The position numbers and the translations under genes were made by a program. A stretch of DNA of 55,316 nt from a virus (Duplodnaviria > Caudoviricetes), in IMG/VR virus record IMGVR_UViG_3300046788_000307, positions 1 to 55,316 of that record. One strand, given 5' to 3'. Shown piece after piece: positions 1 to 55,316 of the stretch (positions within the stretch are counted from its first letter, which is position 1; every line of letters starts with the position of its first letter). The notes beneath the pieces are model-generated. The model was not told the DNA's origin, ran no database searches, and worked only from the letters and a program-made list of their open reading frames with translations.

Positions 1-133
1 AGCTGGCGTAGCTGGCGTCGCTGGCGTCGCTGGCGCGGTTGGCGTAGCTGGCGTCGCTGGCGTAGCTGGCGCGGCTGGCGTAGCTGGCGCGGCTGGCGTG
101 GCCGGCGTAGTTGGCTAGGGTAGCGACCATCAT
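1..133 (-). CDS. ASx-repeat peptide A1 (3' truncated by window edge)
   Basis: MMVATLANYAGHASRASYAS...; ATG overlaps the upstream TGA. Confidence 0.7.
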   Translation of the reverse strand, partial: MMVATLANYAGHASRASYASRASYASDASYANRASDASDASYAS

Positions 134-360
134 CCACCTCTTAGTCGGCTGGCGTAGTTGTAGTAGCTGGCGCGGCTGGCGTCGCCGGTGCGGCTGGCGC
201 GGCTGGCGTAGCTGGCGTAGCTGGCGTAGCTGACGAGGCTGCCGTAGTTGGCGCGGCTGGCGTGGCTGGCGTGGCTGGCGTAGTTGGCATCGCTGGCGCG
301 GCTGGCGTAGCTGGCGTAGCTGGCGGGGCTGGCGGGGCTGGCTAGGGTAGCGACCATCAT
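130..360 (-). CDS. ASx-repeat peptide A2, ends RLRGG
   Basis: [17 protein letters not shown]...YYNYASRLRGG*; ATGA coupling at both ends. Confidence 0.75.
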   Translation of the reverse strand: MMVATLASPASPASYASYASRASDANYASHASHASRANYGSLVSYASYASYASRASRTGDASRASYYNYASRLRGG

Positions 361-581
361 CGTCCGCTCCTTAGCCGGCTGGCGCGGCTGGCGTCGCTGG
401 CGTCGCTGGCGCGGCTGGCGTAGCCGGCGCGGCTGGCGTAGCTGGCGTAGCTGGCGTAGCTGGCGTCGCTGGCGCGGTTGGCGTAGCTGGCGTCGCTGGC
501 GTAGCTGGCGCGGCTGGCGTAGCCGGTGCGGCTGGCGTGGCTGGCGTGGCCGGCGTAGTTGGCTAGGGTAGCGACCATCAT
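357..581 (-). CDS. ASx-repeat peptide A3, ends RLRSGR
   Basis: 74-aa ORF with the conserved leader and tail. Confidence 0.75.
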   Translation of the reverse strand: MMVATLANYAGHASHASRTGYASRASYASDASYANRASDASYASYASYASRAGYASRASDASDASRASRLRSGR

Positions 582-754
582 CCACCTCTTAGTCGGCTGG
601 CGTAGTTGTAGTAGCTGGCGCGGCTGGCGTAGCCGGTGCGGCTGGCGCGGCTGGCGTAGCCGGTGCGGCTGGCGCGGCTGGCGTAGCCGGTGCGGCTGGC
701 GCGGCTGGCGTAGCTGGCGTAGCTGGCGTGGCTAGCTAGGGTAGCGACCGTCAT
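578..754 (-). CDS. ASx-repeat peptide A4, ends RLRGG
   Basis: Hand translation MTVATLASHASY...SRLRGG* (58 aa); ATG overlaps the stop of 751..1017. Confidence 0.75.
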   Translation of the reverse strand: MTVATLASHASYASYASRASRTGYASRASRTGYASRASRTGYASRASYYNYASRLRGG

Positions 755-1017
755 TTACTTATCCTCAGTGCACGTTTGCGTGCACGGTAAGCCGCTGCGT
801 TGCGTTTCCAAACTTCGCGGATGTGTGCACGATGTCGCATTTCGTATCGTCGTTTCGTTAGCCGATCCCTCTCGCGATTCGCTTGGCGCCAAGCGCGCCT
901 ATGCGCGGCAGACGCAGCCGCGCGCCAGTTTGCCCAGTTCAATAGACGGTACTCATATCGATCGCGTCCGTTTAAGTCATTAAACAGCGTTTCGATCTCG
1001 TGCAGATCTTCCCACAT
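751..1017 (-). CDS. Hypothetical basic protein
   Basis: 88 aa; start overlaps the dnaN stop, stop overlaps the A4 start. Confidence 0.65.
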   Translation of the reverse strand: MWEDLHEIETLFNDLNGRDRYEYRLLNWANWRAAASAAHRRAWRQANRERDRLTKRRYEMRHRAHIREVWKRNAAAYRARKRALRISK

Positions 1018-2114
1018 TAGATTTGCATCGGCATCACGACGCCGAGGTACTCGTCACCTTGCAGCGGACGAATCAGCCCCGGGTCGAGCTCACCGCCGAG
1101 GGCGAGCGTCACCTGGTCGCACGCCATCTGCGACAGCAACTCGACCACGTACTTGGGGTTGAACCCGATCGCGATCGGCTCGCCGCTGTAGTCCGCATCG
1201 AGCTCCTCGCGTACCTCGCCAAGACCCGGGTTGTCGCTCGTGATCGTGATGCCCTCTTTGCTCGCAGCGACCTTCACCCCTCGCGTCTCCGACGACATCA
1301 GCTGCGCGCGGCGCAGCGCATCGATGAAGCGCATCCGATCGACGGTGATGATCTTCTTGTGCTCCTTGGGAATTACCTGCTCGTACGGCGGGAACTGGGC
1401 GTCGATCAGCTTCACGGCGAGCGCGATGTCTTCCTGGACGAGAAACAAGTGCGGTGTCTTGATCGCGAGCTTGCACTGCGGTCCGGTCTCGAGAACTTTA
1501 TTGATCTCGAGCAGGCCCTTCTTCGGAATGATGACGCCGGCCGATAGCTTGGGGCCGCCGGCAATCGTGCGCTCGACCTTGCTCAGTCGGTGGCCATCCG
1601 TCGAAACCATGCGCGCCTTGCTGCCATCGCATTCGAAGAACACACCGTTCAAGTGGAACCGCGTCTCGTCGTTGCACACCGAGAACAGCGTGCGTTCGAT
1701 CATCTCGCGGAGCACGCTCGACTCCACCGTGGAGTAGTCCGCTTCGCGATGGTCGGGGACCTTGGGGAAGTCACGGTCGGGCATGCCGACGATGCGATAC
1801 GTGACCTTGCCGCTGCGGATCTCCGCCCAGTGATTGTCCGCCTTCTTGAGCGTGACGTCTTCGCCTGGCGCGTTCGCGATAAGCTCGTAGAGATTCTTCG
1901 CCGCGAGCGTGATGCCGCCCTCGTGCGAGCTCTGGCTCTTGAGCTCAGCGGTCAACGACACGTTGAGGTCGGTCGCGGCGACCAGGATTTGATTCTTGCC
2001 CTGCGTGCGGAGCAGGACGTTCGCGAGCATCGGCATCGTGCTCTTGCGATCAGTTATCGTCCGCAACCGACGAAGAACATGCATAAGAGCTTTCTTGGAT
2101 GTAGAGAATTCCAT
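1017..2114 (-). CDS. dnaN: DNA polymerase III beta sliding clamp
   Basis: 365 aa; ATDL, STDGHRL, FPPYEQVIP, GFNPKY and C-terminal VVMPMQI motifs. Confidence 0.97.
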   Translation of the reverse strand: MEFSTSKKALMHVLRRLRTITDRKSTMPMLANVLLRTQGKNQILVAATDLNVSLTAELKSQSSHEGGITLAAKNLYELIANAPGEDVTLKKADNHWAEIRSGKVTYRIVGMPDRDFPKVPDHREADYSTVESSVLREMIERTLFSVCNDETRFHLNGVFFECDGSKARMVSTDGHRLSKVERTIAGGPKLSAGVIIPKKGLLEINKVLETGPQCKLAIKTPHLFLVQEDIALAVKLIDAQFPPYEQVIPKEHKKIITVDRMRFIDALRRAQLMSSETRGVKVAASKEGITITSDNPGLGEVREELDADYSGEPIAIGFNPKYVVELLSQMACDQVTLALGGELDPGLIRPLQGDEYLGVVMPMQI

Positions 2115-2118
2115 ACTT

Positions 2119-3807
2119 TTATGCCCCTCTCACATACAGACCAGTTGCCTTATTGCAGACTGTCAGCATTGCGGTAGCAACCTCCTCGGCGTAGTCATCC
2201 CCGCGGGCCAGCAAATAATACGTGCCTGCTGGCGGGGGCTGCTCGAGTACGATTGCGCGGATTGCGCCCTTCCACGCACCGAATCCTAGCGGGCCGTCCT
2301 TTGGTGCACAGCGCAAATCCGGCAGTGCCGGTGGCGCACAAAACCGTGCCACCAATGTAGCAATGATGTTATCCACATAAGGGTGTAGTGACTCATATTC
2401 GCAATTCGGCATGCAATTGATAAACACACGAAGTTGCCCCGTAGGGATATCTTGTGTAACCATCGGCGTAGTTGGCGCATCCGCTGCCTTCGGTGGACGA
2501 CCGCGCTTCTTTGCCGCGGGTGCCTCTGCAATAGTTTCGACCGGGGCAGGCGTGGGCAATGCCGGATGTGACGGTGGGAATGAAAATCCTTCAACCGACT
2601 TAGCGGCAAATGCCGGGTTACTCGCGGGCGCATCGGGCGGTAGCACCTGTTGTACCTGCTGCACCGCCGGCACGAGCTCGCCCGCTAGCTGCAGCACATG
2701 GAACGGGTCATTGAGCATCACTCGAGTACGCCCAAATTCCCCGTTACCGGCAAATGTCCCACCGGGGGCAATCGACTGCCCGCCGATTGCCGCGAACATC
2801 TGCGCCGCTGCACCGCCAAGCGGTGGAAATCCGCGGCCGCTCATCTGGATACGAGCGCACGCGTCCGCAAATCCCGGCACCACTTGCTGCTGGGATGCCT
2901 GCATGCGCAACTTCAACTCTTCGGCGTTCAAGGCTGCCAGATTCTGGCCAAAATCGATACCCATTTTGATCTCCTGTTCGGCTGTTACACCGAAGATACT
3001 CGACAAACTATCGTGTTTGAATGTGGGACACTGATCGCGATACGGACACCCACCATAAGATCCGCATGCCGCTTTGTTTCCTTCGATACGCTCGGGGTTT
3101 GACTCCTTCGCGATGCTTTTTAAATGACGTGCAATGCCTTCTACATATTTCCAGTTATCGCTACAATCCTGTAGAACGTGTAGACTGGTCACCTTGCGCG
3201 GGCGCCCACGCATCGCGGGGAAATACCCGTACCCCAACCGCACGTGCGTAGCGCCAAAATGCTGTCCGATGCCCAATCCATATCCTGACAGCTGTGTGCT
3301 GAAAATAAGCTGGTCACGTGTTGCGTAGTATTCTGCTTTGCTGCCGTCGCGTTTCCACTTCCAGTCGATAATCTCAATGGTGCCGGGTGGGTCTTGTATG
3401 TCGGTGACGTCGTCGCCGCCCATGTTGATTCCGCGGCGATTTGCATGGTCGACCCATCCGACTATAGGCACACCATCAGCGGCGAGTAAAGAGGAAATAT
3501 TTTTTCCGTTAACCTGGTGTATGGGTTGTTCAACGATCAGATCCTGCCCGGTTGGCACCATGTGCAAGCCGCTCATGGCCAAAGCGCTCAGGTTGCGGTC
3601 GCCTGTCTTTTGGTAGCGTGCGAGCTCGTCATGCAGCTTGCGGCCGGCATCTTTACTGTCCGTATCCGCTTCCTTGATGCGGCGCACGTAGCGGTACCAC
3701 CATTTCAAGGCGCAGCCACCTGCACGCGGATCCCCGCGGTCTAGTGCCGTCGGCGAGAAGAAACGAATTTCGCCGTTCTCGACGGCTGCGCCTAGGAAAT
3801 CAGACAT
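2119..3807 (-). CDS. PD-(D/E)XK (Cas4/RecB-like) exonuclease with long C-terminal extension
   Basis: C-x3-WW, G-x2-LH, IIDWK, QLxxY and CGSYGGCPYRDQC cluster. Confidence 0.8.
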   Translation of the reverse strand: MSDFLGAAVENGEIRFFSPTALDRGDPRAGGCALKWWYRYVRRIKEADTDSKDAGRKLHDELARYQKTGDRNLSALAMSGLHMVPTGQDLIVEQPIHQVNGKNISSLLAADGVPIVGWVDHANRRGINMGGDDVTDIQDPPGTIEIIDWKWKRDGSKAEYYATRDQLIFSTQLSGYGLGIGQHFGATHVRLGYGYFPAMRGRPRKVTSLHVLQDCSDNWKYVEGIARHLKSIAKESNPERIEGNKAACGSYGGCPYRDQCPTFKHDSLSSIFGVTAEQEIKMGIDFGQNLAALNAEELKLRMQASQQQVVPGFADACARIQMSGRGFPPLGGAAAQMFAAIGGQSIAPGGTFAGNGEFGRTRVMLNDPFHVLQLAGELVPAVQQVQQVLPPDAPASNPAFAAKSVEGFSFPPSHPALPTPAPVETIAEAPAAKKRGRPPKAADAPTTPMVTQDIPTGQLRVFINCMPNCEYESLHPYVDNIIATLVARFCAPPALPDLRCAPKDGPLGFGAWKGAIRAIVLEQPPPAGTYYLLARGDDYAEEVATAMLTVCNKATGLYVRGA

Positions 3808-3949
3808 GTTTCTTTATCCAATTTGCGCGGGCTATTGCGCAGCCCTTGCAGAATTGCGATTCCTTTTCTGCTTTCTTTGTCGTGCAGACCCGGCACAATC
3901 CGCGAAGCACCGCAACCTGCTTAGATACGCTAGACGGGCGCTTGGTCAA
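3800..3949 (-). CDS. Small CxxC-CxxC zinc-finger protein
   Basis: Hand translation (TTG start) ...LCRVCTTK...FCKGCAIAR...; overlaps both neighbours. Confidence 0.5.
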   Translation of the reverse strand: MTKRPSSVSKQVAVLRGLCRVCTTKKAEKESQFCKGCAIARANWIKKHV

Positions 3950-4155
3950 TTATTCATGTCAGCTTGGAGGCCCTGGCGATCGAATCCGTATCGCCGAAGC
4001 TTGCCTGTCTCGCAGCAACGAAACCAGTGCGCCATGCCTGTCACAAAGCCTTGCTCATTCTGTAGCAAGATCAACGAGCTGTGCGAATACGTGTGCAGGG
4101 TTGCGCGGCGCTCGTGCAATCCAGCAGATGGGAGATAGACATCAGGTTTGGTCAT
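3946..4155 (-). CDS. Hypothetical protein
   Basis: 69-aa ORF tightly packed in the operon. Confidence 0.55.
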   Translation of the reverse strand: MTKPDVYLPSAGLHERRATLHTYSHSSLILLQNEQGFVTGMAHWFRCCETGKLRRYGFDRQGLQADMNN

Positions 4156-4157
4156 AT

Positions 4158-4892
4158 TTAGGGCATCACATCAGGTGGCAGCGAGTGGCCGTACGCAATT
4201 CCCGTAGATTTTCCAGCCTGCGTTTGTGCGCCTGTAATCAATCCAACGAGTGCGCCAGTAGAATCGTACATCGGGCCCCCACTGTTACCGCTCACCACAA
4301 CCATAGTCAAGTTTAAATTGCGGCACCATTTGCGCCCGTCGGCAAGACACTCATTTTCGACTACTTGCTCGATTTTACCACACTGGCCGGCTTTTGTAGG
4401 CCAACTCACAGCGGCGCAAACCGCTCCTTCAGTCGGCTTGCGCAACACCGGCGGTGCAATCGGACCGAACGAACCCGCGCTCGCAATCACGAGACGCGCG
4501 ACATCGAAATCCGGCCACTCTTTTTCGACGTGCATGCGAATTCGCTTGCCATCTGCGAGCACCACATGTACATCAGCCATGTACGGGCACATCACAACGT
4601 GCAAGGCGGTAAGTACATGGCGTGCGTCGATAACAACACCCGATCCCTTGCCACCTTGGATCTCGGGCATAGTCATATCTTCAAATGGATCGTGGTTGAT
4701 GCAGAGCGCCTCGACAGCTACCGCGGTAGTAAACTGATGTCCCATCAATCGCGGTTGCGGATCGAGCCGCGTGTAGTGGGCACATCCGCCACCACATGCT
4801 AGCGTGACCGCTGCGACTAGCAGCACGCATAGCCCTGCCAATAAACCAAATGCTGCCGGTTCGCTTTCGTGCATCTTAGGGTGCTTTCGCAT
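4158..4892 (-). CDS. Trypsin-like serine protease with signal/lipoprotein-like N-terminus
   Basis: LTALH, DVARL and GNSGG catalytic-triad motifs; hydrophobic N-terminal stretch ending LACGGGC. Confidence 0.88.
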   Translation of the reverse strand: MRKHPKMHESEPAAFGLLAGLCVLLVAAVTLACGGGCAHYTRLDPQPRLMGHQFTTAVAVEALCINHDPFEDMTMPEIQGGKGSGVVIDARHVLTALHVVMCPYMADVHVVLADGKRIRMHVEKEWPDFDVARLVIASAGSFGPIAPPVLRKPTEGAVCAAVSWPTKAGQCGKIEQVVENECLADGRKWCRNLNLTMVVVSGNSGGPMYDSTGALVGLITGAQTQAGKSTGIAYGHSLPPDVMP

Positions 4893-4980
4893 GTTGTTAC
4901 CCTTTAGCTTGAGGCATAGGATGCATTCTGTCGAATCGATACCGTGCCAACGATGTTAGGACGTATACCATGGGTTCATC

Positions 4981-5726
4981 TTGAGCGATCCGCCGTTTCT
5001 GAAACCTTTCTGGCGTTACTACGGCGCCAAATGGCGCGCCGCGCCGCACTATCCGGTACCCAAGCACGAGATGATCATCGAGCCGTTCGCGGGCGCGGCC
5101 GGGTACTCACTACGTCACTACCGACATCGCGTCGTGCTCGTCGAAAAGTACGATGTTCTCGTCGAGATCTGGCGCTATCTCATCCGTGTACCGGCCGCCG
5201 AGATCTTGGCGATCCCGACGGCCGACCACGTCGACGAGCTACCTGCGTGGGTGCCGCAGCCGGCGCGGTGGCTCGTCGGCTTTGCAATGAACGCAGCAGT
5301 GACGGCGCCCTGCCGACAGCTGTCCGCGGGGCGCCGCAATCTACGTGACGCCGGCCGTAACTTCGAGGGGTGGTCGCCCATGATGCGCGAGCGCGTCGCC
5401 TCGCAAGTCGACCTGATTAGGCACTGGATCGTGATTCAAGGTGAATACCACTGCACGAATACGAACATCCCCGTGACGTGGTTTATCGACCCTCCGTATC
5501 AGACCGCAGGCAAGTACTACAAACACTCCTCTCTCTCGACTTTGAAACGCTTGGCACGTGGTGCCGGAATCGTCGCGGTCAGGTCATCGTCTGCGAAAAC
5601 GACGGCGCCACGTGGCTGCCGTTCGAGCACTTTCGCGACATCAAGGCGAGCAACATGACATCAAGCTCGATGCGTACATGTGAGGGCAAGTCCGCCGAAG
5701 CGATTTGGTATAAGGAGACTGCATAA
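4981..5726 (+). pseudogene. DNA adenine methylase (D12/Dam-like), frameshifted at a CT tract
   Basis: YYGAKW, EPFAGAAGYS and FIDPPY in one frame; family-like tail (WCRNRRGQVIVCE..ATWLPF) in another frame after 5529-5537. Confidence 0.8.
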
Positions 5727-5962
5727 TGCGCTTTCGTATTCCTATGCCTTGCTCGTGCAAAGCAACGGATTTAGCAGCCGGCTTTGCTGGCTTTTTGATG
5801 GGCATAATGATAGGACAAATAGCGCGCTGTCAACCATTACATCGACAAGCCTGCAGCAATACACAACATGAACAAACAACGTGTCGCAGTATTCATGAAG
5901 ATGGTTTACCCGGATTAGGTCCTAATGATTATACACTATGCGACACGCACTGTGTGCCATAG
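5726..5962 (+). CDS. Hypothetical small membrane/secreted protein
   Basis: TAATG coupling; hydrophobic segment; Cys-rich. Confidence 0.5.
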   Translation: MRFRIPMPCSCKATDLAAGFAGFLMGIMIGQIARCQPLHRQACSNTQHEQTTCRSIHEDGLPGLGPNDYTLCDTHCVP

Positions 5963-8046
5963 TGCATCTCACCTTCGTACGAAGTGAGCTAGATAACAGC
6001 ACCTCCGATCATGCCGAGCATGAATGGGCTGATGTCGCGCGCTTTCTTACGACGCACCGTACACTAGCCACCAAAGGTGACCTAGGGGTTATCTTCGCGC
6101 GGTTTGTCAACGGCGAGTGTCGCCGTCGTCGACGGTTTGGCAGCTGCACGCCAGCATGCCCCGGAACGAACCATCGCATCGATGAAAATGTCGAAGTAGT
6201 TACCGCCCTCGGATTAGATTTCGATGAAGATGCATCCCCTGAACGCCTCGTTGCCCTAGGGCAAGAGCTCGATCAACGCGGGCTGCGCTATCTGTACTAC
6301 TCGACATGGTCAAGCACGCCAGAGATCCCCAGGATACGTGTGGTCATCGCACTAGATGCGGATGTGCCGGCTGCGCAGTTTCACGGATTCTGGGACGCGG
6401 TTGTATCTGACTTAGGCATCCGCGATGTCGTGGATAGTAAATGTCGCAACCCAGGACGACTATTCTACACACCGCAATGCCCGCCCGGTAGCATCCCGCA
6501 AGCTAAAGCTTTCGACGGTACCCCGCTAGCAACCGCACAATACATCACATACGCTACATCCGCCGCACCGTCGGATCCGCCGCAAACGCGGCATACCGAT
6601 TACCCGCCGGCATCGCAAGCACTCATACATCATGCCCTAACGCGCTTAAAAGCTCATGGACAGGCTGTAACGGGATCCGGCGGTAATGCGCACACTCGAG
6701 CGGCGTGGGGCATCCTGACCAATGACCTGGCGCTATCCGATACTGAGGCACGCACGGTGTTCCGACTATGGGATATCCATAACCAACCGCCGTGGGGTGA
6801 GACCGCATGGGCGGGACCATGCCGCACCGAGCAAGCATGGGATAGTCCGCGCGGCGCGATGCGGGATCGCTTCGAATCTAGCGGCGTAGATATCTTCGGC
6901 GATGCGTTGCCACAGCCGTCTTATCCCAGTGTGTTGGTCGGTGAGCACGAACATATCGCGGCTGTACCAGTGCGCCGGTATGGGACAGGGTTTCCCGATC
7001 TCGACCTGAAGCTCGGTGGGGGCATTACTACGCGGCAACTCGCGGTGATACTAGCCCCGCCCGGCGATGGTAAAAGTGCGCTAGCTGTCAATCTATCGAT
7101 ATTTATTCAGAAAACCATTCCGGTGCTGTACGCATCCACGGAGCTCGAGACGGATGAACTCGAGGCACGCATCGCGGCACAGATCCTCGGATGCCCCTGG
7201 CGTGATATTGTGGATGGCCGTATCGAACGGCCAGTGCTACGTGGCTTACGTATTTTTATCATCGGGTGTGAACGCTTACCGATGGGCGATGCGGCATTGC
7301 AGGCCATCGATTTCGAGATCGTGCGGATTACGGCCTTGTATGGCGTGCCACCGATGTGTGTGATCGATTACCTACAAGACTTAGCGCGTGGTACGGACGA
7401 GCGCTCAGTACGCGGCAAGATAGGCGGATTGGCCATGGTCACTCGAGCCATGTCACAGCGCTTAGATTGCCCTATGCTGGTGATTTCATCAGTTAGCCGA
7501 ACGTATTACGGCATGAAGCGGGCTGCTGAGCTCCGTCAAGCCGAGGATGCGACCGTCTACCTTGCTGCAGCCAAAGAGTCGGGCGATGTCGACTATGCGG
7601 CTGCGGCGGTGTTGTTTTTGGATGTGGTCGGCGCGGAGGCAGGAGCGGGCTTCCGGTGCGCCAGGGTAGCGGTAGCGAAGTCTCGCCATGGTGAGACAGG
7701 GTTTGTGGGTGCACGCTTTGTAGGGGCAACTGGGCGATGGCAGGCGGCACCGGATGAGGTGCTGATGGCCGCTGGGAAGCGCGAGATTGCCCGTAGGAGC
7801 GTCGGACACGATGCCGATGACATGCGGGTGCTGGCTGCTATCACGCAAGCAGCACGCGAGGGCGTATACCGCAAGGCCGATGCCTGGCGCGTCCTGATTG
7901 CCGAAGTATCCCAGAATGGGGTACGTGAGGCGATCGCCCGCTTGATTGCGGCGGGGCGTTTAGGGCTAGATGAGATGCATCCCACCCTGCACCGCAAGCA
8001 GGGCAAGGGTGAGTTTGTTATTCCGATCGCATTTATCTCGGAATAA
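5938..8046 (+). CDS. Primase-polymerase (AEP-like) fused to DnaB/RecA-like helicase
   Basis: LDFD, YSTWS and RIRVVI in the N-terminus; APPGDGKS Walker A, IDYLQ, KESGDVDY and VAKSRHG in the C-terminus. Confidence 0.88.
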   Translation: MRHALCAIVHLTFVRSELDNSTSDHAEHEWADVARFLTTHRTLATKGDLGVIFARFVNGECRRRRRFGSCTPACPGTNHRIDENVEVVTALGLDFDEDASPERLVALGQELDQRGLRYLYYSTWSSTPEIPRIRVVIALDADVPAAQFHGFWDAVVSDLGIRDVVDSKCRNPGRLFYTPQCPPGSIPQAKAFDGTPLATAQYITYATSAAPSDPPQTRHTDYPPASQALIHHALTRLKAHGQAVTGSGGNAHTRAAWGILTNDLALSDTEARTVFRLWDIHNQPPWGETAWAGPCRTEQAWDSPRGAMRDRFESSGVDIFGDALPQPSYPSVLVGEHEHIAAVPVRRYGTGFPDLDLKLGGGITTRQLAVILAPPGDGKSALAVNLSIFIQKTIPVLYASTELETDELEARIAAQILGCPWRDIVDGRIERPVLRGLRIFIIGCERLPMGDAALQAIDFEIVRITALYGVPPMCVIDYLQDLARGTDERSVRGKIGGLAMVTRAMSQRLDCPMLVISSVSRTYYGMKRAAELRQAEDATVYLAAAKESGDVDYAAAAVLFLDVVGAEAGAGFRCARVAVAKSRHGETGFVGARFVGATGRWQAAPDEVLMAAGKREIARRSVGHDADDMRVLAAITQAAREGVYRKADAWRVLIAEVSQNGVREAIARLIAAGRLGLDEMHPTLHRKQGKGEFVIPIAFISE

Positions 8047-8084
8047 TCGTTTTCTGATTTAAATTTTTAATTGCGCGGTGCGTT

Positions 8085-8450
8085 ACCAAATCACCGATTC
8101 AATCGGTGAAAAGGCCCGCTGGAATCGGTGGACCCCCTAACGGGGGTCCTACCACCGATTCGCTCCAGCCAAATCGGTGACTGGTTCACCGATTAGATCA
8201 CCGATTCCACCGATTCACCGATTGTATTTATTTTTAATTACTGAAAAGAAATCTAGCTTACAATAGTGCGTGGTATTTAGCCCCAAAATAGGATTGTGTG
8301 AAAAGAAATCTAGCTTACAATATCGCCTAGTAGTAGTGCGGTAGCTGTGCTGCAGACGCGATTTTTAGCGGGGCATAATAGCGCGGTCGAAAACCTAAGT
8401 AATGTAGTTTACAGATAAAGGGATGAGTGACCATATGTGACCATATATGC
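8085..8450. repeat. Putative replication origin: CACCGATT iterons, hairpin, AT-rich direct repeats
   Basis: About 9 CACCGATT/AATCGGTG copies (8092-8223); GGACCCCC-TAAC-GGGGGTCC hairpin; 24-bp repeat at 8242 and 8299; GTGACCATAT x2 at 8427; directly downstream of the primase-helicase. Confidence 0.65.
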
Positions 8451-8484
8451 CAAGTAGTTGAAAATACACAGCAGTATTTATGTG

Positions 8485-8514
8485 TTGACAGATCTGTGTA
8501 ATCGGTGGGATAAG
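8485..8514 (+). promoter_or_regulatory. Sigma70-like promoter TTGACA-N15-TG-N-GATAAG
   Basis: Perfect -35 with extended -10-like element; same architecture at 18954-18983 and 47554-47583. Confidence 0.6.
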
Positions 8515-8523
8515 AGGCGGACG

Positions 8524-8736
8524 ATGATGGTCGCTACCCTAGCCACCTCCGCCACCTACGCCAGCTGCGCCAGCTGCGCCAGCTGCGCCAGCTACGCCAG
8601 CTACGCTAGCCACGCCAGCCACGCCAGCCACGCCAGCGACGTCAACTACGCCAGCCGCGCCAGCTACGCCAGCTACGCCAACTACGCCAACTACGCCAGC
8701 TACGCCAGCCACGCCAGCCGACTAGGAGGCAAATGA
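8524..8736 (+). CDS. Isolated ASx-repeat peptide, ends RLGGK
   Basis: MMVATLATSATYASCASC...ASRLGGK*; GAGG SD. Confidence 0.75.
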   Translation: MMVATLATSATYASCASCASCASYASYASHASHASHASDVNYASRASYASYANYANYASYASHASRLGGK

Positions 8737-8765
8737 CGGTCGCCAGCTGGCTAAGTGGCGGTTAG
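8733..8765 (+). other. Collapsed unit MTVASWLSGG (leader plus tail, no repeats)
   Basis: ATGACGGTCGCCAGCTGGCTAAGTGGCGGTTAG; tail equals the WLSGG tail of 44177..44434. Confidence 0.6.
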
Positions 8766-8832
8766 ATCTTTAAATTGCTAGGTAAACTTAGGCATTATTG
8801 CGGGTTAGAAGTAACACACGCATCCTTATAGG

Positions 8833-9216
8833 ATGGCAGCACTTTTCACAGTGTCTGTATTTCTCGCGGCAATGCTGATCGACTACGCCGAAGCGCGGTA
8901 TGTGCTCGCGGTAAATCGAGGCGCGGCCAATAGTGCTGCCCGATGGTCGCTACTGATGTATGCTGTCGGGTGCTTTGGGTTCGTTGCAATCCTCGACGTA
9001 TCCCTTTGGTTGCTGATACCCGAGGGTCTAGGGGTCTACTGCGGCACACTGCTTGCGTTGCGTAGAAATGTGCTACATGATCCAGCTATATGTCTCGTGG
9101 CGGATGGATCAAAGGCCAAAGCGGTAACCCAGGTGGTCGCATTGCCGGTAATGACAAGTGGTGGCGCGAGCAGCTCCGCATTTGTAACGGACGCGAGTAC
9201 ATTTTCAAATTCCTGA
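8833..9216 (+). CDS. Small multi-pass membrane protein
   Basis: Three hydrophobic segments in the first ~78 aa; tail overlaps terS. Confidence 0.6.
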   Translation: MAALFTVSVFLAAMLIDYAEARYVLAVNRGAANSAARWSLLMYAVGCFGFVAILDVSLWLLIPEGLGVYCGTLLALRRNVLHDPAICLVADGSKAKAVTQVVALPVMTSGGASSSAFVTDASTFSNS

Positions 9217-9449
9217 TGGATACCGTCAGGGACGAAGACGAGAATAAGAAGTGGCGTTTTATGGCTGCGCAAGAGCTCTTGAATCGCTCCGAGGGTCGGC
9301 CGAAGGAAGTTGCCGCGGTTGTCAATGAGGAAGCTGAGATCACCCAAGAGCAGTTGAACACCGAGCTCCGCGGCATTGCTGCGGACCAGTTGCGGGGGAT
9401 GGCGCCGGACGAACGGCAACGGTTTCTCGCGGCGCTTGAGGGATCGTAA
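9090..9449 (+). CDS. Terminase small subunit-like (KGQSGNPGGR, DUF5681-type)
   Basis: N-terminal WIKGQSGNPGGR, AAQELLNRSEGRP; upstream of terL. Confidence 0.75.
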   Translation: MSRGGWIKGQSGNPGGRIAGNDKWWREQLRICNGREYIFKFLMDTVRDEDENKKWRFMAAQELLNRSEGRPKEVAAVVNEEAEITQEQLNTELRGIAADQLRGMAPDERQRFLAALEGS

Positions 9450-9827
9450 TTGATCATTCGTGAAGCTGCACCCGGCGACCAAGCATACGTGGCTGCGACG
9501 CTCACAAAGCAACTCGAGCAGCATGAGCAGCCGAATGCGCTTGCTGATCGCATTTTTGACAGCGCAAATATACGCATTTGGATCGCGGAATCCGACACGC
9601 GTATCCTCGGCTGGCTAGTGTGCGCAAAGATCACAGGCGTGCGCGCGCTGCTGTATGTGTACGTGCGACGTGCCGAGCGTGGTCATGGTGTCGCACGCAT
9701 GCTAGCCAATACCGCATGGCCGGCCCGACGCGGGCAGTGGGTACATGGTGGACTTCGCGGGCAAGCATTGAAATCGCTACTCGAGCGTTATCGACCCATT
9801 GAGATGTCACTAAAGGAGTTACTATGA
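9450..9827 (+). CDS. GNAT-fold acetyltransferase-like protein
   Basis: IREA..D start; ILGW; YVYVRRAERGHGVARML acetyl-CoA motif. Confidence 0.7.
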   Translation: MIIREAAPGDQAYVAATLTKQLEQHEQPNALADRIFDSANIRIWIAESDTRILGWLVCAKITGVRALLYVYVRRAERGHGVARMLANTAWPARRGQWVHGGLRGQALKSLLERYRPIEMSLKELL

Positions 9828-10030
9828 TTGCTGTTAACGCGAGCTTCACTAGTTTTTTTGGTGTGCCTACCCGCACTGGCTATGCGAGCTACGACAGCGT
9901 CAGCTACGCCAGTGACGCTAGCCACGACAGCGGAGCAGGCCATGCCAGCAATGGCGGTGCTCGTACCTACGCTGCTCTTAGTGAGGCTAGCTTTATTACC
10001 GATGTTAGTCAGGCTAGTCGGAATCTCTAA
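9824..10030 (+). CDS. Degenerate ASx-repeat peptide
   Basis: MIAVNAS...[18 protein letters not shown]...QASRNL; ATGA-coupled to the GNAT gene. Confidence 0.55.
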   Translation: MIAVNASFTSFFGVPTRTGYASYDSVSYASDASHDSGAGHASNGGARTYAALSEASFITDVSQASRNL

Positions 10031-10050
10031 CCAGGAAATCAGGTGATTGC

Positions 10051-10563
10051 ATGACATTTATTCAACCGTTGCACTCGAACCTTATCGTGGAGCCTTTCGA
10101 GCTCGGCGAAATTAGCCGTGGCGGGCTGCTTATTCCGCAGGTAGCGAAGGCATCCACACCCTATCGCTATGCGAAGGTGCTTGCCATCGGACCTGGACGA
10201 CATGCCGCCGACGGCAGGTTGATTGCGGTTACCCCGCAACCTGGCGATGTAGTTGCGTATGCGCGTAACCAGGGCGTTGAGATGCCGCTCGAGAGCGACG
10301 GTATCGAGAAAACGGTGCTCTTGATCAACGAACAATATCTGCTCGGTATCGTGCGGGATATGCCCGAGCAGACTACGATCACTGGTCTCGATGGGCAGCT
10401 TATGAAGATGCGTCCAGGATCACATGCGCGCAGTGATGGCACGTATGCGCAGCTCGACGCGATCGCACGTGCCGGTGTGGATGGCATCCTCGATACAGCC
10501 GGTGACTTTCTTCAAAAGACAGCCGCGGCAGATGAAGCGGATCACCGAGCGGAGGGCGAGTAG
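10051..10563 (+). CDS. groES: GroES (Cpn10) co-chaperonin with C-terminal extension
   Basis: IQPLHSNLIV, SRGGLLIP, KVLAIGPG, PGDVV, LLINEQYLLGIV. Confidence 0.85.
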   Translation: MTFIQPLHSNLIVEPFELGEISRGGLLIPQVAKASTPYRYAKVLAIGPGRHAADGRLIAVTPQPGDVVAYARNQGVEMPLESDGIEKTVLLINEQYLLGIVRDMPEQTTITGLDGQLMKMRPGSHARSDGTYAQLDAIARAGVDGILDTAGDFLQKTAAADEADHRAEGE

Positions 10564-10565
10564 CC

Positions 10566-10796
10566 ATGAAGCTTCGATCGATCCATTTTATCCCTAATGT
10601 ATTTGTGACGATTGGCGGGAAGCACGTCAACACTTCGTTTTGGGATCGCGAAAAGCACGCCGATATTGGCTGCGAGGAAAAGAATAACGGCGACGTGTGG
10701 CTGCGCTGGCACGACGGCCCGCATCGTAAGGTGATTCGCGTCGTGCACAAACTAGCGATCGCGTGGCGGGCATACGATGTGGACGATGCAAAGTGA
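10566..10796 (+). CDS. Hypothetical protein
   Basis: 76-aa ORF in operon. Confidence 0.6.
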   Translation: MKLRSIHFIPNVFVTIGGKHVNTSFWDREKHADIGCEEKNNGDVWLRWHDGPHRKVIRVVHKLAIAWRAYDVDDAK

Positions 10797-11029
10797 GTGA
10801 ATCGGACGGATGCCTTGGTATGATTGGGTTTATCGTATGCGGCGAAGGTGGCAATTACTGCTCGGCGGTGTGTCAACTCCGCGCTCGTCTCGCGCTGCTC
10901 GAACCTGTGTGGGAGGCAGCGAAGGCGATGCGTCGCGGCCATGAAGGTTGCGTTACCGAACCGCCATGCGGCTCGTGCTTTCGCTGTGATTTCGATAGAG
11001 CAGTCGACGCTATGGAAGTGAAGGAATGA
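10793..11029 (+). CDS. Hypothetical Cys-rich protein
   Basis: GTGA-coupled; several Cys motifs. Confidence 0.5.
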   Translation: MSESDGCLGMIGFIVCGEGGNYCSAVCQLRARLALLEPVWEAAKAMRRGHEGCVTEPPCGSCFRCDFDRAVDAMEVKE

Positions 11030-11178
11030 GCGAAACCGATGTGATCTTCGCTGAGTTCTGTCGCGCGGCTAGAGCACTTAAGGCTGCGGAGGCTGCGTTT
11101 AAAGCGGCGCAGGCAGCGTATGCGGAAGCGGTGCGCAAGCTAAGCGACGCTGCGATTGCGGATGGCGATCGACCCTGA
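11026..11178 (+). CDS. Small coiled-coil protein
   Basis: MSETDVIFAEFCRAARALKAAEAAFK...; AAGGA just upstream of the ATG; ATGA coupling. Confidence 0.55.
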   Translation: MSETDVIFAEFCRAARALKAAEAAFKAAQAAYAEAVRKLSDAAIADGDRP

Positions 11179-13738
11179 AATACTTCGGCGGCACGCATTA
11201 AAGCGGATGGCCGCTCGCGGACCTACGCTTGCTGAAGCATTGACCGAAGAATGGTTCCCTGAGCAGGGAGCTTTTTACAATTCGCCTGCCCGTTTGTTGG
11301 CTGCATTGTGCGGTAGGCGATCGGGTAAGACGCGTGGGCTTGCGGCTCATTTCGTTCGTCAGGCGATTACCAAACCGGGATCGCGGCTGCTCTATATCAA
11401 TACAACTCGTGATGAGGGGCGTAAGCTATTCTGGCAGGGTATCAAGCGCGATGGTGTCTATTCGCTAGTCGAGCGCTATGGGATCGAAGCTATCCCCGAC
11501 AGTACGCGTCTCACGTTGCATTTTCCCAAGACTGACTCGTGGATCTTTATTCGCGGTGCGAAGGATGAGGCGGAGCTCTCTAAAGCACTAGGCGACGCAT
11601 ATACCGAGGTGGCGTGGGATGAGGCGCAAAAAATCCGTCCGTCCATGGCGCAGACGATCCGCGAAGTGCTCATGCCCACGCTGCTCGATAACGGCGGGCG
11701 ACTGCGATATACGGGGACTGCGAATCGCCAGCAGAGCGGCATTTTTTGGGGGCTGACACAGCCTGATCTGAAGAAGCGCCCGTCGCGGTTCGAGATTCAC
11801 GAATGGAACATGCTTTCTAATCCGCACTTCGGGCGGGCAGTACAGCATGATGACGGGTGGTATGTGCACGCGCTCGGTGACATTCACATATTAGGACCGT
11901 TTTCCGAGGGACAATTAGACGCCGAGATATCTGGCGCACGCATGCGTTTTGGCATTGCACAGCTTGCGACGGATCTCGAAGTCCCAATCGATTCGCCGAT
12001 TATCCAGCGCGAAGGGTTCGGTATCTGGACGCCTGAGGATAGTGCGTTCGTCTATCATATCCGTAAGGCAGCAAATCCCTATTACGCGCCAGCACGAATG
12101 CGGGATGATGGGTTTCCCGATATCCCGGCATGTCTGGCGGACCTGCCCGGGAATTGGGCGGGGTACACGTTTTCGATGGGCGGGGATCTAGGATTTCGTG
12201 ATGCATTTGCGCTGCACTGCTGGGCGTGGCATCCGCAAGATCCAGATCTTTATGAGGTTTTCTCGTGGAAACGCGAGGGGCTTGATAGTGACCAGCAGTT
12301 TGCGGCGGTGAAAGAAGTCCGCGAGCTCTTACCGCTCGGGCAGGTTGTAGTGGATGCGGGTGGCGTTGGGTTGCAAGTATCGGTAGCTTGGAGCAAAGTT
12401 TTCGTAGAGCGCTATAATCTACCTATCGTGCCTGCTGAGAAACACCAGAAGGATAGCTTTCAAGCTGTCTACAACACGGATATTGCGCGTGGGCGTTGCC
12501 GCTTTCGTGAGGGTGGTGCAACCGCTGAGGAGATGATGCAGTTGCAATGGAGCAAGATTGTGACTGGATCCGGCAAGCAAGTAGAGGATCCTACACAGGA
12601 TAACCATTGCTGTTTTGTGGCGGGGACGATGATTGAAACCGAAAACGGATCGTGCTCGATTGAATCTGTGCAGGTGGGGGATAGAGTCTGGACGCGTACA
12701 GGATTGCATCCCGTTACTGCAGCATGGTGCACGGGCACACGCCCAACATGGCGCCTGATTTATGAGTACGGATCACTAGTTGGCACCGCTGATCATCCGG
12801 TTTGGACAGACAACGGATGGGTACCATTGTCCGATGTGCATATAGGTGCTATATTGTCTTCGTGGCACATTACTACGGACGTTGCATCACCCTCGCACAC
12901 GCCGGTATCACATATCGCCGCTACCCAGACTCTACCGAACGCAGCGCCCGTGTGTATTGGACAGCACAGCGCGGATGGCGTTTGCATCAACAGATCTGGA
13001 CCGAACATTACGGACCTATTCCCGATGGATACCATATCCACCACATCGACGAAGATCCGCTCAATAACGACATTGCAAACCTTGAATGTAAGCCCGGCGG
13101 GGACCATCTCAGCGAGCACATGCGCGATCCCGAGCGAGTTGCACAATCTCGAGAGAACATCAAACATGCTATCGCCAAAGCTCCTGCCTGGCATGCATCC
13201 CCTGAGGGGATCGAGTGGCATCGAAAGCATGGACGTGAAAATTCTGGCTGGATCACACGTGAACTCCAGGACCACGTCTGTGTTGTCTGTGGATGCATCT
13301 TCCAAAGCAAAGGCGATGCTACCGTGTGCTCAAATAAATGCTTTGCTAAACAGCGGCGAGCTAGCGGGATCGATAACATCGAGTTCACTTGCGAAGAATG
13401 CTCTACCAAATTCATTCGAAACAAATACGGAAAACCAACCCGCAGGAAATTTTGTTCCAAGTCGTGTTCTTCGCGTCGAGCCAACCGGGAACGTAGCGCT
13501 CGTCTACAATCTGACAGTTGATAATGCGCACGAGTACATCGCTAATGGTGTGCTCGTTAGTAATTGCGATGCGTCAATTTATAGCCATAGATCATCATAT
13601 CAATATCGATATCACCCGGCGGATGATGCTCCTATCGCGGGCAGCCGGGCGATGTACGCGCGCGAGGCCGCGGAGCTTGAGGATGAAGCCGATGAAATGG
13701 CGGGTGATCGGCGCCCATGGGCACGGAGAAATTATTAA
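11162..13738 (+). CDS. terL: Terminase large subunit containing an intein
   Basis: CGRRSGKT Walker A, WDEAQ Walker B, GGDLG nuclease motif; DNHC/CDA motif split by the intein. Confidence 0.92.
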   Translation: MAIDPEILRRHALKRMAARGPTLAEALTEEWFPEQGAFYNSPARLLAALCGRRSGKTRGLAAHFVRQAITKPGSRLLYINTTRDEGRKLFWQGIKRDGVYSLVERYGIEAIPDSTRLTLHFPKTDSWIFIRGAKDEAELSKALGDAYTEVAWDEAQKIRPSMAQTIREVLMPTLLDNGGRLRYTGTANRQQSGIFWGLTQPDLKKRPSRFEIHEWNMLSNPHFGRAVQHDDGWYVHALGDIHILGPFSEGQLDAEISGARMRFGIAQLATDLEVPIDSPIIQREGFGIWTPEDSAFVYHIRKAANPYYAPARMRDDGFPDIPACLADLPGNWAGYTFSMGGDLGFRDAFALHCWAWHPQDPDLYEVFSWKREGLDSDQQFAAVKEVRELLPLGQVVVDAGGVGLQVSVAWSKVFVERYNLPIVPAEKHQKDSFQAVYNTDIARGRCRFREGGATAEEMMQLQWSKIVTGSGKQVEDPTQDNHCCFVAGTMIETENGSCSIESVQVGDRVWTRTGLHPVTAAWCTGTRPTWRLIYEYGSLVGTADHPVWTDNGWVPLSDVHIGAILSSWHITTDVASPSHTPVSHIAATQTLPNAAPVCIGQHSADGVCINRSGPNITDLFPMDTISTTSTKIRSITTLQTLNVSPAGTISASTCAIPSELHNLERTSNMLSPKLLPGMHPLRGSSGIESMDVKILAGSHVNSRTTSVLSVDASSKAKAMLPCAQINALLNSGELAGSITSSSLAKNALPNSFETNTENQPAGNFVPSRVLRVEPTGNVALVYNLTVDNAHEYIANGVLVSNCDASIYSHRSSYQYRYHPADDAPIAGSRAMYAREAAELEDEADEMAGDRRPWARRNY
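12611..13564 (+). mobile_element. Intein (318 aa) in terL
   Basis: N-terminal CFVAGT, block B GTADHPV, block F/G VYNLTVDNAHEYIANGVLVSN followed by Cys+1. Confidence 0.93.
12817..13521 (+). CDS. HNH homing endonuclease with zinc ribbons, alternative frame inside the intein
   Basis: LHQQIW..HYGPIPDGYHIHHIDEDPLNNDIANLEC; CxxC...CSxxC repeats; exact start uncertain. Confidence 0.88.
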   Translation: MGTIVRCAYRCYIVFVAHYYGRCITLAHAGITYRRYPDSTERSARVYWTAQRGWRLHQQIWTEHYGPIPDGYHIHHIDEDPLNNDIANLECKPGGDHLSEHMRDPERVAQSRENIKHAIAKAPAWHASPEGIEWHRKHGRENSGWITRELQDHVCVVCGCIFQSKGDATVCSNKCFAKQRRASGIDNIEFTCEECSTKFIRNKYGKPTRRKFCSKSCSSRRANRERSARLQSDS

Positions 13739-13977
13739 TGACCGTTGAGCAGATTCAAGAGATTATCCTTTGGCTTCGCAAGGAGCGTATCGCTTACTCG
13801 TCGCTGAGTATCGGCGATTTGATGCTTGACGGTGTTACTGATCTTAAACTCGCGGATTCCCGCCCTGCGCCAAAAACGGAAGCACCGCGCTCGGCATGGG
13901 AGCGGTATGGTGGGGATTTGCTTAATAAGCGTCAGGTTGATGGATCTGAAGTGCCAGATGAGGCAACGGAGGATTGA
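13738..13977 (+). CDS. Hypothetical protein
   Basis: TAATG-coupled to terL. Confidence 0.6.
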   Translation: MTVEQIQEIILWLRKERIAYSSLSIGDLMLDGVTDLKLADSRPAPKTEAPRSAWERYGGDLLNKRQVDGSEVPDEATED

Positions 13978-13980
13978 GCG

Positions 13981-15966
13981 ATGATTAGAAAATCTAATTT
14001 GCCCGTTGTCAATCTCAAGCGCGAGAAAAGACGCGACGAGGTTAAGTATCTCAAGTGGTGGAATTGCGAACTCGGTGATGATGCTCAAACCACCTTGTGG
14101 CGGTGGGTAGATCGGCAGCGCTCGACATGGAGCCTTGATGCGATTAACGATCTGATCGCCGAGGCAGTCTATTCTGACACGCCCATTGCCGCCGCTGGCC
14201 GACTCGGCGAGGGCGGGCGTTACATTGGATTCAATGCAGGTATGAATCCTATCAATAAAATCAAATCATTGATCGATACTGGCGCGGCGCATCTCGTGAA
14301 AGTGCGCTCGATGCCGGTTATCAGCGCCGACGATGCGGATTACGATGAGGCCCGTTATGCTCGCGAGCAATCTCGAGTCCTGCGCCGCAAGATGGGCAAC
14401 GGGGAAATGGAAAAAGCGGCGCCCTTGATCATTCGTGATTTCCTGATCCGCGGTACAGCCTGCGGCAAGGTTGTGCGTGCGGGTGGCGATACTGCGTTCA
14501 AGCGCACGCCGATCTACGAGATTGTCTACGATCACCGCGAAGCGCTCTACGGGCACATGCGCGTCATGGCGCACGTACGACCCGAAGATCGCGAGCATCT
14601 TTGTGCGCAATTCCCTAAATACGAAGCTGATATTTACAAGGCGCCAGCATTTACCCGTATTGATCCTTGGATGACTTATACGTATGTAGGCCCGCACACC
14701 GCTGATATGGTGGAAGTTGCGGAATCGTGGCATCCACCGACCGCCCCGGAAGCCGACGACGGGCAGCATATCATCTGTGTACGCGGCAAGGTGATTTTGC
14801 GTGAGCCATGGGCGTGTCCTCGCTATCCGATCAAGTTTGCGTATTGGACGCCACCAACTCGAGGCGTAGGACGAGGCGCGGGGCTTGTGGTGGAGCAAGC
14901 CGCAGCGCAGGCGATGGTGAACGATATCCTGCAGGATGCCCGCGAAGGCATTCACCACGGCAGCCAGCTGAAAGTATTCCAGCCGCGTGGTGGGGGATCG
15001 AACAAACATCATTTGAAAGCTCGGCATCCTGCGGTGATCGAGTACGAGGGCGCCATCCCGACGTATGTAGCGCCTGACCCTGTGTCAAAGCAGGCATGGA
15101 CGATTGCATTCCAACTGTTGGATCAGATGGATCGCACGAGCGGCATTCCGCAATGGGCTAGCGGGGGGACTAGCCCGCTCGGTGCTAACCCCGCTGCTAA
15201 AGCGCTCGAGACGATGGAAGATATTAAATCCGAGCGATTCGCTGCTGTTGAAAGTGGCTGGCAGCAATTCCGCGTTGATATCGGGCAGGCACATATCGAT
15301 CTGGCGACGATGATCCATTGCGAGGTTAACGGCGATACTAAAAAGATGTTCGAGGAACAGCCCGATCCGATCGATAAGGATGATGTGGCCGCGTGGATCC
15401 TGGAGAATAAGTGGCCGGACGTGGACGTGGACGGCGGCGACTATCACCTGACACTCGAACCGGAGAATTTCATTGTTGGCACGCGGGGCGGCAAGCTCGA
15501 TCAGATCAACGAAGCTGCCAAAGCAGGATTGATCCCGGATCCATCCTTGACCGCGGCGCTATTCGACGAGCCGGATATGGCGCGTGCGAACCGCGGCATC
15601 ATCGGACCTGTGCGACGCATCGAGCAGTGCCTTTCAGATTTGGCTAACTTGGATGTGCCGTATATCGATTGCGCACCAGACCCTGAGATGAATCTGGCGC
15701 TTGCGGATATGCTAGCGAAAGGCGAGCTCGAGCAGGCCAAGGCCGACAAAGCCAAGCCTGAAATCGTGCAGCGTTTTAGAGATTTCCGTAGTGATGTGGA
15801 GCGTTTGCAGCAGTTGGCAACCGCAAAAGCGAATATGGCACCGTCGCTTGCAGGCGCGCAAGCAAATAATATTGTTGCACAACCGAACGCAACCACGTTA
15901 AATGGTAGCGGCGCACCCGCGCCTGCCATGCCGCCGTTGCCGCCGTTGCCGCCCGGAGTGTCATGA
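13981..15966 (+). CDS. Portal protein
   Basis: 661 aa following terL; helical character; position and size typical of podovirus portals. Confidence 0.75.
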   Translation: MIRKSNLPVVNLKREKRRDEVKYLKWWNCELGDDAQTTLWRWVDRQRSTWSLDAINDLIAEAVYSDTPIAAAGRLGEGGRYIGFNAGMNPINKIKSLIDTGAAHLVKVRSMPVISADDADYDEARYAREQSRVLRRKMGNGEMEKAAPLIIRDFLIRGTACGKVVRAGGDTAFKRTPIYEIVYDHREALYGHMRVMAHVRPEDREHLCAQFPKYEADIYKAPAFTRIDPWMTYTYVGPHTADMVEVAESWHPPTAPEADDGQHIICVRGKVILREPWACPRYPIKFAYWTPPTRGVGRGAGLVVEQAAAQAMVNDILQDAREGIHHGSQLKVFQPRGGGSNKHHLKARHPAVIEYEGAIPTYVAPDPVSKQAWTIAFQLLDQMDRTSGIPQWASGGTSPLGANPAAKALETMEDIKSERFAAVESGWQQFRVDIGQAHIDLATMIHCEVNGDTKKMFEEQPDPIDKDDVAAWILENKWPDVDVDGGDYHLTLEPENFIVGTRGGKLDQINEAAKAGLIPDPSLTAALFDEPDMARANRGIIGPVRRIEQCLSDLANLDVPYIDCAPDPEMNLALADMLAKGELEQAKADKAKPEIVQRFRDFRSDVERLQQLATAKANMAPSLAGAQANNIVAQPNATTLNGSGAPAPAMPPLPPLPPGVS

Positions 15967-16051
15967 CCGCTGTTTTTGCCAGCGACGATCTCTTTACGCA
16001 TCCTGCTAGCACCACCCATAATTTCAACCATGCTTATCCGGTTAACACCCC

Positions 16052-16795
16052 ATGAGTGACTCGCAGCACGAGATCGCGGCGCTGTTTGTCGAGACAGGCG
16101 GTCATTACTTTGGCATGCCGAACGTGGACCCGTGGGACGTCACGCGCGACGCGCGCAAGTATGACGGCGATCTGCCGGTCGTTGCGCACCCACCATGTTT
16201 CCTGTGGGTCAACCTCGCGGCGGTGAACTGGAAGCGATATCAGCGCGAGCGACCGGCCTGGTACCCCGACGGCACCGACGGCGGATGCTTCGCGGCTGCA
16301 CTTGCTGCGGTGCGACGGTGCGGTGGTGTGTTGGAGCACCCAGCGGGCTCGTGGGCATGGCAGACATTCGGGCTCAAACGGCCGGAAGGAATCGGATGGA
16401 CGCTTGCCAGCGACGATTACGATACCGGAGGCGCGATGGGAGAATGGACGTGCGAAGTCTGGCAATCAGCATATGGGCACAAGGCGAGAAAGCGGACGTG
16501 GCTCTACTTCGTCGGTCACTGCGAGCCGCAAGAAATGGATTGGTCGCGCCCGACCGGAACGCACCAGATCGGCAAATTCGATCGCATCAAGCCGACCATC
16601 TACGGCAAGGCCGCGAGCGCTACCCCACCTGCATTCGCGACGGCTCTGATCGCGCTCGCGGCAGGAGTTCTGCAACCGCTGATGCCCCTATTATGTATGC
16701 TAGTGATTGTGCTGCGAGTCGATTGCAGGGAGGCATATGATCGCAACGTTTATTATGCTGTCGCTATCGGCTCTCAATCGCGCTTTGCTTCCTAG
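16052..16795 (+). CDS. Putative DNA cytosine methyltransferase (HPPC family)
   Basis: IAALFV, VVAHPPC, GGVLEHPAGS, YGHKARKRTWLY, ATPPAFA. Confidence 0.7.
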   Translation: MSDSQHEIAALFVETGGHYFGMPNVDPWDVTRDARKYDGDLPVVAHPPCFLWVNLAAVNWKRYQRERPAWYPDGTDGGCFAAALAAVRRCGGVLEHPAGSWAWQTFGLKRPEGIGWTLASDDYDTGGAMGEWTCEVWQSAYGHKARKRTWLYFVGHCEPQEMDWSRPTGTHQIGKFDRIKPTIYGKAASATPPAFATALIALAAGVLQPLMPLLCMLVIVLRVDCREAYDRNVYYAVAIGSQSRFAS

Positions 16796-16922
16796 TGATG
16801 CCAGCGATATCACCATCGCAAGCGACGCAAGTTTGGCTAACGAGTTACGTAGTGCTAGTCATGCGAGTGATTCTGGTGAGATGCGTTATGCGAATAGTGC
16901 TAGTAGATTGTGGGGCAGATGA
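16737..16922 (+). CDS. Degenerate ASx-repeat peptide, ends SRLWGR
   Basis: GGAGG SD; MIAT...SDASDITIASDASLAN..SASHASD..YANSASRLWGR. Confidence 0.55.
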   Translation: MIATFIMLSLSALNRALLPSDASDITIASDASLANELRSASHASDSGEMRYANSASRLWGR

Positions 16923-17065
16923 TAGCCATCTTAGCGAGTCATCCTAGAGATCTCGTTCGCACGAGTTGGGCTAATGAGTTCCGACCTGCTTGCGCTGCGA
17001 GCGTAGTGATCCAGAGTACTACATTGACTATGCTAAATAGTATCTATAAGAAGTATTACAGATGA
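16919..17065 (+). CDS. Highly degenerate family member (MIAILASH...)
   Basis: Leader resembles MMVAILAS; ATGA-coupled on both sides. Confidence 0.4.
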   Translation: MIAILASHPRDLVRTSWANEFRPACAASVVIQSTTLTMLNSIYKKYYR

Positions 17066-17268
17066 TTGACGTCGCTAGATTTGTTAGCAACCAACGATGC
17101 CCGCGGTGCTGCGAGCGGCGCGTAGTCGGCGTGCGGCTTGAGTCTAACGAATGGTGCTGCGCGCCGAATGCTAGACCTTTTTTGTTTGCAAAAGATTTAA
17201 AAACGCACAACGCATTCGCCGATGGCGACGGAGACGAGTTGCTTTATCCACCAGGTTACCAGGAGTAG
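17062..17268 (+). CDS. Small Cys-rich hypothetical protein
   Basis: CPRCC and WCC; ends just before the scaffold start. Confidence 0.5.
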   Translation: MIDVARFVSNQRCPRCCERRVVGVRLESNEWCCAPNARPFLFAKDLKTHNAFADGDGDELLYPPGYQE

Positions 17269-17272
17269 ATAT

Positions 17273-18517
17273 ATGCCTAGCTTAGATGATGACGCTGTTG
17301 AAGGTGATAGCCATTCCGCACCCGCTGACGCGCCGGGTGCTGTGCCGGCAGACGATACTACGGCGCCAACTGTCAAGGATATCGGTAAGGATGTAATCGA
17401 CAGTACATCGGTTGCTGACGCGCCAGTGCAGCATTTCAAGCGCTCGACGGCACGTGTAGCAGCGGCGCGTAAAGCATTTGCTGAAAAGATTGCGGAATCC
17501 AAGCAGCAACTCGCAGCTACGGCAAAAGAAACGGCACCGGATCCCGAGGATGATTCGGAGCCGGCGGCGGTAGTGGCGGACGCCGTACCTGCGCCTGTTA
17601 TCCCGCAGGTTGTTACACCCGCTGCAGCTGCCCCGCCCGCTCCTTCGCTGGATCCTGAAGTGGCGCGTATGCGGCAGCAACTGGCGACAGATCGCGAGGA
17701 GCTCGCAAAAGAGCGTGAAAAGGATGCTGCGGCGCGTGCCGAATGGGAGAAAGCAAGGCTGCCCATCGAAGCATCGCTAGAAGATTATCTAGATCGCCCG
17801 GTAACATCGTATCGCGCTTGGCTTGAGTCCATGCGTGGCGAAAAACTGACTGATGATGATTTCAAAGCCGAGATGCATGATTTTGTGACACAGGCATCGG
17901 CTGATGTGCTCGGCGTGCCTTTGCCCGAGAGTATTCGCACGCGACTCGAGGCGCAGCAGGCCCGTAAGATTGTGCGTACCCATAAGGTGGTACAGGCCAA
18001 GAAAGAAGCACTAGCGGCACAGCGTGCAGAATCCGAGCGCGCGGCATCGGCTACCACGGCTGAGACCGAGCGTATTGAGCAAGAATGGACAAAGGCCACC
18101 GATGTCATCGGTAAGCTATTTGTAGGCGAGGCAGCGGATAAGCCCGCACCTGCGACAACCGCTTACCCATGGCTAGCGATCGAAGATGCACCCGGCAAGA
18201 TCGTGGTGGATGTGATCCGGGCGGCTGCTAAGAAAGATGGCACGCAACTTTCATGGCAAGAGGCTGCGAAGAAAGCTAATGATTACTTAGAGTCGCAGGG
18301 TAAAAGCTATTACGCCAAGCGTCAGCCGCTGCTCGGTGCTGCGCCCGCTGCCAAAGTCGCTGCGCCTGTTGCGAAGGCAGTAACGCCTGTTGCTAAGGCA
18401 GCAGCGCCGGTTGACGACGTACCCGCCCAAAATAAAAAATGGACGCGTGATAGGCATATGGAAACTACCCGAGCGGCATTTCGCCAGGCACTCAAGACGA
18501 ATTTGCCGACGGAGTAA
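17273..18517 (+). CDS. Capsid scaffolding protein (putative)
   Basis: AGGAG SD; acidic/Ala-Pro N-terminus and coiled coils; lies between portal and capsid. Confidence 0.65.
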   Translation: MPSLDDDAVEGDSHSAPADAPGAVPADDTTAPTVKDIGKDVIDSTSVADAPVQHFKRSTARVAAARKAFAEKIAESKQQLAATAKETAPDPEDDSEPAAVVADAVPAPVIPQVVTPAAAAPPAPSLDPEVARMRQQLATDREELAKEREKDAAARAEWEKARLPIEASLEDYLDRPVTSYRAWLESMRGEKLTDDDFKAEMHDFVTQASADVLGVPLPESIRTRLEAQQARKIVRTHKVVQAKKEALAAQRAESERAASATTAETERIEQEWTKATDVIGKLFVGEAADKPAPATTAYPWLAIEDAPGKIVVDVIRAAAKKDGTQLSWQEAAKKANDYLESQGKSYYAKRQPLLGAAPAAKVAAPVAKAVTPVAKAAAPVDDVPAQNKKWTRDRHMETTRAAFRQALKTNLPTE

Positions 18518-18544
18518 AGTGCTCACAATTTCCACTGATTTTAA

Positions 18545-18569
18545 ATACTCCACCTATTTGGTGGAGTAT
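18545..18569. terminator. Perfect 10-bp hairpin between convergent ORFs
   Basis: ATACTCCACC-TATTT-GGTGGAGTAT. Confidence 0.6.
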
Positions 18570-18587
18570 AGGATGGCGTCGCGACCA

Positions 18588-18947
<360 letters not shown>

Positions 18948-18953
18948 CCGCAT

Positions 18954-18983
18954 CTTATCGCATAAGTTAGCCACGATTGTCAA
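18954..18983 (-). promoter_or_regulatory. Promoter TTGACA-N15-TG-C-GATAAG
   Basis: Same architecture as 8485-8514. Confidence 0.6.
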
Positions 18984-19127
18984 TGCGTAAGACATGTGTT
19001 AGCTTAGTTACTGTAGCGACGCGAGTGTACCAGGTCGGTCTATCCAGGTTCGTAGATCAGCACTCAGACGCGGTTTTCTCACAACCACCTCTGAAACCGG
19101 CAACTGCAAGTTGCCCAAGGATCTACG

Positions 19128-20375
19128 ATGACGCAAGGTACTACGCTGACCACGGCCGATGCCGTGCTCAAGCAGCATTATGCCCCTGGACCTCTCCTTA
19201 ATCTCGCAGCACAGCAAAACCCGACTTTCGGGCTAATCACCAAAAAGAATAAGCGCACCACGCAATCCGGTGGTGGCCGCTCCTGGACGCAGCCGATTCG
19301 GATCTCGTATCCGGGCGGTGGATCGAGCGATTTCGGCACCGCGATCGCTGCGACCAATAACGCGTCGGGCTTTGGCGTGTTTACGGTCACCCGCAAGAGT
19401 CACTACCGGCTTGCGAAGATGCAGACCGAGCTTCTCGAGGCCACGGAATCGGGCGCCGAGGATGCGTTCGAGGACATGATCGACGAGCTCGATAAGGCGA
19501 TTGAAGCTGAGGCCAACTACCTCAACTTCCGTCTGTTCCGCACGTCGGGCGGATCGTTTGCGAAGGTGACCAATTCGAACCTCGCACTTACGGTTGCCAC
19601 GCTTGATGATCCGGCCGGCTGCTGGGCGGTTGTCAAGAATGACGTTGTGAATCTGTCCGCCACGGACGGTACCGGATCGCTCAAGAGCGGCTCGCTTACG
19701 GTTGCGAGTGTGCAGCGCTCGGCCGGTACGATTACGTTTACCGCGAATATCTCCACGGGTGTTAGCTCGGCTGCCACGAACGATTTCATGTTTATGGCTG
19801 GCGACTATGGTGCGGCACTTTCCGGTTTTGCAGACTGGATCCCGGATGCTGCGCCGGGTGCAACGGCGTTCTACGGACAGGATCGTAGCTCGGAGCCGGA
19901 AATGCTCGGTGGCTTGCGCGTCGATGCATCGGCGACTAGCCAACCGACGTCAGAGACGCTTATCGACATGATGGGTCAGGCTGAAACCTTCGGCGCGAAC
20001 CTCGATATCATGGTCATGCACCCGCTGGCTACTGCCGGCATGGCGAAGCAACTCGACGGCAAGTGGGTTATCGTCAAGGCGCAGGGCTACGATGGCGACG
20101 CGGACATCAGCTACAAGGGCTGGAATGTCTCGCTTGGCGGACAAGACGTCACGATCGTGACGGATCGCGTCTGCCCGCAGAAGCATGTTTATGGTCTGCA
20201 GACGGACACGATGACCATGTTCTCGGCGGGTACTGCGCCGATGTTTATCCAGAAGAAGTCCGGCTCGATTCTCAAGGTGTCGGAGAACTCCGATGCGATT
20301 GAGGCGCGCGTCGGTGAGTATATCAACCTCTCTTGCAAGGGTCCCGGCTGGAATGTCGTGGGCATTCTTCCCTAA
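19128..20375 (+). CDS. Major capsid protein
   Basis: 415 aa, AAGGA SD, strongly biased codon usage, position after scaffold. Confidence 0.8.
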   Translation: MTQGTTLTTADAVLKQHYAPGPLLNLAAQQNPTFGLITKKNKRTTQSGGGRSWTQPIRISYPGGGSSDFGTAIAATNNASGFGVFTVTRKSHYRLAKMQTELLEATESGAEDAFEDMIDELDKAIEAEANYLNFRLFRTSGGSFAKVTNSNLALTVATLDDPAGCWAVVKNDVVNLSATDGTGSLKSGSLTVASVQRSAGTITFTANISTGVSSAATNDFMFMAGDYGAALSGFADWIPDAAPGATAFYGQDRSSEPEMLGGLRVDASATSQPTSETLIDMMGQAETFGANLDIMVMHPLATAGMAKQLDGKWVIVKAQGYDGDADISYKGWNVSLGGQDVTIVTDRVCPQKHVYGLQTDTMTMFSAGTAPMFIQKKSGSILKVSENSDAIEARVGEYINLSCKGPGWNVVGILP

Positions 20376-20404
20376 TTAAAATAGAAAGATAAAGGAATAA
20401 ATCC

Positions 20405-21169
20405 ATGACTCGTCCACTACTTGATACTGCTGCTTTCCTGCCCTCTTCGACGTCGGGTAAGGCACAGATTATCTCTGATCCAGCTAACACGTGGGTCTCG
20501 AATGTCACGACCTACGTTAACCAAGTGCAATCCGATCTTGATGCTGCAAGCATCCCATCGACGACGGGATCGATCGAAACCAAGACCAGCGGCGCGGTGT
20601 CGCTGACGATTCCGCGCACGAACCTGTCGGTTACGGGCACCGTGGGGTTTACGCTTGCGGATGGCACCATCGTCGGCCAAACGAAGGTGTTCGAGTGCAC
20701 AGTAGCGGCATCGTCGCCTATCGGTACGCTGACGATTGCTACGCCGCTTTCGGGTGAGCCGGCTACCCACGTGTTCAACGCGCTCGATCAGGAGCTCGAG
20801 CTCATTTGGCAGACTGGCGGATGGCATATCACCCGGAAAAAGCGTGCAGGACTAAGCCCGATTATGGTGGTCGGAACCACGTCTTTTACTGGTCTGGATA
20901 TGAATGACACCTATAGATTGTCGATCACGGGCACGGTGGGTAGCACGCTACCTGACGCGACTGTGGGCGATGAGGGTGCTGTGATTACCCTTACCTGTAC
21001 GACCGCCGCAACGTGCCCCGCCGGTACGATCACGGGCACATATCTGACGACTGGTAACGCAGCCGCAACGGGTGCTGCTATCAACGCGACCACGGACACC
21101 GCGGTGTTTGTGGGTAGCGGTGGCGGCAAGTGGCGCGCGCTCGTCCTGACGTCAGTCACGCTGAGCTAA
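20405..21169 (+). CDS. Virion structural/decoration protein
   Basis: Thr-rich, beta-type, two similar halves; AAGGA SD. Confidence 0.6.
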   Translation: MTRPLLDTAAFLPSSTSGKAQIISDPANTWVSNVTTYVNQVQSDLDAASIPSTTGSIETKTSGAVSLTIPRTNLSVTGTVGFTLADGTIVGQTKVFECTVAASSPIGTLTIATPLSGEPATHVFNALDQELELIWQTGGWHITRKKRAGLSPIMVVGTTSFTGLDMNDTYRLSITGTVGSTLPDATVGDEGAVITLTCTTAATCPAGTITGTYLTTGNAAATGAAINATTDTAVFVGSGGGKWRALVLTSVTLS

Positions 21170-21180
21170 GGAATTAACCC

Positions 21181-21561
21181 ATGAATGGCAAAAATCTAGC
21201 TTTTTCAGCCTACAATGACGGCGTGACTGCACATGCCGCATGGGTGGGTGCTGGCGCAACGGATGCGACGCTTGCGACCAACGCACAGTTTCCGCTTGCA
21301 GCCAATAGAGGCAAAGGAGTGCTTGCGCGGACTTCGATCGGGTTGTTTACGGCAACTCTATCGGATATGCCTGCGCAGGTGCTTAGTGTTGCTGGTACGG
21401 TTGTGGGGACGGAAGGATTGCGAGTGACCGTTAAAACCGCATACAACCCGACGACGAAAGTTGTTGTGTTGAATGTGTGGGATCCGGGTGGCGCACTTGA
21501 TGACCCGGAGACTTCAGATACGGTTGTGCTGCTGATCCACGGACGCGATTCTACCGCTTAG
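21181..21561 (+). CDS. Putative virion protein
   Basis: SD; structural module. Confidence 0.6.
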   Translation: MNGKNLAFSAYNDGVTAHAAWVGAGATDATLATNAQFPLAANRGKGVLARTSIGLFTATLSDMPAQVLSVAGTVVGTEGLRVTVKTAYNPTTKVVVLNVWDPGGALDDPETSDTVVLLIHGRDSTA

Positions 21562-21609
21562 GAAAGAGTGCTTGCTTATCTCGCGGAGCTAAGCAAGAGC
21601 GCTTTCTTA
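21560..21609 (+). terminator. Imperfect hairpin after the capsid-associated genes
   Basis: AAAG..CTTGCTTA..GCG..TAAGCAAG..CTTT. Confidence 0.4.
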
Positions 21610-21625
21610 GGATTTGGGAGGCACT

Positions 21626-21964
21626 ATGGCGATCACGAGTCAACGCACAATTACCGTCAACCTCACAGGCGACGTGGGCATGCAGGTGTTGTACTCGAGC
21701 GCGACCAACACTGCCTCGGCTGGATCTGAACAAATTGTTAACCTGTCATCGGGTAATAACGCGATCACGATTCCGACGGGTGCCGAGGCTGTCACTATCC
21801 ACAAGCCGACGGGTAACACGGTGGCGCTCTTGCTAAAGGGCGTGAACGGGGACACTGGCGTGACGCTGCATTTGACCGATCCTGATTCGATTTCCATCGG
21901 CGGCGGTACGCTTGTGCTCAATGCAGCGAGCTCACTTACAGGTCTGATTTTGATTTGGTCTTAA
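21626..21964 (+). CDS. Putative virion protein
   Basis: GGAGG SD. Confidence 0.6.
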   Translation: MAITSQRTITVNLTGDVGMQVLYSSATNTASAGSEQIVNLSSGNNAITIPTGAEAVTIHKPTGNTVALLLKGVNGDTGVTLHLTDPDSISIGGGTLVLNAASSLTGLILIWS

Positions 21965-22648
21965 ATGGCGAAGATTAAGACACTCTTACAGCTTCGTACG
22001 TCGGTTGCTACCGAAGGGGCTTACGAAGGCTCCGACGATATCACTGCGACGGTGCTAAACGATTACATCAACAAAGCGCTTGTGCGCGGTCGTGAAATCA
22101 TTGTCAGCACGTGGGAAGACTATTTCACGGTCGCAGCCACGCCTTTTCAAGTCGTGGCGAATGTCGATTCATACACGCTGCCAGCGGATTTTGAACATCT
22201 GCGCAAAGTAGAACTGGCGCTTGATGCGGGGTTGACTCGCTGGCGGCGGCTATACCCAGTTGACTTGAGCGATACCACGCGGCACCAGAATAGTTTCGCG
22301 CGTCGCTATCGCTATCGGATGCAAGGCGGTCCTGCGCCATTCGTGCTCGTCCCAACCCCGGGTGCATCGCTGGATACCGTCCGCGTTTGGTATATTCCGT
22401 ATGCGCCCGAGCTCGCAAACGACACGGATAGCATTTCGCTCAATGTGGACGTGGAATACGAGCTTTATGTGGCGCTGACGTTGCGCCGCTGCAAGATTCG
22501 CGAGGATCTGGATACGTCGGCTGTGGATGCCACTATTGCCGATTGCACGGCCCGGCTACAAAAGATGGCGGATGCCCGCGATGCCGGCGAGCCGTTTTAC
22601 CTAAGCGATCACACGGATGACGGCAACGGGCGAGGATGGTGGGACTAA
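21965..22648 (+). CDS. Head-tail adaptor/tail tubular protein A-like
   Basis: LNDYINKAL, YTLPADF, VRVWY.P pattern and position. Confidence 0.6.
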   Translation: MAKIKTLLQLRTSVATEGAYEGSDDITATVLNDYINKALVRGREIIVSTWEDYFTVAATPFQVVANVDSYTLPADFEHLRKVELALDAGLTRWRRLYPVDLSDTTRHQNSFARRYRYRMQGGPAPFVLVPTPGASLDTVRVWYIPYAPELANDTDSISLNVDVEYELYVALTLRRCKIREDLDTSAVDATIADCTARLQKMADARDAGEPFYLSDHTDDGNGRGWWD

Positions 22649-23091
22649 TGTCGCTCCGCGATAACTGGGTTGATGCTCTTGCATCGATGTCGATCAAGCA
22701 TATTGATCCGACCGTCAACATCGAATGGACAATGCTCGGTGGTGCGAACGATCCTCGCTTACAGATCAAAGTCATCGGCGTGCGCGATTCGGACGATCAA
22801 ACCAAGCGACGGGATATCCATGTACACACGATGAATTTTTGCGTTTGGCCGGGGATGGTTGTAGCGCGAGCATTTCTGGCTTGTGCATGGGCATCCTATT
22901 TCCAACATGAGGCACTCGAGCTTTGTTCGGTGGATGGCGTGCGCATTTGGGATCCGCATCGTCCGCCCTATATCTGGGATCAAGGCTTTCGCGGTGCGAT
23001 GCCTGTGGATGTTACATCTGAAACCATCGCGCAAACGCTAGGCATCGTGATGGGAGGCGAGGCTGCCCGACGTTTAATGGGGATGCCGTAA
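22648..23091 (+). CDS. Hypothetical protein
   Basis: TAATG-coupled on both sides. Confidence 0.6.
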   Translation: MSLRDNWVDALASMSIKHIDPTVNIEWTMLGGANDPRLQIKVIGVRDSDDQTKRRDIHVHTMNFCVWPGMVVARAFLACAWASYFQHEALELCSVDGVRIWDPHRPPYIWDQGFRGAMPVDVTSETIAQTLGIVMGGEAARRLMGMP

Positions 23092-24719
23092 TGGCTGCAC
23101 AGCCGCCCAAACGTCCTCCGACGCGCTCAAAATTACAAATAGGGACGCAGATTGATGCCAATCCTACTAAAGTTAGTCGGCATCTGTCCGATTTGGCGGC
23201 TGCTGTCAATCGTTTAGAGTCTTTGCCAGCTGCAGCATCCCCTGTTGATTTTACGGCCACTAAAGCGGGATTGGCGCCTGCATCGGGGGGTGGCACAGCG
23301 AACTATCTACGTGCCGATGGTACGTGGGCAACACCTGCAGGATCAGGCGACGTTAGCCACACGCGATTGATCAGCACTACAGCCCCGTTGGCCGGTGGCG
23401 GCGATTTATCCGCAGACCGCACGCTATCGGTTGGCACATTTGACTCCACGCATTCAGGTGTCGTCGGATCGTCTGGCGGTGGCACTACGAATTATTTACG
23501 TGCCGATGGTACGTGGGCATCTCCCCCGGGTATAGGCGATGTCGTCCACACGCGGTTGATTAGCACTGCCGCTCCGCTAGCCGGTGGCGGCGATCTATCA
23601 GCAGATCGCACGCATTCAATTACTACAAACGGCATCGATGACACACTAATTCGGCAAGGTGTAGCGACCAGCGTCATTGGCCGCGCGGCCAACAGCACAG
23701 GCAACGTGGCGGACATTCAGGCCACCGCCGACGGGCAGTGTGTGTTGCGTTCTGCAAGCGCACTTGTCTGGGCGGTTCCCACATTTGCGATGCTAGGCGA
23801 CGGGGTTGACGGGGCGCTGCATTTCGACGGATCGACTACATTAACATTACATGACAGTACAACTCTAATACCTTCGAGCAGTATCTACACGCTTGCGCGC
23901 GATATTTTTGCGCTATCGATAACAATAGACAGCGGTGTGGTTTTGAAACCGAATGGTTTTCGAGTTTTTTGCCGAGGGACATGTACGGTTACGGGAAAAA
24001 TCACCGCCAATGGCGGCAACGCATCTGCCGGTACTATCGGATCGGCTGGTGGTATCGCAGGATATTTCAACGCCTCACTGGCTGCAGGGGCAGGAAATAC
24101 AGGTAATAACGGTACGTCTGGATCTATTATATCAGCTGGTGCCCCTCAGCCTTACGGATCGACAAGCACTGTGGCCGCAGCAGCAGGGGCTAACGCAACG
24201 AATATTTGTTGCGGCGGCGGCGGCGGTGGTGGAGACAGCTTACGTACGGGCGGTGCAGGTGGGAATATCGGTCCTACAGCAGCAAATCGGGGAGGGGCAG
24301 ATTTCTTTGCGCTATTAACGGGTGGGGCGCAATCGACTGTACAAGCAACCCAAACGTTTGTGCCAGCTGCTGGCGGTGGTGGCGGGGCGGGGGGCGGTAC
24401 AACGGGTGTAGGAGGCGGGGGTGGGGGCGGGGGTGGGTATGTGGCTGTGTTGTGTCGTGTGCTATCTGGATCCGGCTCGATCGAGGCGTCGGGCGGTAAC
24501 GGCGGCAACGGGACACTAGGCAATGGCATAGGATCAGGGGGTGGCGGAGGCGGTGGCGGTGGCATTATAATTCTTGGGTATTTGACCAACAATAGTACGG
24601 TAGCAAAGGTTGTAACCGGCGGCACGCACGGGACCAAAACCGGGACACAGGGTGTTGATGGCGGTGATGGTCATGCAGGATTCGTTGTTGCTTACAATAT
24701 GAGTGGGGATGGGACATGA
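23091..24719 (+). CDS. Glycine-rich tail fibre/spike protein
   Basis: Duplicated NYLRADGTW...APLAGGGDLSADRT module; poly-Gly C-terminal domain. Confidence 0.7.
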   Translation: MAAQPPKRPPTRSKLQIGTQIDANPTKVSRHLSDLAAAVNRLESLPAAASPVDFTATKAGLAPASGGGTANYLRADGTWATPAGSGDVSHTRLISTTAPLAGGGDLSADRTLSVGTFDSTHSGVVGSSGGGTTNYLRADGTWASPPGIGDVVHTRLISTAAPLAGGGDLSADRTHSITTNGIDDTLIRQGVATSVIGRAANSTGNVADIQATADGQCVLRSASALVWAVPTFAMLGDGVDGALHFDGSTTLTLHDSTTLIPSSSIYTLARDIFALSITIDSGVVLKPNGFRVFCRGTCTVTGKITANGGNASAGTIGSAGGIAGYFNASLAAGAGNTGNNGTSGSIISAGAPQPYGSTSTVAAAAGANATNICCGGGGGGGDSLRTGGAGGNIGPTAANRGGADFFALLTGGAQSTVQATQTFVPAAGGGGGAGGGTTGVGGGGGGGGGYVAVLCRVLSGSGSIEASGGNGGNGTLGNGIGSGGGGGGGGGIIILGYLTNNSTVAKVVTGGTHGTKTGTQGVDGGDGHAGFVVAYNMSGDGT

Positions 24720-24753
24720 GCAATCATCCTAAGTGCCCATTGGAGTTCTACTG

Positions 24754-26004
24754 ATGGCGCTTCCGCGTATTCTGCTAGACCCGGCGATGCTGACACCTAG
24801 TTCAGCAACTGGCCGTGCACTTTCGATAGCTGAATCAATTAGTGCCGTCATCGATGCATGCAATAAACATTCGGCGTCCCTGGATATATCGGATCTAAAC
24901 GATCTATTGCCGGGTCTGATAGGTCCGGTCGGGCCTGCAGGTCCCCAAGGCGTCCAAGGGCTTATCGGGGACACTGGCGCACAAGGTGCTACTGGTGCAA
25001 CCGGGCCACAGGGTGTCATCGGCCTAACCGGAGCTGCTGGCGCAACCGGGCCACAGGGTGTCATCGGCGCAACCGGGCCGCAGGGTGCAACCGGCGCAGC
25101 CGGGCCGCAGGGTGTCATCGGCCTAACCGGAGCTGCCGGCGCAACCGGGGCGCAGGGCGTCATTGGTCTGACTGGCGCCACGGGTGCTACCGGGGCGCAA
25201 GGCGCCACCGGCAATACCGGGGCACAAGGCGCCACCGGACCCGCACCAGCAGGTACCGGATTCGTGCACGTCACGAATGGCTCGTTAGACACCCCGGCCG
25301 AACTCACTGGTGATGTTACCGGCGGTGCGAGCGGCGTAACTGCTATCGGTGCGGGGACGGTCACATTAGCAAAAATGGCTAACCTGGCTACAGCTAATAT
25401 CATCGGGCGCGCAACCGCAGGCACCGGGGTGCCTGAGTCGCTTACGGGGGCTCAGGTTACTGCAATGCTCAATAACCGAACTGAGACCCTGCCAGGACGT
25501 ATGCCGGCAAATATGGGTGTGCGGGCATCGCTCGCCACCAACAAGTCTATCGCCAACACGCTTACGCAGGTCGTGGGCTTCACGGCAGCATCGGGAACGC
25601 TTGCGGTAGGCACTGCCGTCCGTTTTCGTGCGATGGGGCTGCTCACTAACACTACGGGCGCATCGACATCTGTACTCACGCTGCGCATCAATGCAGGTTC
25701 GTTAGGCTCAACTATTGAGGCGTCGTGGTCGTGTGTGCTTGGCACTACAGCTCGAACCAACTGCCCTTTTATCGTCGAGGGCGAGCTCGTAATTATTTCG
25801 ACTGGTGCGGGTGGCACAGCATGGGGATGCCTTACTGTTACCTGTAACACAGCTACTGCGCTGGCACTTCCTACCAGCATGGTAACCTCGGCTGTGACCT
25901 GTATTACGACCCAGAGTAACGTGGTGGAGCTGACGTGTATTTCGGGCGCTAGCACTACGACCTGGAATTTCATTAGTGCCTACGCGGAAGTGGTGCAACC
26001 ATGA
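24754..26004 (+). CDS. Collagen-like tail fibre protein
   Basis: Long G-X-Y run (~24920-25245); GGAG SD. Confidence 0.75.
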
Positions 26005-27134
26005 CAACCCCCAACATGGGAATGACTGAACCGACTGACCATGCCAGCACGGATGTGTGGGGCCTTGCGCTTAACGCGGCGCTTGATGTCATTGATGCGC
26101 ATGACCATACGACGGGCAAGGGCGTGCTCGTCCCCTCGGCTGCGCTCAAGATTAACGCAAATGTTTCGTGGTCTTTTGGGGGCACCAACTACGCGATCAC
26201 GGACGCACAAGCGATCGACTTTACTCCTGTAGCTGCGGCGAGTATTGCTAGTCTATCTAGTGCATTGTTTGCTAACGCAAGCGATAGCAATAACCTCTAC
26301 TACCGTAATTCGGCTGGTACGAATGTGCAGGTTACTAGCGGCAACACGCTGAACATCTCGATCGTCGGCGGTATCGGCGGGGATTATGCCAGCGTCGGAG
26401 CATTGTTCTCCTTCGATGACTCGACCAAGCGTTATCTTGCTCAATCGGAAGGGTCCCCGCGCCCATGGTCGGGCTTGGCTACGGCTGATATTGACCTGTA
26501 TGAGAAGGCTGTCTCGATTACCAACAAAGTGACGCTTAAAAGCCCCGCTGCGCTAGCGGGTAGCTATACGCTGACGTTTCCTGCTGCTAATCCCGGATCT
26601 ACGCAGCTTTGGCAGGTATCTAGCGCGGGTGTGTTTACCGCGAGTAACACCGTTGCTAACCAGGTGACACTCGGCGTGGACTACAACTTCACAGGCTTTA
26701 CCCGCACGGTAGCGGTGCCGCTCGGAACCGCAACTCGCTTAACTAACTGCGGATTCACGGCGATCTCGGGCACGAGCACTGGCCTTGACGGTGCAGCCGC
26801 TTGGCTAGGATCCTCAGGAGCGTGGGAGTTCACTTCACAGGCACTCAATGGTTTGGGACTGCACGTGGGTGATCGTATCAAGAGCATCCGCATTGTGCAC
26901 AAGACGATTGCGGGGACCCACGGTTATGATCTCTACAAAATTGTAGCGGCGGGGGGCGGATCGGGGGCCGTTACCGACGTGTCCAACGCGAGCGGTTCTT
27001 CCAGCAACGATCACACTGCTACGGTAGGCTCGCCAGTTGCGATTGCCGCAGGCGAGCAATGGTTTCTCGATCTGTCAGGTACGACTACAGGGGATCTTAT
27101 CTCACATGTGGAGATCACCTATGACCATCCTTAA
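26001..27134 (+). CDS. Tail-associated structural protein
   Basis: TTPNMGM...WG..LN..LD.IDAHDH N-terminus resembling tail-fibre attachment segments. Confidence 0.6.
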
Positions 27135-27135
27135 C

Positions 27136-27468
27136 TCATTTCCGCTCGTACCGGTTGGCAAAATTCATCCAGACGATAGTGCCCTCGCTGCCGCCGGAAA
27201 AGTACTGCCAGCCGTGACGCCACTCCGCGGGCAAAGCCGCCGACATAGCCGCATGCAGCACGGTCGCAACCGGGAAGTAGATGCTAGGCGAGACACGTTG
27301 CCCGCACCTGCCCATGATGGGGTTGGTCTCGTCGCAATTTCGGGTGATCCACGACGTTTGATACCAATCGACACTTTGCTCCGTGGCGAATGCGAGCTCG
27401 CGTACCGTGTCTGCCCGCTGCCACCCCTCGCATGCGCCGAGGAATACCAGCAGGATGATTCTAGCCAT
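27136..27468 (-). CDS. Antisense moron-like lipoprotein/membrane protein
   Basis: MARIILLVFLGAC lipobox; ETNPIMG motif; fills the gap between structural genes. Confidence 0.55.
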   Translation of the reverse strand: MARIILLVFLGACEGWQRADTVRELAFATEQSVDWYQTSWITRNCDETNPIMGRCGQRVSPSIYFPVATVLHAAMSAALPAEWRHGWQYFSGGSEGTIVWMNFANRYERK

Positions 27469-27531
27469 GCAGCCATCATAGAGATCTTTGCTTCTGACAT
27501 CAAGCACTAAGAACATAAGGAAATCACATAT

Positions 27532-27801
27532 ATGCTAAAGTCTGTCGCCAATAGTCTTAAAGTCGCTTCACCCGATATCACGCCATCTGCTGATCCTGCG
27601 CCTGGTGGGGCAGCAGACCATGCGCGCATGTTGCACGATCGCGCGAAGGCACAAGCGGCGCCTATCCATAATCGTGTCAATGGCATGATGTCTAAGGTCA
27701 TGGATACTGCAATGGATAATGATGAGGATGAAAAGACTAAAAAGGCTAAGGCAATGTCTAAGAGCATGAGCAATGCCATGGACAATGATGAGGACGATTA
27801 A
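27532..27801 (+). CDS. Hypothetical protein
   Basis: AAGGA SD; internal AMDNDED repeat. Confidence 0.6.
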   Translation: MLKSVANSLKVASPDITPSADPAPGGAADHARMLHDRAKAQAAPIHNRVNGMMSKVMDTAMDNDEDEKTKKAKAMSKSMSNAMDNDEDD

Positions 27802-28031
27802 TGCCGCTTATCAAATCCAAGTCCGATAAAGCCGTCGGGCGCAATATCAAAACGGAAATGAAGTCCGGCCGTCCGCGCAAGCAAGCCATTGCGATTGCGC
27901 TATCGACGCAGCGGTCAGCAGGCGGTGATTCGCCCGCACCGGGCGAAGCCGGAAACCATGCGCGCACGCTGCACGCTAAGGGCAAGGCAATGGCGGCACC
28001 GATCCATCAGAGGGCGAAAACCGGATACTAA
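27801..28031 (+). CDS. Small basic protein (MPLxK..NI..E...G...KQAIAIALS family)
   Basis: Common phage motif; coupled on both sides. Confidence 0.7.
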   Translation: MPLIKSKSDKAVGRNIKTEMKSGRPRKQAIAIALSTQRSAGGDSPAPGEAGNHARTLHAKGKAMAAPIHQRAKTGY

Positions 28032-31000
28032 TGCCACTGCAGAAGCAACCGTACGCGTTGCAGTTTGTTGGCGGAATTGATAGTAAAACCGACAGCAAGC
28101 AGGTGGGGTATACGAAATTACTCGACCTGCAGAATGCTGTTTTTTCGAAGCAATCGACGCTTATCAAGCGCAACGGGTACAGCGCTTTTGGTAGGCAGAT
28201 CGATGATGCAGCAGCAACGATTACTAATCCCAAGGGCTTTGCAACGCGTCGGACTGGTCCGACGGATGCGACGGGTGACGAACTCTTATTGCTCAATGGC
28301 GCTAAGGCATACAGTTATCGAAGCTCGTCGAATTCTTGGGTTGATACCGGCGAGATTGCATCTGTGGTGGCTGCTGATGTGCCGCTCGCTCGTAGCGGTA
28401 CACAGCAGACCATGCCGGATCATGCGACTAACCTCGGCGTGACTGCACTTGCCTGGGAAGATAGCCGCGGCGGGGTATGGTGTACTGCAGTTGAAGCGGC
28501 GACTGGGCGCGTGCTACTGGCTGAGACGCAACTGAATGCATCGGCGATTTCGCCTCGCTGTGCGGCGTGCGGAACCGTACTGCATGTCTACTACGCAATT
28601 GCGGCTAGCCATCAAATCCAAGTGGCTATTATTAACCCGGCGCTGCCTAGCGCCGTGCCCACGACGGCCATTCTTACCGAAGATCTGCTGACAGCGACTC
28701 CGACGTATGATGCGGTTGCGGTTATTAACACGAGCCCGAGCATCCTCGGCGGCATTAGCCCAGTCGCAATAGCATGGACAATTGCCGCGGGTTATCGGGT
28801 CGGATATGTGCATCCATCGGGTGTGCTTGGGTCGCCGGTTACCGGGTTACCCACGGCAGCCACATACGACTCGTCAACCGATCCTAATAACGCTAGCACC
28901 TTTGCTATCGCGGTTGCTTACGATGCCGCTAATAATTCTGGTGTGGCGGTTGTGTGGAATGACCCGAGCGCTATTTTGCGAGTTCGATTTACCCAGGTGG
29001 CCAATCCTTCCAGTGTAATTATCACGCGCACGATTTCTAATCCCGGTACCGCATGGATACGAGTGGCGTGTGCTTACACGGATCCAGATAGTAAGGGCAC
29101 GAATCAACTATGGTGGATTGGTGAAGATACTAACGGCGCCACACGCGCGGACCAGCATGTCATTCGCACCGGGTGCGTAAAGGACAATTCTATCATCGCC
29201 ACTGCGGATACTGCTCGGCATCTGCTCGGCCATGTTTTGCTATCACGCGCGTTCTATGACGCTGGTGATGTCTATGCAGCGATCGCCCACCCCGTTCAAT
29301 TCTTTCCCTACGCCGCGATTGTGCGGATCTCAGGCGCATCTTTTGGTAGCGCCGGCACGATTACCGTAGCGCGTCTTTTGCCCGGAGAATCTACGGGTGC
29401 TCCCACGCGTGACCATGTCACTTCGGTGCCTGCTGTCACGACGCGGCAGCATGCGCTTTGTCTTGGTATCCGTTTGCAGCTCTCGAGCGCCAACGGGGAT
29501 CAATTCGGCGAGCAAGGCATCCGGTTAGCTACGATCGATTTCAATAGCGCACTGGCATATAGTTCCGCGCAACTCGGTCGCGGTCTTTATCTCAGCGGCG
29601 CATTGCTGTCGCATTACGACGGTCGCCGCTGGGCTGAGGCTGATTTCCATTGTGCGCCCGATCAGGTGACAGGGGCAGCTTCTATCGCAACTCCGAGTAA
29701 CGGAGGCGGATCGCTGACTAGCACCGGAGTGTACGGTTACAAGATTTGTTACGAGGAAATCGACGCGCAGGGCGAGCTCCACCAAGGCGCGCAATCCGTC
29801 GAAGTCAACGTGACACTAGGTGGTGCCGATAATCGTGTAACGCTGGTAATCCCGACATACCGCCTGACAAACAAAAAGACGGTGCGTATCGGCGTGTATC
29901 GCTCGATTGCAAATGACTCGAGCGAATTCTTTAGGGTCACCAGCACCGACCCGTCCGTGACAGCCGGTAGTAACCGCTACGTCGCCAACGATGCCACGGT
30001 CAATACGGTTACGTTTGTGGATGATTTATCAGACGCGAATTGTAAACTCCGCGAGCCGCTCTATACGAACGGCGGCATCCTATCCAATGATCCGCCGCCA
30101 ATTTCAGGCGGTGCGATTGCGGTGGGCAAATCGCGACTGTTCTGGACAGATCCCGGCGATCCGCATCTTGTGTGGTTCTCGCAGCAGTTGCGAGATGACA
30201 CGGCAGCCGAGCTTTCAGCTTCGCTTTCTATGCGGACTGACCCCTACGGCGGCAACGTGGTGGCAATCGCCGTCATGGACAACGGGGTGTTCGCGTTCAA
30301 GGAAACCGCGATCTACGTCGCTGATGGCCCGGGACCTGATGCCGATGGCGGGGCATCCAATCCGCAAAATGCATTTACCCCCTTTGCATTGCTCACTAGC
30401 GACGTCGGGTGTAAATCCGCTCGATCGATCTGTCAGACTCCTGAAGGGATTGCATTCCAATCTAGCAAGGGGATCAAGCTGCTAGGCCGCGATAGGCAAG
30501 TTGTCGATATCGGCCGCGATGTCTATGCCTACAATAGCCAAACTATTACGAGTGCAACGCTTTTCCCGGATCGGCATCAAGTCATATTCTTGACCGATTC
30601 TGGCAGCACGCTGCTATGGGACTATGAGCGTGCCCAGTGGTCTCGATTCACGAACCATGAGGGGATCGACGCCGCGATTATCGATGATGTGTTCGTGTAC
30701 CTGCGGAATGACGGGCGTGTATTTGCTGAAACAATTGGCGCCTACAAGGATGATAACGCGCATATTTCGATGGTGATCGATACCGCTTGGGTGAAGATGG
30801 CGGGGTACTTACAGGGTTGGCAAAAGGTGCTATACGCAGCAATTATCGGGACTTATAAGTCAAGCCATCAGCTACAGGTGCGGTACCGCTTGAACTATCA
30901 AGAGGCGTATAACTCGCTCACACCGATCAACGTTGATGTCAATTATAACCCGTCACTCTATGGCACAGGCGCCTATGGGGTCGGTGACTTCGGTGGCACA

Positions 31001-31186
31001 CCAGGCCCTGATACCGTATACCAAGAGCAAGTGCATCTTAATAAAAGATGTCAAGCGATTAGCTTTCAGTTTTCGGATATTGAAGCAACCGACACGTTCG
31101 GCGCGGCTTTTGAGTTGTCTGAGCTACTACTAACGGGTGGCACACTGGGGACGAAGTACCCAATGGGCGCAACAAGGAGTCACTAA
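28031..31186 (+). CDS. Tail tubular/nozzle (DNA stabilisation) protein
   Basis: 1051 aa, beta-rich; position typical of podovirus tubular protein B. Confidence 0.65.
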   Translation: MPLQKQPYALQFVGGIDSKTDSKQVGYTKLLDLQNAVFSKQSTLIKRNGYSAFGRQIDDAAATITNPKGFATRRTGPTDATGDELLLLNGAKAYSYRSSSNSWVDTGEIASVVAADVPLARSGTQQTMPDHATNLGVTALAWEDSRGGVWCTAVEAATGRVLLAETQLNASAISPRCAACGTVLHVYYAIAASHQIQVAIINPALPSAVPTTAILTEDLLTATPTYDAVAVINTSPSILGGISPVAIAWTIAAGYRVGYVHPSGVLGSPVTGLPTAATYDSSTDPNNASTFAIAVAYDAANNSGVAVVWNDPSAILRVRFTQVANPSSVIITRTISNPGTAWIRVACAYTDPDSKGTNQLWWIGEDTNGATRADQHVIRTGCVKDNSIIATADTARHLLGHVLLSRAFYDAGDVYAAIAHPVQFFPYAAIVRISGASFGSAGTITVARLLPGESTGAPTRDHVTSVPAVTTRQHALCLGIRLQLSSANGDQFGEQGIRLATIDFNSALAYSSAQLGRGLYLSGALLSHYDGRRWAEADFHCAPDQVTGAASIATPSNGGGSLTSTGVYGYKICYEEIDAQGELHQGAQSVEVNVTLGGADNRVTLVIPTYRLTNKKTVRIGVYRSIANDSSEFFRVTSTDPSVTAGSNRYVANDATVNTVTFVDDLSDANCKLREPLYTNGGILSNDPPPISGGAIAVGKSRLFWTDPGDPHLVWFSQQLRDDTAAELSASLSMRTDPYGGNVVAIAVMDNGVFAFKETAIYVADGPGPDADGGASNPQNAFTPFALLTSDVGCKSARSICQTPEGIAFQSSKGIKLLGRDRQVVDIGRDVYAYNSQTITSATLFPDRHQVIFLTDSGSTLLWDYERAQWSRFTNHEGIDAAIIDDVFVYLRNDGRVFAETIGAYKDDNAHISMVIDTAWVKMAGYLQGWQKVLYAAIIGTYKSSHQLQVRYRLNYQEAYNSLTPINVDVNYNPSLYGTGAYGVGDFGGTPGPDTVYQEQVHLNKRCQAISFQFSDIEATDTFGAAFELSELLLTGGTLGTKYPMGATRSH

Positions 31187-32196
31187 TGCCGGATTGGGGA
31201 GATCTCGAAAACATTGGTGGCCAAGTCCTCGGCGGTGTGCCCGGCTATGTCGGATCGCAGCTATCGCAGCACGGTATGGGTGGCACGGCCGGATCGGTCC
31301 TATTTGGCGGACTAGGCAAGTCTACCAACCCCATGGATTATGGGGTTAATTCGCCGAATCAAGCGCAGATGCAGGCGATGATGGGGCAGAGTGCGGCGCA
31401 GATTGACCCGGCGCAGCAGGCGCAGTTCCGCGCGATGCAACTGGCACAGGCGCAGCAGCTACAGCGTATCGCGAGTGGCCAGCAGCAAGGTGCAGGCGAG
31501 CTCGCAGCACAGCGCCAGGTCGCCAATGCACAAGCCGCACAGCAAGCACAAGCGCGCATGGCACGAGGCGGTAACGCAGCACTTGCATATCGCCAAGCGG
31601 CTAACAATCAAGCCGGGATCGGTCTTGCGGGTGCCGGGCAAGCGCAGCAAGCGGCGCTGCAGGATCAGTCGAACGCGATGGGGCAACTCACGGGGGCACT
31701 CGGGCAAGGTCGCGGGCAAGATCTTTCGATGGCCGGCCAGAACGCGCAGTTTCAGAACGAACGTTACGGCCAGAATCTCGGCGCATTGTCGTCGAATGAC
31801 GCGCAGCGCTTGGCAGCACAGCAGGCTGCTATGGGCGCGACGCTCGGGCAGCAAGGCATCGCAGGCGGGTTGCTTAGTACAGCTGGCACTATGATGGCTG
31901 CATCAGATGAGAATCTAAAAACCGATATCACCGATGCAGACGATGAGGTTAACGAGATGCTACGCAGCATCCCGGGATCGCGTGCATATCGCTATAAAAA
32001 TGAGGCACGCCACGGCACAGGCGATCGCCTAGGAATCATGGCGCAGGATCTTACGAAAACGCCGGGCGGACGCAAGATGGTTCGTCAAACGCCTGATGGG
32101 CTTGCAGTTGACGTTGGCCAGATGGCCTCGGTTGCGATTGCAAAGGCTGCCGAGTACGAGCGCCGAATCGCTAAGCTAGAGAAGAAGGCACGCTGA
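31186..32196 (+). CDS. Gln/Ala-rich virion protein with C-terminal S74 (intramolecular chaperone) domain
   Basis: SDENLKTDI, YRYK, GIMAQDL and a terminal coiled coil. Confidence 0.8.
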   Translation: MPDWGDLENIGGQVLGGVPGYVGSQLSQHGMGGTAGSVLFGGLGKSTNPMDYGVNSPNQAQMQAMMGQSAAQIDPAQQAQFRAMQLAQAQQLQRIASGQQQGAGELAAQRQVANAQAAQQAQARMARGGNAALAYRQAANNQAGIGLAGAGQAQQAALQDQSNAMGQLTGALGQGRGQDLSMAGQNAQFQNERYGQNLGALSSNDAQRLAAQQAAMGATLGQQGIAGGLLSTAGTMMAASDENLKTDITDADDEVNEMLRSIPGSRAYRYKNEARHGTGDRLGIMAQDLTKTPGGRKMVRQTPDGLAVDVGQMASVAIAKAAEYERRIAKLEKKAR

Positions 32197-32747
32197 TGCC
32201 TGATAATTTACCGAATAGATATGCTCTAGATCCATCTACATTGGCCGGTCTAGGGTTGCTTCCTCCAGCGCCGACAACGGCACAGGAGAGATCGCAGGCA
32301 ATGGCCGAAGCACTAGCGCGGTCGCACGCATATGCCAAAGCACAGGCACAAGCGCAGGATTTGGCGCGTACGCAGAGCAGATCGCAGGCAATGGCCGAAG
32401 CGTTGGCGCGATCTCACGCATACGCCAGAGCGCAAGCACAGGCACAAGATCTTGCGCGCACGCAGATGGTAGCAGCAGCGACACATGCAGGGCTATTACC
32501 CGCCCTGCACCCTGCAATTGTATCTGCTATTCAGAATGATTTTAGACCGGCGAATGTGCCTATCCAGGCGGGACCTACGGTCCCGGACTATACGCCGCCT
32601 AGTAGCAATCCTAACGATCGGTTTAATCCGCGCCCATATCCGCCTTTGCCTATGCCGCTAGCGCCTGCGCTATCATCTCCACAAGCGACCAACGGTACTA
32701 TTCAGAATATAATTAACCAGCGCACTGGTACCCCGGTGTCGGAGTAA
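32196..32747 (+). CDS. Hypothetical protein with tandem ~30-aa repeat
   Basis: RSQAMAEALARSHAYA.AQAQAQDLARTQ x2. Confidence 0.6.
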   Translation: MPDNLPNRYALDPSTLAGLGLLPPAPTTAQERSQAMAEALARSHAYAKAQAQAQDLARTQSRSQAMAEALARSHAYARAQAQAQDLARTQMVAAATHAGLLPALHPAIVSAIQNDFRPANVPIQAGPTVPDYTPPSSNPNDRFNPRPYPPLPMPLAPALSSPQATNGTIQNIINQRTGTPVSE

Positions 32748-32752
32748 ATGTA

Positions 32753-34846
32753 GTGGCGGACTATGGCGCAGATCCGTACGCACTTGACCCCTCGATCACA
32801 TCGTATCTGCAGGGGCAGCCCCCGGTACAGCAAATCGGCGGGGATGGCGGTATTGCGCCTCCTACAAGCTATGATGAGACAGCCGCAGCGGTCGATGCTT
32901 CACCGTTGCACCCGAGCGTGGTCGACGCTATCCAAAATGGTTTTGCTACGCCCGCTGCGCCTACGCCCGTGCCCGTTCAAGAGCAAACTGCGCCCGCGCC
33001 TGTTGTACCGCAAATGGCGCCTGATGTCGTCGCAGGCACGGTAAACACACCGACACCCGCTGAGACTAAAGCGCGCAACGCGTATTATGACAAGCAGCAA
33101 GCCGCACAGGCAGCGTACGCGCAGAGCCCCCAAGGCATGCAGGCGCAAGCGGATCAGCAGGGATACGATGTAATTGGCGCGCAGCGAAAAGCACAGGCCG
33201 ATCAGCTACAGGCCGAACAAGATGCGAACACCGCTCAGCTGAACATACAGCAAAAAGCTAACGAGAGGGCAGTAGAACAGGAAAAAGCCGATGCTGCCGT
33301 ACGTGCGGATAACCAGGCAAATGTCGCTAAGTACACACAGCAGTATGCGGATCAGATCAAAGCTGCTGCGGATTTCCACCCCGATACGAATCATGATATC
33401 GGGCTACGGGGAATGATTGCCGTTGCGCTTTCGGGCATTGGCGACGCGCTTGATCATCGACACGGCCCCAATGCTGCATTGGAGCTTATCCACGGCACCA
33501 TCAACGCGCGCATCGCGGACCAGTGGAAACAGAAAGAGGCGCTCGGGGCGAAAGCGGCGGGGACAAAGGGTGTGCTGGATACCTATCTGAAGAATGCCGA
33601 CAATATCCAGCAGGCACAGGATATTCAGCGCGCTGCGATGACGAAACAAGTGCAAGATCAAGTGAAACTTGCAGTTTTGCAAAGTGCTAATCCGCAAGTC
33701 CGCGCCCGCGGGGAAATGCTTGACGCGCAGCTGGGTGAATCAGTGGTGGCGCAAACCCAGAATATTGTAAACCGCAAGCAAGCAGCGCTAGCGGCACAGG
33801 CAGCCGCAAAAGTGGAACAGCAGAAGCTTGGGATTGAATACGGACACCTCGGCGAATCTATCCGGCATAATAAGGTTGCCGAGCGAGATGCACGCGATGA
33901 AAAGAGCGCGCAGATTGCTGCAGAAGTCTTGAAACTAAAGGACGCAGGCGACCAAAAGCATGCCGAGCAACTTGATAAAGAAAAACAAGAGCTCAATGAC
34001 AATGGGTTTATGACGCCTAGTATTGTCAAAGACGAAAAGGGGCAGGTTGTCACAGATCCTGACGGTACGCCGAAGGTCCAGTATGACTATATGAGACAAG
34101 CACCCGAACCCGGTGAGACTATAGGCAAATATTACAAAGCTCCCAAAGAAGCCCAGAAAGATCTACGCGAAGCGGATGAGGGGACAAGAGAATACGTCAC
34201 GGCCCTTGATCATCTGCAAAACCTAATCGACGAAAACGGTGGCGATTTCAACAAATGGGGTTCGGACGCACGCAGCAAGGCACAAGCAGTTGAAGAAGCA
34301 CTCTTTGCTAAGCATAAAGCCCTAGCTATTTCCGGTTTCCGCCCAGGCACTGGCGAAATGATTGAAAAGACTATCACGGGTGGTGGCGATCCGACATCAC
34401 TGCTTAGCAGTATCGCTCCCCAAATCGAGCACGCACGTCAAACTGCTCTTGACGATCGTAATCAAAAATTCGCATCGCACAATTACACAGGTCCCCCTCT
34501 GGATATTCCGAGAGTAGCACCGTCGAAGACTCGCTCCGAGGCCGAGAACGATCTTGGAGAGCTGCGAACCCCATTACCTGGCGGTGTGTCATCCCTAGTA
34601 CCCGATATCACTAAACCGGAAAGTATCGCGCGAGCAGAAAGCGCCCGCGAAGCCGGTATCAATATCGATAAGAAGCAAAAGCTGGATACCTATGGTGCAT
34701 ATCTTCAGAGCACTGATCCCAAGACCCAAAAGCTCGGGCGGCAATTGCTAGAGGGCGTGCTAGAAGCCAAAGATGTCCCGGCAGATGTCCGTAAGTATGC
34801 TCGTGGCATTTTAGGTGCGAATCTCGCACAAGATCTAAAGAAATAA
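32753..34846 (+). CDS. Putative internal virion (ejection) protein
   Basis: 697 aa, helical, Gln/Ala-rich; position. Confidence 0.55.
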   Translation: MADYGADPYALDPSITSYLQGQPPVQQIGGDGGIAPPTSYDETAAAVDASPLHPSVVDAIQNGFATPAAPTPVPVQEQTAPAPVVPQMAPDVVAGTVNTPTPAETKARNAYYDKQQAAQAAYAQSPQGMQAQADQQGYDVIGAQRKAQADQLQAEQDANTAQLNIQQKANERAVEQEKADAAVRADNQANVAKYTQQYADQIKAAADFHPDTNHDIGLRGMIAVALSGIGDALDHRHGPNAALELIHGTINARIADQWKQKEALGAKAAGTKGVLDTYLKNADNIQQAQDIQRAAMTKQVQDQVKLAVLQSANPQVRARGEMLDAQLGESVVAQTQNIVNRKQAALAAQAAAKVEQQKLGIEYGHLGESIRHNKVAERDARDEKSAQIAAEVLKLKDAGDQKHAEQLDKEKQELNDNGFMTPSIVKDEKGQVVTDPDGTPKVQYDYMRQAPEPGETIGKYYKAPKEAQKDLREADEGTREYVTALDHLQNLIDENGGDFNKWGSDARSKAQAVEEALFAKHKALAISGFRPGTGEMIEKTITGGGDPTSLLSSIAPQIEHARQTALDDRNQKFASHNYTGPPLDIPRVAPSKTRSEAENDLGELRTPLPGGVSSLVPDITKPESIARAESAREAGINIDKKQKLDTYGAYLQSTDPKTQKLGRQLLEGVLEAKDVPADVRKYARGILGANLAQDLKK

Positions 34847-37635
34847 TGGGTACTGATACTGTAACGCTGACTAAAGACGGACGCGCCGTAGAGGTGCCTG
34901 TCGATCAGTCTGCGTCGCTTATCCAACAGGGATACCGCGCGGAAGCGCCCGATGTCCGCGCCGAACGTATTGCATCTGAACAAGCCGCCGAGCGCGATCC
35001 TGGCGCTGTTGTCGCGGGTGTCATGGGCGGTTTGCGCGGTCTGACATTGGGCGGCTCGGATGCGATCATTAACGGCATCAGCAAGCTTTCTGGAGATACT
35101 TCCCCGATCCAGGCGCTCTCTGATCTACGCCAGCGCCATGGCATCGCGAGCACCATCGGTACAATTGCCGGTGCAGCACTCCCATCGCTTTTAACCGGCG
35201 GTGCGGGTGCGGAAGGTGAGGTGGGGGTCCTCGGCGGTATCCCGACGCCTGCCGGTATCGTAAGTAATATCGGTCGCAAGATTGCTGGTGCAGGCGAGAG
35301 CGCTGGCGCGATTGGACAAATCGGGGCCACGGCTGCGGCAGGCGCGTTCGAAGGTGCAGCACAAAATGCCGGCGGATATATTTCCGATGTTGCGCTAGGT
35401 GATAGGGACTTGTCCGCCGACGGTTTCTCTGGCGCGATGGGTAAAGGGGCGCTTTGGGGAGGCGTGGCCGGCGGTGCGTTATCCGTCGCTAGTAAAGGAT
35501 TGATAGCGGCTCGACGGTTGCTACCTGCTGCCGAACAAACACCCGAGGCTGTACTAGCTGCCGAAAACGCGGCAAAGCAAGCGGTGCGTGATTCGGTGAA
35601 TGATTCGCATGCAGTGCATCAAGCTGGCCAGGAGGCGGTTGAGCGGACTACTCGCGAAACTGATCAGCTTCTGAAGGATCTAGAAACCGAACGAGCCAAT
35701 TTTAGGGCTGCCCGCGAACCGCTAAGTGAGACAGCTCCGCCGCGCCCAACAGCGGAAGGTGAGACACCCCCTGCACCCGTGGCACCGCAAGAGCCGCCCC
35801 CCGACGCGCAGCAATTGATGCGCAATTGGCGCGATAAATATCCCGAGGGAGCGGTTGATTACAATGCCGCTAATGCATCTATGCGTCGTGGGCGACTTGC
35901 GGCCTGGGCCAAGGATTTTCAGCCGACTAACGCCGAAGATGAAACCATCAAGGCATACTTTGCTACCCCTCAAGATCCCATGCGTACCCCGGATCGCATC
36001 GGCGGTGTTGAGGTGCCTGCACAGGTGCAGAAGCTAGCCCGCAATGCGGCAGCTAACGCATCACATGAGGCGTATCTTACTGCAACTCCGGGCGCAGTAG
36101 ACGTCTCAGCATCCGGCACCGAGGCCATGGCCAGGTCGATGTATGCCGGCCGGAAGGCTGCCGCGCAAGCATTGGACGATGTCTACACGGCTTACCGAGC
36201 CGGCATGCCTATCGCTGACATTCAGATTGCGGCGACTAAGAAGCTAACCGGAGAGATGCACGAGCTCGCAGAAGCTCGAGATGATTTGCTCAAGTCGATG
36301 GCCGGCAAATCTGAAACCGCGGCTGCTGCTCCGCAGACGCTTGCTGAGCGTATACTATCACCGGGATCGCCTATCGACCCTGATACCGCTGTGGGTAGGG
36401 CGCTCAGTAAGAGTAGCGATGTCAACGCTGACATATCTGATTTAGCCCCAAAAGTGACGCGCTATGAAGCTGCTAAAGCGCAACTAACCGAATCCATCGG
36501 CCCCAAAGCCTCGCCGGAAGCACAGGCGCACGCGCAAGCCTTCCGTGCAGCCCAACAGCACGCCGAAACCGCGGGCGCGCGCGGTGCCACACAAACGGCT
36601 GAGAATATCGATCGTGTGGCAGCTGGTGCCCCTGCCGATAAGTTGCCGGGGGGTAAATCTATATTCGGCAAGCTGGCCGATATGGGAGCGGTGCACGAGG
36701 CACTTTCTTCGGTCGGTATTTTCAAGCACGCGCTGCACGCCATCCCAGTCATTGGCCCGCTGTTGTCGGTTGTACTCAAGGCCAAGTTGCTCGGTAAACT
36801 CGCAGGTAAATTTGGCGGATCATTTGCAGAAACAGCAGAGGGTACTATCGCGGCCAAAGCCGCCGAGACCCAAAACCGCATCAACGGTGCATTGGATGCG
36901 ATGCTAGGGGGCACCGCTAAAGTGCTCTCCAAGCGAGCAGCTGATACGGCCCAGCCAGCTGCAGCGCTCGCACACGCATTATTTGATAACGGCAGTAAGA
37001 AACCCTACTCAAGCACTCCAGCAGCAGGTGATTTGGGGGCAATGTATCAAGCGCGAATGGACGAGCTCTCGCGCGCTATGCAGCCAGGCGCGATCGAGCA
37101 AGCGATTAAAGCCAGGATCACTACCAGTGATCCGACTATCGCGGATGCCATCATCGAATCGCAACAGCGGATCACATCGTACCTCTACAACGCAGCCCCC
37201 AAGCCGGATTCGCCTCCCTTACCCGGTACGGCACCTCGCATCCCTTCCAAGACAGAAATCACCAATTGGGGCATGGCTGTGGCAGCTGTGCATGATCCGG
37301 CAGCGGTATATGAACGTGTCGCCGCGGGGGGCACTGCCCGCCCTGAAGAGATTGACGCTGTGCAGAATTGCTTTCCTGCACTACATGCCGCCGCACAGCA
37401 GAAACTGGTCAAAATGCTAACCGACGTTAAGGATCCTCCCAACTATGCCCGACGGGTCGCTATCTCGTCGCTCCTAGGATTGCCGCTCGATTCCAGCATG
37501 ATGGGCGAGCATGCTACATTTCTACAGAGTGGATACCACACCCCCGCTGCACAGCCGCAAGCACCAGCAGCCACTTCAACCCTTAGCTCGAGTGTCAATA
37601 TTGGACAACGCACACTTACTGGACTAGATCGATAG
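34846..37635 (+). CDS. Putative large internal virion (ejection) protein
   Basis: 929 aa; Gly/Ala-rich hydrophobic N-terminal region. Confidence 0.55.
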   Translation: MGTDTVTLTKDGRAVEVPVDQSASLIQQGYRAEAPDVRAERIASEQAAERDPGAVVAGVMGGLRGLTLGGSDAIINGISKLSGDTSPIQALSDLRQRHGIASTIGTIAGAALPSLLTGGAGAEGEVGVLGGIPTPAGIVSNIGRKIAGAGESAGAIGQIGATAAAGAFEGAAQNAGGYISDVALGDRDLSADGFSGAMGKGALWGGVAGGALSVASKGLIAARRLLPAAEQTPEAVLAAENAAKQAVRDSVNDSHAVHQAGQEAVERTTRETDQLLKDLETERANFRAAREPLSETAPPRPTAEGETPPAPVAPQEPPPDAQQLMRNWRDKYPEGAVDYNAANASMRRGRLAAWAKDFQPTNAEDETIKAYFATPQDPMRTPDRIGGVEVPAQVQKLARNAAANASHEAYLTATPGAVDVSASGTEAMARSMYAGRKAAAQALDDVYTAYRAGMPIADIQIAATKKLTGEMHELAEARDDLLKSMAGKSETAAAAPQTLAERILSPGSPIDPDTAVGRALSKSSDVNADISDLAPKVTRYEAAKAQLTESIGPKASPEAQAHAQAFRAAQQHAETAGARGATQTAENIDRVAAGAPADKLPGGKSIFGKLADMGAVHEALSSVGIFKHALHAIPVIGPLLSVVLKAKLLGKLAGKFGGSFAETAEGTIAAKAAETQNRINGALDAMLGGTAKVLSKRAADTAQPAAALAHALFDNGSKKPYSSTPAAGDLGAMYQARMDELSRAMQPGAIEQAIKARITTSDPTIADAIIESQQRITSYLYNAAPKPDSPPLPGTAPRIPSKTEITNWGMAVAAVHDPAAVYERVAAGGTARPEEIDAVQNCFPALHAAAQQKLVKMLTDVKDPPNYARRVAISSLLGLPLDSSMMGEHATFLQSGYHTPAAQPQAPAATSTLSSSVNIGQRTLTGLDR

Positions 37636-37643
37636 GAGATCCC

Positions 37644-38132
37644 ATGAGCCATGCACGTGAAGAAAGCGACGCAATTTCATCGGCTGGAGTCAAAATCGTG
37701 CATGAGCCGGGGCTCGGCTGCAAGCTTGGCGTAGGCACCTACTATTTCGACGTTAGCAGCGCCGATGTGCCGACCGAATCAGTCCATATGTCTTGGGATG
37801 CCGCCGTGACTGCAACGGTTACGTTTCAAGATAGCAATATGCCTCCCTATAAAGGTGCCGGCGGGGCGTACTTTGCGTCCAATGCACCTGTTGATGTGTC
37901 GGCATTCAACGGCACCGCAGGTAACTGGGTTACCGAGGATCCCAGTACCGCATACATCCCCGCCGGTACCGGCTTCACGGTTACAAATATGTCAGTTTCA
38001 GTAGCCGGGACAGATGCGGGCGGCACTATCTGGAACCTTAGTAACCTCGGCACGCGCCGCGGTCGCATGAAGGTTGTTACGACTGTCGGCGGTTACGTCC
38101 GCTGTCTATCATGGGGCAAAGGGGGCGCGTAG
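37644..38132 (+). CDS. Putative virion protein
   Basis: AGGAG SD; beta-rich. Confidence 0.6.
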   Translation: MSHAREESDAISSAGVKIVHEPGLGCKLGVGTYYFDVSSADVPTESVHMSWDAAVTATVTFQDSNMPPYKGAGGAYFASNAPVDVSAFNGTAGNWVTEDPSTAYIPAGTGFTVTNMSVSVAGTDAGGTIWNLSNLGTRRGRMKVVTTVGGYVRCLSWGKGGA

Positions 38133-38135
38133 CTC

Positions 38136-38336
38136 ATGGTCGGTGTGCGCCCTGGCATAAAAACGGGTTTGATGAGGGGCGTGCGCCCGGGCATAGGGAC
38201 TGATCCCATTGCGTCACAGGGCACACAGACAACGCTTAACATCGGATCAACATTCGTGCGCCTTGATGGCGGAGCTGCTACCTCACTCTATGTAAAAGAA
38301 TCCGGTACGAGCAACACCGGATGGGTGGGCAAATGA
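38136..38336 (+). CDS. Mini protein consisting mostly of a tail-spike C-terminal motif
   Basis: GSTFVRLDGGAATSLYVKESGTSNTGWVGK. Confidence 0.55.
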   Translation: MVGVRPGIKTGLMRGVRPGIGTDPIASQGTQTTLNIGSTFVRLDGGAATSLYVKESGTSNTGWVGK

Positions 38337-38596
38337 ACTCGCCGGATTACCGGACTATCACGCTTTCACTATTGTGGGCGCATTTTGAACAGTCGGTCAG
38401 AAGTCTCGAAGGGTTGTTACAGTCTGCACATGATGCGCTTGCAACCGGCAAACAAGCGCAGGATGCGGCTAAGGCAGAAACCCGGCACATGCGCACACTA
38501 TGTGATGCGGCGGTACAGTGGCGTAAAGATAGATTTAGCCCGCGACTCGAGCAGGCAATTGACGCGTACCGCCGCGAGGAAGTATTGAAACGATGA
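38333..38596 (+). CDS. Hypothetical protein
   Basis: ATGA-coupled. Confidence 0.5.
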   Translation: MNSPDYRTITLSLLWAHFEQSVRSLEGLLQSAHDALATGKQAQDAAKAETRHMRTLCDAAVQWRKDRFSPRLEQAIDAYRREEVLKR

Positions 38597-38856
38597 CAGC
38601 TAAGCAAATGCACGATCTCCTAATCCGCCTTGATAGCCGCACCGAGAACATCGCAACGGACGTACTCGAGCTCAAGCACACAATCAACGGCAATGGTACA
38701 CCCGGTATCAAGGATATCGTGGTGCGTCATGATGAACGTGTGAAGGCAATAGAATCCCGGACCGTGTTGGGCAGAAAAGAACTCGCTGCCCTTTGGACTG
38801 GTTTGGTAGGAGCTCTCGTAGCACTGGCGCATGTAGTTGAACGTCTCGTCCACTGA
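38593..38856 (+). CDS. Holin-like protein (coiled coil plus C-terminal TM)
   Basis: NGNGTPGI motif; hydrophobic C-terminus. Confidence 0.5.
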   Translation: MTAKQMHDLLIRLDSRTENIATDVLELKHTINGNGTPGIKDIVVRHDERVKAIESRTVLGRKELAALWTGLVGALVALAHVVERLVH

Positions 38857-38871
38857 TGCTATAGGAGTCCC

Positions 38872-39387
38872 ATGTCTAATTTCCTCGACTTGCTTAAGCC
38901 TGTTTACGATGCCTTTGCCGGTGGGCGCTATGCGTTTGCCGTCGCACTTGGCGTGATCGCCGCAGTGGCATTGATCAAACGCTATGCTGGATCAGGTAAA
39001 TTCAGTGCCTTCGTGCACGGGGATACCGGCGGATCGCTTATGGCACTTGCAACCGCGATGGCAGGCGCGATGGCTAGCGGACTCGCCGCACCAGGTGCAC
39101 ATGTGACGTTCGCGCTCGTTAAGACAGGACTGCTCGTCGGTATCGGTGCGGCAGGTGGATTCGCTATGCTGAAAAACCTTGTCATCGAACCATTGCTCAA
39201 GCCGCTTGCGGCGAAAGCACCCGCTTGGATGCAACCTCTGTTCGCTCTTATCTTCTTTTTCTTCGATCACGGGGACAACGGTGCGGCAGCGCTTGCGACT
39301 GCACAAGCAGCCGGTGATGCCGCGGTCGCTGCAAAACCTGCCGTGGGTATCGACGCTGTTACAAGTGCGCCGACGGACGTAAAGTAG
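38872..39387 (+). CDS. Multi-pass membrane protein (holin candidate)
   Basis: About four hydrophobic segments; AGGAG SD. Confidence 0.55.
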   Translation: MSNFLDLLKPVYDAFAGGRYAFAVALGVIAAVALIKRYAGSGKFSAFVHGDTGGSLMALATAMAGAMASGLAAPGAHVTFALVKTGLLVGIGAAGGFAMLKNLVIEPLLKPLAAKAPAWMQPLFALIFFFFDHGDNGAAALATAQAAGDAAVAAKPAVGIDAVTSAPTDVK

Positions 39388-39722
39388 TGCGAGTGTTCGT
39401 TAGTGCGGTGCTAGTTGTCAGCTTACTAGGACCTGCATATGCGGACCCCCCTGTCAACGTGCATCTGCGCACACCGTCCACGGTCCATACTGACGGGGGC
39501 GTAGACTTACGGCTGCCGCCAGGTTACTTCCTCGATGAGACCAGTAGGCGCGATCTAGACGCGGAAGTGAAACGCCTGCAAACCCAGGAAATTAGGCTCG
39601 CTGCGGAAAACGCATCGCTCGTGAAAGCTACCCAAGGATGGCAACCCGGGTGGTACACGCTTGCGATTTCTTTTGCTGGTGGGCTTGCATTAGGATGGTA
39701 CGTCTGTGATAGACTGAAATGA
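39387..39722 (+). CDS. Spanin-like protein (signal, coiled coil, C-terminal TM)
   Basis: Architecture and lysis-module position. Confidence 0.45.
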   Translation: MRVFVSAVLVVSLLGPAYADPPVNVHLRTPSTVHTDGGVDLRLPPGYFLDETSRRDLDAEVKRLQTQEIRLAAENASLVKATQGWQPGWYTLAISFAGGLALGWYVCDRLK

Positions 39723-39743
39723 TCGCGCAATCCGCGCGTATGG

Positions 39744-40994
39744 TTGAACATGCTAAAGCTTTGCCGCAGTTGTAATTTGCAAAAGCCCCTTGGCTTGTTT
39801 TGGCAGGATAAAGCACGACCCGATGGGCACAAGGCGCAGTGTAAGGATTGTAGCCGCGCACGGGATCAACGAGAGGCACCCGAACGGGACACGATCCGAG
39901 ACATGCCTCTCCCACGTGCTATAGAGGAAACGCTACCGCCCCTCATCGAGCACCGACTTAAAACCAGGTGCACATCCCTAGAGGCGCAGGTTAGAGATCT
40001 GCTCGGGCAACTCGATAATGCGCAGCGCGTTGCTGAGTTTCGCCGTGAAGCCAGCGAGCACAAAGTAGATCCGATCGAACCGCGCGAGCGCAACCGCGGA
40101 CCATTGCGCGAAGCGACGGCGCTAGCATGTGCGAGCGACTGGCATATCGAGGAGGAAGTTAAGCCGGAACAGGTTGCCGGCCGTAATCGCTACAATCTCG
40201 AGATCGCACAGCGGCGCATGGAGCGCTTTTTCGAAGCTGTGCGATTCGCCATCCGATTCAACCGGCAGATTTTCAAAATCCGCGATCTCGTGCTCTGGAT
40301 CGGTGGTGATATCATCACCAACTATCTACGCGAGGAGGATGTTGAAGCGAATCTGCTAGCGCCACCTAGAGCAATAGCGTTCGCCGTCGCACACCTCGCT
40401 GCGGGTATCCGCCATCTGCTAGAGGATAACGATCTCGAGCGTATTGTCATTCCCTGTAACGACGGCAACCACGGGCGACTTGATGGCAAGGGAAAAATCA
40501 AGCACCGTACGCGCGCGGATAATTCCCTTGAGTGGCTCATGTACACGATGCTGGCACGTGAATTTGCCAGCGAAACTCGCATCCAGTTCCAAATCGCTGC
40601 CGGCGAGATGCTCTACCTAGATATTTACGGGCGCACCGTGCGGTTCGTGCATGGTGACATCGTGCACTATGCCGGTGGTGTCGGCGGTGTGACTATCCCT
40701 CTCTATAAGGCCGTTTCCCGATGGGATACAGTGCGGCGCGCTGATCTCACAGTGCTCGGACATTTTCACCAGTTGACATCGCTCACCGATTTGATTATTA
40801 ACGGATCCCTAATTGGCTACTCACCATATAGCCTCACAATTGGCGCGCGATTTGAACCGCCAGCACAGGCGTTCACGATCCTTGATCCGATGCGTTTCAA
40901 GTCAGTAGCGATGCCGCTATGGGTAGGTGATAGATCCGATGATCAACAAAACCAAGGGTACGAAGGAGCAGATGATGGGACTTCCGACCGATGA
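39744..40994 (+). CDS. Calcineurin-like metallophosphoesterase with N-terminal Zn finger
   Basis: SDWH, GGD, GNHGR, HGD, GHFH; CRSC...CKDC. Confidence 0.85.
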   Translation: MNMLKLCRSCNLQKPLGLFWQDKARPDGHKAQCKDCSRARDQREAPERDTIRDMPLPRAIEETLPPLIEHRLKTRCTSLEAQVRDLLGQLDNAQRVAEFRREASEHKVDPIEPRERNRGPLREATALACASDWHIEEEVKPEQVAGRNRYNLEIAQRRMERFFEAVRFAIRFNRQIFKIRDLVLWIGGDIITNYLREEDVEANLLAPPRAIAFAVAHLAAGIRHLLEDNDLERIVIPCNDGNHGRLDGKGKIKHRTRADNSLEWLMYTMLAREFASETRIQFQIAAGEMLYLDIYGRTVRFVHGDIVHYAGGVGGVTIPLYKAVSRWDTVRRADLTVLGHFHQLTSLTDLIINGSLIGYSPYSLTIGARFEPPAQAFTILDPMRFKSVAMPLWVGDRSDDQQNQGYEGADDGTSDR

Positions 40995-41433
40995 CAAAGC
41001 ACGCAAGGACTTGCCGATTTTCCGCGGTCCATTGATGTATTTCCCGGACGCGTTGCTCGCACTAGCAGCAGTCTGCCAGCGCGGTAATGACCAACATAAC
41101 CCCGGGGAGGCGCTCCATTGGGCGCGTGAGAAATCAACCGAGCAAATGGATACCGCCCTCCGTCATATGATGGATCATGGTCTCGGTACGTTGCGGGATA
41201 CGGATGGCATGTGGCATCTTGCGAAAGCTGCTTGGCGGCTGCTGGCTGAGCTCCAATTGACGATTGAAAAAGAGGCGATCCCACAGCAGATTGACGATCA
41301 CCCAATTGATCGAGCCGCCCGCACTCTCACAGCATATCCAGCAGGCAACGAAGGATGCCGCTATTGCAAAGGACTAGGACACATGTGCCCGACCTGCAAA
41401 AAGGTATATGACGCGTTTACAGGTGTGCCATGA
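40972..41433 (+). CDS. dATP/dGTP diphosphohydrolase-like (DUF5664)
   Basis: YFPDAL, GNDQHNPGE.LHW.R.KS, ALRH, HLAKAAWR.LA.LQ. Confidence 0.75.
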   Translation: MMGLPTDDKARKDLPIFRGPLMYFPDALLALAAVCQRGNDQHNPGEALHWAREKSTEQMDTALRHMMDHGLGTLRDTDGMWHLAKAAWRLLAELQLTIEKEAIPQQIDDHPIDRAARTLTAYPAGNEGCRYCKGLGHMCPTCKKVYDAFTGVP

Positions 41434-42200
41434 TTCTCGGCCTAGACTATGCGAGCGTGGACGGCGGGCATATCGAGCCGTCAAAGACTGGCGCGCGCTT
41501 TGCCTATATTCGCGCGTCGGGCAGCTTAAGCGCCGACCCGACATGGGCGCTGGATCGTATCCGATGGGCTGCCGCAGGTATTCCAGCAGGTGCTTACCAC
41601 TGGTTTAATTTCCATGCGGATCCAGTAGTGCAAGCGCAAACATTCATCTCATCGGCGGGCGAGCGTGCTGCTAGCGAGCTCCCCCCGGCGTTGGATCTCG
41701 AGGCTGATTCCGCTACAGCGCTAGGCTTAACGCCGCAGGAATGTCTCCGACGTGCCGAGGCATGTCTGTCGGAGCTCGTCACGCACTACCATTCGGTTGT
41801 GATCTACACATCGATGCGCGTGTGGCTGGATGTGTTCGGGGATGCGTCAAGTTTAGCGATGGGTACCTGCCCGCTTTGGCTGAAAGTGCCATATGTTTGG
41901 AATGCTAAGAATCGCCCGCATCTTGAGTCCGCACCCGTACTCTGGGAAACCCCTTCTCCGTGGCGCGGACCATCCGCGGGCACGTGGATGGTGCAGTTTC
42001 AAGGCGATGCGGTTGGATTGCCGGGCACCACGAGTACGGTTGATCTGAATGAATTCCTGCCGCATTCGGCGGGATCGTCGGGGTATGACACGATGTTGCG
42101 CCTATCTGGGCATCCGAATACGCGCGCATTTCAAGCAGCGCACGGTCTGGTTGCGGATGGCATTATCGGGCCTAAGACTTTCGCGGCTTTGGCACGCTAG
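41430..42200 (+). CDS. Endolysin: GH25 muramidase plus peptidoglycan-binding domain
   Basis: GLD, FAYIRAS, GAYHWF, PPALDLE, VDLN; FQAAHGLVADGIIGPKT. Confidence 0.9.
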   Translation: MILGLDYASVDGGHIEPSKTGARFAYIRASGSLSADPTWALDRIRWAAAGIPAGAYHWFNFHADPVVQAQTFISSAGERAASELPPALDLEADSATALGLTPQECLRRAEACLSELVTHYHSVVIYTSMRVWLDVFGDASSLAMGTCPLWLKVPYVWNAKNRPHLESAPVLWETPSPWRGPSAGTWMVQFQGDAVGLPGTTSTVDLNEFLPHSAGSSGYDTMLRLSGHPNTRAFQAAHGLVADGIIGPKTFAALAR

Positions 42201-42248
42201 GACGATTTTGCTTGCTGCACGGGTGCGGTTCGTGCGATCTAATAATCC

Positions 42249-42461
42249 ATGACCATCCGATCGATCGAGGCACTGATTGAATCCTGGATGCGGAGCCGTA
42301 GGTTGCGATTCGCTTTTAACGAATCCGCTGTGGTGCCTCTTAATCAAAGAAGTGCAGTTGCCGACCTGGCTGCAACACTTGAAGATGCCGAGAAGACATC
42401 TCCAACCCGGGATATCGATCCTGCTGTTCTCGCTGCGGCCATCGCGGCATCGAAGGAATAA
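42249..42461 (+). CDS. Hypothetical protein
   Basis: 70-aa ORF. Confidence 0.5.
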   Translation: MTIRSIEALIESWMRSRRLRFAFNESAVVPLNQRSAVADLAATLEDAEKTSPTRDIDPAVLAAAIAASKE

Positions 42462-42464
42462 CTC

Positions 42465-42623
42465 GTGAAAAAGTCTAAAGAGACAAGCGGTTTTGCCTGC
42501 ATGGAATGCGGGCACAAATTCAAAACCCTAAAGGCAGCTGAAAAAGCCTCATTCGGTCCGCATGGTTGCCCTAAGTGTGGCAGCGCGGATATTGATCTGG
42601 AGTCCCAAGATGTTGCGACCTAG
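42465..42623 (+). CDS. Zinc-ribbon protein
   Basis: Hand translation ...FACMECGHKF...GCPKCGSADI...; AAGGA SD, GTG start. Confidence 0.65.
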   Translation: MKKSKETSGFACMECGHKFKTLKAAEKASFGPHGCPKCGSADIDLESQDVAT

Positions 42624-42876
42624 CGAACCCACGCTCGTCATCTGCAAGCACCCGCCCAAGATCATACCGACGCCGATCGTTTACCCCGAGTTACAGCTAG
42701 CGCGTGGGACTAAGCAGAATGTATCTCAGATCTACGAGCACCCGATGGGCACCCATTGGCTGATGCTCGCGCGACTCGAGCAACTATCCCGTAATATGGC
42801 GATAGCAGGGGCGCTCGAGATGGCCTACCGTCGCGGATTGCTGCATGAGCGGCAATACGGAGCACTCTCGCGATGA
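42610..42876 (+). CDS. Hypothetical protein
   Basis: Stop overlaps the start of the following ASx unit. Confidence 0.5.
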   Translation: MLRPSEPTLVICKHPPKIIPTPIVYPELQLARGTKQNVSQIYEHPMGTHWLMLARLEQLSRNMAIAGALEMAYRRGLLHERQYGALSR

Positions 42877-43124
42877 TGATGGTCGCTATCCTCGCCAGCC
42901 GCGCCAGCTACGCCAGCTACGCCAGCCGCGCCAGCTACGCCAGCGACGTCAGCTACGCCAGCCGCGCCAGCCGCGCCAGCCGCGCCAGCCCCGCCAGCCC
43001 CGCCAGCCCCGCCAGCCACGCCAGCCACGCCAGCCCCGCCAGCCGGCTAAGAGTCGCCACCTACGCTAACTGTGCCAGCTCCGCCAGCGACGCTAGCCGC
43101 GCCAGCCGGCTAAGAGGCGGATGA
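42873..43124 (+). CDS. ASx-repeat peptide (apparent fusion of two units), ends RLRGG
   Basis: Internal SRLR-VATY junction; followed by stub MMVAPS* (43121-43141). Confidence 0.75.
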   Translation: MMMVAILASRASYASYASRASYASDVSYASRASRASRASPASPASPASHASHASPASRLRVATYANCASSASDASRASRLRGG

Positions 43125-43679
43125 TGGTCGCCCCGTCGTAAGCGCGCGGCGAATACCGAGCCGCGCCAGTGCGTGCAATCCGATCCCGACGGCATCCGCC
43201 GCATCATGGTTTAAAGATTGCGCAATCATGCGCTCTGCGTCATTAAGACGCGACCAGATGCGTACCCCGCGCGGCGATGCCCAATATTTGCCTTTGCGGG
43301 TATCTTTTGAAAGCTGTCCAGTCCATTCGGATGGCAAATATGTGCGAATCTCGATTCGCTCGCCTCGGCTCTCTGCAAAAACCGCCAACGCGCAGCTGAC
43401 GGCACCATCAACCGCAGCCATGGCGATCAGATCGTTAGGATCGACGCGAGATCGCGGATAGACCTGTGGCCACTCGTAAGCCACCGTCGATACTTTGGCA
43501 CTATATTTAGTTACCCACGTGACGATGATACTAGCTGCTGCAAGAGCTCGCTGTCCGTGTGTCATACTGACGCTCGCGGGAATTGAGAGATGTGCGGCAG
43601 CTATAAGCAATCCGTCACGAAACAGCGCGACACCAGGCGAATTGATACCAGGGTCGACAGCAAGTAAATCAGACATCAC
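43110..43679 (-). CDS. RuvC-like Holliday junction resolvase
   Basis: LLAVDPG, AYEWPQ, PSEW, HDAADAVGIG. Confidence 0.8.
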   Translation of the reverse strand: MMSDLLAVDPGINSPGVALFRDGLLIAAAHLSIPASVSMTHGQRALAAASIIVTWVTKYSAKVSTVAYEWPQVYPRSRVDPNDLIAMAAVDGAVSCALAVFAESRGERIEIRTYLPSEWTGQLSKDTRKGKYWASPRGVRIWSRLNDAERMIAQSLNHDAADAVGIGLHALARLGIRRALTTGRPSSAS

Positions 43680-43888
43680 CCGCCTCTTAGTCGGCTGGCG
43701 TAGTTGTAGTAACTGGCGTAGCTGGCGCGGCTAGCGTAGCTGGCGCGGCTAGCGTAGCTGGCGTGGCTGGCGAGGCTGGCGAGGCTGGCGCGCCAAGCGT
43801 AGCTGGCGTGGCTGGCATCGCTAGTGCGGCTGGCGTGGCTGGCGTAGCTGGCGCAGCTGGCGTAGTTGGCTAGGGTAGCGACCATCAT
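43676..43888 (-). CDS. ASx-repeat peptide B5, ends RLRGG
   Basis: 70 aa; stop overlaps the resolvase start. Confidence 0.75.
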   Translation of the reverse strand: MMVATLANYASCASYASHASRTSDASHASYAWRASLASLASHASYASRASYASRASYASYYNYASRLRGG

Positions 43889-43895
43889 CCGCCTC

Positions 43896-44180
43896 TTAGC
43901 CGCTCCTTAACCGGCTGGCATAGTTGGCGTAGTTGGCGTAGCTGGCGTAGCTGGCGTGGCTGGCGTAGTTGTAGTAACTGGCGTAGCCGGTGTAGCTGGC
44001 GGAGCTGGCGTGGCTGGCGCAGCTGGCGTAGCTGGCGTAGCTGGCGCGGCTGGCGTCGCTGATGTTGCTGGCGTCGCTGGCGTAGCTGGCGTAGCTGGCG
44101 GGGCTGGCGGGGCTGGCGCAGCTGGCGCAGCTGGCGCAGCTGGCGCAGCTGGCGTAGCTGGCGAGGATAGCGACCATCAT
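43896..44180 (-). CDS. ASx-repeat peptide B4, ends RLRSG
   Basis: 94 aa; tail DNA duplicated. Confidence 0.75.
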   Translation of the reverse strand: MMVAILASYASCASCASCASCASPASPASYASYASDASNISDASRASYASYASCASHASSASYTGYASYYNYASHASYASYANYANYASRLRSG

Positions 44181-44434
44181 CCGCCACTTAGCCAGCTGAC
44201 GTAGCTGACGTAGCTGGCGTCGCTGGCGTAGCTGGCGTGGATAGCGTGGATAGCGTGGATAGCGTCGCTGGCGCGGCTGGCGTAGCGGGCGTAGGTGGCG
44301 GAGCTAGCGTCGCTGGCGTCGCTGGCGTCGCTGGCGTCGCTGGCGTAGCTGGCGCATCTGGCGCAGCTGGCGCAGCTGGCATAGCTGGCGCAGCTGGCAT
44401 AGCTGGCGTAGCCGGCTAGGATAGCGACCATCAT
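44177..44434 (-). CDS. ASx-repeat peptide B3, ends WLSGG
   Basis: 85 aa; contains (AIH)3. Confidence 0.75.
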   Translation of the reverse strand: MMVAILAGYASYASCASYASCASCARCASYASDASDASDASDASSATYARYASRASDAIHAIHAIHASYASDASYVSYVSWLSGG

Positions 44435-44697
44435 CCGCCTCTTAGCCGGCTGGCGCGGCTGGCGCGGCTGGCGTGGCTGGCGTCGCTGGCGTAGCTGGCG
44501 TAGTTGGCGTAGCTGGCGGGACTGGCGTAGCTGGCGTAGCTGGCGAGGCTGGCGCGGCTGGCGTCGCTGGCGTCGCTGGCGTAGCTGGCGTAGTTGGCGT
44601 AGCTGGCGGGACTGGCGTAGCTGGCGTCGCTGGCGTAGCTGGCGTCGCTAGCTAGGGTAGCGTGGCCGGCGTAGTTGGCTAGGGTAGCGACCATCAT
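44431..44697 (-). CDS. ASx-repeat peptide B2, ends RLRGG
   Basis: 88 aa; higher-order internal duplication. Confidence 0.75.
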   Translation of the reverse strand: MMVATLANYAGHATLASDASYASDASYASPASYANYASYASDASDASRASLASYASYASPASYANYASYASDASHASRASRASRLRGG

Positions 44698-44915
44698 CCG
44701 CCTCTTAGCCGGCTGGCATCGCTGGTGTAGTTAGCGTCGCTGGCGTAGCTGGCGTAGCTGGCGCGGCTGGCGTAGCTGGCGTAGCTGACGTAGCTGACGT
44801 AGCTGGCATCGCTGGTGTAGTTAGCGTCGCTGGCGTAGCTGGCGTAGCTGGCGTAGCTAGCGTAGCTGGCGTAGCTGGCGTAGCTGACGCGGCTGGCTAG
44901 GGTAGCGATCAGCAT
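44694..44915 (-). CDS. ASx-repeat peptide B1, ends RLRGG
   Basis: MLIATLASRVSYAS...; start overlaps the end of the vWA gene. Confidence 0.75.
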   Translation of the reverse strand: MLIATLASRVSYASYASYASYASYASYASDANYTSDASYVSYVSYASYASRASYASYASDANYTSDASRLRGG

Positions 44916-46018
44916 ACATCCTGCAAACGAATCGCCTGGCACCCATCGGGCAATGAGCGATCTGTAGTACAGAGCACAATCATATTAGAAGGGGTTACTT
45001 CGGGCCACGGAGTATCGCCGTCGGTAATCACCACTAGCATATCGCATTTTCCAACCTGCGATATCCCCTGGCGCAAATCAGTCCCGCCACCTCCGCGCCA
45101 TGTGCGGGGCATTCGGGTGCTGCGACCTGTAACCGCAGCATCACACGCTACCACCGTCATGCGCGTAGTAATCGATCGCATCGTTGCGAGAGCTCCCATC
45201 ACTACATCCCCTTCGCTGCCCATAGATCCCGAGGTGTCGACGACAACTCCGATATGCGGCACCGTCCGCGCGGTGCTCGGACGAATCGGCTGATTATCCC
45301 GCTGCCTACGTGCTGGACGCGCTGACCATACTTGGCGACCGCGTAGTGTGGCTGTCGCACCGAGCACCGCACGACGCAATAGCGTGCGCCACGGAATCAC
45401 TACCGGAACAGCTCGCGCATCCGCCCAGACTTGCACACCTGCCGGTACTGACCCGCGGCCATGCTGTGCTACATGCGCGCGCACATCTTGTGCCACAGCG
45501 TCCCGAAGAGTTTCAGCATTACCCGGCTCCACCCCACCGTCAGATATTTCCCAGTCGTGGGGGCAGCCAGCACCACTCCCACCTGCACACACTCCAGCGG
45601 ACGGCATTGCTACAGTATGTTCGCTATAATAATCCTCAGCCGTAAGCCCCTCTTGCCATCCTAGTTTCTTGGGGTGCACGCAATCAGGTGGTAATTCGCC
45701 GTCAAGTGCATCATCATTGATCTCGGCATCGCCACAACAATTCCACGCCCGGGCATCCGCCGATATCGCTTTTGCACGCTCGAAATGATCACGGAGTAAA
45801 TGCTCCACCTCATGCGCTGCAATTACTGCCCCGCGGTGCGCAGGATCTAATCCTGCTAGCCACTCGGGATCGTAGTATAAATGCCATCGCGCATCAACCG
45901 CGATCGTGCCCAAACCCGGTTTAGCGATCGGGGTTAATGCTGCAATCGCCCGCGCGTAGTAGGGACGGATCAGTCGCGCGGAAAGCAATGCTGATGCAAT
46001 TAGTTCAGAATCCATCAT
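44909..46018 (-). CDS. HExxH metallopeptidase-like plus vWA domain protein (DUF2201-type)
   Basis: AHEVEHLLRDH, WN...D.EIND; MIDAS DTSGS, GGGGTD, TDGDTPWP. Confidence 0.88.
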   Translation of the reverse strand: MMDSELIASALLSARLIRPYYARAIAALTPIAKPGLGTIAVDARWHLYYDPEWLAGLDPAHRGAVIAAHEVEHLLRDHFERAKAISADARAWNCCGDAEINDDALDGELPPDCVHPKKLGWQEGLTAEDYYSEHTVAMPSAGVCAGGSGAGCPHDWEISDGGVEPGNAETLRDAVAQDVRAHVAQHGRGSVPAGVQVWADARAVPVVIPWRTLLRRAVLGATATLRGRQVWSARPARRQRDNQPIRPSTARTVPHIGVVVDTSGSMGSEGDVVMGALATMRSITTRMTVVACDAAVTGRSTRMPRTWRGGGGTDLRQGISQVGKCDMLVVITDGDTPWPEVTPSNMIVLCTTDRSLPDGCQAIRLQDVC

Positions 46019-46182
46019 TTACTCCTTAGCCGGCTGGCGTGGCTGGCGAGGCTGGCGTGGCTGGCGAGGCTGGCGTGGCTGGCGTAGTTGGCGTAGCTGG
46101 CGTCGCTGGCGTCGCTGGCGTAGCTGGCGTAGCTGGCGCAGCTGGCGTAGCTGGCGCAGCTGGCGAGGGTAGCGACCATCAT
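46015..46182 (-). CDS. ASx-repeat peptide between MoxR and vWA genes, ends RLRSK
   Basis: Hand translation, 55 aa; ATGA overlap with both neighbours. Confidence 0.75.
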   Translation of the reverse strand: MMVATLASCASYASCASYASYASDASDASYANYASHASLASHASLASHASRLRSK

Positions 46183-47195
46183 CTTGCCGATCGAATCCGA
46201 TTAGCCAGATCTTGCGCTTCATCCGGCACTTCGTCAGTAGCATCGATCAGCACTTTCGCCGCACCTAGCGAGCAGTCCGGGCGCGTGCTGGCGAGCAGTT
46301 TCCATGCTCGCGAGATACGTCCAGAGCGATCTTTGTGCTGAGACAAAGCCGCAGCTGCGACGGACAATAAAGCCGCTGACACCTGGTCACCACGTTTAGG
46401 CAGCTTTGCGGTGCCCGCTAGGAGCGCCTCAGGATCAGGTAGATCACGCGCCACATGATAAGCATGCCATTCACTAGCCGCGGCATCGCCTACGCAGCCG
46501 GCCACAAGCATCCTGGCATCCGCCATCTCGCCGAACGCCATCGCCCTAATCGCTGCCGACCAACTACGCGGACTAGGCCAAGCGCGGCTATCCGTCGCGG
46601 GGGTACGCACACACAACGCAGCCGGGGATCGTGCCACCCACGCACAAATGCTTGCAGCCGCACTAGCTTCACCTGCTGTCAAATTAGATCCCCACCCGCT
46701 AAGTGTGCCGGAAATCCATGTAGATGGATCGACGGTCCAGTCGAGGTGCGCCCAGCGGTTTGACGTTGCCGCGCTGAGATCCCCACCATCCGCAGCAGCA
46801 TCGATAGGGTTCGCAGCTGCCGCAATGCGCACGCCCCTAATGGACAATTCGCCTACCGCGCGCTCATTTACTACCCGTAGCAATGCTGCCTGCACAGATG
46901 GCGGTGCGCAGGAGAGCTCGTCCAAGATCAGCCAAGTAGGTTTGCCGGCATCAATCGATTGCCGCAACCGACGCGCCCACGGGGGCGCGATATTGATCAC
47001 GGTATCGCCGCGGGGCAAGAGATACCCGCCGACATCGATCGGATCCAACTGGCTGCCGATCAGCACCTCTGCATGCGCTCCCTCTTGATGCGCAAGTGCA
47101 AGCAGCGCAGCAGTCTTGCCCGTACCGGGCTGCCCCCATAGAAGCACGGGCACATCCGCACGCAAGTAGGCACGCAAGAGTGAGAGCGCTTTCAT
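46179..47195 (-). CDS. MoxR-family AAA+ ATPase
   Basis: GQPGTGKT, ILDELS, AAANP, NRWAH, PSPRSW. Confidence 0.9.
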   Translation of the reverse strand: MKALSLLRAYLRADVPVLLWGQPGTGKTAALLALAHQEGAHAEVLIGSQLDPIDVGGYLLPRGDTVINIAPPWARRLRQSIDAGKPTWLILDELSCAPPSVQAALLRVVNERAVGELSIRGVRIAAAANPIDAAADGGDLSAATSNRWAHLDWTVDPSTWISGTLSGWGSNLTAGEASAAASICAWVARSPAALCVRTPATDSRAWPSPRSWSAAIRAMAFGEMADARMLVAGCVGDAAASEWHAYHVARDLPDPEALLAGTAKLPKRGDQVSAALLSVAAAALSQHKDRSGRISRAWKLLASTRPDCSLGAAKVLIDATDEVPDEAQDLANRIRSAR

Positions 47196-47521
47196 TACTT
47201 CGTGCTCCTAATTTCATCCGCATCAGCCGAACGCGCGAGGGGCTTCAGATCGCGCGCGCAAGGCGTGGCAATCAAGACGCCATCCTTGTGCAGTACCGTG
47301 CCATCCGGTAGGCGCCAATGCCGTGCCGAAATAGCGACCATTTCCTTAGCCGATGTTGCGAGGGCGATATCACCGATCAAGGTCTTACCGGAGTTAACTG
47401 CCTCAAGATACACGCAATCCTTGATTGTAATGAGATCGCCCTCAACGCTGGTTATCGTGCCACCGATCAGCCACGACGGGGGGGTGAAAAAAACGTAGGT
47501 CTGTCCGACTTTGAAATTCAT
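47195..47521 (-). CDS. Small beta-barrel (Sm/SH3-like) protein, unknown function
   Basis: FKVGQTYVF...GTITSVEGDLITIKDC pattern; TAATG-coupled to MoxR; fold is inferred. Confidence 0.55.
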   Translation of the reverse strand: MNFKVGQTYVFFTPPSWLIGGTITSVEGDLITIKDCVYLEAVNSGKTLIGDIALATSAKEMVAISARHWRLPDGTVLHKDGVLIATPCARDLKPLARSADADEIRSTK

Positions 47522-47553
47522 TTGATTTGGTCCTGTTGGTTTCGAGCAATTCA

Positions 47554-47583
47554 TCTATCGCATGGAACGCGATTACAAGTCAA
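47554..47583 (-). promoter_or_regulatory. Promoter TTGACT-N15-TG-C-GATAGA
   Basis: Same spacing as the two promoters of the isolated ASx units. Confidence 0.55.
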
Positions 47584-47768
47584 CAAGAAAACGTCAGATG
47601 GCAAGGCGGGCTGGCATAGCAAGCAAAACTGACATCACTAGCGCGGCTGGCATGGCTGGCGTAGCTGGAAAAGCTAGCGTAGCTAGCGTAGTTGGCGTAG
47701 CCGGCGTGGCTGGCGTGGCTGGCGCGGCTGGCGCAGCTGACGTAACTGACGAGGGTAGCGACCATCAT
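47580..47768 (-). CDS. ASx-repeat peptide with divergent tail
   Basis: MMVATLVSYVSCASRAS...; ATGA-coupled to the MTase. Confidence 0.7.
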   Translation of the reverse strand: MMVATLVSYVSCASRASHASHAGYANYASYASFSSYASHASRASDVSFACYASPPCHLTFSC

Positions 47769-48253
47769 TTGCCACGCTGCCATAACGTGGCGATATCACA
47801 TAGATTTAATGGGATATCGGTGTATGGTCGCCAATGGATGATCGAGCTGCAAAAATTATTTGTGGAAGGCTCAATGCCCGGTGGCGGATCGAATCGGACG
47901 CGCCTGTGCAACTGCCATAAATCAAGAACTAAATCGCCATGCGGCGCGACAATTTCATGCCACCATTTGGTGCTGTGATCATGCTTTGCGAGCACAAGCG
48001 CCCACTTGGTACGTCCAGCCTCGATTTCGGCAGTTAGTTTACGCATCCAGGGCAGGGGGTTGCTGTAAGGATGGTTTAGAAATACGCTCCGCCCCCACGG
48101 GTATATAAGGCCATCGTCGCCTTTTTCGAGTGAATATGCTGCCAGCGCACGCACTGATGATCTCGGATTAGAACACGGATCAAGGTCCACAAACGGCAAC
48201 CGGGCAGTTAGCCAAGCGGGTGTGCAGTAGGAATCGGTCGCTTTGGTTCCCAT
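47765..48253 (-). CDS. Phage Dam-like N6-adenine methyltransferase
   Basis: YCTP, DLDPCS, DDGL..PW, VFLNHPYS (NPPY variant), STKWW, RVRF. Confidence 0.78.
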   Translation of the reverse strand: MGTKATDSYCTPAWLTARLPFVDLDPCSNPRSSVRALAAYSLEKGDDGLIYPWGRSVFLNHPYSNPLPWMRKLTAEIEAGRTKWALVLAKHDHSTKWWHEIVAPHGDLVLDLWQLHRRVRFDPPPGIEPSTNNFCSSIIHWRPYTDIPLNLCDIATLWQRGK

Positions 48254-50661
48254 GGGATTAACCTCCCCGTGGCATCGAAAACAGGTTCGGCACCTTTATA
48301 CAGCCGGCGCATCAAGCAAGGCAGCGCTTCCACAGCGGCATGCATATCAGGACATGCGATACGCAAGGTCTCTTCCATGATTTCGCTACACCGCGTAGCA
48401 GCCTCGGCAGCGATCGATTCCGGATGCTCAAGTACAACTTCATCGTGGGCAAACAGAATCGCGCGCGAACTCAATAGTGGGGATGGCCCGCCATCCCAGC
48501 GTGAGACATATCTGGTGAAACTCTGTACGCGATGCGTACTATCGTAACATTCACGGGTGATTGCCATAAGGGCATTCTTTGCCGCATCGGCTAGTAATGC
48601 TTGAAAATACCCATTGGCAATCGCGTTGCCAGAGTTGATGGGATCGCCTTGCTCGTCAACCTTCCCCTGTTTAAAACCGCGCAAACGCTTGCTCATATGC
48701 TGTGTGACAGGTTGCCCCGCTTCATCAATCCGCTTGACATAGTCAAAATAGGCAGCATTTTCAGGCCACTGTTTGAGCCATTGCTCTTTTAGCTGCGTCG
48801 CACACTCGATGCATTTCAGACATGTTGGGGGCAACGGGCGATGGTGCCATTCGGTAACCTTGACAGTGCCGCAGTGTTGCGCAGCACCCATCAAAATACA
48901 AAAGCGCAAACCTTTATAGATGGTGCCATCGGGTGCAACCGTAGTATCTGCTTCTTTACGTTTTTGCAGGACGAGTTTAGCGGCGCCCATCCGCCCAGGG
49001 AAACCAAAGTTGGCTGCTTTGAATGCTTGTCGGAGATTTCCGATACGCTTGTCACCGGCTTTTCTACGCTTGACAGCATCCTCGTACGAGATGCCGAGCA
49101 TGCTTGCAGCACCCGCGAGGTGTGCATCTAGTCCGCGGTTTAGTGCCTCAGCAAGTCGCGAGGCACCGACAATCCAAAGGCAAGATTGTGCGTGTGTGAC
49201 GAGCTCGCCGCCCCGATAATCCTCACTGCTAAACAGATACCCGGGGCGCGCAGTGATGCACTCGCGTATACCACCCTCACGGGGCAGCAGTTGGATTACC
49301 CCATCGTACGAAGTGCGCCCCGTCTCAACTAGCGTATTGAATCGCAGATTGAGCGGCACTTCATAATAAGGCCCGGGACATGTGCATGCACCTTTGCGTC
49401 CCTCGCGTTGCGCCGGGCATCCTTCGGCATGTCCGGCAACTGGCGGACGAGCGGTGCGGAAATACGGAATGTACGTGTGGGGGATTTTCTTCCCGTCCTC
49501 GTATTCTGCAAAACTGCGCAGAAATTCGTCACCCGACTCAGTCAGCACGTCACGTCCGATGCCGATTTCACCGGATGGGGTGCGTGGTACATTTGTGAGC
49601 AGCAATCCGCTACCGTCGCACTGTTTACAGTTAATTTTCGTGCGCCCCTGCGTCACTTCGCTGGGGACCTTACCGCCACCCGCACAATTTGGACACCCAT
49701 CCTTGGCGCCATATGCGATAGCAACTAGGCGCTTGAGTTTGCTCTCATCCACACTACCCGTACTGCGGATGATGCCGGCATCAATAAAAGGTTGCTCTTG
49801 CCCCGCATGCTCAGATTCATATTTCGCCTGCAAAGCATCCACATCTTGCTGATCGATGTGGAACCCCCACGCTCCACCTAGTGCGCCACAAAGCTGCACG
49901 TATGTCTGCCTCGAGAGCTCATGGCTGTTTTGCCGGCGCTCGCGGGCACGGCAATACGCATCCCCGCCCGGCGGAAGTCCACAGCGCCGGCAACCGAGAT
50001 CGCTGCCAGGCCCGCCCGATGGCCACACGTGTGGCGCGCAGCTGGGCAGGTGCCCCCCTTGTGCGAGCGCCACCTCAAGTGTATTCACCGCATCGTCAAC
50101 CGGGTACGTGCGTGCCTCAAGTGGCCATTGTTCGATAGGCAAATGCTCGAGCAGTGCATAGGACAAACGAAATCTATCGTTCGCCTTAGCGTTATCGCGA
50201 CCTAGTACCTGCTGCACCACAGCATCTAGGGAATAGCGCCCCTTCATGGATTTGCCGGTAATCGGATCGCTCCCTAGATGCCCGCGCGCGATAGCGTGGA
50301 GTGCTTCCCAAACCTGCACGCAGATAACGCGACCGTCGACTTGTCCTAGTGCAGCGGTGCGCGCGGGATCATACATCGCCAGAATTGCCGGCATGAGATC
50401 TTCGCCACGTAATCCCGCGCGCACCGCCATGCACAGCACATCGTAAGCGATGTTCGCGCCGATTAGGGTGAGTGCGGGTGCATTTAGGGTGTGTTGGAAC
50501 ATCCCTTCGGCATCAGTTGCACTTACGAGATGTTTCTGCTGCGCCCACGCTGCACTGCCGCACACAACGGGCGGTGCGACGAGGCCCGGCTGCACCAGAT
50601 GGGTCTCGAGATCGAATGCCACCCCGTTATGCAGGAGTGCGTCGAGGCGCTCGGACTTCAC
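48208..50661 (-). CDS. polA: Family A DNA polymerase with 3'-5' exonuclease
   Basis: FDLET, NIAYD, TGRTS, DYRGGEL, RQAFKAANFG, HDE. Confidence 0.92.
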   Translation of the reverse strand: MKSERLDALLHNGVAFDLETHLVQPGLVAPPVVCGSAAWAQQKHLVSATDAEGMFQHTLNAPALTLIGANIAYDVLCMAVRAGLRGEDLMPAILAMYDPARTAALGQVDGRVICVQVWEALHAIARGHLGSDPITGKSMKGRYSLDAVVQQVLGRDNAKANDRFRLSYALLEHLPIEQWPLEARTYPVDDAVNTLEVALAQGGHLPSCAPHVWPSGGPGSDLGCRRCGLPPGGDAYCRARERRQNSHELSRQTYVQLCGALGGAWGFHIDQQDVDALQAKYESEHAGQEQPFIDAGIIRSTGSVDESKLKRLVAIAYGAKDGCPNCAGGGKVPSEVTQGRTKINCKQCDGSGLLLTNVPRTPSGEIGIGRDVLTESGDEFLRSFAEYEDGKKIPHTYIPYFRTARPPVAGHAEGCPAQREGRKGACTCPGPYYEVPLNLRFNTLVETGRTSYDGVIQLLPREGGIRECITARPGYLFSSEDYRGGELVTHAQSCLWIVGASRLAEALNRGLDAHLAGAASMLGISYEDAVKRRKAGDKRIGNLRQAFKAANFGFPGRMGAAKLVLQKRKEADTTVAPDGTIYKGLRFCILMGAAQHCGTVKVTEWHHRPLPPTCLKCIECATQLKEQWLKQWPENAAYFDYVKRIDEAGQPVTQHMSKRLRGFKQGKVDEQGDPINSGNAIANGYFQALLADAAKNALMAITRECYDSTHRVQSFTRYVSRWDGGPSPLLSSRAILFAHDEVVLEHPESIAAEAATRCSEIMEETLRIACPDMHAAVEALPCLMRRLYKGAEPVFDATGRLIPWEPKRPIPTAHPLG

Positions 50662-51446
50662 GTAAACAGCTCCCTATATCGAGTCAAAAATGCACGCTCA
50701 GCATCCGCCGGTGGCATGCAGCGAAACCACGCACCAAGCGGCGATACCTCTTGGTGCCACGGGCGATGGAGATACATCTCAGGATCAGCCATCAAATACG
50801 AAATCTCATCAATGAGGATCCGGTTATCAATATTCTTGATGATCTCGTGCGCTTTTGGTGTCCACTGCAGATGGAACGCCTCGGCGATTGCCTGCTCGAT
50901 TTTACTTTCGACCCGACGGAACTCAGCCATTTCCGGCTGATGTTTGAGTGGGCGGATCATGTCCCCGATATACGCCTCGGCACTATCGTGCATCAATCCC
51001 AATTGTGCCAAGTTGCGCACTTGCTCGGGGGATCTGCCGGCATTGCGCGCATGCACCTCAACAAATTTCGAGACCAGGATGCAGTGCTCGGCGACGCTGT
51101 AGAAGATCCGAGATTGCCCGCCGTAGCGACAAGTCATCGCTAGGCCATGTGCTACATCGGCGAGCTCGATATCCGCCGCGCGGGGATTGAGCGGATGGAA
51201 TCGCTTGCCGCTAAACGTTTGCATCCACCCGCGGTCGTCACCGGCATCCGGCTCAATCATGCGGGCTTCGTGGTCGGCTAGTGAGGGGATCGATTCCAAG
51301 CGAGTGCGTATTCCGTCCACTTCAACAATTGGCGAAGGAAATCGCATGTACTGCATAGTCGGCCGTGTCTCGAGCAGATGTGCGGCACCAAGATTCACGC
51401 CGGCACCAATTAGCGCGATAGCCACAATGACTACGAGGAGAATCAT
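50658..51446 (-). CDS. HD-domain (YfbR-like) nucleotidase
   Basis: MQTFSG, AHGLA..CRYGG, YSVAEH, LMHDSAEAYIGD..RPLK. Confidence 0.85.
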   Translation of the reverse strand: MILLVVIVAIALIGAGVNLGAAHLLETRPTMQYMRFPSPIVEVDGIRTRLESIPSLADHEARMIEPDAGDDRGWMQTFSGKRFHPLNPRAADIELADVAHGLAMTCRYGGQSRIFYSVAEHCILVSKFVEVHARNAGRSPEQVRNLAQLGLMHDSAEAYIGDMIRPLKHQPEMAEFRRVESKIEQAIAEAFHLQWTPKAHEIIKNIDNRILIDEISYLMADPEMYLHRPWHQEVSPLGAWFRCMPPADAERAFLTRYRELFT

Positions 51447-51898
51447 GCTCGCCTCATTTTCTGCATGCGTTGCGCCAGATGGTAGATTTTCCACCATAGC
51501 CATGTGCCTTGATGGGGGATTAACTGCCCGTCGAGTAACTGCACGCCATGAAATCCCCACTCACGCACCTTTGGTCCCATGAAGCACAGCGTAACGGCAC
51601 CGCCCGGGGAGACTTCGCAAATCGTGTGTCTATCAGTTGCCCGGATCCAATTCCACCAGCGGTTGCGTAGGATGATCCCACGTTCACCGCGATGCTCGCG
51701 ATACCAACCGCGTAAGATTAGGCTAAAAAATGAAACAGGATGGTCATGTAGATATGGTTCGGGATCGGGCTTATTGATCCAGTGCACGCACAGTGCGAAC
51801 CATGGCGTTTTCAGCAAATGTAGACGGGTGATATATCCCGAATCTGTAAAAGTCCAGCGCCATAGACACCATCCGGTGCCGGATTTATATGTCCGCAT
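51443..51898 (-). CDS. Cupin-like phage protein
   Basis: LHDHP.SF.SLILRG.Y.E, H.I, GPKVREWGF. Confidence 0.65.
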   Translation of the reverse strand: MRTYKSGTGWCLWRWTFTDSGYITRLHLLKTPWFALCVHWINKPDPEPYLHDHPVSFFSLILRGWYREHRGERGIILRNRWWNWIRATDRHTICEVSPGGAVTLCFMGPKVREWGFHGVQLLDGQLIPHQGTWLWWKIYHLAQRMQKMRRA

Positions 51899-51901
51899 TT
51901 A

Positions 51902-52054
51902 TCACGCTACCAGTTGGGCAATCTTGATAAGTTTTTGGGTCTCTTTGCGCACAATATCTATGAGTTCAGACCATGTGAACTCTTGTAGATCACGCATATC
52001 TAGTCCGAGGGCATCATGTAATTGACGCTGGTACTCTGACAGAACCTTTTTCAT
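51902..52054 (-). CDS. Small hypothetical protein
   Basis: GGAG SD; MKKVLSEYQRQLHDALG... (50 aa). Confidence 0.55.
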   Translation of the reverse strand: MKKVLSEYQRQLHDALGLDMRDLQEFTWSELIDIVRKETQKLIKIAQLVA

Positions 52055-52063
52055 CTTCGCTCC

Positions 52064-52137
52064 AAAGAAAAGAAAAACCGCTTACTGTCGGTGATGCAAG
52101 CAGGATCTCCCTACGCATCACAACCGATAGTAAGCGG
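52064..52137 (-). terminator. Long hairpin plus U-tract downstream of the SSB-like gene
   Basis: CCGCTTACTGTCGG/CCGATAGTAAGCGG and TGATGC/GCATCA stems; T-rich run follows on the minus strand. Confidence 0.65.
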
Positions 52138-52143
52138 CAAAAG

Positions 52144-52803
52144 TTACTTAGGCGGGAAGAAACCCGTCCAAGGATTAGTAGCGGGTGCCGCAACGGGCGT
52201 AGGCATCGTCACAGGCGCAGGTGTCGGCGTGACCGGCGATGCGGGTGCTTGCTGCGGGCGATACGTGTATGGCATGCGCTGATCAAGCGCCTGGCGCATC
52301 GCGATAACCGCTTCCTTTTCCTGTGGCACGTGGGTGTAGCTGATCCGCGTGTAAGGCTTCTTACCCTCTTTGGGCGGCTTGGTGTAACCGGACGCTTTGA
52401 TTCGAGCCCCGCGGCAAGGTTGGAGCTCGAGCTGTCCGCCCTCGGCGCGCGTCTTAAGGCACGCACGCGCCAGCGCCTGATGCGATGTGGGAGTAGTTTC
52501 GACCCCTTGCAGTGCGTTCATGAACGCCGCAAAGCGATCCTTGTCGCGCTCCCCGCCCGGGAACGGCGCAGGCTTGTCGAGATTCCACAGCGCGTCGTAT
52601 TGTGCGCCTTGTGCCGCTTGGGGATTATCCGATCCCTCGACAATGAAGGTAGTTCGCACGCAAAAGTTTTGCTCTTGGTTCGTGTAGGATTCAATCGATG
52701 CGACTACAAGATCGTGGTGTCCATCTGGGATAAAAGAGTTGTAATTCGAAGTCTTAACAGGTCGGGTATCGTTAAGCCTGTCCATGATATCGCCGTACGC
52801 CAT
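52144..52803 (-). CDS. Putative single-stranded DNA-binding protein
   Basis: Between helicase and PolA; OB-like beta pattern; Pro-rich tail ending WTGFFPPK. Confidence 0.5.
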   Translation of the reverse strand: MAYGDIMDRLNDTRPVKTSNYNSFIPDGHHDLVVASIESYTNQEQNFCVRTTFIVEGSDNPQAAQGAQYDALWNLDKPAPFPGGERDKDRFAAFMNALQGVETTPTSHQALARACLKTRAEGGQLELQPCRGARIKASGYTKPPKEGKKPYTRISYTHVPQEKEAVIAMRQALDQRMPYTYRPQQAPASPVTPTPAPVTMPTPVAAPATNPWTGFFPPK

Positions 52804-52886
52804 AGTCTTTTCCTTGCTTTCTTTATCGGGTTAGGTATCGCGATCTTTGTCTCTGTAGCACGCCGACGCGCGGGTGTACAGATTTA

Positions 52887-54854
52887 TTAGCTCTCGTCAT
52901 CATCTTCGGTATCATCAAGTTTTGCGAAGACTTCGGCAGCGAAACCTCCGAGGATCTGCTGCTGCATAAGCGTGGTGCCCTCAACATAGTACGCGGCTCG
53001 CAACGCATTCCGCACCCGTCTACGGAGCTCGCGGGTGTGCAGATAGAACTCCGCTTTCACCACATCGGCTGGTTGGCCGCTACGTCTCAAGCGGCCGGCC
53101 GATTGCTCCCACATATCCACGCCCCCCGGAAGATTCGCATACAGCTGCTCGCAAAATTTAAACTGCAACCCATTGGTGCCAGTTCCGTGCGCGTCCATGG
53201 ATACGAGGATGCTGCGGCTACCATCTTCCTGCAGCAACGCTTCGCGGGCATCCTTGCCCGCACCATAGAACGGCAGCTTGTGCTTTTGCGTCAAACGGCG
53301 CCCGAAAGGGCCGTACTGGAACCACACTATTCCGCGGTGCTCGCGTGCCCATGCCGCAGCATCGTCGACTAGAAAATCATCGAGCCACACATCATCCGCT
53401 TCGGGCTTAACCTGATCTCTAATTTCAGCCCACGGTAGCCACATCTGTGATGCCCATTCGGGAAGCCCACAATCGCTAGGGCGCTGGCCATAGGCACGTT
53501 GCGCGGCACGGATAGCGAGCTCGGGCGAATCTAAGTGCTCCTCGCGTCGCTTTAGCTTTTGCCGTAGCTCTTTGAAAAATTCGCGCCTGCGTTCTAGCCA
53601 TGTCAGCACAAGCGGCTCGTCACGCGGAAACTCATTGTGGGGGAAGATCCATCGGTAGTGGAAACCGCACGCGATCGTGCACGCACATTCAACCGCCTGT
53701 AGTGCCGTAACGAGCTCCTCACCATCCGGGCGGATAAATGCTAGCGCCTGTGTGATTAGGTCTTGGAGCTTTTTGGGGATAGGTGGTGCTTCGCGCTCAA
53801 GTATCTCGAGCTTGCAGTCCGCACTAGATGTGGATGTGGTAACCACACCAAGTGTTTCGCACTGTCGCCGACGCAATCCGGTGTATAGCGATTCGCCTGG
53901 CTTGCAACATCCGCTAGCGATCAGCCCGTCAAACAACGCACCGGGATCAGCGGGATTTTGTGACGGGTCGATCGCAGTGGACCAGCTGGCTACAACTTCT
54001 TTACTGCGAGGCAACGGAGATCCTGCGCCTAGTGCCCATCCCGCAAGGTGCGCATGGTTTTTTATCGAGTTACTCGTAATCGAACCGGACCACACCGCGA
54101 CGCGTGTACCTGGGTTCTCTTTAACGAACCGCTCGACACGTGAAACGGTGGAAGAGTCACGGTTACGAAGTTTCTGACATTCGTCCGAGACAATCGCGTG
54201 CGGGCGCACACGTCGCATCCAATCCGTTGCCTCGAGACGCTGCAGCCGTGAATAAGGCATCACTTGTAGTTTCGGGACACCTGGACGCAAGCGATCATCA
54301 TTAGGGCGCCCCTGGATTACCATGCTAGGCATCTGCCAGTGCTGGCCTAGGTAATCGTAATCCTCGACGAGTTGCCCGGCGAGTTTAGGGGGTACAAGTA
54401 GCACCACGAGGACGGATTCTGGATCCGTGCCGGCGGGCATGTGATGCAAGAAAGCAAATGGTGCGAGCAGATCCAATAATGTCTTGCCGTGTCCAACTCC
54501 GATCATCCCGACAAGCCCGCCGCAGATTGCGAGCTCGCGTAATGCCCATGCTTGGATGTGGCGTAATTGCGTGATGCACCCCTCGGCAGCATGTCGATCG
54601 GGATCGATCTGCGCACATTTGCATGCTTGCCGTGTAGCCGTGTAGCGTGCGGTCTGTTGTGCGATAAGTGCATCAGCACGTGCGGTGCCATCTAGTTCCG
54701 GTGCCCGCCGCGGCAAGGCTAGGATCCGTGTTAGTTCTTCCGAGCGTCCGACGGGCGGACGAGATCCCCAAGCTTCACGTGGTGTGATGATCTGACTTTT
54801 GTATGGCGCTACGCCAGGCATCGCGACGATTGTGGTTAGATCTAAAGGCACCAT
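52887..54854 (-). CDS. Superfamily 2 helicase
   Basis: GVGHGKT, SDECQ, WSGS, GTNGLQ, EQSAGRLRRSGQ. Confidence 0.85.
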   Translation of the reverse strand: MVPLDLTTIVAMPGVAPYKSQIITPREAWGSRPPVGRSEELTRILALPRRAPELDGTARADALIAQQTARYTATRQACKCAQIDPDRHAAEGCITQLRHIQAWALRELAICGGLVGMIGVGHGKTLLDLLAPFAFLHHMPAGTDPESVLVVLLVPPKLAGQLVEDYDYLGQHWQMPSMVIQGRPNDDRLRPGVPKLQVMPYSRLQRLEATDWMRRVRPHAIVSDECQKLRNRDSSTVSRVERFVKENPGTRVAVWSGSITSNSIKNHAHLAGWALGAGSPLPRSKEVVASWSTAIDPSQNPADPGALFDGLIASGCCKPGESLYTGLRRRQCETLGVVTTSTSSADCKLEILEREAPPIPKKLQDLITQALAFIRPDGEELVTALQAVECACTIACGFHYRWIFPHNEFPRDEPLVLTWLERRREFFKELRQKLKRREEHLDSPELAIRAAQRAYGQRPSDCGLPEWASQMWLPWAEIRDQVKPEADDVWLDDFLVDDAAAWAREHRGIVWFQYGPFGRRLTQKHKLPFYGAGKDAREALLQEDGSRSILVSMDAHGTGTNGLQFKFCEQLYANLPGGVDMWEQSAGRLRRSGQPADVVKAEFYLHTRELRRRVRNALRAAYYVEGTTLMQQQILGGFAAEVFAKLDDTEDDDES

Positions 54855-55114
54855 TAACCTCTAAGGCGACTGGCGTAGCTGGCGTAATTGGAGTAATTGA
54901 CGCAACTGGCGATGCTCGCGTAGTGGGCATAGCTGGCATGACTAGCATAGTTGATATGCCCGCCATAGCCGTAACTACCATAGTTGGCGTAGTTGGCGTA
55001 GCTGGCGCGGCTGGCGTCGCTAACGAGGCTGGCGTTGCTGGCGCGGCTGGCGATGCTAGTGTAGCTGCCGTGGCTGGCGCGGCTGGCGTAGCTGGCGAGG
55101 GTAGCGACCATCAT
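54854..55114 (-). CDS. ASx-repeat peptide with synonymous drift, ends RLRG
   Basis: 86 aa; TAATG-coupled to the helicase. Confidence 0.8.
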   Translation of the reverse strand: MMVATLASYASRASHGSYTSIASRASNASLVSDASRASYANYANYGSYGYGGHINYASHASYAHYASIASCVNYSNYASYASRLRG

Positions 55115-55316
55115 AATCCGCTCCTTAGCCGGCTGGCGCGGCTGGCGTCGCTGGCATAGCTAGCGCAGCTGGCGAAGCTGGCGTCGCTGGCGCGGCTGGC
55201 GTAGCTGGCGTAGCTGGCGTAGCTGGCGTAGTTGTCGTAGCTGACGAGGCTGCCGTAGTTGGCGCGGCTGGCGTAGCTGGCGCGGCTGGCGTGGCCGGCG
55301 TAGTTGGCTAGGGTCG
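55111..55316 (-). CDS. ASx-repeat peptide (5' truncated), ends RLRSGL
   Basis: ..TLANYAGHASRAS...SRLRSGL*; stop overlaps the next ATG. Confidence 0.7.
   Translation of the reverse strand, partial: TLANYAGHASRASYASRANYGSLVSYDNYASYASYASYASRASDASFASCASYASDASRASRLRSGL

Follow-up and report, generated by a model that had tools for sequence, protein, structure and literature searches.

Sixteen Ala-Ser-x repeat genes arranged as putative translational cassettes in a soil phage genome

Repeat units of the phage contig

The soil phage contig analysed here (55,316 nucleotides, referred to as the window) encodes 16 small genes, u1 to u16, that are built from the 9-nucleotide repeat GCC-AGC-NNC, which translates as Ala-Ser-x. 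Each unit is composed of a leader, a body of 9-nucleotide repeats and a short tail. With at most two mismatches, the 21-nucleotide leader ATGATGGTCGCTAYCCTAGCC occurs in 15 copies, 13 on the minus strand and two on the plus strand, and was absent from 100 shuffled sequences; the sixteenth unit (u16, 55111-55316, minus strand) has lost its leader at the window end. These counts confirm the family reported in a preliminary description of this DNA. All 15 leaders open an ORF in the A-S-x frame, and translation from each unit ATG yields MMVA(T/I)LA, then A-S-x triplets and mostly an SRLRGG-like end, bearing out the leader and body described before. The predicted products are Ala- and Ser-rich and range from 55 to 119 amino acids. 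About 300 copies of the repeat are present, and the GC content of the arrays is 67%, compared with approximately 56%. Period-9 arrays were delimited with TRF at 1-733, 8542-8718, 18606-18918, 42893-43044, 43694-44897, 46033-46165, 47646-47748 and 54981-55308. Together, the units sum to 3,657 nucleotides, close to the earlier estimate of about 3.5 kb, and occupy 6.6% of the phage genome. The earlier term "genome-wide" holds in that the units lie at eight places, all of them within one contig.

At the left end of the window, four units follow one another on the minus strand. The unit u1 (1-133) has an exact leader (113-133) and a translation beginning MMVATLANYAGHASRAS, with its 3' part cut by the window start. 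It is linked by an ATGA overlap to u2 (130-360; 76 amino acids, tail SRLRGG), next to u3 (357-581; 74 amino acids, tail SRLRSGR) and u4 (578-754; 58 amino acids, leader variant MTVATLA), the first unit downstream of the DnaN gene (1017-2114, minus strand). Two units are solitary. The first, u5 (8524-8736, plus strand; 70 amino acids), lies in the long intergenic stretch that follows the primase-helicase gene and adjoins a body-less remnant of leader and tail only, MTVASWLSGG (8733-8765, plus strand). The second, u6 (18588-18947, minus strand; 119 amino acids), is antisense to the flanking plus-strand structural genes. At 18546-18591 on the minus strand are a remnant leader ORF (18553-18591) and a hairpin with a 9-bp stem followed by a T/A-rich run (18546-18568), a putative terminator. 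Both solitary units are preceded by a promoter-like TTGACA-N20-TAAGA sequence, at 8485-8515 (plus strand) with one CACCGATT repeat in its spacer, and at 18953-18983 (minus strand); two such sites were found where 0.02 would be expected.

The remaining units lie in the right part of the window. In u7 (42876-43124, plus strand; 82 amino acids), which has an ATGA overlap with orf104, two units are fused in frame with an internal SRLR-VAT, and a 7-codon remnant leader follows (43121-43141, plus strand). Exactly five ORFs, as previously described, fill 43676-44915 on the minus strand. The tail of u8 (43676-43888; 70 amino acids) equips a RuvC-like gene (43110-43679) with its Shine-Dalgarno sequence and overlapping start, while u9 (43896-44180; 94 amino acids) has a TAA stop and a second Shine-Dalgarno sequence before u8. 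These are joined by u10 (44177-44434; 85 amino acids, tail SWLSGG), u11 (44431-44697; 88 amino acids) and u12 (44694-44915; 73 amino acids, leader variant MLIATLA), whose start overlaps the end of a vWA/DUF2201 gene (44909-46018). Between this vWA gene and a MoxR-like ATPase gene lies u13 (46015-46182, minus strand; 55 amino acids), which has an ATGA overlap with the latter and a tail that supplies AAGGAG and ATGATG to the former. The degenerate u14 (47580-47768, minus strand; 62 amino acids) has no tail and has an ATGA overlap with a Dam-like methyltransferase gene (47765-48253). Lastly, u15 (54854-55114, minus strand; 86 amino acids) shares a TAATG overlap with the helicase gene (52887-54854).

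All evidence for the family comes from this one metagenomic contig, whose two ends both fall inside arrays; two other array-bearing viral contigs are likewise broken within arrays, and copy numbers in the 1.2-kb array are provisional. These features would fit arrays, or a unit structure, produced by short-read assembly. However, the order of repeats in each unit is unique, the longest exact stretch common to units at different loci is 65 nucleotides, and the junctions with the flanking genes, which are unique, keep the frame exactly. Furthermore, 55-67% of the words sampled from 43400-46300, a segment that is only about 51% non-array, were present in three sequencing runs from three studies, one of these runs possibly being that of the source sample; no RNA run was among those listed. 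We consider an assembly artefact highly improbable.

Unit tails and probable translational coupling

The tail had been described as fixed, which does not hold across the 14 complete units. Only six end in SRLRGG, and the others in SRLRSGR, SRLGGK, SRLRNG, SRLRSG, SWLSGG, SRLRSK, SRLRG or no tail at all. In 13 of the 14, the stop codon is located two to four codons past SRL or SWL and overlaps or abuts the next start; at the only junction without a stop/start, that of u7, the loss is in frame. Where a unit follows a unit, AAGAGG or AAGGAG is found 3-6 nucleotides ahead of the first ATG, and where a unit follows an ordinary gene, its start overlaps the stop of that gene. The tail motif is present upstream of the starts at all unit-unit junctions and of the RuvC, vWA and helicase genes. 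The ATGA, TGATG and TAATG overlaps noted earlier are indeed present, connecting units to the next unit and to the RuvC, vWA, helicase, MoxR and Dam-like genes.

Among the tail variants, the purine-rich Shine-Dalgarno sequence is kept while the residues are altered (AGA GGC to AGG AGC, or GGA GGC). The tail is therefore a Shine-Dalgarno sequence with a stop/start overlap that would hand ribosomes to the next ORF, rather than a peptide signal. The start codon, the Shine-Dalgarno sequence or stop-start overlap and the in-frame stop give the units the anatomy of translated genes and, with the varying third residue, uphold the earlier reading of them as such.

Two other readings of the units were rejected. 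The tail sequence RLRGG resembles the end of ubiquitin, but only six of 14 complete units carry it at the C-terminus, and what the variants maintain is the Shine-Dalgarno sequence rather than Gly-Gly. An antisense, collagen-like Gly-x-Ala reading lacks a conserved start and meets a TAG stop in most leaders. At the RNA level, neither the junction hairpin (z = -1.24) nor the whole u6 RNA (z = -1.63) is remarkable, and searches found neither Rfam matches nor tRNA genes.

Lineage specificity and gene-gain sites

The unit family is lineage-specific. Arrays are absent from all four related viral records (L001-L004), one of which has a DNA polymerase that is 79% identical; conservation of the peptide pattern in relatives, proposed earlier as a test, was found in none of them. 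Fourteen of the 16 units are located at three sites of extra genes (DnaN; orf119-MoxR-vWA; orf104), and the extra genes at these sites are absent from the collinear relative L001. Scans for the exact leader gave nothing in viral contigs; its nine matches in metagenome contigs and four in genome contigs lie inside other ORFs and are attributed to chance, as none precedes a repeat. A leader followed by a repeat was found in no collection searched. Scanning viral contigs for the array pattern revealed 47 stretches, mostly simple uniform repeats in other ORFs, none with leader or tail. Literature searches yielded no paper describing such units. Within these searches, the earlier statement that this is not a described system stands, although a similar motif forms the linker of a methyltransferase family (see below). 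In phage-database searches for the host, the DNA polymerase gave one match, the capsid none and the lysin eight weak matches, with mixed hosts; the atlas taxa of DnaN were also mixed, and blastn of 45000-52000 against phages gave no match.

This distribution is also consistent with a neutral or selfish coding minisatellite, in which the cassettes would persist and multiply only because the start, stop and Shine-Dalgarno sequence that they carry render them harmless in operons. The peptides, made or not, would then serve no selected purpose, although the cassettes could still offer patches of homology when genes are gained or lost. Absence from all four relatives, the lineage-specific insert sites of 14 of the 16 units, the degeneracy of u14 and the presence of remnants without a body (8733-8765 and 43121-43141) all agree with this explanation, which we regard as unlikely, though a serious contender. 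The promoter-like sites of the two solitary copies argue against it.

Repeat composition and a possible role as DNA

Variation within the repeat is concentrated 5-20 fold at two of the nine positions, which pure drift does not predict. The Ala and Ser codons are as invariable at the wobble base (94-97%) as at their first two bases. The x codon is NNC in 91% of the 9-mers; position 4 is A in 97%, while positions 7 and 8 vary among all bases. The variable residue is every third one, with a frequency of Y > R > D > H > C and others. The codons of the repeat are foreign to the genome: in the 39 other ORFs, GCC is the rarest Ala codon (18%) and AGC makes up 23% of Ser codons. The most similar paralogues are distinguished by their NN positions and by entire 9-mers. 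This codon use and the absence of synonymous divergence fit a neutral minisatellite, and nothing within the window demonstrates selection on the peptide.

Read on the other strand, the constant heptamer of the repeat is exactly GCTGGCG, with both variable bases outside it. Presumably, these seven bases also complement a conserved region close to the 5' end of 16S rRNA, an illustration of how readily a 7-mer matches something. The uniform, genome-atypical codons together with this Chi-resembling heptamer first suggested a role at the DNA level, whereby tandem Chi-like sites, mostly in one orientation, would tame the host RecBCD or promote recombination and the ORF packaging merely keeps them harmless. 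The arrays hold 228 copies of GCTGGCG, 195 on the plus strand and 33 on the minus strand, 52 of which are exact copies of GCTGGCGC, the Chi octamer of Pseudomonas syringae (PMC5959072), whose first seven bases are GCTGGCG. Phages LLS, P1 and MD8 are likewise described as enriched in copies of a Chi-like G-rich motif that are mostly in one orientation (PMC12315714). Wobble constancy and rare codons fit a constraint on nucleotides, and the ORFs scanned gave no recognisable strand-annealing protein or Gam-like family.

Several observations oppose this explanation. The octamer compared is that of P. syringae and may not be that of the host; only 52 of the 243 GCTGGCG heptamers continue as this octamer, the eighth base being T in 64% of the copies and C in only 25%. 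Outside the arrays, there are 8 and 7 copies on the two strands, compared with 5.7 and 5.4 expected, with neither enrichment nor strand bias, and the orientation bias within the arrays largely follows gene orientation. There is no GCTGGCG excess in the loci of the four relatives, and the promoter-like sites are left unexplained. Because GCTGGCG sits within the most frequent octamer of E. coli (10.1101/2021.07.08.451572), a post hoc match of seven bases to Chi is weak evidence. Moreover, the Chi sites of LLS, P1 and MD8 are dispersed within ordinary genes at about one per 1.9 kb and are the known Chi of a known host (PMC12315714), in contrast to tandem 9-bp arrays in a backbone that is not enriched. 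Finally, A-S-x arrays in other viruses retain the peptide and alter the DNA, as described in the following section, and a role of the arrays as DNA is considered improbable.

The A-S-x linker of viral methyltransferases

A phmmer search with u9 retrieved P0002, a protein in which an (A-S-x)n stretch is followed by an N6_N4 methyltransferase domain. The family considered here comprises P0002, P0005-P0021 and the loci L013/L050 and L067-L070. All 12 retrieved homologues contain, after an N-terminal domain and ahead of the methyltransferase domain, a stretch with Ser at each third residue, with at least eight triplets in 11 of them, and Ser is invariant at five consecutive third positions of the 12-sequence alignment. 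Across four viral loci, the codons differ: GCC AGC NNC; GCA AGC NNC; GCA AGT NNT; and GCG AGT NNT with GCT TCG NNN, the last two of which adjoin within a single array. Since the codons differ while the peptide stays, the (A-S-x)n motif is selected as protein in this family. Maintenance of the tripeptide at the protein level in another viral family weighs against a neutral minisatellite, and the earlier view of A-S-x as a hypervariable peptide is strengthened, as the motif is translated and hypervariable within proteins of other viruses.

The methyltransferase linker resembles the units in its fixed Ser, mostly fixed Ala, free third residue and 9-nucleotide repeat, and the members G005 and L067 use GCC AGC NNC, as the units do. 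Its length and order also vary between close relatives: two methyltransferases that are 87% identical over their alignment differ by a 42-residue indel in the linker, nearly all their other differences being outside the array. The linker is predicted to be disordered (pLDDT 23-28, compared with values of up to 96 in the flanking domains). However, it is internal to an enzyme of 520-570 amino acids, whereas each of the 16 units is an independent ORF that brings its own start, stop and Shine-Dalgarno tail. There is no methyltransferase homologue of this family in the window, where tblastn of P0002 and the L013 protein matches the arrays only. The linker is comparable to the units by likeness, rather than as a demonstrated homologue.

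Predicted peptide products of the units

AlphaFold2 predicts no fold for the unit peptides (pLDDT 46). A PHROGs search with the units gave nothing below E = 0.02; free-standing homologues were represented by no match in a homologous-protein search and four weak matches in another; a protein language model did not recognise the peptides, the ESM atlas offering no usable match. The lack of fold and family is in keeping with a neutral minisatellite and provides nothing in support of the decoy, precursor or self-assembly roles put forward in the preliminary description.

In its strict form, the diversifying library proposed there would consist of RiPP-type precursors with a leader and variable core, or of NNC codons diversified by a DGR-like retroelement. 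The conserved N-terminus, the variable body and the prevalence of NNC among x codons are compatible with such a library. RiPP leader peptides are roughly 20 or more residues in length, whereas the conserved N-terminus of the units is seven residues long, and the C-terminal "signal" is a Shine-Dalgarno sequence. Genes to make or process a library are likewise missing: the record has no match to a reverse transcriptase (PF00078/RVT_1), Radical_SAM or YcaO, with positive controls in 3, 14 and 5 of 14 genomes, respectively, and Pfam and PHROG scans of 30 ORFs found no RiPP-modifying enzyme of another class, such as a lanthipeptide synthetase. In addition, adenine-directed mutagenesis of a DGR-like kind would strike the A at position 4, which is nearly constant. 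The strict library reading is largely refuted, and we consider it very hard to credit. Overall, the gene-like anatomy and the variable third residue of the preliminary interpretation stand, while the fixed tail and the library do not, and the peptide pattern fails the proposed test of conservation in relatives.

A model of self-contained translational cassettes

On balance, the units are probably a young, lineage-specific family of translated, disordered mini-proteins that arose from a coding 9-bp minisatellite and spread as self-contained translational cassettes. This model builds on the observed anatomy, lineage specificity, location at extra-gene junctions and pattern of array turnover; translation of the units and disorder of their products are what we infer from these and from the structure predictions. 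Each cassette would begin at ATGATG and could be entered by ribosomes through re-initiation from the preceding ORF via the stop/start overlap, through the Shine-Dalgarno sequence carried by the tail of the previous unit or, for the two solitary copies, possibly from their own promoter-like site. The tail (CTAAGAGGCGG-ATGA) would give the ORF that follows a restored Shine-Dalgarno sequence with an overlapping start, so that a cassette is tolerated in an operon and the downstream gene is still expressed. The unit-specific orders of x may arise via slippage and unequal recombination among 9-mers. Given translation, our guess is about evenly divided between tolerated passengers and peptides that are selected as flexible polymers tolerant of sequence change, in the manner of the methyltransferase linker.

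A more far-reaching proposal, which we hold to be doubtful, is that (A-S-x)n constitutes an unrecognised phage protein module, selected as protein: a disordered chain of constant Ala-Ser backbone whose third residue (here mainly Tyr, Arg, Asp and His) is freely re-writable, rapidly diversified by minisatellite slippage and used either as a linker or as 16 free peptides beside replication and recombination genes. Such a module might act as a multivalent sticker-spacer scaffold for a replication compartment, or might divert a host factor as a variable decoy.

Comparison with other phage elements

Morons of lambdoid phages are extra expression units of deviant composition, and the units are moron-like in their deviant GC content and in lying where a relative has two genes side by side. 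Unlike morons, which are individual genes of various sorts, the units form a 16-member repeat family. The SAS/ESAS elements of Cluster K mycobacteriophages also have a conserved, asymmetric motif, mostly in one orientation, with a Shine-Dalgarno-like core, which recurs immediately upstream of many starts within one phage group (PMC3203893). SAS, however, is 13 bp long, non-coding and shared by the whole phage cluster (PMC3203893), in contrast to the junction of tail and leader, about 40 nucleotides in length, that brackets a repeat body here and is absent from all four relatives. The PeSLs of T4-type phages are described as repeated short cassettes with expression signals that flank variable genes and have been proposed to mediate modular shuffling (PMC2839356, PMC4122927). 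The units similarly flank variable genes, namely DnaN, orf119, MoxR, vWA and orf104, which are lacking in relatives, but they are ORFs, while PeSLs are promoter-terminator stem-loops.

Significance

The atypical, uniform codons and the match of seven bases to Chi mimicked a DNA signal until other genomes showed that the peptide was conserved, which calls for caution with similar repeats. The design of the cassette, with a start, a repeat body and a tail that would recreate a ribosome-binding site, illustrates how repeat DNA may spread in operons without polar effects, and the cassettes mark where this phage lineage gained genes. If the peptides are made, 16 disordered, fast-changing mini-proteins would be coupled into the replication and recombination operon, occupying the stated share of a compact genome and a cheap means of diversifying proteins that needs no reverse transcriptase. 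With its conserved, hypervariable (A-S-x)n linker, the uncharacterised family of viral methyltransferases offers a second, independent system for the role of this motif.

Phage Genome and the A-S-x Unit Family

The window comprises an entire IMG/VR virus record (55,316 bp), classed as linear and estimated by CheckV to be 94% complete, and represents a tailed phage according to its gene content in Pfam and PHROG scans. Genes on the + strand encode the primase-helicase, a large terminase with an intein, portal, major head protein, tail proteins and a GH25 lysin, and the replication block on the - strand encodes a PD-(D/E)XK nuclease, DnaN, a helicase, an HD phosphatase, a family-A DNA polymerase, a Dam-like methyltransferase, a MoxR-like ATPase, a DUF2201/vWA protein and a RuvC-like resolvase. 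The Hint/intein domains of the large terminase subunit gene (11156-13738, +) span approximately residues 485-803. Tandem repeats of 27/45/99 nt (24973-25238, +; TRF) encode collagen-like Gly-X-Y triplets inside ORF 24733-26004 (+), a probable tail fibre, and a 90-nt tandem repeat of two copies (32289-32466; TRF) lies inside ORF 32196-32747. The HD-phosphatase ORF (50658-51560, -), listed with a GTG start, overlaps by about 118 nt a cupin-like ORF (51443-51898, -) assigned to a cysteine-dioxygenase PHROG; its real start is probably downstream of the listed GTG.

The window holds 11 copies of CACCGATT against 1.8 expected, and nine of them fall within 8092-8223, on both strands, in the long intergenic region behind the primase-helicase gene. 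This cluster (8085-8225) looks like an iteron or operator cluster of a putative origin or regulatory region. A tenth copy (8500-8507) sits in the promoter-like site of repeat unit u5, inside its spacer. The same intergenic region holds two copies, about 55 nt apart, of the approximately 22-nt motif gaaaagaaatctagcttacaata (8246-8325), which may be paired promoters or operators.

The repeat units (u1-u16) are small ORFs composed of a leader, a body of 9-nt repeats and a tail. The 21-nt leader ATGATGGTCGCTAYCCTAGCC has 15 copies in the window at no more than two mismatches and none in 100 shuffles, and the sixteenth unit is truncated by the window end. All eight period-9 arrays detected by TRF lie where the preliminary description had placed units, and translation from every unit ATG yields MMVA(T/I)LA, then A-S-x triplets and usually an SRLRGG-like end. 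The A-S-x gene family it claimed is thus real, as are the five units reported for 43676-44915, where exactly five such ORFs were found, and the total of about 3.5 kb (summed unit length, 3,657 nt).

Repeat Composition and Codon Usage

Among 302 well-formed 9-mers, seven of the nine positions are constant at 90-98% (GCC AGC ..C). Position 7 is T, C, G or A in 145, 108, 44 and 5 cases and position 8 is A, G, T or C in 193, 75, 19 and 15, with x being Y (115), R (56), D (44), H (32), C (17), P (11), L (9), F (8) or a rarer residue. Two thirds of the x codons (202/302) are CGC, TGC, CAC or TAC, which transitions at a single CpG connect into a series. Between the closest paralogues (u1/u3, u2/u4, u3/u16 and u6/u13) there are changes at the NN positions and differences of whole 9-mers, and units at separate loci have identical stretches as long as 65 nt.

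On the evidence of the window alone, a role of the arrays as DNA, in the manner of Chi sites, was at first favoured. The wobble positions of the repeat are as constant as the others, and GCC is the rarest alanine codon in the 39 other window ORFs (18% of 1,915), in which AGC makes up 23% of serine codons and GAC 31% of aspartate codons. On the opposite strand the constant block reads GCTGGCG, with 228 copies in the arrays (195 on the + strand). This heptamer matches seven of eight bases of the Pseudomonas syringae Chi octamer (PMC5959072) and of a candidate enterobacterial Chi variant (PMC8022716); enrichment of Chi in one orientation has a precedent in phages LLS, P1 and MD8 (PMC12315714). 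However, 64% of copies have T as the eighth base, GCTGGCG shows no excess elsewhere in the window (8 and 7 copies, approximately 5.5 expected) or in the relatives, and it is a common heptamer, contained in the most frequent octamer of Escherichia coli (10.1101/2021.07.08.451572). A Chi-like role is now considered improbable.

The Methyltransferase-Linker Family

A phmmer search with u9 against 1.8 billion representative proteins returned four matches at E below 0.001. One, P0002, carries about 23 A-S-x triplets (x = Y/R/C/D/H) ahead of an N6_N4 DNA methyltransferase domain, and its methyltransferase part has 19 homologues. All 12 homologues examined have, between the methyltransferase and a conserved N-terminal domain of about 250 aa, a stretch in which every third position is serine, and this serine is invariant at five consecutive third positions of the 12-sequence alignment; 11 of the 12 have at least eight triplets, of differing order and length. 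These are uncharacterised viral proteins of 520-570 aa, whose N-terminal domain had no Pfam match in three members scanned and whose full architecture was found in no isolated phage of the phage collection.

The IMG/VR record G005, whose contig ends inside the array, encodes a family member with codons GCC AGC NNC. Four further viral loci use GCC AGC NNC/T (locus GC 42%), GCA AGC NNC (50%), GCA AGT NNT (28%) and, within one array, GCG AGT NNT followed by GCT TCG NNN (42%). From genome to genome the DNA differs, even to a switch of serine codon family, and the peptide pattern is retained; inside any single genome, the window included, codons are uniform. Through concerted evolution, then, such arrays normally have uniform, atypical codons, which are not the sign of a DNA motif. 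The 39.8-kb viral contig G007 likewise breaks within an array of 9-nt repeats, about 0.9 kb long (1-273 and 39172-39754). This array is an in-frame part of a large ORF and encodes (A-[S/R/L]-[D/A])n, so that the middle codon varies too.

AlphaFold2 with an alignment folds both domains of a methyltransferase-family protein (pLDDT up to 96) and gives the linker 23-28; u6 alone reaches 46. Another pair of members, 87% identical over their whole alignment, differs mainly within the array, where a 42-residue indel and several changes of x separate them. The (A-S-x)n motif is thus translated, predicted to be disordered, and hypervariable in real proteins. Evidence for similar behaviour of the window units comes from the differences between close copies, the stretches that separate loci have in common and the low score of u6. 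A strict peptide library of the RiPP or DGR kind is very improbable, as family searches of the record found neither a reverse transcriptase nor a radical-SAM or YcaO gene.

Relatives and Insertion Sites

A DNA polymerase scan provided four related viral records (79, 46, 40 and 47% identity). Neither A-S-x ORFs nor period-9 arrays occur in their examined loci, and the array pattern is absent from all four whole records; conservation of the peptide pattern, sought following the preliminary description, was not borne out. The exact leader has no match in viral contigs and matches nine metagenome and four genome stretches, none with a repeat behind it. The window sequence itself is present in soil and rhizosphere metagenome runs. 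That the arrays are an assembly artefact is very improbable.

From the protease gene through the lysin gene, the relative L001 and the window are collinear, but L001 lacks DnaN, orf119, MoxR, vWA and orf104; whole-record searches found MoxR, vWA and DnaN in none of the four relatives. Fourteen of the 16 units fall exactly at the three sites of these missing genes: the nuclease-helicase interval (DnaN, u4-u1 and u16-u15), the Dam-RuvC interval (u14, orf119, MoxR, u13, vWA and u12-u8) and the RuvC/lysin convergence (orf104 and u7). The block of orf119, MoxR-like AAA ATPase and DUF2201 metallopeptidase/vWA (44909-47554, -) is missing from all four relatives, and units bracket each of its genes. 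The main rival reading, that the units are harmless passengers whose peptides have no function, is possible but unlikely.

Translational Coupling

The tail AGC CGG CTA AGA GGC GGA TGA carries AAGAGG (in variants AAGGAG, TAGGAGG or TTAGAGG), and the ATGATG at the start of the following ORF overlaps the tail's stop codon. This junction is also found in front of the RuvC-like, vWA and helicase genes, in agreement with the coupling to core genes claimed earlier. The tail, described as fixed, is not so: RLRGG ends only six of 14 complete units, and the variants retain a Shine-Dalgarno sequence although their residues are altered (G to S, R to G, G to K or N). Leader and tail together thus appear to make up a junction, about 40 nt long, for translational re-initiation. 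Units behind ordinary genes (u7, u12, u13 and u14) lack a good Shine-Dalgarno sequence and overlap the preceding stop codon; u7 consists of two units joined in frame, with one junction lost.

The solitary units u5 and u6, the two that no upstream ORF feeds, are each immediately preceded by TTGACA-N20-TAAGA (two found against 0.02 expected in the window) and followed by body-less or degenerate remnants. u6 lies antisense between structural genes, with a hairpin behind it. The reading somewhat favoured overall is that the units are translated cassette mini-genes derived from a coding minisatellite, each of which would hand ribosomes to the ORF downstream.
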